A DNA stretch of 64,000 nucleotides, taken from Rhizodiscina lignyota (taxonomy: Eukaryota). The stretch covers positions 2,046,001 through 2,110,000 of the forward strand of contig ML978121.1 of the NCBI GenBank assembly GCA_010015805.1, given 5' to 3'. This document shows positions 1 through 64,000 of this stretch, in pieces. Both the position numbers and the translations under genes were made by a program. Each line of letters opens with the position of its first letter. Within the stretch, counting starts at the first letter, position 1. Below the pieces are notes generated by a model. The model was not told where the DNA came from, searched no databases, and saw only the letters and a program-made list of their open reading frames with translations.

Positions 1-105
1 AATTTATGAGGTTAACCATCTGCAACTGCCACCTTTGCTACCGTTCAGAAACACCATTTTAGAGAGTGTCCCATTGAGGACATCCATTTGCACAGTCAGT
101 GCCTG

Positions 106-1322
106 CTAAACGCCACATTCACTTGCCGGGGATGGAAGGGCAAGAGGATACACTCCGTCACCAGGAACAACATCCGGACCGGGCTTCGGATACTTCAGCT
201 CGGCAGTGGTAAGAGGAGACTCGCAGCCGTTGTTGATGTCTGCAAAGAACATCGATGGGCGATCCTTATAGGCGACGGTGGAACGCTCTTCAACGTGAAC
301 GACGTCGACATCGCGCTCCAGATCGTGCTCCAGATTGTGCTTTGTGACCAGGCTCCGGAAGTGGGAGCGGACGATGCTGCCAAAGCGCTTATGCTTGCTG
401 CCAGCTGCAGTTGGGGACTCGTTGCATGTACAAGTGCAGTCGCTCATGCTGTAGTGGCCGTTGGTATTCTTCTTAGCTGCTTGGGCACAGGTGCAGGCAC
501 AATCGCTCATCAAGTAAGCTGGAGTAATACGCTTGTTGATCGCGGGAATCAAGACAGCGCGTTTGTGGATTGCTCCAGGTTTTGGTGCCGATGGGGCCTT
601 GCTGCAATCGCAGTCGCATCCGCCAGTGGTGTATTGGTTGGCGGCGTCTAGAGCGAAAGCGGACGCGCATGTACAGGTACAGCCGTCCATATCATACGAT
701 GGAGCGGCGTTGGAGGCCGGCCCGGTTGATGAACTTGACTTGGAATCTTTCTTTGCGATGGTGACTGCAGCACAGTTCATGAAGAATTCCTGTTCGCGAT
801 TCATCCATGTCCACGCGAAGACGGCTTGGCCCGTCGGCATGTCTGCAGGGACGTCGAACTCAAAGGTCTGTCCACTAGGATCAAGTCCACCATTGCGATG
901 CGGGCAGTTGCCTTCGAAGCTTGTCGCAACTTGGAACGTCTTGCCCTTGTCAACGGAGAAGCCAACCTGGCATGAACCGCCGTAGTGATTTCCTAGCTCA
1001 TGTGAGATAGTATAGTACCTCTTACCTTTACTGTGAATATGACATGGAGAAGCATACCGAGACCCGTGAGAGTGAATTTCTGCTTACTACCAACTACCCA
1101 AGACGTGACGGGAGCCCCTTCAGGTTTGCCTAAGAGATTAAGATAGCCACCGCATGGGAACACCGTGGTTCTTCCACAACAGTTGTACGGGTAGAAGAGG
1201 AATGGATCCGGGGCTCCAGAGGTGTGAGGATTGTTACTGGAATTGAACGCTGGGGGGTAGTTGAGCTGCATGTGGCTACGCGCCACAATCAGCAGCGACA
1301 GCATGCATAAGAGGAGAATCAT
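106..1322 (-). CDS. Secreted AA11-like lytic polysaccharide monooxygenase with Cys-rich insertion (2 exons)
   Basis: Signal peptide MILLLCMLSLLIVARS is followed by His1 (HMQLNYPP). Intron 993-1057 (GTATGC...TAG) joins to GNHYGGSCQVGFS. Also has the WTWMNREQEFFMNCAAVTI motif and C-terminal PSMFFADINNGC...YPKPGPDV, matching the AA11 pattern. Confidence 0.8.
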
Positions 1323-1456
1323 GGTCGTCAAGTATAGACTGTTGAGTGGAAAAGATCCTTCGATATAAGGAAGGAATTGGCTGTTGCTAAAAAAAGTAAA
1401 AGGAGTGTGGGAAGAGAAAGGTTGAGTGTTAAGTAGGAAGAAGGAAGGTTGTCGTA

Positions 1457-1462
1457 TTTATA
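1457..1462 (-). promoter_or_regulatory. Putative TATA box of the LPMO gene
   Basis: TATAAA on the minus strand about 135 nt upstream of the ATG at 1322, followed by a pyrimidine-rich leader. Confidence 0.45.
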
Positions 1463-2960
1463 TGGCCGGTTTGTTTTGGCGTGGACGCGACGTTGTTGTG
1501 ATGAAAGCGTTCGCGCAATAGAGCATGATTGTGTTGCCCGTCAATAGCCGCCAAATACGCGCTCTTTAATCGCAGATTGCACATGTGACTGATCGCGTGT
1601 TCTACTGTGAAGACGGGAGCTCAGCTCATTAAACTCATCCCAGCGATAAGCTTTGCCAGCCGGCCAGTTCAATTTATCAGTTCTGCTCCCCTCTCTAACA
1701 GCAGTGGCAAAGTGGCATCCCAAGAAAATTAAGAGTATAGCACAATCGGCACGTTTGGAAAGGGCCAGGAGAAGTGGCTCTAGTGGATGTGAAATGGTCT
1801 AAATGCATCTAACGTTGCACGAGCGCCTGGGGGGCATTTGTGTCACTGTGGTGAGACACCATTCCAGAGCGGACATCCCATGGACGTTTAGATGAAGTTG
1901 AAACAAGAACGCCTGGAGACAATTGTAGGCGGCTGTATGGAGTAGGAAGGCAAGGAAGGGATGATTGATGTTCGCCGTGTTTGCTGTGAAGCAGTCTACA
2001 TCGCCAACTGGAATGTGACTGACGAAAGGCTCCGTTTGCGTTCCATTCAAATAGACAAAAGTGTTATTATACCGATATCTATACTTCATAACTAAGTGAA
2101 GAAGGGGAAAGAAGAGTGAAGCGGGTACCCCTGTCAAGCTTTTGGTCGCTCTCGGGAGGCTAGACCCAACGGTTAAAGTAGTATTTAGGCTGTGGTGCGC
2201 CGAGCGGCCGCTCCGGCGGACCACAAATAAGATAGCGGCTCTACCACCGTGCCTCGATTTTCAATCAGAAAGGAGTGACCTTCACAACCAAAAGCGTGCA
2301 AGGTTTCAGCAGTATGATATTGTGACCTAGTCTTCAAAGAACCAAAGCCAAGCTTTCACAGATAGTCTCGCTTACATTGAAGTGCAAGAGCAGCTCATCC
2401 TGAATAGAAGCTGTACGGCGGACGACGCGGCCAAAGACGTAGAACTTCCGCGAGCATTGCTGTGATGTGCCCCTCACGTCATTGGTTGATATTCCACAAT
2501 GCTCCATGTCCATGGACCGAAGCCAGTTGAGAGGAATAACGCTCCGTCAACTCTAGCTACTTAAATGAAACCATAGCTAGAGCTTCAAGTTGAACCGTCG
2601 TCCAGGATGGGCTCCTCAAGATCTATGTCTCAAATTTACACGACTTGCTCGAGGATACGATCTGCGGCGGCCCAAAGGCCTCTACTTCGAATATGTGGTT
2701 CCCACGTTCGAGGATATCCTCGTGCTCTTTCGCCATGCTATAATAACAATCTCACGCCGGGCACATTCAATGTGGTTTCACAGCCCCTACTCAGGTTCAA
2801 TTCGTCACAGCAACGAAACTTTGCTTCAAGTGTGGTATGACATCACCATTACCTTGTTGACACCTTCCTCATATTATAAAATTTTCGAACCCTCAAACTC
2901 TAGAAACTCTCAGTCTCCTCATCCGAACAGAAACAGAAAACTGAACTCACTGTATCCAAG

Positions 2961-3934
2961 ATGTCGAACAATCAGGACTTCGAATTGAACCAAGTCTTCA
3001 ACATCAAGGGCAAAGTTGCTCTTGTGACTGGCGGAGGTAGTGGTATTGGCTTGATGGTATGTCGGTGCGAATGACTTTGTGCAGGATCTCGATACTGACG
3101 AACGATAAGTGCACTCAAGCTCTAGCGGTCAACGGTGCCAAAGTCTACATCGTCGGCCGCACTGATGAGAAGCTTGAACGAGTCGTTGAAACTCACGGGA
3201 AGGACATCCAGGGTGAAATTGTGCCCATCACCGGAGATGTCACAGACCAGAAGGGGGTCGAGTATGCGGTCCAACACTTGCAAGAGAGAAACCTATGCTA
3301 ATAGGATATTAGACAACTCGTCAAGGAGATCTCCAATCGTGAAAAGCATCTCGACATCCTCATCAACAACGCTGGCATCGCGCCCGGAAAGGCCTCAACT
3401 CATGTCAAAACTGCCGAAGAACTTAGCAAGAGCCTCTTCAACCAGACTTCGCCTGAGGAATGGTCCTCCATCCACACAACCAATGTGGCTGGCCCGTATC
3501 TAATGTCGACCGCTTTCCTGCCGTTGCTCCAGAAGGGATCGGAAGCACAGCATGGCTGGTCCAGCACCATCATCAACATCACCTCGATCAGCGGCATGGT
3601 GCGCATCTCGCAGGGCCATTTCTCGTACAACGCGTCGAAGGCCGCCGCAATCCACCTGAACAAGATGCTCGCTGCCGAGATTGCTGATGTGGGCCTGAAG
3701 ATCCGTGTCAATGCGATTGCGCCTGGAGTCTTCCCGAGCGAGATGACGACGCAGGATAGCGACGAGGCGCAGAAGAGTCAGATGGAGAAGGAGAGAAAGG
3801 GCGATTTGCCGAGTGGCAGGCCGGGTAACGATCGAGACATGGCGGGCGCAGTGCTCTTCGCAGTCTGCAACCAGTACCTGAACGGTCAGAATTTCGCAGT
3901 GGATGGTGGTTACCTCATCTCTACTGGAACTTGA
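2961..3934 (+). CDS. Short-chain dehydrogenase/reductase (3 exons)
   Basis: MSNNQDFELNQVFNIKGKVALVTGGGSGIG (TGxxxGxG), NNAG, catalytic YNASK, and VNAIAPGVFPS. Introns at about 3057-3109 and 3262-3312. Confidence 0.92.
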
Positions 3935-4771
3935 CTGCGTCCGACGTAAACGTTAGTCGAGGACGAGATTGTACCCCATTGGCTCGGATTACGAAAAAGG
4001 TGCCTGGTATCAGCGGAAAGGGAAGTTTAACGGCTTCAAGCATTCAGCAAAGGGAACTGTCTTTCTTTGATAGGGTCATTTATCTATGATCCTGTCCAGC
4101 TCAATTGGGCGTTCAGTCGTTCAGGGCAAGCTCATGATTTGTTAGCGCCACACAACAAAGAGAGAAACATAGGCATGATTCAAACAGGAAGTAATAACTT
4201 GAAACTATCTTCCGTGAACGTTAACTTATGCCGGTGTGCTGAAGAGACGATGCAAAAGGGGTGTCGTTCGAAGAAATGGAGACAGCGGCATGCCGCAAAG
4301 TGCCAGACCCTTGTTCATCCGATATCGGCGACTTTCTCCATCCCATATTTGCCGCCTGTGTGACTGCAATGCCCATGTTGAATAATCTCCACAAGGCTTG
4401 TCTACTTGCCCTTCGAAAGTTTTATAAGCACAGTGAGATTGTAATTGACCGGTGCATAATAATCCACTCATAACTTGCTCACGTTCCAGAAGGGGACATT
4501 TATATACCAGCTTGCCAGGAGCTTCATGGAGTCTAGCTTGTTCGTATTAATATTAAAGACCTTCTAATAAACTATAACGTAATCCGAAGCCCATTTTGTA
4601 TAATGGATCATGCCATCGTCTGACACCATTCCATATCCCACCAATCTCCAGAAACCATCCAGCCAGAAACCCAAAAAGACGCCGTTGCTATGCGCTTCAA
4701 AGCCACCCAAAATACCCGAATACGCGCCGCCTCCGCTTATCCCGATGACTTGATGGAGAGAAACAAGTCAT

Positions 4772-5182
4772 CTAGCTAACTCCATAGTAAGCCCTGTAAG
4801 CAGCGTTCACGCCCTCGTGATGCTCCTTCGCATGCTGCTTTACGCGCTGCCACACCTTCTTCGTGCTCTTGCTGTCCTGCTTCTTCTCCGCAGCGGGCCG
4901 CGCTTCGACTTCGTAGTGGTGGTCCTCGTCAATCAGAGCCCGCTGGCTCTCCTCGCTCTTGCGTGGCCTGTAAGAAGGTGCATCCTGTGGCCTCGAGCCG
5001 ACGCCGTAGAACGCTTCGTACGCGGCGTTCACCTCACGGTGGTGCTGGGCGAGTCTGTGGCCCACCGCCTTCAATCCTGAGGCGACAGAGGAGGAGCGGC
5101 GCTCGTTCTGGACTGAGGAGCTGGTTGAAGAGACAGAGGAGGATGAGTCCTTGCGGTTGTAGGCGGAGACTGGTGCGGACAT
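4772..5182 (-). CDS. Small hydrophilic protein with duplicated HHxxVNAAYxxxYG motif
   Basis: ATG at 5182 in good context (CACAATG), 136 aa, two copies of the motif, and TATATAAG about 225 nt upstream on the minus strand. Confidence 0.75.
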   Translation of the reverse strand: MSAPVSAYNRKDSSSSVSSTSSSVQNERRSSSVASGLKAVGHRLAQHHREVNAAYEAFYGVGSRPQDAPSYRPRKSEESQRALIDEDHHYEVEARPAAEKKQDSKSTKKVWQRVKQHAKEHHEGVNAAYRAYYGVS

Positions 5183-8100
5183 TGTGATTGATGTGAAGTC
5201 GGTAAGGTTGATTTGAGGTGTGATGATGAAGATGCCGAGGCGATCAGAAGATGAGTGATTCAATTGTTTGCTGATTTATATGTCGATTGGAGTCTTGAGT
5301 TATTGAAAATTGATTGCTTGTAGTGTGGATGATCTGTTCTTGTCTTCTTCTGATGTCTTGTAGTGTTGTGGGAATGGCCTTGAGCAACGGGGGACAATTG
5401 CCACTCTTATATAGAAATAGCCTACCCATTGAGGTCTTACAGGAGTATGACTCCGAATTTGCCATTAAAAATCACACGCCCTTCAGATCACCTTTAGCTG
5501 CTTAGCGCGCGAACATGTCGTTGAGGCTGGTGACACATGGGCCGAAGGAAACGCCATACCGCCATCATGTCCGCCCTATGCGCAAAACTGCGACGCGAAT
5601 TCTGAATGACATGACAGGGTTCACGGATTACTACTGGGTAGTTTGCCGACAAAATGCGCCCAACGGCGTCAGGGCGCAAGGCAACGAAGCGCTGCGATTG
5701 GACGGACGGCTGCAAAGGGCGTAATGCTGAATAATAAGCGAGTTTCGTCATAATTCTCCTTTCGCAAGATGACACCGCAAGATCCTTCGGCGAGCCGTAA
5801 AGGGCGCGTGTCAAGGCGGATGCTGTGCCGACCACGGAACGACGCCGGAGTTGAAGTTGCCTCGAAGAGGCTAAAGCCCTGCTCTCTAAAGGTATTTTCC
5901 GCTCCATGCGGAACCCATTTGGCGGCCGACACCCAGGGTCCAAAATTAGCACACGCCGTTGGGAAGAAATTTTCTTAGTGAGCGAAGTACAAGACTGCGG
6001 CGTGACTAACAATATCCACATCGTGAGATCGAGAAGATTCTCGTTACCCTATCCAATGTCCCTTCTGTGGGCACCGCGGAGGAGGAGTCCGACGGGAGAA
6101 GTTTTATTATCCAGTCCTTTCTCCCTCGTGTGTGGCGCCTGGCTCCAGATGCCTTTGGAGTATTAGCTGCTGCCGTTAAAGTCTACGCCTCCGAACATTC
6201 AATTAATTCAGTTTTCCCATGTGGAGCAGTGAAAACAAGTTTTCCAGTTGCATCTCCGATCGTCAGAATTTTCTTTTCGTCGATCTGATGGCACCGGGCC
6301 ATTTGCACGGCTGTCGCCAAATGCAACAGTAAGATAGACGCAAATTCGAGGCCATATTGACCTGTTTAGGGAAGTCTGCGAGATTCTTACCACAGCACTT
6401 ATTATATGGAACGACACATTCGCAATCGATGAGAGGCAACTTCTCGTGATGTGGAATCGCCCTACCGATCATTTGAATGGCATTCCATGCCTCCTGCGAG
6501 AACAATGACTACATTGGGAAGACTGCGTAGGACCTCTTCCAATTGCTCACTCCATCGCAAATGCAGAGGAATCCTGCCTTGATGGCCGTGATTTTCGCGC
6601 ATTGCCACTGCAGTGGAAACATTATGCGATGATTTGAGCGGTGGGACATGATCAATCCTCGAGACTTGGCTTTCGCATTCCTCCGGAGCAGACCTCGCGC
6701 TTTCGACTCCCAAGGGAGAGCAGTTGTCACTGCCGGTGCGCCATTGATCGCCAAAGATGAGATGATAGGCTGGCCAGCTGCGTCGTAACAGACGAATACT
6801 TGGCACTGAATAGCTAAGATATCTTGCGACGCGCCCTCTTTACTGTCTCTATGCAATTTCGTATCGTCGGACATGCATGAATTCCTAAGTCTGTATTTCC
6901 ATTCCGTTTTTGTTCGAATCAGGCGCGTCCACGGTTCCTCCATCCGTGTGGAGCGGGCTCTTTAGATGCTGAGTCGACGATTTTGAAGCACAGGGCGGGC
7001 CATTGCGACTGTGCCCGAACAACTCAGATAGACGCGATCGTCTTTCGAAATTGCGCTGCTGGAACTTATTTGAGACGCGGTGCAGCGAGACTGCGGCTTG
7101 ATGTACCAGAATATAGCCTGTGCCCGTTGATTTGACAACAAGGCTTAGGGTGAAGCGGAACCTGAGTGCTTTTCTCAAAGCCGCGTCTCCTCCATTCCAC
7201 CGGAGCGCGGCAGGCTGCCTGTTCCGGAAGGCGGCTATCTCATCGAGCGTTTGTTTCCCGCACTCGAGACAGCATAGAACTGCTATATTGACCTTCAGGG
7301 TTCGGACGGTATCGTCATTCGCATTGAAATGCTTGTAAGACGGTGATATAAACTGTTAACTGTCAATTAGCCTCCAGAATTCGTAATGATCGTTGCTTAA
7401 TAGAGGAAGCGTTCGAAAGAAATGGTTGTATGAATGGGTAGCGATGTTACATGCTCGCACGGTTTGGATTGCGATTGCATCGATGAGATGGACGCCGCGT
7501 TGCTCTGACCGAGTCACTGTAGCAGGTTGGCAATTAGTGATATCTTGGCCATTGGCATTCGAGCAGTAATCTCGCCGATGTATGCTGGAAAGATGTGAGG
7601 TCACTTTGACCGCCGATATCGAATGCAGCTCTCAGTTGTCCACAAGGGCCTCGACACGCCGACACTTGTCATTATTTGTTAGCCTTGGGTGCTGTTGACC
7701 GAAGGAGGAATTTTGAATGGCCGTCTCGTTGTCTTTTCGATATTCTTGAAGAGGGCCTCAGGAACAAGCTTGACGTCGAAACGGTTGTTGATGAATTCGA
7801 CGGCTATAACAGTTTGAGCGGCGATAATGGAAAACTTAAGCCATGAGAGCAACTGAGGTGGTCTTTCTCAACTTCCTGCGGACTGCAGAATGAGCCTTTG
7901 GTATATCCAGGCTAAGCTGTCCCCTCAGCATATATGTCACCAAATCTTAATTCCTTGGTGCTACCTCCGAAGAGGTCATTCAACCCAACTGTGATTGCTT
8001 TCGATTAGCCATGATCGGAGTTGTTGCTTGCTCTGTTGTCATCGTCTTCAATTCGGCGCGTCTAACATGAACATGCCCTTGCCTCTTTATGGATGTCTCA

Positions 8101-10167
8101 TCCAGGTAATACAGCTTGCAAGGTCAAGCTTGTAAGCATAAACATGGACGGTCATGACATGGCGTAAAAGCAATTGCCTGCCCGAGGACAAAAGGGCATC
8201 TTTGGGGAAGATGTGGAAGAAACGCGGAATCAACGACGGAAGGAGATTACGATTACTGTACCAAGGCAGGCAAATTATAAGTGGACGAAGGCACGATGCC
8301 ACTTCCAAAACATTCCGGAGACCTGAATCCATGTCTGAGACGATGGTTATGATCATCTCAATTATAGGACCCTGATGTCAGCGAGTCATTTAAGCTCAGT
8401 GCCAAAGGAAGATTCGCGTCAGCCTTATCGAAGGAGTACCGAGATTCCGTCAAGTCCACGTGTAGCTCGTGTAGATGGATCTACGCGGCTCGTGGTAATC
8501 CGGGTTGTTAGCTCGTGGCACCGGTGTTCGCTAGTCGTTTAGCACCGGCCGCTGACTGCCGGTGGGAGAGATGTTGACTGCCGAAATGATGCCTGGCCGA
8601 TTTCAAGGAAAAATACGAGTAGGATGGGTGATCGTGTCTTTCAGAGATCTATGCATGGGAGTAAATATCGAAGTTGTAAGAGCGCACTGACTGCCGAGCC
8701 ATACGGCCCGGGAGCATGCCAGGTCCCAGGAGAAAGTCATCACGGAAAGGGGGAGGTGGTGAGATACGGAGGTACATGCATGCTGTGGCATTAAGGGATT
8801 CGCGAAAGGATGGATAAGCTTAATTCTCCGGTCCTATTAGGAGTCCATGGGAGTGGTGCAATACGAATGAAGCGAAATGAACGATTCCTTTTCCAAGTTT
8901 TCACCGTCTGTATGGGTCGAAAATCTCCTGACTGCTTCGAGAATTTTGCTGGATGAAGCAGCGGGAAGATGACTGGCTTGCGCACCAATAGAGCCTGCAT
9001 GCATACGCAGGGCAGTACTGCTGAACTTGGAGTGCCGTCATCTCATAGGTGCCTGAAATGAGCATGGTGTCTCCTTTCATCTGGGTCGGATCATCCTGAT
9101 GGGACGAGTCGGGCACGGCTGTTTCGAAGGAACGGGTAATTTTCTGGAAGCAAGTACCGTCCACATGGCAATCATGCAATCATGCAATGTGGCGCACCGG
9201 CGTCGCGTCAGTGGCCCAAGTGCTCGTCTGTGAGGGGAGGCTGGTGTCCGCTTGACCGCGACCTCTTCGGAACAGCCGAAGTGCGATGCCACTCGTAGGT
9301 TGCAAGAGGGTTGGCCGGACGTCGCACTTGATGAGGCACAGCGCGATCAACAGTCGTGCAGCGCAGACGTGGTACAGCAGACGCTCTTGCAGCAGAAATG
9401 GACGCGCTCGGAAAATTAAAAGGGGATCCATCAGCCAGCCGCCACCAATGAGGGCTGGGGCATCGGCGCATTTGTTTGGAGAAATGGCCGGCGCTCCCGT
9501 TCGCACGTTGCCGGCGGCGGTGGCTGACGACGGAGAGGATGGAGTGGGACGACGATGGCGTGGATGCTGGCTGTAGGTCGACAGAGCATCGTTGCCAGCG
9601 CACTTGCGCCAGCACTCCTCCCTCGCAGCGCCTCGCTTGCTCTGCACCAGCTGGCGGCGGAGCATACCCTCGCTCGCCCGCCCAATCACTGTCTGCTCGC
9701 GACTCCGCACTCGCAGATCTGCCTACGAGCCCTAACCTTGCTCCTTGCTCCTTGCTCCTCGATTACCTCAGGCCATCGATGGGCGCTACTGTGCTAGCAC
9801 CGAATCCGCCCGCCGCCGCGTGCGCAAAGTGGGTGCGTGAATGAGGAGCAAGACACCGACTCGACTCCAAATCCTTCCCTTCAGCCCCAAAATATCAGCG
9901 ACGGACCCTGTCGCGATCCCCCAGACGGCTCTAATAATCTCTCGCTACACTCCCACACGCTGCTCCATTTTCCGCACCGCCTCTGCTACATCCTGTCGCC
10001 CTCAATCCACTGCGTCTGGACGACCGTGGTAGACCGGGACCGCGTTGCACACGCTCGCTCACTTGTACGAGTAGCCACTCCTGTATTCTTGCGCTGCATA
10101 TATGCCTACCCAGTACTACGACCACTAGACGCCCGCGGGCACAAGACACCGTCCATCGAGCCCGGCG

Positions 10168-12190
10168 ATGGCTCGCCCCGCCATCACCGTCGACTTCCTC
10201 TCGAGCGACACGCTGTTCGAGCGCGAGGTGCTCAAGCTCTCCGACGGCGAAACCGAGGATGATCTCAACCAGCGCGTCGTCCAGTCCGCCCAGGACGTCG
10301 GCTTGTCCGACCTCGAGATTGCTCATACCTTGGGACCTGCCATTAATCCGTTCCCTGCGCCGACCGCGCCGTCGAGTATTTCCACCACCGCGATCCACAG
10401 TCCGAACTCGAGGGGGAGCTTGAATACGAACTCCACCGCACCCACGTCCAGCCATTCCATCAGCTCCGGGGAGCCGAGGCAGAGCCTGCACAGGCCGTCA
10501 CACCACAAAAACATATCGATATCGAGTTTGTTTGGTCCGTTGAAAGGGAAAGAGTTTTCTCCGCCGTCGTTGGAGAGCATACCCATCACGCTCCCAGAGG
10601 CACACTCGCCCAGGAGAACAAAGCCCCACTTTCTTGTTCGCGACATCGAGATACGCTTGGCACATGGAAAAGGACTGAAGAAGCTGTCGAAAGTATTCAG
10701 AAAAGACTCTATGCACGAGCATATACCATGGCAAATGGAGCCGACTCCAGAAGCATCACCTACCGTCTCAGCTATGAAGCCCATCGGCAGCGGTATTCGC
10801 ACCGGCGTTGCCGGGCAAATATCAATAAAAGAGGAGGATGCACCTGTTATCACGGAGAGGAGGCTCTTCTCTAGCAGACCGCCTTCAATCAACACTGAGG
10901 CTGGCGAGCGACTTGGCTTCAGAGCAAGGTCGAGCAAATTTCTCGGAAAGAAGATGAACAGAAGAAGCGTAACTGGACCAATTGACATTGCGAACGGTCG
11001 GCACGCCTGGTCTTCTCTCGAGCTAAGCGTTGAACCCGAGACACCTCTGACGCCTCTGACACCGCTGTCATCGATGGAAGACGAATCGGAAATAGACGGA
11101 GCTAGCACAACTCTGCAAGCAATGCTCGCCTCCTCACCATTCGAATCGCCAGAACCATTGAGACAAGAGATGAAAGATGCAATGAAAACTCGGTCATTCA
11201 TCACCGTCCAAGCATTGAATCGAGGCGAGCTCCGACGACTAAAAGCATTTCGGAACAAGCAACTGCTCGCACTGGCCACTCTACACGAAGTGGAGCGGAA
11301 CAAAATGCTCAGCATATACGAGCAACAGAAGGAACTCATCGACGCAAAGGTATTTATACCCCAAATTTCTGTTTTGTTCCCCCCGGATCCTCCCCCAGAG
11401 GGCCCAGAACCATATGCTTGTTTCTGTGTGGGGAACCCGACATTCTCCGCACGAATCCTCATGTGCACCCCTTGCTCGGCCTTCCTTCCTACCACTCAAC
11501 CCTTGCTCACTCAGCATTCTCATTATCGTCTTCCTGCGCAATGCTAACAAAGCCGTCGGATAGTACCGCCAAGCGCTCACGCATCTCGTCGAGGACCGCC
11601 AAGTACTCGCGGAGCTCGACCTGCTCGCTGCGCTCGACGACCGGCTGAAGAAGGAGCAGGGTAAGCTGCGCCACATGGAGGCGTACTGCTCGCCGTCATC
11701 CGGTCGCAAGATCACGAGCCAGAATCTTGCGATGCTGGAGCAGCAAAGGCAGCTGGTCGAGCAGCTGCAGAGCGACAAGTACCGCCAGGATAGCTCGAAC
11801 CACCTGCGGGAGAAGCAGGATGTTGATAAGGCGAGGCTGCCGAAGCAGCAGGAACTCGAGCTGGCGGAGCTGAATGGAAAGAGGAGCAAGGCGTTGGCTC
11901 AGCGGGAAGAGGTTGAGATGGCTGAAGTGAGAAGCCTTAATTTGATTGTACGAAGGAGGAGGGACGCCAGCGTCGCGAGGAGTAATCTAAGATTCGAGGT
12001 GTGGAGAAGAAACGTCGAAGAGGAGAAAGGAAAGATTCCCGGCGGCCTACCGTATCTGCGACCGGAAGAAGTCTGGGATGCGTTCTGGATGGTCGACGTG
12101 CCGTTGAAGAGCGCCTTGGATGACGTCTTGCCACCGGAAGAGGCGCACCACAGCCACCAGCGCAAAAATGCGCTGGGCGCGAAGCAATAA
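10168..12190 (+). CDS. Hypothetical protein: disordered N-terminus and coiled-coil C-terminus with LRHMEAYC motif (2 exons)
   Basis: The 459-aa ORF joins the downstream ORF through intron 11350-11563 (GTATTT...GCTAAC...TAG). The joined reading EDRQVLAELDL...KLRHMEAYC resembles the coiled-coil tail of fungal IBR-domain proteins, but no RING/IBR cysteines are visible. Confidence 0.75.
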
Positions 12191-13192
12191 CATTGGGACA
12201 CGGGCGGGGCTGACGAAGTAAAGAGTTGGTACCTTCGGGTTTCTCTGGTCAGAGGAGAGCAGAGTAATGGAGGACATACTATGATTCATGGAAGTACGGC
12301 AACAGTTTTCTCACACACACGTTTTGGCGGCAGGCATATCTTTGGAGCCTTTTTGGAGTTTTGAGCGTTGAAGCCTCTTGGACAAGCGGGCACGCGCCGA
12401 CAGTACGCGTATTGTTTTTTTTGTATTTTCGAAAGGCCATGGGCCTTTTTGGTGTTCCAGATACCCCCCCTTCTGTTTCATTTGGTATATATTGATGATC
12501 AGGGATTTTGGTGGGCGGGTTGGGTGGCATAGTTACGTGTGCGGATTTGGACGACGGATGGGCCGAGGGAGGGCTTTGTGCATACAACCTTAGGATATGG
12601 GCTTACATAATGAGAGACCCGAGTGGAAATGGAAACGGATGTGTTGAATGGCTTGTGCGATCTCCTCGGAATATAAAAGGCGCCATGTTAACCAGGTACC
12701 GTTACGCCGCGTGAGCAAATCCGATGCCGCATTCGTGCCGCATCCTCAATTTGCGTAGGTACGGCGCGTCTCCCATTTCTTTCTACTTCACTTCTATGCT
12801 CATGATTGTGAAGAGAGTATTTGCTTCTAATAGACCGCTAATTTGCTCGCTTGAGCCAATGATGTTCTGGTGAAAGGGCGCAAAACGACGGCATAATGTG
12901 AACGGCTTCGGTTGGCATTCAGTCACTGTTGAGATGTACAACGAGACCCTCATGTGTCATCATACGCTGGCTATTTGAAACGTGCTCTTTTGTGCAATTG
13001 TTTCATAAGCGATAAAAGGTTAAGTAGATCACATCTTTCCATTGGCCTCGGAGCCAGCCCAACAATCTTTCAAACATCTCAAAGCTTTACCTTCAAAGTC
13101 AGTGCTATCTTCAGTGTTTGAAATCAAACCTTCTTCAATGTATAAAGTCTGCTAACACTCTTCAAGCTTGCCATAATTGCTCCGCAATCCAC

Positions 13193-13555
13193 ATGGCGAT
13201 CCTCTTTGACGGAGCCGACTTCGAAGCCGATGCGCCAGAAATCAAGCAGAGAATGACGGCCATCGAAACCTTCATCAAGGGAATGTCCGAAAACCGCAAA
13301 GTACGCCGATTTGCCTTCGATCAGGAAAAGTACGAGGCCGAGTCGGACTCGGAGGGCTGCGACAGAGGAACGACATGCGTGGTCATGAGGAACTGGCATG
13401 GAGTCTCGAACCGTGGCCAATGGATTACTTGCGTGTTGATATGGAACGGCTATATCGATAATAAGGGGGAATGGCATCCTGAAGAACCTTACCGAGTTTA
13501 CCAAGTGTTCGCTGATGGAGCTGCACGTCAGTGTCGACGGAAGAAGGAGATCTGA
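13193..13555 (+). CDS. Hypothetical protein (about 120 aa)
   Basis: Open frame with protein-like composition from the ATG at 13193. No recognised domain. Confidence 0.4.
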   Translation: MAILFDGADFEADAPEIKQRMTAIETFIKGMSENRKVRRFAFDQEKYEAESDSEGCDRGTTCVVMRNWHGVSNRGQWITCVLIWNGYIDNKGEWHPEEPYRVYQVFADGAARQCRRKKEI

Positions 13556-13841
13556 GAGACCTTTTGGCTTGAATCGATGGAGGCAAATTGGTCTCTTTTA
13601 TTGCTTAACCGGAACTCGGGATTTCAAGTACAGGGACAAAAGGCGACAGTTGGAGATTTTAATGCTGAATTTATAGATCGGGGTATCTCAATGGACCCAA
13701 AAGTCCTGGCTGTTCTATCTTTCGAGCCTTCAACCAAATGACGACTCCAAAATGCTATCTGGGGTATCGAGCATGAAACTCAAAGCGTATAATGTAACGA
13801 AAACAAGCATGTAGTTTAACTTGTACCACTGCCTGGACCTT

Positions 13842-15425
13842 CTAACTTCCCGTCCCCCCACCCTCCTGCTCTTTTCCTCTGTCAGGATCCCGGGCATGCT
13901 GTCTTTCTTTCCATGCCCGCAATGCCTGCTCTCGCTGAGCAGCTCTCTCCTTTGCGGCCTTCTCTTTGTTTCTTTGAGCCACGTCTCGCCAGGGATCGAG
14001 GCTGAGGTCCGTCTCGTAGTCACTCAGCGTACTCCGAGGAAAGTCAAAGTCGCTCAGGAACATGCTGGTATGCGGCGTTGTTTCATGTCCAAGGCCGACA
14101 GAGACATCCGGAAGCCTTGCCTTGGCTTTACCTGAGGCCTCTGCTGGAGAAGCTCTCTCCTCTTCTTCTGCACCAACATCTGCCGTATCTCGAAGATATA
14201 CTCGCGGCTTTCGTGCTTGAATTTCCCTCTCTCTTTGGGCTGCTTTCGCCTGGGCTGCCTTCTCCTTGTTCCTCCGAGCCTCGTCTCGAAACGGATCGAG
14301 GCTCAGAAACGTCGACGGGTCTTCGCTCAGCATGCTCTCTGGGAAGTCGAAGCCGCTGAACGACAAGCTCGTGTGCGAAGTCGCCGTTTCTTCATCGCCG
14401 ATGGACACGTCCAGGAGTCGTGCTTTGCCCTTACTGGAACCCACGGTCTCGCCTGTTGGTGAGAATTCCTCTTCCTGGCGCCGCGGGGGCAGATCCTGCA
14501 TTTCATATTCGACGTGTTCGTCCTCCGGGATCCCTTTCAGCAAGGCATGTGCCAAGGTCTTGATGCGATCCTGGGCACTCATGTCAGAAGCCGCCCTGAT
14601 CCGTCGTTGAGGGGAAGCAGCAGGCGCAGGTGCAGCAGGGAGATTGTCCACATCTGTAGGTCTGCGATTGCGCGATTTGAACGGAACTTCATCTTCGACG
14701 GGTCTCATCTCTGTGCGTTCCATTTCGTGATGCGTCATATTCGGCAATGCTTCTGCAGATCGAGATCGGTACCTGGCTACTGCATACCTGGCTGCAACAG
14801 CGCTGGCAGATTCGTCAGGGCCCAATGAACTTGCTGGAACCGCGGCGGCAGAAACTTCACTCCGAAATCCTATTGAAGATCTTAAGCCTCGACGGTGCCA
14901 CTCCTCTAGCATTCGTCGCTTGGCCGGAGTCATATGCCCGATGATCGGATCGTGGTTATCCTGCTTGTGGTCGACGCCCCTCGTGATGGTCGAGAACGGC
15001 ACCTGTGGTTTGGTGCCAGAGAGGTCGATTGCGCTGCCGCCTCGTCTCCGTGGAAGTCCAGGTAGATTTAAGTCGAACTCGGGATCAAGCTCCGAAGACA
15101 CCCTCGGGGTCCCATGCCATATCTGATTCTGGCGTGCCGCGTACGCCTCGGCATCTCTTTTCCTCAGGCGGTCGAGCTCCTCAATTAGCAACCGCTCCCG
15201 CTCCTCTCTTACTTTCTCGACAATCTCTTGCGCGCGCCTTTCTTTCCGCTGCTTTAGGTACCGCCAGCAGAGGTAGATTAAGGCAGTGAAAAGAAAGGTC
15301 CCCACGGTAGCTCCAACACCGATGCCGGCTTTGTCTGCTTTAGACAGACCTTGACCCCCTTGGATGCCCTTAACGACTTGGTCGAAGGTTTCGCGCTGCC
15401 GGATGGATGGTGGAAGCGGCGCCAT
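13842..15425 (-). CDS. Single-pass membrane protein with a long disordered tail containing an internal duplication
   Basis: 527-aa ORF. TM segment AGIGVGATVGTFLFTALIYLCW is followed by a basic stop-transfer stretch. Two copies of KxKARLxDVS...FDFPxSxLS...LSLDPxRDxAxRNKEKAA. Confidence 0.8.
   Translation of the reverse strand: MAPLPPSIRQRETFDQVVKGIQGGQGLSKADKAGIGVGATVGTFLFTALIYLCWRYLKQRKERRAQEIVEKVREERERLLIEELDRLRKRDAEAYAARQNQIWHGTPRVSSELDPEFDLNLPGLPRRRGGSAIDLSGTKPQVPFSTITRGVDHKQDNHDPIIGHMTPAKRRMLEEWHRRGLRSSIGFRSEVSAAAVPASSLGPDESASAVAARYAVARYRSRSAEALPNMTHHEMERTEMRPVEDEVPFKSRNRRPTDVDNLPAAPAPAASPQRRIRAASDMSAQDRIKTLAHALLKGIPEDEHVEYEMQDLPPRRQEEEFSPTGETVGSSKGKARLLDVSIGDEETATSHTSLSFSGFDFPESMLSEDPSTFLSLDPFRDEARRNKEKAAQAKAAQREREIQARKPRVYLRDTADVGAEEEERASPAEASGKAKARLPDVSVGLGHETTPHTSMFLSDFDFPRSTLSDYETDLSLDPWRDVAQRNKEKAAKERAAQREQALRAWKERQHARDPDRGKEQEGGGTGS
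13961..14435. repeat. Imperfect direct repeat (about 170 nt, two copies, about 300-nt period) within the CDS
   Basis: 13961-14132 aligns with 14261-14435 at both DNA and protein level. Confidence 0.75.
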
Positions 15426-16842
15426 GGTCTTTAACTTGATATGTATGACGAAGTTTCAAAAAGCGCGGTAAGGTTGAGATGTGAGTGAGAGGGAGAAGTG
15501 ATGGATCGCAAGCCGCGGATGAAGTGTGAGGAGTGATATGAAGACCAGAAACGAGTGGATGCGGCAGGCCGATGGAGAAGGTCGGTAGTTGGGGGCGTGC
15601 TCCCTTCTTATACTTGTCAGGTGGTACAAACGGTATATAGGCGCTTATGAGTTCCGAGTAGATCGTAGATTCGATCAGTCACATGAGGCTCAAACCGACG
15701 TCGTGGCCCGATCCTTGCCGTGGCAAGGCGGGAATTATGCGAGATCTCAGTGTCGTAATAGGCCAAAGGTATTTGCTACCTCTTTTTGTGGCTGATAGAG
15801 AAGCCTTGGAAAGAAGTAATCGTTTGCGTGATGTGATGGAGTTGACGATATCGACTGCCGGCACACTGCCTTGTCGCCAATGGAGGGCTCTGAGTTAACG
15901 CTAACTGTGTATGACGGATTATCGCTCTTTCTGAATGGTTTGAGTTAATATTCAATCGTAAGATCACGGAATTTGAGGCTGTTGAGTGTTTGCCGGTCAG
16001 GTTTACGAAAGTGTCCTTTGGGGGTGTGCAATTGTGATCGGAGATGCATGAAAGGCTGAGGCAAATAGGAGAATGTTGATAATTCGCACGGCCACCCAGT
16101 GAGATAATGGTCCGCATGACGACGAGCTTCCGGTTTTCGGAGTGTGCGAAAGCTGCTCCAAGTCATGTGCGGACGTCATTTCTCTATCAAAAAGAGAGCA
16201 CGGAGCAAAACGATCTCCTGGATACCAATTTACTTTGACGCCTGCCTGAGGGAACGAAGTGGCATTCTGTATTGTGCCCCATTCAACATCATTGTCCACA
16301 GGATCGCCTGATGGATAGCTGTCATATATTTATAAAGTCAGTCCTGCGTTTGCTCCTTGCCACGACTTCGATGATGACGATGGTCACAAACAGCAAACGA
16401 CCACACGTCAGACGTGACTTCTGATCTCGCCCAAGTCATGTAAACTGTTGGTGTTGCCAGTGACGTGCACCACATAGCTGGATTTCGGGAAGTTTGTTGG
16501 CAGCATGGTTGAGTAGGCTGGGGAGACACGCGGACATTGCGACCTTGCTGTCTGAGCATTATCATACTCTCGAAGAACTCTGAATCGTAAGAATGTCGAG
16601 TCACACAGCATATGTGGACTGAGAAACGCAATTGCGCCCTCACCTTGTGTGGCAACAAGTATACAAGAGGGCTGGACCACATTGCCGCTGCGCATCCCAA
16701 GACGTTCTGTAAGAAGTGGAAATGAAAAGGAAAGTATCTCAAGACGGCGTGCCAATGAGAGGAAATAAAAGATACTTAGCAAGTAGAAATCTCTGTGCTA
16801 AATCGAAACTTTTGAAACTACACTAGTTATGTACGGGTATCA

Positions 16843-19272
16843 TCACTGTTCTTTCTTTTCCGCCTCGCCGGTTGCTTTTTCCTTCTCTGCCATGTACTCC
16901 TTCAGCTGCTTCATACTAATTGGCGGTGGCCTGCCCTTCGCACCTCCCCTCAAGCTCTTCAACTCCGTCTCCAGCACAACACTCACTCGCTCGAGAATCC
17001 ATTCTGATTCAGTTTTACTAGCCATGAGAGGGCTCCTGGGACCCAGCCAGCTCCATTTCGCTGCACACACCCCAGGCAGATCTTCATCACTCGCAGGCGG
17101 TGTGCCTGGGTCTCGAACTTGCCCACCAGCATTGCCAATTTCCTCTCCGCGACGCTTCGCTGGCTTACCTGGAGGCCTTCGGTGAAAGTCTGGATCATCC
17201 TCATCTTGGCCGATAAGCATGAGGAAGTATGCCCATTCAGCATAACTGTACTGCTTTGGTGGTGATTTATTGACGTCGCGCATAAGATTTCGCAACTCGC
17301 GGGCAAGGAGGTAGTGGTAAAAGTGTGTATCCGCTTCAGTCGGATCACCTGCCTCTTCGGCTTCTTCTGTTTCGTGGAGTTCCTCTTCTTCGAGGTGCTG
17401 TGTCATGCGGTCGAGGGCTGAGGTCTGGATGCGGTTCCGGCGTTTTCTGCCCTCTTTGTCATCCTCTTGAGAACTGTAAAAGAGGAAGCCAGGAGGTCTA
17501 TCGACTCGGAAGTCCTCGGTATGAAACAACCTTGCTTTGGCATTTTTGGCGGTGGTTTTGATGCCTGCGCGTATGCCATGTTCGCCTGGTAGAATCGTAA
17601 TGGAGGCAGCCCAAATGGTGACATCGCTGATGAGCTTGACTACAGTATCTCCCATGTTGCTGATGAGGATGGTGAGGGTAGGAATTGCGAGGAGTGACCA
17701 AAAGACGAAGAAGGGGCGTCCTGAGTTGGATGCAGGTTGGGCGTCGCCATAGCCAATGGTTAGAAGCGTGGTGTAGGAGAAGTAGAGCGAAACAAAGTAG
17801 CTCCAGCCTTGAGCTCGTTCGGAGTACATGAAAATCAAAGCGCCAATGAACCAGAGTCCGCATGCTGCGAGCGTAGAAGTGAGTAGCGACATCCAGCGAC
17901 GTCGACTCGAAGAGTCTGATTGAATTTTGCGCATGATGTTGAATTCTTGTTCTCGCCGTTCCGGCTCTGAGAGACCTGTCTGGCTGAAGCTCATTCTTCT
18001 GAAGTGACCAACTTTGATGGTTTCATTTTCCATGTTTACGGTGGACAAAACCCGCTCGCGGCGTTTTTCTGTCATACGCGCTTCCATTTTCGCTTTCGCA
18101 CGTTCCAGGACCAAAGTTCGGATTGACCCCACGACCAGACCAATGGTAACGATGCCTCCAACCGCGTAAGGGAATAGGAGGCCCCGGCCAAGATGAGTTG
18201 CGGGTGTAAAGTCGTCGCCGATGCCAATTGTGAGGAGAGTAAAGTCGGCCCAATAGACCGCATCAAGGTATTCCCAACCCTCAATAAAGGAGTATATGCA
18301 AGCACCGAGTAAAAGGTAGAGCATGAACATGATCGTTTGGATCATGAGCGTTCGCTGGCTGATGGTGAGCCTGAATTCTTTTCGGTAATGGCCCTTCCAG
18401 GCACCCCAGACTGTGCCGATCATGAGGCAAGAGATGATGAAGTAGAGGGCCGCAGCGATGATTCCGTAGTAGTAGGCTTGTGAAAGGGCGTGGGTTTCTG
18501 ATGGTTCGACGCGGAAAAGGTGGTGGGAACTAGCGACGGAGACAAGAGCAATGAGCATGAAGGAGGCGAGGAAGAAGCCGACGATCGTGATTGATTGCGC
18601 GACAGCAAATGGGATTCTGCGAGCCATGTTTAAGAGGAGAGCGAGGTTGGCGATGAGGGCGAGTGCGAGGGAGACTGAATTGACCGCAATGAGCCTTGTG
18701 ACATGAGTTAGCATCTGCATCCAAAAAAGTAATGGCGAAATATGAATGCAAGTTAGCGATGTTGGGAGAATCCCGGCAGACAGAATCCAATCCAGAGGAA
18801 ACAACAGTAGCGTCGATGGAGGTGTTTACACCTCGGGCTTTTGCTTGCGCCGAAGACTTAGTGAAAATGGGGTTGCGAAGCCTGGAACATTGTCCAATTC
18901 TTCGTCACTGTGGCTCTTCTCACCATGGAGGATCCTTAATATGCTGTCCCTTCGTCTCAGAGACTCCTTTGGGTACGTAAACTCGCCAGGACTGGACGAG
19001 CGCACAAATGCTAAACGAGTTGGCCATTGGCCCGAACGTTCCAGCAATAAGTGGGCATGCTGTGGATGCGAACCACCAGCGGCTTCAACATCCAAAAGTT
19101 AGCCAGCTGATCTGAATATTCAAATTCTCCATGACTCGATAATCAATCCGTACCTTGGATCGAGGAAGTTCTCCTCTTCCGCTTCCTCCTCTTCTTGTAG
19201 GTGTTGGTAGGGGTTGTGCTCGAGGTCTTTGGCTGCCTCATTAACAGGCGAATCTAGTCCAGGATCGTTCAT
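16843..19272 (-). CDS. TOK1: Outward-rectifying two-pore potassium channel TOK1 (3 exons)
   Basis: MNDPGLD...FLDPS|RWWFASTACPLIAGTFGPMA, with introns 19083-19153 and 18695-18923. Two pore loops (LLTIGIGDDF and LLTIGYGD) and multiple TM segments. Confidence 0.93.
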
Positions 19273-20710
19273 GGTGAGTTTGGTGTATTCTCAATGGACC
19301 AATTGAGGTCATGACCATGTATGAATGTGAAACGATCTTTCTGGAATGAATGGTCCCTTGATGAGGAGTTGTGGATGTGATAGAAGACCTTGCTTTCGGT
19401 GTCAAGAAGCAACAGGGCCAAGCAGACTAAGCACGCCAATGACGCAGTGGTCCCAAGGATTATGCAGGCGTGTGCGGGTGCCAATGCCGGGGTTTTTGGG
19501 TGAGTGTCCGCCGAGGATCGGTGTCCTTTTAGGACGCTGTGGGGAAAGGCGTGGTTGGGCTCCCCCCTTTTGGCTAGGATTCAGCTCCTTCCCGCTTCAC
19601 CGTCCACTTCGATCTATCTTGAAGACACAACGGCGATGCTACGACGCCAAACTCCTCCTTCCGAGCGCAGAACATAGCCAGAAACTCGACAGAGTCCCTG
19701 ATAAGATGCTGGGATCCTGTATGCTACTGTATTCTGCCGCCCTCCCGAGCCGACGAGACGATGGCCCCTAGTCTCTCACGCCTTCCGTGCACACGTAAAA
19801 CGTGGCGACTGTGACGAATTCGACGCGATGAAATGGCCAAAAAGCTGCAAAGGAAGCTCATGTCATCATGACTATGTCTCTGAATAACAGCGATGTACTG
19901 GAGCGACCACTGCAGTCAATGCCCGAGATTTTTCGGCCACGCCTCCTTGAAAACACCGATCGGTAACGATGGATGAAGGGCTCAGATGGCCCAAACGATC
20001 ACGATGGCTTTGCAGTAGGCCGACTCTTCATCGCAGTGCAGAAGCTCTACGTACTAGCCGGATCACTGCTGTCGTCAAGCCAGCCGAGCTCCAGTTATGA
20101 ACCCGTGCCCTGGCATCATGCTGCGGTGCCTGGAACAGGATAATAGCTTCATTTGCTACAATAGCATTCACGATATAATGAGCAATTCGAGTTCATGACG
20201 GCTAGCGAGCCCGAGGTTGACAACATTCGATGTATCTCTCGACGAATGCCCGAGTACAGCAGAACTGGTATCGACTAGTCTCATTTCAATTTGCGACCGA
20301 GACTTCCGGGCCACCTCCCTTCGAACCTGCGGCCGTATATTCACCAATATGATAAGGCGGCCGGTGCGATCTTCCTCTGGGAATAGACGGCGTGCTTGGC
20401 TTATATCGGAAAGACACAATACCGCGAGGGGACGGCGAGATGCATGCACAAGCATATCGCGAGAGGCGGCTGAGAATCCGATGGCAAGCTACCATCTCAA
20501 GAGATGACGCTGTGGTGAATGCATATTGTAGATGGGGGCGTGCCATCGAACCATGCTTGCTGATGACGTGGGCCAATGGCTCATTCGGCATGGTATTTTT
20601 CTTTTGCTACGCCTGTGGCATTGCAGAAAGAGCTTGGAGTTTGAGTACAAAGCTGCTTGGGGAACCCCTTGGTTTTTGATGAGGACGCGGACCTTCCAGG
20701 GAATTCGGAG

Positions 20711-20820
20711 CATTTGGGACCTGCCTCGGGGACTTGACCCTTGGACCTGGATCTTGGACCTGGATCTTGGACGACGCGGAACCTGGACCTCTGATATCTC
20801 CCTTGGACGTGGACTTGGTT
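20711..20820. repeat. Cluster of short (T)TGGAC(C) / TTGGACCTGGATC repeats
   Basis: TTGGACCTGGATC occurs twice in tandem, plus several degenerate TGGAC/GGAC copies within about 110 nt. Confidence 0.6.
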
Positions 20821-22139
20821 CATACACCCCGAATTTCGATTAATTTTCCAGAATAACGCACCAGAGTTGCCTGTGATTTTGACTTTTGCATCCCTTGGAC
20901 CACGAGGATCCACCAGACGAATATACACCGTTCAAAATATAAGTTCCCTCAGCCAGGCAAGATGATTGGAGGCGAACGGGCAGCATTCTGAAAATTGGAC
21001 GTCGCCTATCCTTGCCCAACCGATAAAGCTTCACCGTATCTGCAGGACTCAATGTGCCAAGGGTACAGTGGAACTGCTCTGGCACCGGATGGTATTTCCA
21101 TATTTGTCCGTCAAGTGTTCATCGATAGAGCAGCATACGATTCGTGCTTGCCCACTCTGGACGAAGTCGTTCTCATTCCATACAGAACTGGCTTTACGCT
21201 TCCTTGACGCGTTCCGATGGCCTTGCTCAGTCACGACAGTCGGCTTTCTGGCCCTGTTGTGATTTGGCGATGCATCGCCGTAATTCCGTGTCCGTCTTTG
21301 GAACTGTTATTACCCGGGCCTTGCCGATTTGTTATATTTGTCGAAGACAGTTTCAGTTGCATTGTTCGAGCTTCCCCAGTGTTACCAATTGTAAATATCG
21401 CTACATGCGGAGCATGGTGAATCTTTACCACCGGTCTATATTATTGGGGGAAGATTCTGAGCTGCCTGTAAAATGCTTGAATGACCTGTCACCCAGACTC
21501 TGGTTCTAACAGTCTCGAATGGAACGGCTGGGGCAGGCTTCTGGACCGTTACGGAGTAGTGTTGAGAGCTATTGTCTTCAGCCCTGGAGGCCTATTCTGG
21601 ACACTGCAGCTCTTATTGCGAAGCTGTCGCATATTGGATTGGTCCAAATATAACCAGGCTTGGCAATCTCTGAACGTCGAAAGACGTGCAGCAGGTGACA
21701 TGGATGCCTCTCAATTGCCATGCAAGTGCTCGTAATGCAGCATGGCAATGCTTTCTTGCTCTTGCCCACTGTACCACCGAAAGCGGTACGGGAACGTTTA
21801 TGATGGTCAACCGCACGCTCTATGATAACCACGCTGCCGTTATCCCGGCGCTATTTCGGTAGTCGAAGCATCGAAGGGGCTCTCTCGGTGTAGCTGGCGT
21901 TCAGCGCATGGGACAGGACGAAGGCGAAGAAGTGTACGCTGAGTCCCCGATAACCTGCTGCAGTCGCGAAGCAGCGTTATCCAGTGTTGTCTCCGTATCG
22001 CGCCCTTCTGGACATAGTGCAAGGCGAGTCTATTTGACTCTCCGCGCTCTTCCATCCATCATGACAGCCCTGCCTGATCGATTATGGACGAAAAATTGTC
22101 GCAAGGTGTGGTATAGAAATTTTCCAACGGCTCTTGTAA

Positions 22140-22175
22140 GGTTCCACTTGCTGGGTTCCACTTGCTGGGTTCCAC
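22140..22175. repeat. 15-nt tandem repeat (GGTTCCACTTGCTG-type, about 2.5 copies)
   Basis: Sequence reads gttccacttgctgggttccacttgctgggttccac. Confidence 0.6.
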
Positions 22176-24087
22176 GCTGCCAGGGACGGTGTTGAGATAT
22201 AGCCTTCATCTTTTTTGTGGTCTCCTGGGCCACCATCGCGGATATCAATCGCCTTTGGCCACTGATGCCTGCCATCTCTTCCAGATCTCTCAGGATGTGT
22301 CTGACCGGTATCTCTACCTGAAAGGCGAAGGCTTGCGGAGCCACCGCGCGTTGGGATGGCGTTTGTTGCTCCGTCGCTGCGGTGTACCCGTTCGAGATGT
22401 CTTCAAAGTAGATGTTCTCTTCAACGGTAGCTCTTGCGACGATCGGTCTAGCCTCGCATCTGGTGATAGAGTGTTTATTCTATCTGCGAGAAGTCGTATT
22501 CTTCGCTGCTTGCGATGACGTCGAAGGCTTTATTCGATTGCTGCCGCTTGCTCTTCTACCGGTTTGCTTTGAGGTTTCAAACATCTGGAGTTGGAGGCTC
22601 TGAACAAGCACAGGCTCTGTGGCGCCGTTTCAGATGCTTTGGCTGGGTAGATATCTCGACCTGTGCTACGATCTTTGGATGCTGGAAGGTCCTATTGCTT
22701 GCTGCCCTCTTCGCGGTCTATTTGGAACCTGCTTTGGATTGACGATGGTCTGCTTGCTGCTACCGGGGCTCTCCACCTGTTCGTCAACCGCAATGAGCAA
22801 GGCGAAGTAACTTACTATGTCTCCTCTTCTGGCAGCAATGATCGGTGGATGCCGATCACGATGATGCCGGATTCCGGCTCCTCTTCCGTCTCCTCCTCGC
22901 GCTCCTGGCGCCTCTCCGCACCAAAGCAATCCAACCTCTTCAATGCCTCCTCTACGGAGGCCCAAGTCGTCATTTTGTTTGTGCTGTTGTGTCTTTCTTC
23001 GTCTGGGACGGAGCACTATAGGAGCACTGGTCGGCAAAATCTCGGCAAAATCTCTCACCACCAAGAAGTCGAAAATCCGCATCCATATCCAGCCAGGATA
23101 TCCTGCAGGATATTAGACGTCGTTTTTGTGGATAGACCATATACAATAGGTAGAGAAGCATCTGCGTGCACGCTTTGATTCCGATTCGTCAAACAAGAAG
23201 CTACCTCTCATTCTGAGTCTTGATCGTCAACAGCTACAAGTGACTACACCTACATTGTGGCAAGACGATGTGATATTGGATATGCTCGCCACGGCCACCT
23301 TCTGCAGAGCAGATGAAATATACTCCCAGATCCTTTGATTCGGCGCAGCTCAGGCAATTCAGAAGCTTGCGCTCGGCCTGCCAACCTACCTGTGGACTTC
23401 TGCGCTTGGCTTTAGCGCAGTATGCTCAAGGACGCCATGCGAGAGGCTCTAATGTATGGATAGATGGCATATAGAGCTCTCTAACGCGGCTGTGGGGTAT
23501 ACAGTTTACAGTCACTCTGTATCCGACCATATGGCACTGCACGCGTGGTTACAGCGAAGGCATAGAAAAGATGATTCACACGACAACCGAGCCACATGCA
23601 TTTGGATTTCGGAAATCTATCTACAGATGGACCTGCGCTGGCGAACAGTGCGGTAAGCCAGCGTTGTTGAATGATGCGTGTGAGCTGAGAGTGTCACGCC
23701 AACTCTCCATCATAATAGAAGCATCGAGAGCCAGTTGTGCCAGTACATGAGGCAGAGGGCATATCAAAGAAGCAACCATGCTCAATAGTGAAACCGTATC
23801 ACCATGAGCGGCAAGACTGATGCTTCCGGTGCCGGTGTCGAATCTGCGCCTCGCTGGTCGAGCTCCGGGTGATTCGCCAGGCTCGCCTCGCGTGATCCAA
23901 GAAGGGAGGGAAGGCACTACTCCGGTGGCGGCCTTCCAAACAGCTTTCTGCTGCCTTGGCTGACTCAGCGCCTTCTGCATCCAAAACTTTGAAGCCCTGC
24001 CCGCTTGTTTTCTCTCTCTTTCCTTCCACTCTCCTCCACACCGAACACCTCACCACTCAACCTCGAATCACTTGTCACAACAACAAG

Positions 24088-26039
24088 ATGACTTCCACTC
24101 ACGGTGAGGCTGGCCAAGAGGCCAACGCGCCGGATAACGCTCCGGAACACACTGGCATGGCCAAGTACGGTGAGCTTCCTGCCACCAAGGAAGAGGGTCT
24201 CAGGCTTGCCGAGGAGCGCGGCTGGGGCCGGCAGGTCCCCGACACGGTCGCCATGGATACTGGCGCCTTCAGTGGCCAGTGGTTCTCCAACCCTGCTCAG
24301 TATGAGTATCATGGAGATGAAGGCGACATTGGTCCCGAGGTCCCGCAGCTTGAGGAAGAGCTCTTCAACACTCTTCTCCGCCCCATCATCGGCGATTACA
24401 CTGACGTGTATGACCTTGAGGTGAACAGTGAGGGCCCGCACCCGGTTCGTCCTGTGTTGCAGTTTGCTCATGCTGGCTTCCATCCCTTGATGAACGAAAA
24501 CCTGATCAAGGCTGGATACTTCATGCCCCTTCCGGTTCAAGTTGCGACGCTCGGTGCTATCAAGGAGGGCAGGGATGTGCTCGTCACTTCATTCACTGGT
24601 ATGTATTGCGCCCAAATTAACCAGTCATGTGCTAACACCACTGCGCAGGCTCTGGCAAGACCGTTGCCTATCTTGCTCCTTCCATCTCGCGCTTCATGGG
24701 CAAGTGGAAGACTGCGTGCAAGCCTCGCCCCCGTCGCGACACTCCTCAGGGCGTCCGCTATCGTGCTGAGCCAGTCATCCTCATCATCGTGCCAACCCGT
24801 GAGTTGGCAGCCCAGATCTTCGACGAGGCTCGCCGCCTCTCTTACCGAAGCATGCTGCGCCCTTGCGTTGTATATGGAGGTGGTCCTCTCAAGACCCAGG
24901 CTGAAGAATTGGAGAAGGGATGTGATATCCTTATCGCCACTCCGGGTCGTCTCGCCGACTTCCTGGGCCGCCCTGGATCTCTCGGCATGAACCGTGTCAA
25001 GTGAGTGCTCGTGCAACCGACCCCGTCCTTACTCTTGCTAAATCCCGACAGGGTCACAATTATCGACGAGGCAGATGAGATCCTTAAGGGTACTTGGCTC
25101 GACCATGTCAAGAGCATCCTGACCGGATATGGTATGTTTCTCATGACCCTAACCAGAAAGAACAATCCATTGACGTTTTAATAGATTCCAATGATGACGA
25201 GGACCACCAGTTCATGATGTTCTCCGCTACTTTCCCTCCGGATATCCGCGAGGTCGCCGACGACTTCTTGGCCAACAACAAGATGATCATCTCGATCGGT
25301 CGCGTTGGTGGCACGCACTTGAACATTGACCAGAGGGTGTACTACGTGGACTCATACTTGCGCGACAATGCGCTTTACGACTTGCTGATGTCCTGCGAGC
25401 CTGGTCGTACGCTCGTCTTCTGCAACTCCATTTGGTTGGCGGAGCATGTGGACGACTTGCTCTTCAGCAAAGGCCTTCCAGTCACCCTTCTCCACTCTCA
25501 AATGACCCAGGTCGAGCGCGAAGACGCAGTGTACGTAACCGTGACGTCTCCTGTATCTGATGTCCTCATTCTTACTAATTTGTCGTCACAGGCGTGCTTT
25601 CAAGGTCGGCAGCGCCCCGATCATGGCGTGCACTTCCGTCGCCTGCCGCGGTCTTGACATCCGAGGCGTCACGCACGTCATCAACTACACGCTTCCTCAG
25701 CACGATAAAGGCGGCGTTGACGAGTATGTGCATCGCATCGGCCGTACTGCTCGCGTCGGCAACAAGGGCCTCGCAACGGCGTTCTTCACTGAGAAGGATC
25801 AGCCCCTTGCCAAGGACCTTCATCCACTTCTCAAGGAGAACGGGGTGGACGTTCCTGATTGGCTTGAGGAGTTCTATGCACAGGAAGTCAACGAGGATAC
25901 TCAGACTGGAGATGCCGAAAACGCTGATGCAGACGCTGATGCAGACACTGGCGCTGCCGACGTCAACTGGGGTAATGGTGAGATCTTGACCTGCAAAAGA
26001 AACAGAATGAAACTTGCTAACTCTCATCGTACAGAGTAA
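24088..26039 (+). CDS. DED1/Vasa-like DEAD-box RNA helicase (multi-exon)
   Basis: Q motif GYFMPLPVQ; I TG|SGKT across intron 24599-24648; Ia PTRELAAQI; Ib TPGRL; II DEAD; III SAT; V CRGLDI; VI HRIGRTAR. Further introns near 25001, 25132, 25530 and 25978, with a probable 5-nt terminal coding exon (AGTAA, 26035-26039). Confidence 0.9.
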
Positions 26040-26557
26040 TCCTCATACCGTCTTGCTACATTAGTCACCCTCGGGTACTGTGCCCATGGCATTAGCATGA
26101 CTCAACACTTTTCGCGAAGCATTCTGCGCTCCGCTCTCTACTGTTCTCGACGATGGGGTTATCACTGGTCTATGCGGACGTTTCGGACGTTTCAACCATT
26201 ACTGACTTTTGCCCTATCACGATCGTGTGCTTGTCGAATTCGTTCACGAGCTCACGCGCTTCAACGGGCATAGTCTGGTTGTGCACCTCTCCTCCATTTC
26301 CTTTTGCTTTTCTCACACATGGGATCCGAACAAGGGCTCCTGAAAAGTCTTCAAACTAAAACTGCAAACTCACCAAAAAAAAATTAGTTTCCCAATTTGC
26401 TGGATTTCAGGTAGTTGAATACAAAATGAACCCCATCGTCAAATTAATGTGCCCTATGAGTCTATAAGGCTTTGTGACCTTGTGTAATATTCCGCGATTT
26501 GTTTTGGGTATAAGAGGTCCTGCCAGTCCGGGAGACCATTAGCTGTCAACATTCAAG

Positions 26558-27052
26558 ATGAAGAAGTTGAATAGTATTCTCGAACACGACTGTCGTAGAC
26601 CTTATTCCGCTCCAGACTTGCTGGAGAAGTTATCGGAGGAGAATTTCGCCGGAGGTGATTTCGTTCTGGCGTTGAAATGGATTGACGATGACAATCGAGG
26701 TCCTCGAACGGGCGAAATTATGTCGAGATCCGTCTAAGCGGGAATATTTCACACACTACAAATGGGCTTTGCAGAATTTGCATTCGTCAATCGCGAGCTT
26801 GCGAGAGCCTCAGGTGATTTTGATGCACTGAGGCTAAAATCAATGGCACTTATCGCCGCGGCGAAGGCTGGATTGATGGCGAGAGATTTGAGAGACACTA
26901 TGTGTCAGAGGGCAGTCGTAAGGCAAGACGCTATTTGCAATCCAAAGTTTGTTGAAGTGGTTCCTGAAGATGGTGAGTTGGCGCACGAAGAGGTTCTCAG
27001 AAGGCTACATGAGACACGGGGTTGGGGTCTTCCATTTGTAAACGATACTTAA
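26558..27052 (+). pseudogene. Stop-interrupted paralog of the novel helical family (member P1)
   Basis: The frame from ATG 26558 (MKKLNSILEHDC...FVLALKWIDDDNR) has a single TAA at 26735-26737 and continues in frame into the 26762 ORF (FAFVNRELARASG...EVLRRLHETRGW). It is colinear with the 27459 ORF. Confidence 0.65.
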
Positions 27053-27458
27053 TAGTTGATGCCCCAACCGGTCCGTAGTACATACAGTAAGTCAAATTTC
27101 AGTTGTACAGTTATGGGTGATGTATGACTTCAGGGCATTGGGCGGCAGATCGGTAGTGATCAGGAGTAACGTTTGCTCATTGGAATCGGGAATCTTGGAG
27201 TCGGGTTACTTTGAAGGCCAAATGATGAATAGCAAATGGAGTGTTGACTTTGGGTTTTGGCTGATGGTTAGGCGGCATTGCCCTTCGTCACCGGGACTGT
27301 TTGTCTATCATGTAGTTGCCAAAGGGATATAACTCTGCAAAGTGCCAGTCCTTAACCTGTCGCTCATATTGAGAATAAGTGAAACCGCTGAGAATAAAAC
27401 TGTTTCATTTGCCCGAAGACATATCGCTAGTTGAACTAATCTCTGAGCAACGGCAAGT

Positions 27459-28067
27459 ATGGAGACTGATGGTTCCATGAAGGAGCTTTCCATGAAGAAA
27501 CTCCGTAATCTTCTTGAGAAGCTTTGCTCAGATTCGTTGGATCGGAACAAAAAAGAACAACTGATAAAGGCTATTATGCTAATCAGAGCGGATGCTTCGA
27601 CTCTCCTACAAGCTCTTAAATGGCTCGACGATGATATCCGGGTTCTCAATTTGTGGAACGCTTTTCTCGTAGAGAAGCAGCGCGCAACGGATGCGTTAGA
27701 AAGCGAACCATCCATTCAACGGGAAATTCCAATGTCGGAGTTCCACTGGGCTTTGATAGATCGAGAAATCAGCCGACTTTGGGGCAACCAGTCTGCTGTC
27801 GACCGGATGCTTCGATACAGACTGTACGAAGACTGGCCGGTAAATGGGGAGGATGATAAATTGAAGCTAACGATAAAGAAGGCTTTGATAGCAAAAGTAC
27901 GGGAACGACAACAAGTGGTACGTGATCTGGATGTGCTGAGTAGGGACCAGATCCTTGATGACCTGGAAGGCACTGTTCTTGATGGAGTTCACTTCAGAAG
28001 TCCGGGTAGTCGGGATCATGGTACAGGCTGGACATGCTCGCCTGATTTGAGCGAAGCAGAGACCTAG
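27459..28067 (+). CDS. Uncharacterised helical protein, novel family member P2
   Basis: 202-aa intronless ORF with motifs LQALKWLDDDIRV, HWALIDREISR and ALIAKVRERQQVVRD shared with neighbouring ORFs. Confidence 0.7.
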   Translation: METDGSMKELSMKKLRNLLEKLCSDSLDRNKKEQLIKAIMLIRADASTLLQALKWLDDDIRVLNLWNAFLVEKQRATDALESEPSIQREIPMSEFHWALIDREISRLWGNQSAVDRMLRYRLYEDWPVNGEDDKLKLTIKKALIAKVRERQQVVRDLDVLSRDQILDDLEGTVLDGVHFRSPGSRDHGTGWTCSPDLSEAET

Positions 28068-29758
28068 ATATATCGGATGCTTACGTGGGCTCTCTCACAT
28101 TTGTTGTCTAGTACGAATGGATGCGCTGGAAATGTGTGCTTTGGAGTATGATTCTCTGTCGGAACACGAATGTCTGGTTGAAATGCAGTTGATTAGGGCG
28201 ATCTTATTAAGCAGCGACAGTTGACTACATACTACGTGAACATCAAGACATTAACTAACCACTCTACTACGGCCCAGAGTCTTGATTTCTATTACAATCC
28301 TACAATTCTTATTGCCTGTTGCTGATCAATTTTATTGTTTAAGCTGTTTGCTCCTCCGAATGGTGTTCAATAGATTAAAAGCCATCCTACGTCGCGGTCG
28401 TTGAGACAAGCATCGGGTGCGGCAACGAGTGCAAGATTCTAATAATTTAGAATGGGAAGCACAGAAAAAGGCCCTGAGGCGAAAACCATCTACCAGAGAA
28501 AGTGTATTGAGTTGCGCCATCTACAGACTACAGCAGTCGGACATACTTGCTACAGGCCCAGTCAAAGTTCTTTTGGAGCCTTCCTGGAGAACTAAAATCT
28601 CATATATGAATACACGCTCGTATGCCCCGATCATGTAGTCCACTTGATGGTTATCGAACATAGACTGGCTTGCTGCGTATGCTGGGATCCTCAGAAATAG
28701 TGGTTTCTGGAGCCATTGCGCGAAATTAAGGTGTCTGATTCCGAAGTAGTGCTATATCTCCCGGTCAAGCAGCCCGTCCTTGATTCTCTTTGGTGATCTT
28801 CCGTACAGACTCATGCTCACAGAATCCACTTCTAGTCGGCATTGTCAAGGGTGCTCAGATTGTCCACCAGAAACAAATTTCGAACGGGCTGGAAGAATTT
28901 CGTGAGCGTAGACAGTAAGACAATCCATCTTACAAGCTACTTAAACAGCTTGGACCAATCAACCTGTCTATTTCGGCATAGATTAATGATTTAATTTCAA
29001 ACATGAGGACTGAGGATCAGATTTTGCATCCTTCTTGCTTGCGAGCATACGAACAGGCTTGGTTGTCGTGATCCGTCTGGAACAGTTGGTACTGGTTCTC
29101 TCAATGGATGTTGCTCAGCCGGTTGCTGTATCCACGCGAACTCACTGCGAGCATATTAGTTTCAAGCTCCGGCACCAACCTATGAACCTTGGGACGCCCA
29201 CGGTGACCTCTGCAACACATTGGGCGTTAAGTCCACCACACATTGTATGCTTTAGTGAATATAGTCGATGTAGCAATCTATTTCACCTTTTCATAGATGC
29301 TCCTCTAGCAAAGCCGGCCCTTTGCAAAGTGGGGATGATAAACTGCAAGCTATATACGTACAAACACGAAGCGGATGATGTTCCACTGAATCTGGGTTGT
29401 GATATAAGTTCTCCCTTTTCGCTTTTTGAGTCACATTCTGTATCAAATGCGTTAGCTCCGAATTCATATAAGCTTTTAAAAAGTGAAATAGATACACGTC
29501 GAATCCTGTAGCCACTTGATCATCGATAGCGTAGAAGACCCCAATTCATAATTTCATGGTAACGTAACACTGGGTGGGCATTGAGCGGTTAGAATCGGAG
29601 AGAAGCGCGGCTGCAAATTGCATTTGGAGCCAGATAGAATGGGCATATTGTGTTGTTTACGCACTGGTGCCTGAGAGGTAAAACACGTAATTTCGCTCCC
29701 CTTAGGCTCTGAAATTTATGGTGAGCTACCAAATTGAATTGAGAGCGAAGAACACCTT

Positions 29759-29764
29759 TATAAA
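29759..29764 (+). promoter_or_regulatory. Putative TATA box for P3
   Basis: TATAAA about 25 nt before the minisatellite and about 170 nt before the ATG at 29933. Confidence 0.5.
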
Positions 29765-29789
29765 TTTTTCTTGCAGATGCTCCATCGTT

Positions 29790-29929
29790 CCAAAATCATC
29801 CAGCTCCAAAACCCACAGCTCCAAAATCATCCAGCTTCAAAACCCACAGCTCCAAATTCCCCAGCTCCAAAATCATCCAGCTCCAAAACCCACAGCTCCA
29901 AAACCATCCAGCTCCAAACCCATCCAACT
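29790..29929 (+). repeat. Minisatellite of nine 15/16-nt units (CCAAAATCATCCAGCT / CCAAAACCCACAGCT)
   Basis: Units are directly visible, and the array ends 3 nt before the ATG at 29933. Confidence 0.9.
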
Positions 29930-29932
29930 ACG

Positions 29933-30505
29933 ATGGCGCAACAGCAGCAGATTCAAAGGTGGGCCGAAAGCAACGGAGCCAGATTCCTCAAAACTTTACT
30001 TGATATCGCAGACGATAATGAGTTCGAACAAGCCTTCGCACAAATGTACACCCTCCCCCTGAACAACAACCTCTTCCGCGAGGTCGACCTCTGGATTGCC
30101 ACACGGTGGATCACAACAGAAGTCGAGATCATAGTAGCTCAGAAAGAGTATCATCGCATGGTTCTCGACTGGACACATTACGAAAACAACGGCACGCTGC
30201 CTATTGGCGAGAATCGCGAGATGTTGATGGAAGAACTGGGAAGGACGAGGCAGGCACTTCTCAATGCCAGAGCACGCCTGAGCGAAGTCAGGCCGGACCG
30301 TCCCGAGGACGAACGTGCCATGATACAGGCAGCGGCGACAGACTCGGACGCGAGGGTGATGGAGGGATGGAGGATGCAGGAGCCGCTGCTCAAGGCGGCA
30401 ATGAAACGTCGAGATTTGCTGCGGGACAGCAAAGAGTCGCGCTGGATGGCGGCCGGGACGCTCGACTTCCTTCGGAGGAAGGGATGGCTCGCGCTGTCGG
30501 AATAA
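29933..30505 (+). CDS. Uncharacterised helical protein, novel family member P3
   Basis: 190 aa from MAQQQQIQRW, with motifs LWIATRWITTEVEIIVAQKEYHR, RQALLNARAR, LLKAAMKRRDLLRD and GTLDFLRRKGWL. Confidence 0.75.
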   Translation: MAQQQQIQRWAESNGARFLKTLLDIADDNEFEQAFAQMYTLPLNNNLFREVDLWIATRWITTEVEIIVAQKEYHRMVLDWTHYENNGTLPIGENREMLMEELGRTRQALLNARARLSEVRPDRPEDERAMIQAAATDSDARVMEGWRMQEPLLKAAMKRRDLLRDSKESRWMAAGTLDFLRRKGWLALSE

Positions 30506-31084
30506 CTCAAGGTGAGCGACTTTCCTGGTGCAAATGTTAGAAGACAATTACTAACTTGCCAAGGCACAAGGGAAAGTGTGCACGAGCTTCCTCTCGGCGA
30601 CGATTGGTGATTCAGTACTCTTCGAAAGAGTCGGGAGCTGTGGCCCTCAGTTTTGGGTTGGTATTGTCGGTGACTTTAAGATAAGCATCATTTTGTAGAG
30701 AGTGTCATTCTCTCATCCAGGTGGAATGAAGAAACTTCATGATATGACCTTCCTTTCTTCCGGAAATGTGAAACATAAATTGAGAATACGGGATAAGACG
30801 ATACTAGAAAGTGAAAAGTGCTAGAGTGGTACTAACGAGACTTCAGAGCTTCGACAGAGACATCAACACTATCAAGAGGAGTATATTCAAGGATTAAACG
30901 TTCGCGATGGACTGACAATTAGGAGGTGATGTTGCGAAAGAACAAAAGGCAGGATCGTCAGCCTCGGCCCAAGCCACCAACCCTCCGCAACGGCTCCGCA
31001 GTCTGACGTTGTATAACAAGTACCAAGTCTAAGGCCAATTGATCACGGTATTTTCACTTGTTCGTTTGTTAGAGATGGTCCGAA

Positions 31085-32978
31085 ATGGCTACACCAACAG
31101 GCGAGAAGATTATTGCTCAGGCTCTTCGTGACCTCGGAGTAACGGTGGTCTTTGGCCTCGTCGGCCTGCCCGTTGCAGGCATTGCAGAGGAGGTGATTAA
31201 TCTTGGGATACGTTTCGTCGCCTTCAGGAATGAACAAGCAGCCAGTTATGCAGCTACAGCTTATGGATACCTAAGAGGCAAACCAGGCGTGTGCTTGCTA
31301 GTTGGAGGGCCGGGGATGCTACACGGAATAGCTGGGGTAAGTCACCTTTCCCAATCCGGACAATTATCTAACAGCTTTCCAATAGATCGGAAATGCTTCT
31401 GAAAATGGGTTTCCTACACTGTTCCTTGGAGGAGCTTCTGAGCGCGATCTCGATACGAAAGGCGCCTTTCAGGAAATGAAGACGGTGCCGCTCCTGACTC
31501 CACACACGAAATCCGCCGTACGCCCGTCTTCAAACCAGCCAGATGTGATAGTAGACGCAATCTATAATGCATACCGGATATGTGCTTTCGGTCGGCCTGG
31601 GCCAACATTCGTAGATCTCCCAGCGGACTTGATCATGAACGCACAGCCGGAAGGTACAAAAGCGAGGCCGCGAGCAATGATACAGGCGCCGCCTCGTCCG
31701 GCTGCAGAACAGGACTTGATTGTGAAAGCATCAAATCTTCTAAAATCTGCCAAGGCACCTCTAGTGATCGTTGGCAAAGGGGCTGCATTGGCACGAGCAG
31801 AAGGACCCATCAACGACCTCATCGCTTCTGCGAACTTACCTTTCCTTCCAACACCAATGGGCAAGGGTGTGGTACCGGACTCATCACCACTGAACACGTC
31901 TTCTGCGCGATCCGCTGCTCTGAAGGAGGCTGACGTAGTGCTTCTTCTCGGCGGTCGTCTCAATTGGATTTTGCATTATGGTGCAGCTCCAAAGTTCAGG
32001 AGTGATGTCAAAATCATTCAGGTTGACATCTCTGCTGAAGCTCTCGGACATACCAACAGTGCCGGGCATCCATCATTGAGCATTCTAGCAGATATTGCCG
32101 TGGCCGTTCAGCAACTCAATACCGCTCTTCGAGGTTGGAAGTATCTTCCGAAACCATCATTGAAATCCAACGACGCCAGTTCGTATGCTGGAAAGTTATC
32201 AACAGCGGCGGCAAGGAATGAGCAGAAGAATCGCGTACTAGAACTTTCTCCTACGGAATCTGGAGCTCATATGACATATCAACGTGTCTACTACATCATT
32301 CGCTCGGTGTTTAATTCCTTTTCCACTTCCTCAAAAGGAACGAATGATTCTGTCGTGTTGGTTTCCGAAGGCGCTGCGACCATGGACATTTCTCGCTCCT
32401 CTTTTCCGCTGTCATTACCTCGACACCGTCTCGATGCTGGCACATATGCGACAATGGGTGTTGGTATGGGCTATGCTATCGCTGCCTGGGCTGCTTACAA
32501 CTACCCCCATCCTGAGGATTCCGGTAACGCACAGAGAAAGAAGATTGTCGCAGTGGAGGGCGACTCGGCTTTTGGTTTTAGTGGCATGGAAATCGAGACC
32601 ATGGCTAGATGCGGTATGGATGTGTTGATAATTGTGATGAACAACTCCGGTATCTATCATGGCGATGCTAAGACTGCAAATGAATGGGACGAGATGCGGA
32701 AGCAGACTCTTGCCGGCGGTCAGGGTATCAAGAAGAACAAGAGACTCAGTGCCACTTCATTGACGTACAATACACGCTATGAAAAGATGGCAGAGATGGT
32801 AGACGGACGCGGATGGTTTGTGCAGACTGAAGCTGAGCTTGAAAACGCCGTGAGGGAAGCATACCAGGAGAGGCAGAAGGTCTGTCTCGTGAACGTGGTA
32901 GTGGAGCCTGGTCTTGACAATCCCGTGAATTTCGCTTGGGAGTCAAAACAGCCGAAGCAGGAAGAGGCAAAGCTTTAA
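31085..32978 (+). CDS. 2-hydroxyacyl-CoA lyase (ThDP-dependent, peroxisomal)
   Basis: [37 protein letters not shown], ThDP motif [11 protein letters not shown]...NN, and C-terminal PTS1 -AKL. Intron at about 31337-31386. Confidence 0.92.
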
Positions 32979-33565
32979 AATTGGAGATTTAACAGTCATT
33001 GATACATATAACTACGATAGATAAGAATAGGAAAAAAGAGTCGTTCCGTGACACTCTTTCGCTCAGGAGAAGCCTACACGTGGCCTAGCCGCTACTCTAT
33101 GTTCACCGCGTGTCACGTGTGTACAGCTCGCCTAAACGTCACTAAAGTTCGGCTATACGTCCAAAAATGGTAAAGCGCGATAAAAAAAAAGTATACTTGG
33201 CACCAGGAGGTGGCTTGCCGGCGTATAGATCAGCCCCCCGACGTATGATCACCTTCTGCTTCTGTAAACCTCGACGAATTCCAAGCCTTAGGCGAGGTTT
33301 AGCCACATAGGCGAGCAAAATCCACCTCAGCATTGGAGGCCTCCAGCAGCCATATGGGACAAGGAAGCCTCTATCACCAACTATGTGCATGTTTGAGATA
33401 TCAACAAACCATTAATGGTGCTATGAGAGTATGGAAGGCTAGTTAGCTCCACGCTCATCGTCGTCTTCCGGGCTCCCAATGTCAACGTTTGCGTCCACCA
33501 ATGCCTGACGAGAAAGGCAGGCTTTTAGTGCATATGCACTGCTAATCTCACATCTGGGCATTCTT

Positions 33566-35485
33566 ATGGCGAGTGGGTATGAGTACAAACCTCTGAATCC
33601 CGACCGTCGAGAGTTCAGAGCTTTGCAGCTGCCGCCGCAGGACGCCTTGGACTCAGAACCTCTGAAATGCACCGTTCAGCACCTTTCGCTCGACGACGAA
33701 GAATGCCCCGAATACATGGCAATGTCTTACGCGTGGGGCGATCCCACTGCTACCCACACAATTCGTCTTCATGATGACATTGTTTCTGTGCCGGCGAATG
33801 CAGAGCTGGCCATTCGAGGACTCGTCAACATCCAGACGCATCTATCTTCCAATCATACTGAACGCCAGTCCGGGAAAATAGAATCCAGCAAGCCGTCTTG
33901 GACTTCCAGAGAGCTTAGGAAAGGCTTCATTGTTTGGATAGATGCAATAAGTATCAATCAACTGTCCGTGGACGAGCGCAATAGCCAGGTGTTCCTCATG
34001 CAGCATATTTATGCTCGTGCATCTCACGTTGTAATATGGTTAGGCGAAGACAGTGACGGAACTACCGGAGCTGCAATCAGGTCCATGAATCATATATTCG
34101 ATTACGTGTTCGATCAGATCAAGGACAAAGACGACACACAATCCTATGAGAAAATGAGCTCATACCTCTGGCGCTACAGCGAGGACGGTCACCGCAAGAT
34201 AAGGTACTCTGATCTCGAATTCCTGGACGATAGTGCCATCGACTGGCCCGCTATTCGATCCTTTTTCTCGTCCCCGTGGTTTCTGCGGCTTTGGGTGATC
34301 CAAGAAGTAGTTCTTGCGAGGCATAACGTTCTCTGTATACGTGGGAAGTGGCACATTATGTGGTTTGCTGTTGGATTTACTGCTCGATTGATGGAATCAG
34401 GGAAGTGGTTCTACAAAGCTGGTGGTCCCCTACAAGGAGTCTCGAATGCCGCGGACATCTTTGATCTGCAGTTCAGCCACAAGAGTGTGCCTGGCGTTTT
34501 AACTAACAGTGTTACGTTCAAAGCTACTGAACCAAAAGACAAGGTCTATGGCCTCCTCGGTCTACTACAAAACGTGAAGGACTTTCAGAATATATCTCAC
34601 CATCTGATCCCAGACTATTCGAAATCACTTGCAGAAGTTTATATCGGCGCTACGCGTGCCGCTCTCGAATTGGCACAGAACCTGGGAATTCTGGATCTTG
34701 TCGACGTATTACACCCTGAGAAGCGAAACGATGATCAAGGCACGGATAGGATTCCGTCATGGGTTCCGCGATTCGACTGGACCTTTGATGCTCAGCTTAG
34801 CTCGCCTTCGACGATCCAGGCTGATTACGTATCGGGGGCAGATAACGGCGAACCTCTGCAATACTCAAATGACAACAACAGCTTTTCTGTCTTGCGTGTC
34901 CGCGGCTTGATCGTTGATGAAGTGTCCGAGTATACCAAACCAATCCAACCCTCGCTATGGGGGGATCTCTACAGTCTGGCAGAGCGCATTGCGGACAGCT
35001 TGATGCTCGCTAAACAGTCTTCACCGGGCCTTACGGACACTGAGCGAATAAAGGCATGGAGTATTGTGCTGGCTGCAGGATTGAATAACGAACGATCGAA
35101 CGCAATGAATGACAATGGTTTCCAAGCTGACAGTTGGGCTTTCATCGAGCATATGCGGACACACATGGTGGAAGGCCACGTACCAGAGAATACTACAGGC
35201 GACTGGAAGAGATTTTCGTCCACAATCATTGGCAATTCTTGGAACAGGATTTTCTTCATTACGAAAGGAGGCAGGATGGCGCTTGGCCCGCCGGGACTTG
35301 TAAAGGGAGATAAAATTGTCATCCTGTTCGGATCGGGCATACCGCATCTTTTGCGTCAGCAGCAGGGCTGTTGGACATTTATAGGGAGTGCATACGTGCA
35401 AGGTATCATGCAGGGAGAACATGTACGAAAGTTGTCAGACGAAGGGCAGCTTCGAAACAAGACATCGACTTTTGATATTCAGTAG
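33566..35485 (+). CDS. Heterokaryon incompatibility (HET) domain protein, HET-6-like architecture
   Basis: YKPL...R..L.P, YMAMSYAWGDP, WIDAISINQ...ERNSQVFLMQHIYARASHVVIWLG, WFLRLWVIQEVVLA, ATEPKDKVYGLLGL, PSWVPRF, and C-terminal GRMALGP...GDKIVILFG...FIGSAYVQGIMQGE. Confidence 0.93.
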   Translation: MASGYEYKPLNPDRREFRALQLPPQDALDSEPLKCTVQHLSLDDEECPEYMAMSYAWGDPTATHTIRLHDDIVSVPANAELAIRGLVNIQTHLSSNHTERQSGKIESSKPSWTSRELRKGFIVWIDAISINQLSVDERNSQVFLMQHIYARASHVVIWLGEDSDGTTGAAIRSMNHIFDYVFDQIKDKDDTQSYEKMSSYLWRYSEDGHRKIRYSDLEFLDDSAIDWPAIRSFFSSPWFLRLWVIQEVVLARHNVLCIRGKWHIMWFAVGFTARLMESGKWFYKAGGPLQGVSNAADIFDLQFSHKSVPGVLTNSVTFKATEPKDKVYGLLGLLQNVKDFQNISHHLIPDYSKSLAEVYIGATRAALELAQNLGILDLVDVLHPEKRNDDQGTDRIPSWVPRFDWTFDAQLSSPSTIQADYVSGADNGEPLQYSNDNNSFSVLRVRGLIVDEVSEYTKPIQPSLWGDLYSLAERIADSLMLAKQSSPGLTDTERIKAWSIVLAAGLNNERSNAMNDNGFQADSWAFIEHMRTHMVEGHVPENTTGDWKRFSSTIIGNSWNRIFFITKGGRMALGPPGLVKGDKIVILFGSGIPHLLRQQQGCWTFIGSAYVQGIMQGEHVRKLSDEGQLRNKTSTFDIQ

Positions 35486-35849
35486 CACGCCGCGAACGTC
35501 GAGCTATTCACGCTGCAAACACATCCCGGGATTTTTCAGCTTAGATTTTTTCCAGAGTCAAGCTGCGTCACATCGAATTCGTCGATGCGAAGGAGGTAAG
35601 AGGGAAGCGCTACTGAGATCGGCCTTCAGAAGAGCTCTTCGAGGAAATGATTTTAACAGAGTTTTTCTAAAAGAAAAATGGACAAAGATATATCACCCAT
35701 ACGCCCAACGAGGTTAGTCGCGCATCTGCACCGCTCCTTCCTAATTTGGAAGTTGAGTTACGTCCGATTGTTCATTGCTTTTGACTACTTTACGTCCCTG
35801 CTTCTCCAATGTTCTTCTTGACCATCTGCAACCACCTTGATCAGAAGTC

Positions 35850-36660
35850 ATGCGTGTTCGACCTATGACCTATTTCGACGTCAGAGTCGTCGCGGACATT
35901 GGGAAGGAAACCTTTGCCAACGACGAGCTCTTCGCTTGGCTCTATCCGTACAAGGATCAATATCCCAATGATAGCACCCGCTGGCAGCTGCTGCGTTTAC
36001 GTACGCGGCTCGTAGAACGAGGGTCACATGGATTTGTTTCCGAGACTGAGCCTGGCGATGACGGATGGGATGCGACTATTGGACCCGTCGTTGTGGGATA
36101 TGTATTTTTCATTGTGAAGGGTAGTGGTAAGGAGGCGCAGAAATGGCGGGCGGATTCTCTAATGAATAGTAAGTCGTGTTCGAGTGAATGCGACATGATC
36201 ATTCCGCAAGAGTCTGTGCTTATAATTGCCTGCAGAAATAGAGAGATACCTGCTAGGCTGGGAGGTGTATTATGAGCAAACGTTGTTACAGCGCGCTATG
36301 GATCCGAAGGCACTTGAAATGTATGCAAACCTTAAACAATTCAGTATCTACAGAACGCTTGACGAATACTGGTACCTCGGCCTTCTAGGTGTGGATCCGA
36401 AGTACCAACGTCGAGGCATCGGGGCAAAACTTGTGAAGCACGGTTTCAGCATAGCTCGAGAGGGAGAACTTCCTATGGCGCTGGAGGCAACTGTATCGGG
36501 ACAAGCTCTATATTCAAAGCTCGGATTCAAGACGATACAGAAATTGAAGATCGGACCATTATCGGAAGAAATCGCTACAATGCTGTGGGAGCCGGAGTCG
36601 CTGAAGGGAAGGTGGCTTGAGGAGGAGAAAGAAGGAATTGCAAAACTGAAAGTACCGTAA
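35850..36660 (+). CDS. GNAT-family N-acetyltransferase (2 exons)
   Basis: Intron 36169-36235. Acetyl-CoA motif YLGLLGVDPKYQRRGIGAKLV and LEATVSGQALYSKLGF. Confidence 0.9.
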
Positions 36661-36835
36661 GCTAGTTGTTACTCCGGGGATATAGAAAGATCCTTGAGAT
36701 CCGTTGCTATGTTCAAGGAGTCGATCTGCTACACTCTTCTTCGTAGCAGACTCACGACTGAAACGGAAGTGGTTATAGGTGAGATTACTTTCCACGCAAG
36801 AATATTCCGCTATGAAATACGACATTACATGTTTG

Positions 36836-37864
36836 CTACGCTAGCGATTTGTCTAACCCGGTCTCAGTGCTCTCACTACTAATGCCTAGCTCTACGTCAG
36901 GCTCACCAAACCACTTTCCATCCTGCAACCACAGTATCACCTCCCCGCACCAAACGTCCAAATCTTCCCAAGAAAGCCACTCCGCACGCTTCTCAATTGC
37001 CTCCAACAACACCCGAATAAGGTCGCGCATGTACACCAATTTCATCGACTCATCATCTGACCGCAGCCATGGTCCGACCATTGATCGGGCAAAGTCCAGA
37101 ACTTCTTCTGTGCATGCCAGCTTATCAACCCGAGCAAACGACCGATTGAGAAGCGCCTGACGCCTTCCCCATTTCGCATCGCTTCGTTTTATACGATTAG
37201 CTACCGACGGGTCGCGCTTCGATGCTTCCTTCACTTGGTGGTACGCTAATTGGGCAGCGAAGACTGCGTTGTCATCGGTCGCCCATTTCCATGCCAAGAT
37301 GAGGTACTCTGGCCCATTATCATCCGCGATATCGTCCAAGCGATGTATAGTTTCCATATGCAGTCTCCTGTCGCCCTTGCTTGCGCCGTTGGCGTAGCGT
37401 TGCAGCCAGGCAGTGAGCTCGAGCCATTCTGTACTCGCATGCCAGCTGAATTTGGTTTGTTCTTCTCGGCGCGTGGTATTGTTCGCTTGAGTTGATGTCG
37501 GTTTGATAGCCGGAGGCGATCCTACAGGCGGTAAAGGAGTCATTTGGAGCCAGGGAGGTACTGTGGTAGCATCGTTGAAAGGTAGTGAAGTTGTAGTACT
37601 CGTGTTCTGAACCTTCTTTACCTCCAGTGAGGCAGCTTTGGATTTCCAGTGCGGCTCACGACTGGCCACTCTCGCTGCAATACTGGGCGGCAGGGAATGT
37701 GAGGCTGAGTGTGCTAGAGAGACAAATTCTTGCGGAGCATTATCAACAAATGCAGCAGCCGCAGTGTCGATTTTAAGGTTTAACTCTTTTCGATCGTTTG
37801 ACTTTTCACTCGGAGAGCTTTGTGCCCGTCGAAGAGCTGGAAATGAAGTGTAAATACTTGCCAT
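36836..37864 (-). CDS. Uncharacterised protein: disordered N-terminal extension plus novel family domain (member P4)
   Basis: 342-aa ORF whose C-terminal ~200 aa carry LILAWKWATDDNAVFAAQLAYHQ, RQALLNRSFAR, LLEAIEKRAEWL and EVILWLQDGKWF. Confidence 0.8.
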   Translation of the reverse strand: MASIYTSFPALRRAQSSPSEKSNDRKELNLKIDTAAAAFVDNAPQEFVSLAHSASHSLPPSIAARVASREPHWKSKAASLEVKKVQNTSTTTSLPFNDATTVPPWLQMTPLPPVGSPPAIKPTSTQANNTTRREEQTKFSWHASTEWLELTAWLQRYANGASKGDRRLHMETIHRLDDIADDNGPEYLILAWKWATDDNAVFAAQLAYHQVKEASKRDPSVANRIKRSDAKWGRRQALLNRSFARVDKLACTEEVLDFARSMVGPWLRSDDESMKLVYMRDLIRVLLEAIEKRAEWLSWEDLDVWCGEVILWLQDGKWFGEPDVELGISSESTETGLDKSLA

Positions 37865-38336
37865 GGCAGCAGTACAACAAAGATTACGAATGGAAATCTC
37901 TCATTTGATTGCACAAACGCTAGAGTTTTGAGTCGTGGCAAATATCATTTATTTAAAGAGGTAGCGGCCGCCGGATATATGGCATGGCGCTTGCGGCCCA
38001 GGTTTCTGTTGAGCGTCTGTCACTGGACTTCGGGCTACGCCAATGGTCAATGCCATAGATGCCCGGGCCGAAAGTACGATTTGTGTCTCTTTGAAGTGAT
38101 GCCCCTTTCACAAACTTTGTGAGTATACTATATGGTTACTGTTAGCACGGAGAAGGTGATAAACCTTTTACTCTACACGAAAGTGGAATGCACATATTCA
38201 ATAAAAGCTGAAGACGCGAGTCGAGTGAGTCTTACCAGGAAGCAGAATCTGCCACAAAATTGCCTCCTGCTGCTGAGATATCATTAACATAGCCCCAGAA
38301 AGGCATGAACAGTCGCGTCTTGTAAGATGGGAATTC

Positions 38337-38873
38337 ATGTCAAGCATGATCCGTTCGCATGTTGAACGGCTGGCGCGACAAACAACACTACGCTACCACG
38401 ATGAGATAAGAAGAGATGTCATCAAAATCCGCACAGAAAGTTTGATAGAAACGTTTCGAGAAGAATTCGCGTCCGGCAAATATCCAATCGCGATGTGGAC
38501 CGCGGCAGTGAAAATCATCGAGGATGATGTGCAGGTACTCCGAGCGTCCCGCAAATATATGAGAGTCAAGCGCTATATGGAAAAGACGTTTCCAGTATTC
38601 CAGAGTCCGGAATCACTGGCAAAGCTCAATTGTGCGGAATACAAGGTTCAATGGGCACTACACATTCGCGAAATCCGAGAACCGATGATGGTGTGTGATG
38701 ACTATGTGGAGAGCTTGGGCGTATCGGTCCTTCAGAGCTTGGGAAATACGCCGCTTCACGTTGCATCGGTACTTGGCCGTCTCATCGTCAAACGAGACCT
38801 TATGCTGAAGGATCCCTCGGAAGATCGGCCGTCCGATGACATACGGGCGAAGCTCACGGCAAGTCCTTGCTGA
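38337..38873 (+). CDS. Uncharacterised helical protein, novel family member P5
   Basis: 178-aa ORF divergent from P4, with motifs WTAAVKIIEDDVQVLRASRKY, QWALHIREIRE and VLGRLIVKRDLMLKD. Confidence 0.65.
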   Translation: MSSMIRSHVERLARQTTLRYHDEIRRDVIKIRTESLIETFREEFASGKYPIAMWTAAVKIIEDDVQVLRASRKYMRVKRYMEKTFPVFQSPESLAKLNCAEYKVQWALHIREIREPMMVCDDYVESLGVSVLQSLGNTPLHVASVLGRLIVKRDLMLKDPSEDRPSDDIRAKLTASPC

Positions 38874-39175
38874 GCAGGGAAAATCAGTGAAGACTCATTG
38901 GTCATAAGAGCTATTGTTACAAACTGGTATTTAGGAGGCACTACCACCTCCAGTCCGAAGTTATGCAGCCGATACAAATCCGCCTCGCCCGTTGCAAATG
39001 TTCGGCTGCAGAGAAGTTAGAAAGTTCACAAACTGCTGAGTAGTGCCACCTGCCATTTGCCATCAACACGTAATCCTTTTGCGCCACCAATGCTATAGTT
39101 ATACTTCGAATTGGGCGATCCCAATGCAGTTTTCGAAGCCCTGAACGCCTTAGCCAATCATGATTTTCTGTCTCT

Positions 39176-40749
39176 TCACTTGTACTTCTGGTGAATCTGC
39201 CGGATCTGCTCCTGGATGTTCAAGCCTTGCAACTCAGCCTTAGTCTCCGGCTGGCCATCGTAGTTGATGGCCGACTGCTGCCGCTTCTTCCGAGCCTCAT
39301 CTTCAGCAGTCAGGACTTGCTGGCCGGTGACAGGGTCGAAGACATCAGATCGTTGGGAGGCAAGACGCTTGAGGTTGTTCGCGACATCAGAAGTTGAGAG
39401 ATTAGTAGTCGCATGACGCGAATCGGCCTTTGCCTTCTGCTTCTTCCACTCAGGGTCGAGCAGTTCGACTGTATTACGTCAGAGTAGAGGACTAATAGCA
39501 ATATGGGGATCGAAAACTTACTTCTCATGTGGTTGTCCAGCTCATCATATGGAATCTGTTGATGACAGTTTGGACAGAGTGCCATGCCCACGTTTTGCTT
39601 CTTCGCCTGCGCTCTAGGCACATAGTCATTTCGAATGCGCATCTGTCCGGGGCCTTTCGCGGCAGCATGAGCTGCATGCGCACGATCTCTTCCCTCCATA
39701 CGCTCGCGGATTCGAGCCTCTTCTTCCTCATTCTGTGGCGGCATCTGGTAGCCCGCTTGCGGTGGCGGTGGCAAAAATGCCGGTGCAGCGGTTGGAGGAG
39801 GTTGAGGAGAATACGCAGGCTGAATGGGGACAGGCATATAAGGCAGATTGTTAGCGGGAACGGGTGCGTACATTTCGTCGGACGGCATTGCTTCTTCGAT
39901 GCGCATGCTGGACGGGGCCAGGGAGTTCGCGGCTCTCTGCTCCAGTGAAGCTGACTGCAGATCGTTCAGGGACGTCGGCGGAGGAAGGTCGGTTTGTTCG
40001 TCTGCCTCATTAAAGAGGACAGTTTCCACCAACGAAAAGTCGTGCCAGTCGATCTCTGCGTATGCTACCCTCTCCGCCTCCTCCTTCTCGTCCTTCTCAT
40101 GTCTCTGTTGCGCCTGATGCTCCACCCAGGCTGCTCGCTGCTCTGCGTCCCGGTACAGGCGCATTGGATTGTCGATGTTTTCCTGCAACATCTTCATGCG
40201 AGCCTCCTTCTTCTTCTTGTCGAGCAGCTCTGTGTACTGGTCCACGAGTCGGCTGAAGAATTGGTGCAGACTATGCTGGGGGCGAAGGAAGTCGAATTGG
40301 AAGTTGTTCGCCTCTCTCTGATGCAACGCGCTAATGTAGTTCTTGCCATTGCCCGCCACAAGGCGCGCAGTCAAGTGCACAACAGCCAGATCCTTCGTGT
40401 TGATGATGGGCATACGCGCAGAAAACCTAAACTCTGGCGGTTCCGGAGGACCTTGCGGTTTCGCGGGTGCCTGGGGCGATCCTGCAACTCGGCCTGCCGA
40501 AACATCTGTGCCGCGGCCTTCGCGTATCTCTTTCAATCGCCATATGTAGTAGGCGTGGTAAGGATCCTGGGTCTTGAGGAAGCCGAATTTTGGGTCGCCG
40601 GCATTTCTGGTGATAAGGCGTTGTTCGAAGACAGGGTTGCGCGCGACATAGCCAGCAGTCTTCTCGAGGACATCTTGAACCTTGATCGGCGGAATAATGA
40701 CGCCGTCTGGCGGCTTCGAAGTGATCTCGTCAAGCGTTGGCTCGGCCAT
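39176..40749 (-). CDS. PRP21: Splicing factor 3a subunit 1 / Prp21 (2 exons)
   Basis: Two SURP modules (EKTAGYVARN...DPYHAYY; HLTARLVAGNG...QFDFLRPQHSLHQFF), IDWHDFSLVETV, CPNCHQQIP...HMR, and an intron at about 39469-39521. Confidence 0.93.
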
Positions 40750-40994
40750 GATGAGAATGGTGTTTCTCAGCGTGTCCGCAGCGTGGGGAGAGAGAGATGA
40801 GAAAAACAGAGCGCGAAGCCAAGGTTAAGGTTAATTGTGGTGTTCATGTTGCGTATTGGCCTTAGTCAGCGGTGCACGGATAGTAGCGTGTACGCAATTT
40901 GCCGAGGAGCTGCCGGAAGCTCTTTAACATCACTATCACCCCATCAGATGTCTCGCACGAACATCCCCAATTGACTCCCACCAACTGTCTCACG

Positions 40995-41613
40995 ATGTCG
41001 GCAATCATCAGACGTACCGCCTTTCGACCAGCTTTCAGAACCGTGCGCCCTGTGCGCTATGCTTCGGGGGCCAATCCGGGAGTGACTGGAGCTGAGCGGG
41101 AGGAGGGCAAGTCCGCAGTTAGGACTGGTGCAAAGAGAGACCCCGAGCTCTATGTATGATGCTATTCGAAGCTCTGAAAGATTACTGTACTGATTGCTGC
41201 CTCAATAGATCCTTTTCACCATCATGTGCGGCGTCTTCGGTCTCGCAGGATGGCATTTCTGTAGGCTCTCTCTTTAGTGGACATTGCAGATCACTGGACT
41301 CCTTCATCGTTTTGCCCTTAATTGATCACTTTCCTATCATCCCGTCTATCAAAGGCAAAGAATGGAACGCTACTGACTCGTAAAAGCTCGCAACCCAACA
41401 ACCGCATCTTCCGAAGCAAATACAAACCGTGTGCCAGGCTCCGAGCCATGGAAGTCTGGGGGCGAGGGCAAATATCAGTACCATCCTGGTGGTGATACCA
41501 GCCACAAGAAGGATGCACCTAGCGCCCTGAATGTCGTTATTGTTCCTAATGTCAACCTACCGAAGGAACTCCACGAGAAGTACAACAAATGGGGAAAGGA
41601 GGGGTATCCGTAG
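40995..41613 (+). CDS. Small mitochondrial inner-membrane protein (NDUFA4/MLRQ-related fungal family, 3 exons)
   Basis: Arg-rich presequence MSAIIRRTAFRPAFRTVRPVRYAS, GAKRDPELY|ILFTIMCGVFGLAGWHF TM segment, and conserved tail KYQYHPGGD...APSALNVVIVPNVNLPKELHEKYNKWGK. Confidence 0.8.
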
Positions 41614-42396
41614 ATGTACCCAATAGTTCTTGGCGGTAGTTTTGGGAGAAGCAATGTGGCAGTGGAAACGTGGCTCACGGTTAGGAGATTGAAGCATGCA
41701 GTAGACAAGTTTGCGGTCGTTGTGTATATCTGTCCGCACAGGAGCATCTCTTGTACAACATGGCTTAACGGTCAGATTTCCTTTGTCTTTCTGAAAACCA
41801 AGACATTGGTTCTCAATTGGACCTTCATTCCTATTGACACTCTTCCCTCGTGCTTCCGAGACAAGTCTCCCTTCAATCATGCACTTACTGCACGATGTGG
41901 TAAAGCCCTTGATTATGTCCCAGCTATGGACATTCCAATACTAGCAATAGCAGACGAGCATGTAAACAAGGGCATTGCATAAGGTAAGAAATGCCAGAGT
42001 GGTGAATGCGTGGGCTGTAGACCGAATCTTCCCAGAAGATGAACAGCAACCCCAAAACAGCCAGCAGTGCGGAACTTTGAGCACCAGTGTCAAAACCAAT
42101 GGCTGGTGCAACATGAAAATATCAAGGAACCCATGTGGCTCGGCATATCAAGAGGAGATATAATTGTAGAGAGGATATTTCGAATATATGATACATCTGT
42201 GCGTGTCGCGGTGACTGTAACGCCGTGCAATGCATATATACATTAGAGAAATCAGTCTCATTTCTCACAAAGAAGCCCGTACTCGGCTCTGCATGTTGCG
42301 GATCATTAGATCTCGTCTCGGACTTCTAGATTCAAGCTGGCCAGAATCACCTCCAGAGCCACACGCTCTCTCACACGCCCTCTATAATTCATCGGC

Positions 42397-43094
42397 TTAA
42401 TCCCATCTGCACCAAGTTAGCTCTAGTTCAATAGTGGAATGAAATTAGGCGGGCTTACCCTTGATCTTTCTGCCTCACAATATCCCCTTCCTCCCCCGTC
42501 TGCTTGCCGGTCTTGCCACCCTCCACCACTAGTCTCTCCAGCTGGAAGAACTGACTTATCACCGTTTGTCTCTGTCCCCTATTGTCAGCCAACTTCCCAT
42601 CCTCCGGGGGTCGATCTGTCTCTATTCCTCTCGGCGTATTTGGACGAACTTTTAAGACCTGCAGCTCTTTCAAGCCTTTCTGCAGCAACTCCTGCACCGC
42701 TCTGTCATCGCTCTCATTGTGGTGTTCCCGAAATGCGTCTCTCGTGCGCCGGCGTGCGTATTCGCGGAAGTTGTACGCGGCGAACTGGTTCGCTTGTCTG
42801 AGGAGGGAGCGGTACTGTATCGAGCAAGAAGGCGATTAGCTCCTGTCTGGCTCTTGAATGGAAGCGCGATTATAATATTCGGGATCGCAAGGCATGAGAT
42901 GAAGGGCATCTTGGCTATGAATGGGAAGAAAATATAGCTTGAAGATATCCGACAACGCAATCCTCCATCTCGACCACTTGTCTCGACAATTCTCGTTCAA
43001 ACTTGCGGCAAGATAGAATGGGGAGTATGAAATGCGAACCCACCAACGACCGCGCTTGGAAGGACGCGTCGCCCTTTGATAACGATAATGCCAT
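42397..43094 (-). CDS. ISD11: LYR-motif protein Isd11/LYRM4 (Fe-S cluster assembly, Nfs1 partner; 4 exons)
   Basis: Spliced translation [48 protein letters not shown]...[36 protein letters not shown]...KDQG|WD*. Confidence 0.9.
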
Positions 43095-43639
43095 CTTGAA
43101 GACCGGATAAAATCAACGTCACAACAACATGGCCGCGCTGTGGAATTCCACTGCCTTTTCAATCAGAATTGATAGATGCGGCAAACCTCCGGTCTTGGCG
43201 TTGTTTTCGTCATATCGGCGTTAAGATCCGATCGAACGCCGACGACCATCGTTCCGCCGCCCACTTAACGAATCACATTGCAGATGCCTTTCTTCTCTGG
43301 GATCTCTTTACATTTATTAGAAGGTTTGGCAATACCAGACTTTTACGCAGACTGTGCTATTCAACCTCGACCTGATGCATTAAGTAAGTAAAGAAAAAAG
43401 GCTACGCTACGACGAAGCCCACCCTTCTCCGCGCATGCTTCCACGCTCGCTGCAACGCTGAACGCTCTGATCCTAAGATGAAAATAGGAGAGAATCAAGT
43501 CTTCGTCTCATGCTGCCTCCCAAGAGTACTCCTACAAGTCTCCCTCAACCCCAAGCGTACTATTGGAAACAGGAGAAAAAAATGATACAGTTGCGAAAAT
43601 GTCGTACAAGAATTGAAAAGCCGCGACACAATACCAACT

Positions 43640-45712
43640 CTACCGTTGCTCTCTGCGACTCCCTCCAATATCCTGCATCTCAACGCCATTCCCATTCGTC
43701 CCATTCGCCCTATTCGCGGTGGCCAAGCTCCTCCCACCCTGAAACTCCCTCCGCAACGGCGCGGTCCTGTGCCCTTTCCTGTCCCCAAATCGCTGATCCC
43801 CCTCGATGTACTGTTGCTTGAAGTGCAGATACGTCGGCGGCCGCGGCCTCGCCAGCACGGCGACCCAATTCTTAATCCACGCGCCCCGGGTAAACGGCCT
43901 GTGCCGATCCTTCTTCATAAACTTGTGGCTATTCAGGTACTCCCTCGTCGTCTCGCCCCGCGCCATGAGGAACAGATGGTACCCCCACAGACTCAGCGGA
44001 TACGGCGTGACCAGCACCGCGTAAATGACCATCGCGAACGGGACCCTCCACCGACCGATCGCATCCCCAAAGCCCTTGTGCTCCCGCTCTTTCCAGATCA
44101 GCAGGTGCGCTAAGCTCGCGGCGAACAGGTACAAGCCCAGCAGCGCACCGGAAGTGACGAACGCGAAGAAGTAGCGGTAGTTGCGCCGGCCGACGCAGTT
44201 GTTCAGCCACACGCAGTGGTGGTCCTGCGTCTCGACGCAGTTGTCGCACACGCGGCAGTGGTGCGCGCGCGGGGGCCGCCAGATGTTGCAGGACTTGCAG
44301 TACTTGGTTGGGACTTCCATTGCTGCGGAGGCGGAGATCGCGGAGACTACCATGGTCCATTCGGTGGTTGGGGGGCCGAGGGTTAGGGGGTCTTCGTTCG
44401 GTGCCGAGGGGGGGAAAGGGTGAAGGTTTCGGGGGAGGATCTGTGGATGTCAGTTGTTTGTCAGAGGGATGGGAAGGGAATAGCTTACGCCAGGGTCTGT
44501 GGCTGAGGCGTGCAGGAAGGAGGAGATGCATATTAGGAAAATGTACGCGAATATTATGGGTATCGCTGGGGAAACATTAAGCCATAACCATGGGGCACTG
44601 TGATCTCAAGTCAGTATCACCTGCTTAAGATGTATGGTTATGAATACGTACGAAAAACCAAAGAAAAGGCCCGCTGGGAGGAGCGCCAGTATACCCGTCG
44701 CTATGTTTATTGGACGATCCCGCGTATTCTGCAGTCTACCACCCCAGAAAAACACAGTATTGCCGGTGAAATACTCGTAATTCTTACCCAGCTCTCGTTT
44801 TATTTGCGTCTTCTGCGGTTCCGGTAATGCCATATGCGGCGAAGAGGCAGTGGAGGACAACTTTTCGTGCCCATGCTGATGTTGAAGTGAAGAATGGCCG
44901 GTTTTGCTCCGGCGGCTTGGTATTGCGAAACTGGATCGGAAGGAGCGTGGGGATTTGGTCGGTGTGGGTAGATGTGATGCTGAACCGTTCCTGTTGGCTT
45001 TCTCAATGTTGAGATGAGTGAGACCGGACGGTTTACGCAGCGGCGCAATGCTCTCACCCTGACTTCGAACTGTGTCGGCGTTGTCGGGCGACGGGTTTGT
45101 AGTTGCTCTGTCTTGCCCGTCGTGCTCGGTGACATCCGTGTCTCTCGAGACTGGCGGGTCCGAGTCGTGCTTTGCGGCCTGCTTTTGCGACTGGTCTTGA
45201 AATGGAGTCCCTCTACCGAGTATTGATGTCCTCTGACCTCTCTGCGCCTGTAGTCTCTGCGAGCTCATCGGCTTGAAAAAGGCATGCGACGTTATGGAGG
45301 GGACATGCGTCCTGCTCCCAGCCGTTGGGGGTCTGCTGGCCGCCGTGCTACCCACACTCCGCGCTCCATGGCTGATTCCGCTCCTGCCTTGGCCGGGTTG
45401 CGATTGTGACCAAGTGCCTCTCGAGACACCGGTCTGCGCGGTCGACGGCCTCGAAGGCGGAAGACCAGGCTCGCCAACCGGACCCGTCACACCTGGCACC
45501 GCGCCGCTTGCTCTTCTGCTGTTGTCCCCCCCCGTGACGTTGCCGGCGCGACCGGCGAGAGTCGAGGCGTCGTCTTCCGAGCCAAATTCTGTCATTGATA
45601 CTGTCTGAGCATGATATTTGGCCCTATTAGATTTGAGTTCGTGGGCGGCGGCAGCGTCTTCTTCTGTGGCGGGCGGGTTGGGAGGGAGTGATGTGCGAGA
45701 GTCGTCCGTCAT
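43640..45712 (-). CDS. ERF2: DHHC palmitoyltransferase Erf2 (3 exons)
   Basis: KNYEYFTGNTVFFWGGRLQN, DHHC-CRD KYCKSCNIWRPPRAHHCRVCDNCVETQDHHCVWLNNCVGRRNYRYFF, and the TTRE motif. Two short introns near 44440-44490 and 44598-44651. Confidence 0.92.
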
Positions 45713-46770
45713 GGCTGCGAGAAGTAGTCAGGGAGGTGCAGGGTCAGGCTTGCTCTGCGCATGAAGTCGGGCATTTCGGGACGGGCTATAGTGTGCGACA
45801 TGGTCGATATATGCGGACAGCCATGCTTGATTTGCAATCGCGACTGGTTTCTGAGGAGTGTAGGGGAGAGAGAGCGATGAGACGCAAAGTTTGTTTTGCG
45901 CAAGCGTCTCGTCTCGCTCGTGAGGCTTCACTCAGGGCTGGTTAGGACGTCCGATCTGCCCTCCGCGCCGCGCTGATTGGCCAGTGCCTGGCGGTATGCA
46001 CCAGCGCTGCAGTAGCGAGATTCGGCGCGTCGTGCCTCGCACTAGATCGCCAGAAGTTGGGTAGCAATGTGGCGATATATCTCTCTGCCCCTCCGCCGGC
46101 AGAATGCTCGCTGCAGGAGGGAGGAGAGATGCTTCTCCATCACGTCAACGGGCGTCGTGCTGGTGCATCGTCGAGTCGCGACGAGCCTTGCACGCGACGC
46201 TCAAGGACAGGCCTCTGAAACTGCACCAGAATGACGTCCTCGACAAAAAATTCCATATCCAAAAGGCAGCTCTACAGCCAATGTGGGAGTGTATAGAAAA
46301 TTTCCATAAATAAAGCGATTGCATCGTATAGAGTATTGCTTAGCCAGCGTCGCCCAACTGCGTTGCGTGGATCGACCTTGCATTTACTAGCGGCGCGGAG
46401 GAGCCCCTTACGACTTCTGGACACGACAGCCATATCCATATCCAGCCCAGCTGAACGCGCAATTCACCTTTAACTGCTGCACTCTGCCAACTCGACGTCT
46501 GCGCCGAACTGCTTCTCCTCCCACTGCTGTACTGCCCTTGCGCCGCCTTGTGCGCTCCTTCGTACTCTCCTTCATCCTCTTACCGTCGCTACTCCCTTGC
46601 ATCCGTTTGTTCGTTTGAAACTTTTCCAGAGCTTCACCCGAGCTTGGATTCTTCCTCAATCCTCCCGATCCACCTGTACCACCCACGACACATGCCGCTA
46701 GCGTAGTCTCCAGCGAAGTTCTACCCACCTTCTCCTTCCGCCGGTTTCCAACGCCCTTCAGCGTTTCAAC

Positions 46771-49700
46771 ATGGCGTCGCAAGTCTCCAACGACGAAAAG
46801 CGGGGAACGAAAACGCAAAGGCCAAATGGCAAAGTACAAGGGGGAAAGAAGAGCAAGACGGACTACACATCAGATGGAGTGGCGGATCATGATATTCTGA
46901 ACCTGCCGGGTTCGGATTGGCAGCTGCTGGGTGTCCTCACAGGTATTGCTAGCCTTGCGCGTTTGCATGGGAGATGGAGCGTTGACTAACATGCCACAGT
47001 GATTGCCGCTGTTGTACGGTTATTCAGGATATATCAACCCAGCAGCGTCGTCTTCGATGAAGTTCACTTTGGAGGTTTCGCAACCAAGGTTCGTGTTCTT
47101 CACCGCCATGCTGCGATTGAGTTCTGACATGTGAGATAGTACATCAAGGGCAAATTCTTCATGGATGTCCACCCGCCGCTAGCGAAGCTTCTGATAACAT
47201 TGGCTGGATATCTGGCTGGGTTCGATGGCGACTTTGATTTCAAGGACATTGGCAAGGACTATCTCGAGCCGGGCGTGCCATATGTCGCCATGCGCCTCCT
47301 TCCCGCAATTTGTGGCATCCTCAGCATACCTACAATGTTCCTTACTCTCAAGGCGTTTGGTTGCCGAACTGCTACTGCTGCATTCGGCTCCCTACTGGTA
47401 ATATTCGGTACGTTTGCATGCAAGAGGATAGCAGATCATCAGAAGCTTACACGAATTGCGCAGAGAATGGCTTGGTCACTCAATCTCGCTTGATCCTCCT
47501 CGATTCCCCTCTAATCATCTTCACCGCCATGACTGCGCTCTCCTGGACCTCCTTCACAAATCAGCATGAGCAGGGACCTAGCAAGGCGTTCACACCTTCC
47601 TGGTGGTTCTGGTTGGCCTCGACTGGTGTGTGTCTCGGCGCGACCGTTAGCGTAAAGTGGGTTGGATTGTTCACAATCGCATGGGTTGGCAGCTTGACCA
47701 TTCTGCAGCTCTGGGTGCTGCTTGGAGACACGGTCAATGTGACTGCCAGGCTGTGGTTCAAGCACTTCTTTGCTCGTCTCTTCTGCCTCGTGGTCATCCC
47801 GGTCACCTTCTACATGGCCATGTTTGCTATCCACTTCACCTGCCTTGTCAATCCTGGCGATGGCGATGGTTTCATGTCCTCGGAATTCCAGGCTACTCTC
47901 AACTCCAAGGGAATGGTGGACGTCCCAGCAAACGTCGCTTTCGGCAGCCGTATCAGCATGCGCCATCACAATACTCAGGGTGGATATTTGCACTCTCACA
48001 ACCACATGTATCCCACTGGAAGCAAGCAACAGCAAATTACTCTCTACCCGCATAAGGATGAGAACAATGTCTTCTTGCTCGAGAACCAGACCCAACCGAT
48101 TATTCATGGAACAGGCGTCAATGGCACTGATGTTAACGCAACTGTCATCGAAGGACCGCTCGCATGGGACGAGAGGGACCCAAGCTGGATCGAGGATGGT
48201 GCGGTTATTAAACTCTACCACTTGACTACTCACCGCCGCATTCACTCCCACGACGTCCGTCCGCCCGTTACCGAGGCTGATTGGCAGAATGAGGTTTCTG
48301 CATATGGCTACGAGGGTTTCGAGGGCGACGCGAACGACCTCTTCCGAGTTGAGATTGTCAAGTCCATGTCTGATGGAGCCGCTGCTAAGCAGCGCCTCCG
48401 AACGATTGAGACTAAATTCAAGCTTGTCCATTTGATGACTGGTTGCGTACTCTTCTCGCACAAAGTCAAGCTTCCAGACTGGGGCTACGAGCAACAGGAA
48501 GTCACCTGCGCTCGTGGCGGTACTCTTCCCAACAGCATTTGGTACATTGAGCAGAACGACCATCCCAAACTTGGCGCGGACGCCGAGAAAGTCAATTACC
48601 GAAACCCAGGTTTCTTTGGCAAGTTCTGGGAGCTTCAGAAGGTTATGTGGCGCACGAACGCTGGCCTCGTCGAATCTCATGCTTGGGACTCTCGCCCTCC
48701 ATCTTGGCCGGTTCTCCGCCGTGGCATCAACTTCTGGGGCAAGGACCACCGTCAGATCTACCTTATCGGCAACCCCATCATCTGGTGGTCCAGCACCATC
48801 TCCGTTGCTATCTATCTTATGTTCAAGGGCCTGGCGGTACTTAGATGGCAACGCAGCTGCAACGACTATGCAAATGTGAACTTCAAGCGCTTCGATTACG
48901 AAATCGGCACCACGGTTCTCGGCTGGGCATTCCATTACTTCCCATTCTACCTCATGCAGCGCCAGCTCTTCCTTGTAAGTCCTTCTCCTTCCCTCCAACA
49001 TAATTCTTCTCGCTAACGCTGTTATAGCACCACTACTTCCCCGCCCTCTACTTCGCCATTATCGCCCTCTGCCAAGTCTACGACTTCGCCGGCCACCGTG
49101 CACTCAGCGCGCTCAAGTCCCGCCCGTACATCGGTCAATCTGCCATGGCACTCTTCCTCGCTGTCTCCATCGTCGCCTTCACACTCTACTCCCCGCTCGC
49201 GTACGGCAACATGTGGACCCAGGGCGAGTGCAAGCGCGTCAAGCTCTTTGACACCTGGGACTGGGACTGCGGAACTTTCTATCCCACTTATGCTGACTAT
49301 GCCTTGAGCCCACCGATTGCTTCGAACGCAGATATTGTGCCGAGTAGTGATGCGCCGCCCGCGCCGGCGGGAGGCGAGCAGGGTCTAAAGGATGATCCGA
49401 AGGCGGGGGTTACGCCGAGGCAGGAGGGAGTTCCTGTGCCAGAAGGCGGGAATGTCGTCCATCGCGAGGAGAAGGTCGAGTATAGAGACGAGGAGGGCAA
49501 TCTGCTCAACCCAGAGCAGGTCAAGGAGCTCGAGGGCAAGGTGTCCTTCCGCACACGCTACGAGACGCGCACGCGCGTCGTCGACGCTGATGGTAACGAA
49601 CTCTACGAGGGCTCCCCTGACGGAGAAGACGAAGAAATGGGCGAGCAGGAGATCAGCGAGGAAGAGTTTGAAGAGCTGCAGAGGCAGGGATTGGTCGAGG

Positions 49701-49900
49701 AGGGACACAACATCGGCTGGGCGCCGCCGCATCCTGATGTCGAGGGCGCGAATTCCGAGACGGGCGATATACCTGAGGACAAGGCGAGCGCGAAGCCGCC
49801 GGTTGTGGAGGCGAGTTTGGAAGGCGAAGACAGGGAGGGCAAGAGGAAGAGTGCCAGGCCTGCGAGTGATGCGAAGGAAGCTACGAAGGGGGAGCTTTGA
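46771..49900 (+). CDS. PMT1: Dolichyl-phosphate-mannose-protein O-mannosyltransferase Pmt1 (5 exons)
   Basis: SVVFDEVHFGGFATK|YIKGKFFMDVHPPLAKL, MIR domains, and RQLFL|HHYFPALYF. The C-terminal extension EEKVEYRDEEGNLLNPEQVKELEGKVSFRTRYETRTR is typical of filamentous-fungal Pmt1. Confidence 0.92.
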
Positions 49901-50754
49901 GTGGGGTGAAGTGATTGCCTTTGACTCGACTCGATTCACGCTTGATTAGGCCGGCTTCTTCCTTTTATTTTCTTATGTAAGATACACGGATGGGCAGCAT
50001 CATGTTAGGGATCGTGGTAGGGGAGCATGTCTTCACTCCTTGTGCGGGAGAGCATTTCGATAAGACTCGGTAGGGTATGGTTGGTAAAAGCGAATATCAT
50101 GCCATTGTAATAGCGAATGCATTGCGTGTCTGCTCCATTGAATGCGATCTCTACGTTATAAGTTACAATTTAAGAGCTGCTCTCCGAGCTGCTCTCCGCA
50201 GGTTATATTTGAATTTGACAAAGAATTGAATACATATTTGGTGATCTGGTACGCAGAATGGAGTGAATGGTTGTCTGCTTTGCCAAGAATTTGTGGTCGG
50301 ATAATCTTGCCTTCCGGGCTATGCGGCTCTAAGCGCGCGTGTGCCGTGCAGCTTTGAGACCTCAGGCGCGTCCGTGATATCAACACCACGACACATTCAC
50401 AATCGTTCGCACAGCAACGCGAAAAGTTTATTTTCCGCTCATTTCCCTACAGCTCGGCTCAGGGCAAGTGCAGTACACGTGTCAGCGATCGGCGCTCACC
50501 GCCACGATGGCTCCAGTAAGTCACGCTCTCGTTTCCCAATGCAGCAATCACGATGGTCACGCAAGAGAGTCGCGCCTTCCCTCTACGCAATGTTTAGGTA
50601 GCAACACACCTCCTTTGCCGCCTGATTTTAAGTGTCGCACCATATTTTCTCCCTCTTTTGTTTTTCTTCCCCTCAACAACATCTGCCTGTCTCTCCATCC
50701 ACCATACACTCGCACATTGGATATTCTCGCAAAGAACTGGCACGCTATTCCACA

Positions 50755-51426
50755 ATGGAGCACAAGAACGACTTTCTCGATTCGGACTCGCCTACCAGCC
50801 CCGACGATAGCGCTTTCTCCGAGTACGAAGAGACGCCTACTCGTCAGCGCAAGGGCAAGAACGTTGCGGCGCCTCGCAGCACTCAAGGTCGCATCACACA
50901 CCAGAGCGGCACCCGCATCAACACGCAACAATTCAACACCTTCGATCGCACGCCTCGTCCTAAGCAAGCAGAAAAAGAGGAGGAAATAGTTGATCTCATG
51001 GATTCGGACACTGGCACCAGCGCTCGCGGTTCTCCTGCACGTCTCACCTACTCCAATGCTCCCGAAGTCCCAAGCACAACTCAAGGCAGCTCGCATGTTC
51101 ACGTCCCAATCCCGAGTTTTCATCTCGGCTATGTTTCCTCTAGGCTTTTGCCTGTGTTTTCTGCATCCCGCTCTGTCTCCCCACTGGAGTTGCCCCCTCC
51201 TCTCTTTGCTCCTCCTGTAACCTCTCCTGTAACCGCTGCCACATCACGCGCACCTCTTCCGCAGCCCACTCATGGTACCTGTTTCTGTTGGCGGCTCTCA
51301 CGTGACCTCCCAACCCCAAGACCCTCCTGCTCCAAGTCCTACTGCATAGGCTTACTACCCAAAGCAGTTTCGCTCAAGCCGCCGAGGACATACAGAACGT
51401 CCTGGCCGCACTCAGATCGATCATGA
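50755..51426 (+). CDS. Possible upstream/overlapping ORF (acidic, disordered)
   Basis: ATG in CACAATG context; the first ~120 codons look coding (MEHKNDFLDSDSPTSPDDSAFSEYEETP). The 3' end overlaps the next gene in a different frame. Confidence 0.35.
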   Translation: MEHKNDFLDSDSPTSPDDSAFSEYEETPTRQRKGKNVAAPRSTQGRITHQSGTRINTQQFNTFDRTPRPKQAEKEEEIVDLMDSDTGTSARGSPARLTYSNAPEVPSTTQGSSHVHVPIPSFHLGYVSSRLLPVFSASRSVSPLELPPPLFAPPVTSPVTAATSRAPLPQPTHGTCFCWRLSRDLPTPRPSCSKSYCIGLLPKAVSLKPPRTYRTSWPHSDRS

Positions 51427-52636
51427 CGTCTTCGAGGGCCTTCCCATCCGCCAGTGGCGCCAGGCCGAGGCAACAATCGCTCCACCGCCTACAGCTCAAC
51501 CGATCAAGAACAAGAACGAGTGGCCAGAGCCACCGATGCCCCGCGACTGGCAGCTCTTGCCTGATGTGAGCCAGCAACTTCTTCGTGCCGCCCGTTCTGG
51601 AAAGCTCTACAAGCCTCCAACCCCAACCAATGAGGATGACGACAAGGGCGAAGATGACGACGGCGAAAGTGCCAACAAGGAGACGCAGAAGGGATTCGCG
51701 ATCAAGAAGTGGAGCCAAGTCCCACGCCACATGGAGGGACCGGAGCGCGAGTATCTGGCGAAGAGGCGCAAGGGCTTAGGAAGTGTCTACTCGGTATGGA
51801 GCGGTCATCAAGGCCCGCTGGCGCAGACTGGAGCGATGAGGGAGACAAAGGTCAAGAAAGTCGATGCAGAAGGCAACGTCAACATCTGGAAGGTGCTGGT
51901 ACCAGAGGGTCAGTCGGTCGAGGGCGAGATTGTCGAGGAGACTGCAGAAGCCGTGCCGAGTGCCCCCGCCGCTGCGCCTGGTACTGTCATCGAGGGAGTG
52001 GGTGTCGTCAATGCCGATGGCGTCGTCGTGGCAAGCAGCGAGATCATCCAGCCTACGCCGCCGAGGAGGAAGCCCCCACCACCACGCCGCAAGCCAAAGA
52101 AGGGGCCCGGCCGCGGACACAAGAAGAAGGTTGCTTTCGAGCCCGGCGCAGAAGGTGCGTCCGACACCCAAAATGGCGACACCCAGACGAGCCTTGCTGT
52201 GCCCACCACCGCCGCAGAAGGCGCTACGCCGGCCGAGGGCGACACTCCGATGCCGGACGCGGAGGAGGAGGAGTCTGGCGAGGAAGGGGAGGAGGGCGAG
52301 GAGGGAGATGAGGACGAGGATCGCGAGGAGGGCGAGCTGTCCCCGACACCGGATGATGCGGCCGCGCCCGCGAAGCCCACGACCGGCGCCGACGTCACGT
52401 CCGCCCCTGCACCCGCTGTCGCGCAAACGGTCGAGGAGGGCGCTCCAGCTGCCGAGGAGGTCGCGGCCGCCGATGCTGGCGCCGCAGGCCGCGATGCGTC
52501 GAGCTCGCCTGATGAGCCACTTGCCACCAGTGGCCACAGCAGGTCGGGCTCGCTCACGCAGCCTGCGGTCGACCTTTTGGGCAGTCTGGAGAAGCGCCTG
52601 GAGGAGGAGGAAAAGAAGGCGGAGGAGGAGCTGTAG
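51272..52636 (+). CDS. Conserved fungal hypothetical nuclear protein (acidic, low complexity)
   Basis: Probable ATG-only first exon (51272-51274) with an intron from 51275, then RTQIDHDVFEGLPIRQWR...PMPRDWQLLPDVSQQLLRAAR...REYLAKRRKGL...PPPPRRKPKKGPGRGHKKKV (NLS-like). Confidence 0.8.
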
Positions 52637-54439
52637 GGGAGGTCGAGGACGCTGCATAGGCCCTCCGGGGCACAAATAGTGGAAATTCAAGACGCTGTAC
52701 AAGTCAATTCATACAGATCCTGTGATGTGCCAATGTGATACTCTGTAGATGATGTAAGTGGCGTTGAATGGGGGGACTTGGTGGTTCGGTGGCTCACTTG
52801 TCACGTGTGCTGAAAGGGGAATACGTGGAGTACGGCGGACTGCCGCTATGATCAGGAGGTAAGGCGAAGGATTTCATATGGATTCCCTGATATAGCGATA
52901 TGAAGCTGCCATAATGAGGTAATTCGGGCAAGCAACCAGCGCCGGTCCTTCTCGTCAGGTTGATACCCCAAGGTCGCGCTACTTTTCCAACAATAACACC
53001 ATCAAGCTTTCGCACACCAACACTACAACTAGAGCAAGCGAGAAGGGCTTTAAAAGTGATTCTGTCATGTCATCGATAGAGCTTAGGCTTCGGAAACGCT
53101 GCACTAGCTATAATCGCCGGGCTACAGAGATCTGTTCAACTTGCACTAGCCTATTTGAAAGACTTCACCCCTTGGCAGAAACTGCTGCTATACACAGAAT
53201 ACGATAACCCTACGGAGTTAATTGACTTCGCACTGACTAATAATCAGGCCATCCTCATCCTGGTTGTTTGTGTTACGTCTAGTATAAGAGATAACTGGCC
53301 TAGCGCTGCGAGCCTGCTCTATCTCTTTCAAGTACTCTATAAAGGGTGGATGGTTCGATCCGAGGGCGACTTTCGGCTTGAGGTTATCGCCTGCGGGTGG
53401 GATGGGTGGTCTACTAACCTAGTGAATACGATGGCTCTTACGTAGCTCATGATTTAAATAGTGAAGATGTGATCGGTACATCAGGAGTTGAAGGAAGATG
53501 CCCCGCGAATCAAAACTCTTCGTGACAACATCTTCAAAGCGCAAAAAGACAGGTCTAAACTCCAGAGAAACAGACCTTACATAGCGAGCCTTTACTCAAT
53601 AATTAGGGGTGAAACGGTAGAAGAAGCTTCACGAGATGTCAAATCAACGCTTATTGCTCAAAGTAACTGGAGTAGAAGAACTGACTTTGTATAGAGACGC
53701 ATTACTCAAGACTTAAGAAATAAAGGTGAGTTGAAACCTGGCCGGATGAAGCAATAATGCTGAATAACTTAGGTGTGAACGAGAGAAGAGCCGTTTTTAC
53801 AAGTCAATGTATTGCTCCGTATACAAGGCCTGAACGACAGATCAAACGTCACTAGATATTGAATTAATGCTCAATCCTAAAGGGCCTTGAGTGCGGAAGA
53901 GATGCCTTTCCATGAGGAAGCAAGGCTCAAGGCTCAAGGAGTCGAGGCCAGAAGAAATATCGCTGTAGAACGCATCGATGCTCAATATCCAAATTTTCCG
54001 AGAGAAAGAACGCATCCTTATGCAAGGAAATGATGCTGAACAGCCGAGGCCCCAAGGGTAGAAGAGCCACCTTTGCAACGAGAGGGATTGCCCCAAAGTC
54101 AGGGCATAATCCAAGGACGAAAGGCCATTTTGTAAGACCTCAATGCTCGATACTTCAGGTTGAATTCCGAGGAGAATATACTTGTATAGTATATAGATGC
54201 TGACGTTCAGGGTCCGAACGGCAGATGAACGGTTTTCCCATATCAAATTCGCATTCGGCTTCTCGGCACGCAATGTCGATCAGATTTCTCTCTGAGAACG
54301 ACACAGAATTATTGAATAAATAACATTATCTTTGAATACAGTCAAGAGCACGGAGATAAAGAGCCTCATATACAGCCTCATTGGTGTTGGAGAACAAAAA
54401 TAATTTATTTGGCGGGCCTTCAACCTTATCTAATTCAAC

Positions 54440-55813
54440 ATGCCGTCCGCAATCTCCACCATTATCACAGAGCATCTCCCCAGCCTCGACAGCTACGAAC
54501 CACTCTACAAACACCTTCACGCAAACCCGGAACTTTCATTTCAAGAGAAGGAGACGGCTGCCCGCATTGTTGAAGAGCTTGGGAAGTTCCCAGTTGAAAT
54601 CCATTCCGGTATCGGCGGCCATGGCATTGCTGCGGTCTTGAAGAATGGGGAAGGCAAAGCGGTGTTATTGAGAGCCGACTTTGACGCTCTGCCCGTGGAG
54701 GAGCTGACTGGGTTACCTTATGCGAGCAAGAAAAGGATGGTGGATTTGGAGGGGAACGAGAAGCCGGTTATGCACGCTTGCGGGCACGACATGCATGTTG
54801 CGTGCCTGTTGGCAGCGACGGAGTTGATGGTCAAGGCGAAAGAGAAGTGGAGCGGAACGCTCATTCTATGCTTTCAGCCTGCCGAGGAGAAGGGCGCTGG
54901 AGCGGTAACTGCAGCTATCCTGCATTGGATGCTTCTGCGGCTAACGACATGCAGCAAGCCATGGTCGACGATGGGCTTTACGACAAGATTCCGAAGCCAG
55001 ACATTGTGCTCGGCGGTCATGTCTTCCCGATGAGAGCTGGAGTTATAGGTACGAAGAAAGGAACGGTCATGTCTGCGGCGGATTCTTTCCAGTAAGCATC
55101 ACATCGTCTCCGAAATTCCTTGAGGGAATGCTGATCCTGTCAGCATCACCATGCACGGTCGTGGCAGCCACGGCTCCCAACCTCACCGCAGTGTTGATCC
55201 AGTCGTCATGGCTGCAAGCACCGTCATGCGCCTCCAATCGGTGATCTCGCGAGAAACCAATCCAGAGGACTTTGCCGTCCTCACTGTAGGTGCGCTGAAC
55301 GTTGGCGACGCAGAGAATGTCATTCCCGCGAAGGCAGAACTAAAAATCAATATTCGCAACTTCAATGCTGAGACCCGACCGCGAGTGATCGAGGGTATCA
55401 AGAGAATTGTCAATGCAGAGAGCTTGGCGAGTAATGCGCCCGCGCCGCCAGATATCAAGGAGACGACGGCTTTCCCGCTCACCATCAACGACGAAGATGT
55501 CACAACGAAAGTCACAGAGGTATTTACAGAGCACTTCCCACCGGCACCACATGGTTTCCTCCCCGACACGGGTCGGCTGTTCGGTAGCGAGGATTTTGGG
55601 ATCCTGGGATCGGCAATCGGGCGACCGTATTGTTACTTCGTATATGGAGGCACGGATCCAGAGGTGTGGGATAAAGCAATAAAGGAGGGAAAAGCGACCG
55701 AGGTTGTGCCTGTGAACCATAGTCCTTTCTTTGCACCGGTCATACAGCCAACTATGAGAGTGGGCGTCGAGGGATATACCGCATCCGCATTAACTTGGTT
55801 GATAAAGCAGTAA
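54440..55813 (+). CDS. M20D-family amidohydrolase (hippurate hydrolase-like; 3 exons)
   Basis: LHANPELSFQE, LLRADFDALPV, MHACGHDMH, FQPAEE, HGRGSHGSQPH, GSEDF, NHSPFF. Introns 54905-54954 and 55092-55143. Confidence 0.93.
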
Positions 55814-55958
55814 GCTGCGAGGTGTGTATCCTGTTTGTTAAGATCTGGATGCTGATATACCACGTCTACTTGGGGCTTTGTTGCAACTCTTCAAGGCCTC
55901 TCCTGCAAATCTTCAAACAATGATAACGTACGAGAGTCTGCTTCAGCGTCGTGGGCGC

Positions 55959-56702
55959 TCAAAAGCTTACGCCCTGGGTCTTAAGTGCTTCAATAACTTC
56001 TGGTTCCAGTGCAATCTCCACAGTTGTCGGCTTCCACACAGGTATATTTGAGTCAAAGATATTACCGGGTGAGTATTGCCAACCAATACTCAGATACTTG
56101 AGGAGCCACTCGCGATCCGCTTTATAGCGGATTGAATCAATGACTTGTAAGCAAGTATAGCAATTGGTTTGATCCATTGAGAGCCACCCCATCTTTTGGA
56201 ACTCACCAAGTACCTCTTGAAGCCACGAAACGTCATCTTGTTCGTACGGCGATTCGCCCCGTTTAGGCCCTTTCCGCAATATGTTCGCCAGAGCCGTAAA
56301 ACACTGGTCCGGAATTTCCTTCAGCTCCAATTGCCCAATAAGTGCCATACCTATCGCCCGTTCCATCAATTGGACTCTCACAACTTCTATGTCTAATGGC
56401 AGCGCACCGTGTTCGTAGAGAATACGCAGTACCCGGTTTGGCTCGGCTTGCCGGAAGAAGGCTTTGAAATATACACCATCTAGTTTGAAGAGATACCCAT
56501 TGCGAGAGTACGGCCACCGTTCAAGCCAGATGCCCCATTTGTACGCTCTAGCGGCTTGGTGACGATCGAGGTGGCCTTGACTGAGGCGCCAGTGTCGTCC
56601 GAGATTACTTACAATGGGGGTGACAAAGGGAACTACGAAGATCCGGTAACGGTGCGGAGACGAAGGCTCTACTGTCGAAGCTGGAATGTAAGAGTCTGAC
56701 AT
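55959..56702 (-). CDS. Hypothetical protein; possible distant member of the novel helical family
   Basis: About 247-aa intronless ORF containing ARAYKW, VQLMERAI and WLQEVLGEFQKMGWL. Confidence 0.6.
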   Translation of the reverse strand: MSDSYIPASTVEPSSPHRYRIFVVPFVTPIVSNLGRHWRLSQGHLDRHQAARAYKWGIWLERWPYSRNGYLFKLDGVYFKAFFRQAEPNRVLRILYEHGALPLDIEVVRVQLMERAIGMALIGQLELKEIPDQCFTALANILRKGPKRGESPYEQDDVSWLQEVLGEFQKMGWLSMDQTNCYTCLQVIDSIRYKADREWLLKYLSIGWQYSPGNIFDSNIPVWKPTTVEIALEPEVIEALKTQGVSF

Positions 56703-58771
56703 TTCTTGCAGCAACTTCTTCCCTGTTATCAGTATTTACGAGAAAGTATACACGTGTCAATGAATGTTTTCTACGGCTTGACTGGAATTCCAGCTTTATA
56801 CATATTTTCAGCCCATCCCTGAATACCTGATTGATATTTATCAGTCAAGGATACCTAAATCGAAACCCAATGTCGATGAGCGCTTGGAGGAGGAACAGGA
56901 AAGGCAATCATCTCGTCATGCGAGCCCAATCCCAACATCGCAAGGGACAAATAACGATGGGAAGGTAGTCTGTGTCATTGTAATACATTTGGCACGAGTT
57001 CTGGGATCAGGGTGCTGAACCATCGTATTCACAATGTAGCAATAATTCCGTACTCCCGTCAGGGTCCTTTTATCGTCGCGGTAGCGTTCACGTGGACGTG
57101 CGCGTGCTTGAGGCCTGTCGTTCTGTATGAGGCATTTACGTTGATATATGCAGCTGTAAACATATATGGTATCAAATCAGATTCTCATTTACGTCGGTTG
57201 CGCATTCCATGTCTGACAAGGCTTGAGTTGACAGGCGGGAACATGCATTCGAACCTGCACGACGGTAACAAGCAGGAAGAGGCAACGGTCGACTGATCCT
57301 TACAAGACGCACGAGATCCTGGCTTTCCGAGTAACCTTCGCGTAAGTGAGGAAGAGCACAGAAAGAAACCTGGAATCTGCAGGGAGTTGAGGTGGCCTCG
57401 GGAGTGACCATACGATTATACGATAATAATAAACTGGAAATCCTAAATCGTCAACGTCATTCTAGAGATGCGGCAGCATTGCGCAGAAACAGGTGCAAAT
57501 GCTTAATTCTATACATGCTGCGTGATTAATGGCAATTTCGTGGATCTCATTATGCGTAAAATTCACAGAGCTTAGGAAGAAAACTGCTACTTTCGCGCAG
57601 TTTGCATTCAGTTTCAACTCGATCTCGCTGCTATGGCGGTTACATTTTTTCACCAATAATCTCTCTCAGCAGCTCACATATATACGTTTACTTCTATGCT
57701 CCCTTAGACTGGGCTTCAAGGGGCATACAACTTGGAGGTTATCGGTCCGACGAATGAAACATTTGTTCTTTTGTACCTCCGCTAGCTATATGTAGTGCCC
57801 TATCTGTAATTCTAGCTACACCCTCACAAGGGATCCAATGAATTTTTCTTAAGAGCATGACGTCTCTCTTTATATGCCGATGACACCTCTACTTCAAGAT
57901 GCTTGGCCCGTTTCGAATGAGGCAGAGCGCCATGAGGACCGATGAGCATCTTGCAAGAAGGTCCAAGTGAATACTGTGCCGCATTGATGACTACACTAAA
58001 ATCCGCTCAAGTAGTAAATCCCTGGTATCTGCTAATTCATATACGGCATATGAAGTTGAAATGTACGCTTCACTGCTCACGAATACAGTAAGTTTTCAGG
58101 AACCATGGCGGCGGCTCACTGTAACAGGAGAGTAGAATTAGGTACAGAGAGAAGATTGTCCTGTTCCAATGTTAGTTACGCCCACAAAGACCGAATGAAT
58201 AGCGGCAAACGAAGACACCGAGCCTAACCGCTGCAACCTAGAAACACCGCGCACTTAATGAATAAAAGTCTAACTGGAATCTGACGCAATGACTGAAATC
58301 TTTTTCAAATTAGGCTGCGAACGTTAGTGAATCAACCACTTAACACATGCACTCTCTGCCGACGTTAAACGCAATGACGCAGGAACCAAATCGTATAAAC
58401 ATTCTTCGCATACTCAAGTACTTCTCTTTCTTTTGTTCATCCTCCTCTTCGCACTTCGACATTGCAAAGCACCAGCTTTGCAAAGTTGACGTTGCTGGAG
58501 AGAGCAGGAGCGATCGAAGCATATCAACACTACCACAGCGCTCGAGCGCAACTAAAAAGAGAAATCTCTGATCGCAAGTGAGTTTCCATGAACCACCATA
58601 TTTAGCAAAGTGTTACCTCGCATACTTTTCAGGCATGTCGTTTTGCGAAGAAGGAATGAAGGATAGCGAGAAGAAAAACTTGGAGGACTATAATGCACCG
58701 CCCGGAGGCTCGACTCAAGCAAGCACCTTTCCATGGCGGACACTGACAGCTGAGCAGAAGAACGTGAAGAA

Positions 58772-59596
58772 ATGGCGGAGAACACTCGATCAAAGCGCCG
58801 AATCGCCGGCGCGTCTACCGTTCAGACTGAGCCGAATGTCGATGACAACAACAATCATGGCAAGAAGCATATCCACCTCGCCGCTTATCGGTACGAATTG
58901 ACGCCAGAGAACGACGAGGTTCGAAAGAGGAACAGCGATGTTTCGTTTCGGTGGGAGATTGTTGTTGAGAGAGAAAATCTGGCGACCCTACGTAACCGTC
59001 GTCGATATTTTATCGACACGGACTGGAAAGAGATCATCTTCAAGCCAGGCGGCCGTCCATCCCGTAAGTGTAACTCATATGTTTTTCTTCTCCCACGCAG
59101 TGCAGAATGGCAACTGGAGACGGCGTTAACACCAAATGCGCAAATCTCTGTCATCCACAAACCCCGTATGTGATAGAGTGAAGCTGATGTGTGACTAGCA
59201 ACGGGAGCCGAGTGGAAGTACGAGAAGTTGACCGACGCGCCGGAAGGAAAAGATATGATTGGCATCGCCAACGTCGGCAAGATTCCAGAAGAGTGGGAAG
59301 ACGAAGAGTCAAATGGCTTAGAGGGAGAGGTAGACATTATCGACATACTCGCGCAGCGAATCCAGATCACCGACACCGAAACGACGTACTCCTGGGTGAT
59401 GGACCTGCTATACGAAATGCACAGGGTCAAGATGATCTGGAAGAACAGTGTGATTCTGCCAGAGTTGGAGCACTTCCCGCACTGGGATCTCTTCGTGGTC
59501 GAGGTTCGCGACTGGGACGAGAATTGGGTTGAGAATCAGGGCGGCAGGAAGGCAAAGAAGGCTATCACACGTGTCAAATGCTTGGAACTGATGTGA
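58772..59596 (+). CDS. Hypothetical protein, DUF6914-like fungal fold (2 exons)
   Basis: Intron 59064-59198 (GTAAGT...GCTGAT...TAG) joins two ORFs in frame: HIHLAAYRY...FRWEIVV...RYF...EWKYE...MIGIANVGKI...TYSWVMDLL. Confidence 0.55.
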
Positions 59597-60955
59597 GGCA
59601 TGCCCTGAAGGTCGAAAACATCGAAGATCGAGGACATTTGACGAATCGAAACGACACACTGCTGAGGCGAAACTGAGACTGGAGCAGGCACGGCGATACC
59701 GGCGTGAGGGCTGAGTATCGTGGAATTTCTGCAGCTGAGGTAGAATGAAGCACCATTCAGAGAATGCATGATGATCGCCACCCGACGACGAAAACAACTT
59801 CCTTCTATGAACTCATGTGTGTGCCGTGGCAAGTGAGACATTTCGATTCTGGATCAGCGTTTGGCTGTGCAGATATGGAACGCGCAACGTGTACATTCCA
59901 GAGACGCTGGTCGTGCCACTGAATTCCCTAAAGAGTGGATATACTCTCCCGGCGCTTCGGCCGCGGGGCTGATGCAGAGCTGTTCCTCCCCATGGGTCTG
60001 GACCCATAGAAGTAGGGTCTGTGATGTCTCGCGGCGTTGCAACAGGCGCTGAAACTTGAAAGATGCTGCATAGTGCGGCATCGCGCAGCCCTTCGCAAGT
60101 TGTCTCGAACAATAGTCGAAGACTGTATTGTCAGCTGACATGTTTCTCGTATTTATTGCTCCTGTAAACAGCAAATGTTAGGATGGTCGTGAGCCCAAGT
60201 GCGACGAGGCCGTTGAGGTGCGCGAAAACGATTGTTCGGCGTGATGGGTTGTTGGACCATGGCGTCAGAACGGCGCGCGGATGCAATGAGACATGCCGTG
60301 TTCGCACCAAGGTCAAGCGACGTTGCAGAAAAGGGCGGCAGTTCCGAAATTGGAACCGGTGGTACAACAGTACATACGCCCCGTGATTATGTCTTGACCT
60401 GACGCCGAACGGCTGTTCACCTCGCCTAATTGCGATACTGATTGGTCTCGTTTATTACTTTGACTGTGAAGAATCGGAACGTGCCTGGCCTGGCTAACCC
60501 GGATCGCCATTGCAGACGCCATGCCGAGCCCGTCGTACCCGAGCATCTTTGCCTTGCATCGGAATTGGAAAGGTATTGATAGAGTCTGACGTCGTCTCAT
60601 TGACCACACCAGAAAACTGCTAATATTGATATCAAGAGAATATGTGGAATATGTCTCAATATTTTCAAGACAATCGCTGACGTCCGTTGGTCGACGTGCC
60701 AATCAGGACATGCATTGATTGCTGCCAGGTCAGCCTGCTGCGATGGCGCCAACGGCTACGGAGGATTTTTGCACGAGGATTCGAGCCTAAAGAAGGCTGA
60801 CGTGATCTGCACGTGTCCTGTACCGTCCCAATAGTTTAAGGTAGGTATTGTCAAAGTGCGGCAACCCTGGCCAACGCAGAGATGTGTAAACCGCCACCCC
60901 CAGCAAATGGCTTGCGTATGCGAATGCAGATGTGGAGGGGATGCCTTCAATCACC

Positions 60956-61525
60956 TCAATCACTTAGCGTTCCACGTTCTGAAGCTTCTTTCTTCCGTCG
61001 ATCCTTCTCAGCCTTCCTGGCAAGGATTTTGGCGATCCATTCTTCGATTTCCTCCTCTACCTCTTGCTTCGACTTTGTGCCTGGCCTAGCTCCTCCCCCA
61101 ATCTTGCTCCGAAGCCGCAATCGTAGATCTTCCATATTTTGAATCTGCAAAGCCCACATCCAACCTCCCATCATCATCATTCCTGCACTGCAAACACTTA
61201 TCGTAGCTAGACCTAGGGCCTCTACTGCGTCAGGAAAGCCATTGGTTCGTGGGTATGGTGCGTTGTTTGATTGATAGAACCGAGGCTGTGCAAGTTTGTA
61301 GCGCCGCACAAGCGACCGTCGTGTGAGGAGCGACGAATACAGCAGGAATCCAGCACCTCCAGCGAACAAAATTAGTCCACGAGCTGATTTTGACCCCGAT
61401 GCCACTCCAGTCTCGGTGGGTTTGACTGGCTCTGCGCCGTTGTCTCGTTCGGAAGATTGTTTGAGAGGGAGCACGTTCTCCCTCTCTGGAGGCTGCCGGT
61501 CCGCCATACGGTGGAGAAATTGCAT
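60956..61525 (-). CDS. AIM11: Altered inheritance of mitochondria protein 11-like
   Basis: Two TM segments (LILFAGGAGFLLYSSLLTRRSL and AVEALGLATISVCSAGMMMMGGWMWALQIQNMEDLR) and tail EEEIEEWIAKIL. The start could be 61525 or 61507. Confidence 0.7.
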   Translation of the reverse strand: MQFLHRMADRQPPERENVLPLKQSSERDNGAEPVKPTETGVASGSKSARGLILFAGGAGFLLYSSLLTRRSLVRRYKLAQPRFYQSNNAPYPRTNGFPDAVEALGLATISVCSAGMMMMGGWMWALQIQNMEDLRLRLRSKIGGGARPGTKSKQEVEEEIEEWIAKILARKAEKDRRKKEASERGTLSD

Positions 61526-62840
61526 ATGTTCGAAAGCAGTGCCGTTGACCGGCAAGAAAATTGCCTCAATGAGCCTTTGTGAAACGTAATGACTGAGCCG
61601 CCTGCGCAGAGAGAAAGACGCAAGCAATATACAACTGTCTGGCCGCCTGCAAGAGCCGCATAAACGAGGCCTGGCAAAAGAAAAGGGGAGCCAATCGGAA
61701 GCAGGAGGTAAGGAAGGTGTTTTGAGGCAGAAGAAGCGCGCAGAGGAGCTTTGTCAAGCGTCCCACGCGGTTCGTGGTAGAAGTGTTCTGCGTCTCTTCT
61801 GCGACAGTCGGCCGCAGACTTTGCTGCTAAGAAAAGCCCATGCACGCCAAGCGCGCGAAGGCCAAGCGTGACGCAGACGCAGCTGCCCTGTATGCACGGT
61901 GCCGGCCATGGGTTATTGTTCTTCCTTCCGCGCCCGATCTTGTAACCTCCAATCATCCCTCCATCCTGGCCGGCTGACGACGAGCCCAACTGCTCATGCA
62001 CAGCGCCAATAGACTGCGATGATCAATCACTCCACTCATTCCTTCAACGCTCTGCGTGCCACTCCTTCTTGCCAGGGCCCGGATATGTTATACAGCTCGC
62101 CACTTTCGCGGCAGCAATCAGGTACTGATTCACCGATACGCGGCCTCGCAGCCGCTCTAGACTGACTTCATCAAAATGTGGGGAAATACATTCCTCTACC
62201 GGGATGCAAGTTCTTCTCTGGTCCCTCAGGCGGGAGCCAGCGTCAAGAAGAACAGCATGCCAACAAATCTGGGTGTACCTGCGGAGTTTCTAGCGCAATG
62301 AAGCTTAATCGGCTGTGCTCGTGCAACAGCGCACCTTGCAGCCGGTTCAACGAGCTAGAGATTCAGCCCTTGCGAGAAACGTGCGTAGTAGTATGTTCCT
62401 GACATTTCTCACCCTTTCAATACCTCCATATGCTCGCTGTTTTCGGATCTTCATTGGCAAGCCAGGCTGCGCCGCCTTCCTGGGCCCGCCGAGGCCTGGG
62501 TGGTGTTTGCCTTTGCGGCGTTGTATCTCTGCATTATGACCACCATCGGGTGCCCGCTTTCCAATGAGATCTTATTCGATTAGATCTACAGACGTGGTGC
62601 CTCTTTACCACCCAATCATTCGTATCCTCTCTGACACCTCATCCAAGCATCTCCACGACAATCGTGCAGTTGAGAAAGTAGAGTACCTAGTACCTACATC
62701 GACCATGTCTGCATTTGGGTCCATGTTACGCTGCAGGCCGCACATGCTCCAGAATCCTCGGCGTGCCCATTAGGACAGACTCGTTGCAAAGCTGAACTCT
62801 GTGTAGCAGGCCAATTCGAGCTACGTTGAAGAGTAAAAGG

Positions 62841-62846
62841 TATAAA
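62841..62846 (+). promoter_or_regulatory. Putative TATA box
   Basis: TATAAA about 155 nt upstream of the ATG at 62998. Confidence 0.5.
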
Positions 62847-62997
62847 GGCAGGTCTGATTCTCGCAATATCTACCTCTCCATCAGCAACAGCTTCAACACA
62901 ACTTTCGCTACTTCTCGATCGATTCTATCAAGACTCTCTCGCTAGCTTTAGCTTCAAAACTACCCTCGTTGACAGTAGCCTCAACTCCACCATCAAA

Positions 62998-63719
62998 ATG
63001 TTCTTCGATCTCAAGACCCTCGTCGCTCTGGTTGCCTCGAGCTCCCTCGTTGCCGCTGTGCCTGGTGGTTCTCCTCCAGTATACGGCTCGGGCAGCTCCA
63101 GCTCCAGCTCCAGCTCCATCTCCAGCACTGCAAAGGGTGGTAACCACCCATCCACATCTTGCTCCACCAAGTACGAAACCTCCGTCTCGAAGGGCTACAC
63201 CACCTACTACTCCACAAAGGTAATATCATTCTTCCCTTGGGGTACTGGTTTGTGCTGGTACTGACTTTGGAAAAGACTGAGAAGATTCCCGTCACCTACA
63301 CCACTTACATCACCACCAGCTACCCAACCACCATCACCAAGGAGAAATACGAGACCGAGACCTCGACGACCGGCACTGTCAAGACAGTGTACGAGACTGA
63401 CACCTACACGACCAAGGTCCCAGTCACGACGTGGACGGTTCAGACTTATCTCAAGACCAAGACGAACCTCGTGAGTATTTCTGGACGTTCAACACGGCAA
63501 GATTGGAGCTAATACAACACGCAGGTGACCTCCGATAGCATTATCACTAAGACTATCACTGTTCCGGAGACCATCACGACTTATATCCCAAAGACTGAGG
63601 CAGAGACGAGCACGAGCTACTCGCTCAGCTACTCCACCTGCCCAGAGTCCAAAAAGATCTACAAGACAATTACATCTTCTAAGGAGGTCTGCACGACAAA
63701 GGGGGCCAGTGGCTACTAA
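62998..63719 (+). CDS. Secreted Thr/Tyr/Lys-rich (probable cell-wall) protein (3 exons)
   Basis: Signal peptide MFFDLKTLVALVASSSLVAA, a Ser run and Thr-rich repeats. Introns 63220-63275 and 63471-63524. Confidence 0.85.

Positions 63720-64000: not shown

Follow-up and report, generated by a model that had tools for sequence, protein, structure and literature searches.

Do five open reading frames (ORFs) that individually look like orphans belong to one gene family and, if they do, is their extreme divergence the mark of a locus under conflict? These questions are raised by a stretch of contig ML978121.1 of the fungus Rhizodiscina lignyota (positions 2,046,001 to 2,110,000 of the forward strand), the whole 64,000 nt of which constitute the window analysed here. 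A sequence-only reading of the window had described five ORFs, P1 to P5, as highly diverged paralogs of an unrecognised helical domain, and had taken their divergence and clustering as typical of loci under conflict. The features of the locus, in order along the window, are the following:

26558-27052, + strand: P1, a decayed member of the family (pseudogene); the frame opened by its ATG contains all four motifs (A to D).
27459-28067, + strand: P2, intact, 202 aa, identical to a deposited 202-aa protein; leave-one-out E-value 5.3e-4.
29758-29937, no strand assigned: tandem repeat with a 15/16- and 31-nt register, CTCCAAAA(T/C)CATCCAGCTCCAAAACCCACAG-like, immediately preceding the start codon of P3.
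29933-30505, + strand: P3, intact; the deposited protein begins MAQQQ... and has 190 aa; a longer ORF from 29777 has 242 aa.
31085-32978, + strand: 2-hydroxyacyl-CoA lyase gene (Pfam TPP_enzyme_M/C), between P3 and P4.
33566-35485, + strand: HET-domain gene, 639 aa (PF06985, E = 7.4e-23), between P3 and P4.
35850-36660, + strand: GNAT acetyltransferase gene (Pfam Acetyltransf_7/1), between P3 and P4.
36836-37864, - strand: P4, intact, 342 aa; the family domain occupies residues ∼151-342 (profile match 151-341).
38346-38873, + strand: P5, intact; of the five it has diverged furthest, and the deposited protein, with 175 aa, starts downstream of the ORF's first ATG (38337).

The P genes are thus laid out as a tandem pair on the same strand (P2 starts 406 bp downstream of P1), a convergent pair (P3/P4) that brackets the lyase, HET and GNAT genes, and a head-to-head pair (P4/P5) with a 472-bp spacer. 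From the HET gene it is 3.1 kb to P3 and 1.4 kb to P4, with other genes intervening. The proposed local expansion was borne out: the copies are confined to a 12-kb stretch, no further copy was found among the window's 1930 ORFs of at least 20 aa (best other match, E = 0.98), and the protein databases, from which copy number outside the window was judged, contain one outside relative. Neither Rfam nor a tRNA scan gave any match in the window.

As members of the family we counted proteins that show motif A (A-x-K/R-W-x-x-D/E-D), motif B (L-x-x-R-E-x-x-R) and motif C (L-x6-R) and that a profile built from the remaining members picks out; this applies to the five window members and to one outside protein. 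The colinear motifs described earlier were recovered in full, since all 18 quoted strings occur exactly in P1 to P5, in the order A-B-C-(D) and with similar spacing (39-54 residues from A to B and 37-50 from B to C). Motif A of P3 has TTE in place of DDD, and P5 carries I in place of W. Motif D, which had been considered weak or absent in P2 and P5, is indeed absent from P5; in P2, by contrast, it can be recognised by eye near the C-terminus.

Could this resemblance be due to chance or composition, that is, to short motifs shared by unrelated orphan ORFs or even by non-genes? The pairwise comparisons leave room for such a reading. BLASTP against a five-sequence database gave marginal E-values (7.9e-4 for P1-P2, 0.003 for P3-P4, 0.005 for P2-P4 and 0.078 for P2-P5), and single-sequence phmmer searches of the window's 956 six-frame ORFs returned no match below E = 1.6 for P3 and P5. 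The similarity among P1 to P5 is above chance at the profile level only. A profile built from P1, P2 and P4 retrieved P3 (E = 0.021) and P5 (E = 0.071) from the 956 ORFs as its top two non-training matches, the next one having an E-value of 3.1. When each member was omitted in turn, the profile of the remaining ones ranked it first among the 956 ORFs in all five tests, with E-values of 0.12, 5.3e-4, 0.17, 3.9e-3 and 2.5e-3 for P1 to P5. In the P4 test an unrelated ORF came close behind (E = 0.065). With the outside relative included, leave-one-out scores were 21.3 bits for P1, 19.0 for P2, 15.3 for P3, 32.5 for P4 and 22.2 for P5. None of 1000 composition-preserving shuffles attained the real score in any of the six leave-one-out tests (best shuffles, 6.5-9.9 bits; 8.5 bits for P3 and 7.9 bits for P5), and reversed sequences scored ∼0 bits.

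The profile-profile comparison that had been suggested as a check pointed the same way. Using hhalign, the profile of P1, P2 and the outside protein matched that of P3 and P4 with P = 5.6e-5 (probability 66%) and P5 with P = 4.8e-4 (probability 32%), while P3 and P4 matched P5 with P = 0.021 and a probability of just 2%, a value that speaks for a chance resemblance. Against a chance origin stand the shuffles and reversed sequences, the first rank of every omitted member, the colinear motifs with their similar spacing, a codon usage that looks coding in the correct frame and an independent outside protein that fits the profile with E = 4.6e-5 in a search of 1.84 billion proteins. We consider the chance or compositional reading as already largely refuted and hold it to be highly improbable; homology of the five proteins can be taken as shown at the level of profiles. 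P5 is the weakest-supported member, and the support for P3 is likewise modest. Identity between paralogs is 18-31%; in a six-row tree none of the branches was starred and the tips were very long, the longest branch being that of P5.

The five coding sequences had all been described as intronless. P2 to P5 are indeed intronless and intact, and match deposited proteins letter for letter; P1 is not an intact coding sequence, its reading frame being broken by an in-frame TAA at 26735-26737. Between ∼26693-26699 and ∼26775-26780, P1 resembles the family only when read with a +1 shift. Scored against the profile of the other five members, P1 reached 21.3 bits as it stands and 38.4 bits, with no stop, when its middle part was read in the +1 frame, compared with only 23.5 bits when the middle part was read in the other frame. 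The sequence fits two compensating frameshifts, and the gene decay proposed earlier is thereby substantiated for one copy. The support comes from the profile test only: on its own, the middle piece in the shifted frame gave no significant pairwise match, its score being reached by 180-1814 of 2000 shuffles. A 75-nt in-frame GT-AG intron (26700-26774) was considered and rejected; its removal eliminates the stop, but the score against the family profile stays at 21.3 bits. By eye, the splice signals of this 75-nt interval are poor. P1 seems to be unannotated, because no P1 protein appeared among the profile matches although the four other members were all present. An independent contig assembly (depth 154) was identical to the window over 26000-29818, P1 included, and the one DNA run that contains the stretch showed no differences from the window.

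The contigs of that independent assembly break at the tandem repeat 5′ of P3. The longer, 242-aa version of the P3 ORF exists because this repeat has no stop codon in any of the three forward frames, and the segment upstream of the P3 start (29777-29932) shows no frame preference in codon usage. All six P ORF pieces, in turn, scored best in their own frame of the six, with 0.06-0.18 bits per codon; the training set consisted of ten ORFs, not all of them with a family match, which scored 0.10-0.29 bits per codon. The nearest paralog of P3 is P4 (28-30% identity), and both have DIADDN upstream of motif A. Residues 1-150 of P4 form a basic extension (46% S/T/P/A, pI 9.4).

We next consider how far the family extends. 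A profile search of 1,835,955,588 representative proteins yielded five matches at E ≤ 0.001, namely the four window proteins and a single outside relative, a 159-aa protein encoded on an 11-kb contig (E = 4.6e-5). The five matches are 159-342 aa long and carry no other domain, and no longer fused form was among them. Word-index searches returned nothing beyond the window's own proteins. In metagenome contigs, none of 87 pattern matches was confirmed with the outside protein as query, and none of 321 with a three-row alignment and the pattern ALKW[VLI][DE]DD. The host is an isolated Dothideomycete lineage, a wood-dwelling fungus for which a new family and order were erected, according to PMC7082219, and which is the sole species in its genus and family entry in the taxonomy. 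Even the neighbouring lyase has a best non-self relative of 61% identity among 5.8 billion clusters. The orphan status of the P family probably owes much to sampling, since this neighbour too lacks any relative above 61%. We regard the P family as real and undescribed and, on the evidence of these searches, as lineage-restricted.

What kind of domain do the P genes encode? The claim that it is unrecognised stands: none of the five proteins matched a Pfam family at E ≤ 0.1, and a profile search of PDB sequences gave no match at E ≤ 10. With Pfam extended to E = 10 and seven rows as queries, only Med14, a RelB-like antitoxin, DUF3164 and Ank appeared, each with one of the seven rows and at E-values of at least 0.17; across Pfam, NCBIfam and PHROGs, matches were restricted to single rows at E = 0.039 or worse. 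That the domain is helical agrees with two AlphaFold2 models, both of low confidence and each with seven predicted helices: a model of P2 (mean pLDDT 56.7, pTM 0.37) and a second one (mean pLDDT 61.7, pTM 0.56). Foldseek comparison of the second model with the PDB gave no match at E ≤ 0.001, all hits being in the uninformative range. In the ESM Atlas, P4 had no usable feature match (its Atlas model has a pLDDT of 0.43), and the best score for P3 was 0.87, against a bar of 0.9, with TM ≤ 0.47. The few conserved positions would fall in the long third predicted helix (A-x-K-W-x-x-D-D-x-x-V), in the fourth (W-x-L-x-x-R-E-x-x-R) and in the sixth, which has an invariant R. The P proteins contain 0-3 cysteines, their pI is 5.2-6.0 except for P5 (9.0), and their maximum 19-residue hydropathy is 0.67-1.30, with hydrophilic N-termini.

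It could be argued that the domain belongs to a known helical family and has diverged beyond recognition, HeLo, HeLo-like, Goodbye, SesA or a DinB/YfiT-like four-helix bundle being the candidates. The size of ∼160-190 aa, the all-helical prediction and the fungal host agree with this idea, as does the large number of effector domains without annotation that PMC9815663 describes in fungal NLRs. None of these families was matched in Pfam even up to E = 10, though, no fused form emerged from 1.84 billion proteins, and the hydrophilic N-termini of the P proteins do not suit it; we regard it as unlikely.

The divergence itself remains to be accounted for. Identity at third codon positions between paralogs is 0.24-0.34, dS takes values of 1.77 and above where it is defined at all, synonymous sites being saturated, and no repeat of at least 16 nt links any two copies; similarity of the proteins persists in frame though that of the DNA is gone. 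These values indicate that the copies are simply old, and that accelerated evolution is neither needed nor measurable; dN/dS between paralogs is uninformative because dS is saturated. Faster-than-neutral protein change may be compatible with such saturated sites. Repeat-induced point mutation (RIP) was rejected as a cause, given that both indices of the five P genes resemble the rest of the window: TpA/ApT was 0.39-0.72 and (CpA+TpG)/(ApC+GpT) 1.26-1.31, compared with 0.63 and 1.30 for the whole window. The RIP thresholds of these indices are ∼0.89 and ∼1.03. Because synonymous sites are saturated, RIP left no mark and the host is isolated, age together with sparse sampling explains the extreme divergence without conflict, and the step from diverged and clustered genes to a locus under conflict is not upheld.

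The HET gene gives the conflict idea a more specific form, in which the P genes are its functional partners (triggers, guardees or antidotes), the locus is a new allorecognition or toxin-antidote system, and conflict drove both divergence and the loss of P1. The only point for a link to cell death is the position of the HET gene (PF06985, E = 7.4e-23) between P3 and P4. HET genes are numerous in filamentous ascomycetes, so proximity by chance is likely, and housekeeping-type genes (2-hydroxyacyl-CoA lyase and GNAT) share the interval. The family is narrow and diverged and has one dead copy, as a conflict locus might. The duplicates, however, are saturated at synonymous sites and so give no sign of recent turnover; the data covered a single genome and a single DNA run of this species. 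Nor do the four P promoter regions have in common any word of at least 8 nt that would suggest co-regulation. With a view to meiotic-drive, spore-killer or toxin-antidote gene pairs, Pfam, NCBIfam and PHROGs revealed no sequence relation to any named family. According to PMC10890737, linkage between HET genes and their partner genes is known, and het-B Bh/Bp and het-c/pin-c are established cases in which a HET gene is tightly linked to the gene of a small soluble partner. Overall, we judge a functional partnership with the HET gene to be quite improbable. The fuller version, in which the HET (TIR-like) cell-death domain has the P proteins as partners of a new class, the flanking paralogs serve as its guarded targets or inhibitors and the whole is an undescribed multi-paralog allorecognition or toxin-antidote locus in an unstudied lineage of Dothideomycetes, is a long shot.

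We favour, as the probable explanation, that P1 to P5 are true paralogs of one undescribed lineage-restricted family that arose by old local duplications followed by birth and death, with divergence due mainly to age, weak constraint and isolation. Under this favoured explanation, the duplications would have left four intact intronless genes and one frameshifted pseudogene. The genes would each code for an intracellular, soluble domain of ∼160-190 residues, which the low-confidence models suggest is probably a bundle of some seven helices and which presumably has no signal peptide, membrane segment or recognisable catalytic signature. The conserved positions are predicted to make, most likely, one charged binding surface, in which case the P proteins would bind a partner rather than act as enzymes. 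The main sources of the extreme divergence and orphan status would be that the duplicates are old, that constraint is weak outside the motifs and that the host is phylogenetically isolated; an arms race would be unnecessary to account for them.

The gain is one well-supported undescribed protein family, with four genes and a pseudogene in the window and a single relative outside it. The case also illustrates that weak motif resemblance among apparent orphans can be converted into statistically sound homology with the window alone as background. As things stand, the cluster is an ordinary example of old genes restricted to one lineage of fungi, a lineage that has been poorly sampled. A functional link to the embedded HET gene, if true, would lift the family above an ordinary orphan family and would give HET-domain cell death a new class of partner.

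How does this locus compare with known systems? HeLo, HeLo-like, Goodbye and SesA domains are fungal, ∼150-200 residues long, all-helical and fast-diverging, and occur at the N-termini of fungal NLRs and in stand-alone forms. The P family is likewise fungal, of ∼150-200 residues and predicted to be all-helical; unlike those domains, it has no HMM match, no NOD (NACHT/NB-ARC) fusion and no apparent fusion to an amyloid motif among the five profile matches, and a hydrophilic N-terminus, and no NACHT or NB-ARC domain was found in the neighbouring genes of the window. On domains of fungal NLRs, see PMC9815663 and PMC4986451. In Podospora het-B (Bh/Bp) and Neurospora het-c/pin-c, as described in PMC10890737, a HET gene stands beside small soluble proteins of another family, as it does here. 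The partner there is a single gene for a PII-like protein, whereas here there are five paralogs of an unrecognised, predicted helical family, known from the sequence of one genome. Lineage-restricted orphan families of filamentous fungi have in common with the P family the lack of a recognisable domain, restriction to one lineage, clustering (here within 12 kb), a pattern of birth and death (here with one pseudogene) and short intronless genes. Such families, expanded by local duplication, are common in fungal genomes. Compared with them, the P copies are unusually old for a cluster that is still compact, with saturated synonymous sites and 18-31% identity, and they are interleaved with conserved genes.

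The five ORFs P1-P5, proposed from sequence as diverged paralogs, all lie at the positions first assigned to them, in a fungal window whose other ORFs include a DEAD-box helicase fragment, a two-pore K+ channel, a DHHC palmitoyltransferase, a protein O-mannosyltransferase and a PRP21/SF3a-type splicing factor. The interval between P3 and P4 contains genes for a 2-hydroxyacyl-CoA lyase, a HET-domain protein and a GNAT acetyltransferase. P4 and P5 are arranged head-to-head, and the PRP21 gene comes after P5 on the minus strand.

P genes and embedded HET-domain gene
26558-27052, plus strand: P1, ORF
27459-28067, plus strand: P2, ORF, 202 aa
29777 (or 29933)-30505, plus strand: P3, ORF; 190 aa from the ATG at 29933
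33566-35485: HET-domain gene (PF06985, E 7.4e-23), 639 aa
36836-37864, minus strand: P4, ORF, 342 aa
38337-38873, plus strand: P5, ORF; 175 aa from 38346

The sequence immediately 5′ of the P3 ATG (29758-29937) is a tandem repeat, with a register of 15/16 and 31 nt, that has no stop in any of the three forward frames. An independent contig assembly breaks there, and the repeat is probably a variable microsatellite in the 5′ UTR or promoter. Immediately past the 3′ end of the P4 ORF, a 31-34-nt stretch (36780-36813) is common to another contig of 98 kb from the same run, which diverges beyond it; this is a short dispersed repeat where contigs break. The P2-P3 gap of ~1.6 kb (28068-29700) has a lower G+C content (0.445), and coding-like codon usage was found in none of its ORFs, a 135-aa ORF (29104-29511) scoring -0.04 bits per codon. 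The gap may represent extended intergenic or promoter sequence, or else a gene that has decayed completely.

All 18 of the motif strings quoted from P1-P5 in the sequence-only reading are present and in order, with 39-54 residues from motif A to B and 37-50 from B to C. The best BLASTP pairs were P1-P2 (E 7.9e-4), P3-P4 (0.003), P2-P4 (0.005) and P2-P5 (0.078), values that refer to a five-sequence database. Against the window's 956 stop-to-stop ORFs of 40 aa or more, phmmer gave reciprocal first matches only among P1, P2 and P4 (E 0.016-0.29), and P3 or P5 as query found no match. Pairwise comparison by itself is thus insufficient to show kinship, whereas profiles do show it. The two best non-training ORFs for a P1+P2+P4 profile were P3 (E 0.021) and P5 (E 0.071), with noise from E 3.1 onward. 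When each member was left out in turn, it was the best non-training match in five of five runs (E 0.12, 5.3e-4, 0.17, 3.9e-3 and 2.5e-3 for P1 to P5), an unrelated ORF coming next at E 0.065 in the P4 run. With the outside relative added, a single database protein matching the family profile, each member scored 15.3-43.8 bits against the remaining ones, versus 6.5-9.9 bits for the best of 1000 shuffles and ~0 for reversed sequences. By hhalign, the group of P1, P2 and the outside relative matched P3 plus P4 with P 5.6e-5 (probability 66%) and P5 with P 4.8e-4 (32%); P3 plus P4 against P5 gave P 0.021 (2%). We take P1-P5 as homologous, P5 being the least secure member. Any two sequences are 18-31% identical across aligned columns, and the only residues that never vary among the six are one alanine (motif A) and one arginine (motif C). 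No further copy was found among 1930 window ORFs of 20 aa or more (best other match, E 0.98).

Intronless coding sequences had been noted for all five, and this stands for P2-P5, which are uninterrupted ORFs and match, letter for letter, proteins deposited from a contig of 4.06 Mb. On a codon log-odds score trained on ten long window ORFs, several with Pfam matches, each P ORF piece does best in its own reading frame out of the six possible (0.06-0.18 bits per codon, compared with 0.10-0.29 for the training genes). No repeat of at least 16 nt connects any two copies, and identity at third codon positions is 24-34%; retention of protein similarity after DNA similarity has gone speaks for prolonged selection at the protein level. 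An in-frame TAA at 26735-26737 breaks P1, in keeping with the gene decay suspected earlier. Alternative readings of P1 were scored with a profile built from the remaining five members.

Scores of P1 readings
As it stands: 21.3 bits
Middle (~26693-26699 to ~26775-26780) in the +1 frame, stop-free: 38.4 bits
Middle in the other shifted frame: 23.5 bits
75-nt GT-AG intron removed: 21.3 bits

The +1-frame score fits two compensating frameshifts, a reading that rests on the profile result because pairwise tests gave no significance for the middle piece by itself. An assembly slip is unlikely, since an independent contig assembly (depth ~154) from the only public run containing the locus, whose reads may be the same as those behind the window, is identical over 26000-29818. 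The P1 protein is absent from database matches that recover all four other members. P1 is a pseudogene.

RIP was excluded as the cause of divergence, since the indices of the P genes (TpA/ApT 0.39-0.72; (CpA+TpG)/(ApC+GpT) 1.26-1.31) equal those of the window. Within this one genome, dS between paralogs is at least 1.77 or undefined, synonymous sites being saturated, and the six-sequence tree has tips of 0.6-3.4 changes per site, with only the P3+P4 pair emerging at moderate support (89/86). Saturation and long tips indicate that the duplications are old. At E<=0.001, Pfam also gives no family for seven other long ORFs (258-537 aa): 109-1083 (-), 10129-11544 (+), 13845-15455 (-), 44609-45727 (-), 51350-52633 (+), 55962-56735 (-) and 60959-61753 (-). 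Orphan or poorly conserved genes are thus common in the window rather than a peculiarity of the P locus.

The domain is indeed unrecognised, the P proteins having no match in Pfam, NCBIfam, PHROG or PDB sequences. Its proposed helical nature agrees with AlphaFold2 models at low pLDDT, built with the shallow family alignment as input, which place seven helices both in P2 (mean pLDDT 56.7, pTM 0.37) and in the outside relative (61.7, 0.56). All are hydrophilic proteins (19-residue hydropathy peaks at 0.67-1.30), contain 0-3 cysteines and, P5 excepted, are acidic; P4 carries a basic, S/T/P/A-rich N-terminal extension of 150 residues. Hydrophilicity, helix predictions and the missing domain match together point to soluble intracellular helical proteins, seemingly devoid of catalytic hallmarks, in which conserved charged positions (K-W-x-x-D-D, R-E-x-x-R, R) would form a putative binding surface.

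Among 1,835,955,588 representative proteins, the family profile had five matches at E<=0.001, four of them the window's own, and no longer or fused form was seen. The fifth, the outside relative (159 aa, E 4.6e-5, 39.7 bits, from an 11-kb contig), is nearest to P1 and P2 (~30% identity). Word-index searches of 5.8 billion clusters matched only the window's proteins, and metagenome scans confirmed as relatives 0 of 87 and 0 of 321 pattern matches. This narrowness must be weighed against sparse sampling of the host's relatives. Rhizodiscina lignyota is the sole species in its genus and family entry, PMC7082219 assigned it to a new family and order of saprobes living on wood and leaves, and the best relative of the neighbouring lyase beyond a near-identical (97%) own-species match, on the contig that also carries the deposited P proteins, is 61% identical. 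As the paralogs themselves share just 18-31% identity, orthologues in relatives this remote would escape detection.

The C-terminal region of other HET proteins carries recognition specificity; here, the ~390 residues C-terminal of the HET domain have no Pfam match. The local expansion holds, and the sequence-only reading had attributed such features to conflict. A P locus under conflict, linked to the embedded HET cell-death gene, draws its sole concrete support from the position of that gene inside the cluster, HET genes being described in PMC10890737 as adjoining their recognition partners (het-B Bh/Bp, het-c/pin-c). However, the same interval also carries the conserved lyase and GNAT genes, nothing points to recent turnover, and the four promoter regions compared share no upstream word of at least 8 nt, so we regard this explanation as improbable. 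Conflict is not needed to account for the locus. By sequence criteria, P1-P5 are a new, well-supported, lineage-restricted family, and the locus they form is a familiar kind of genomic feature.
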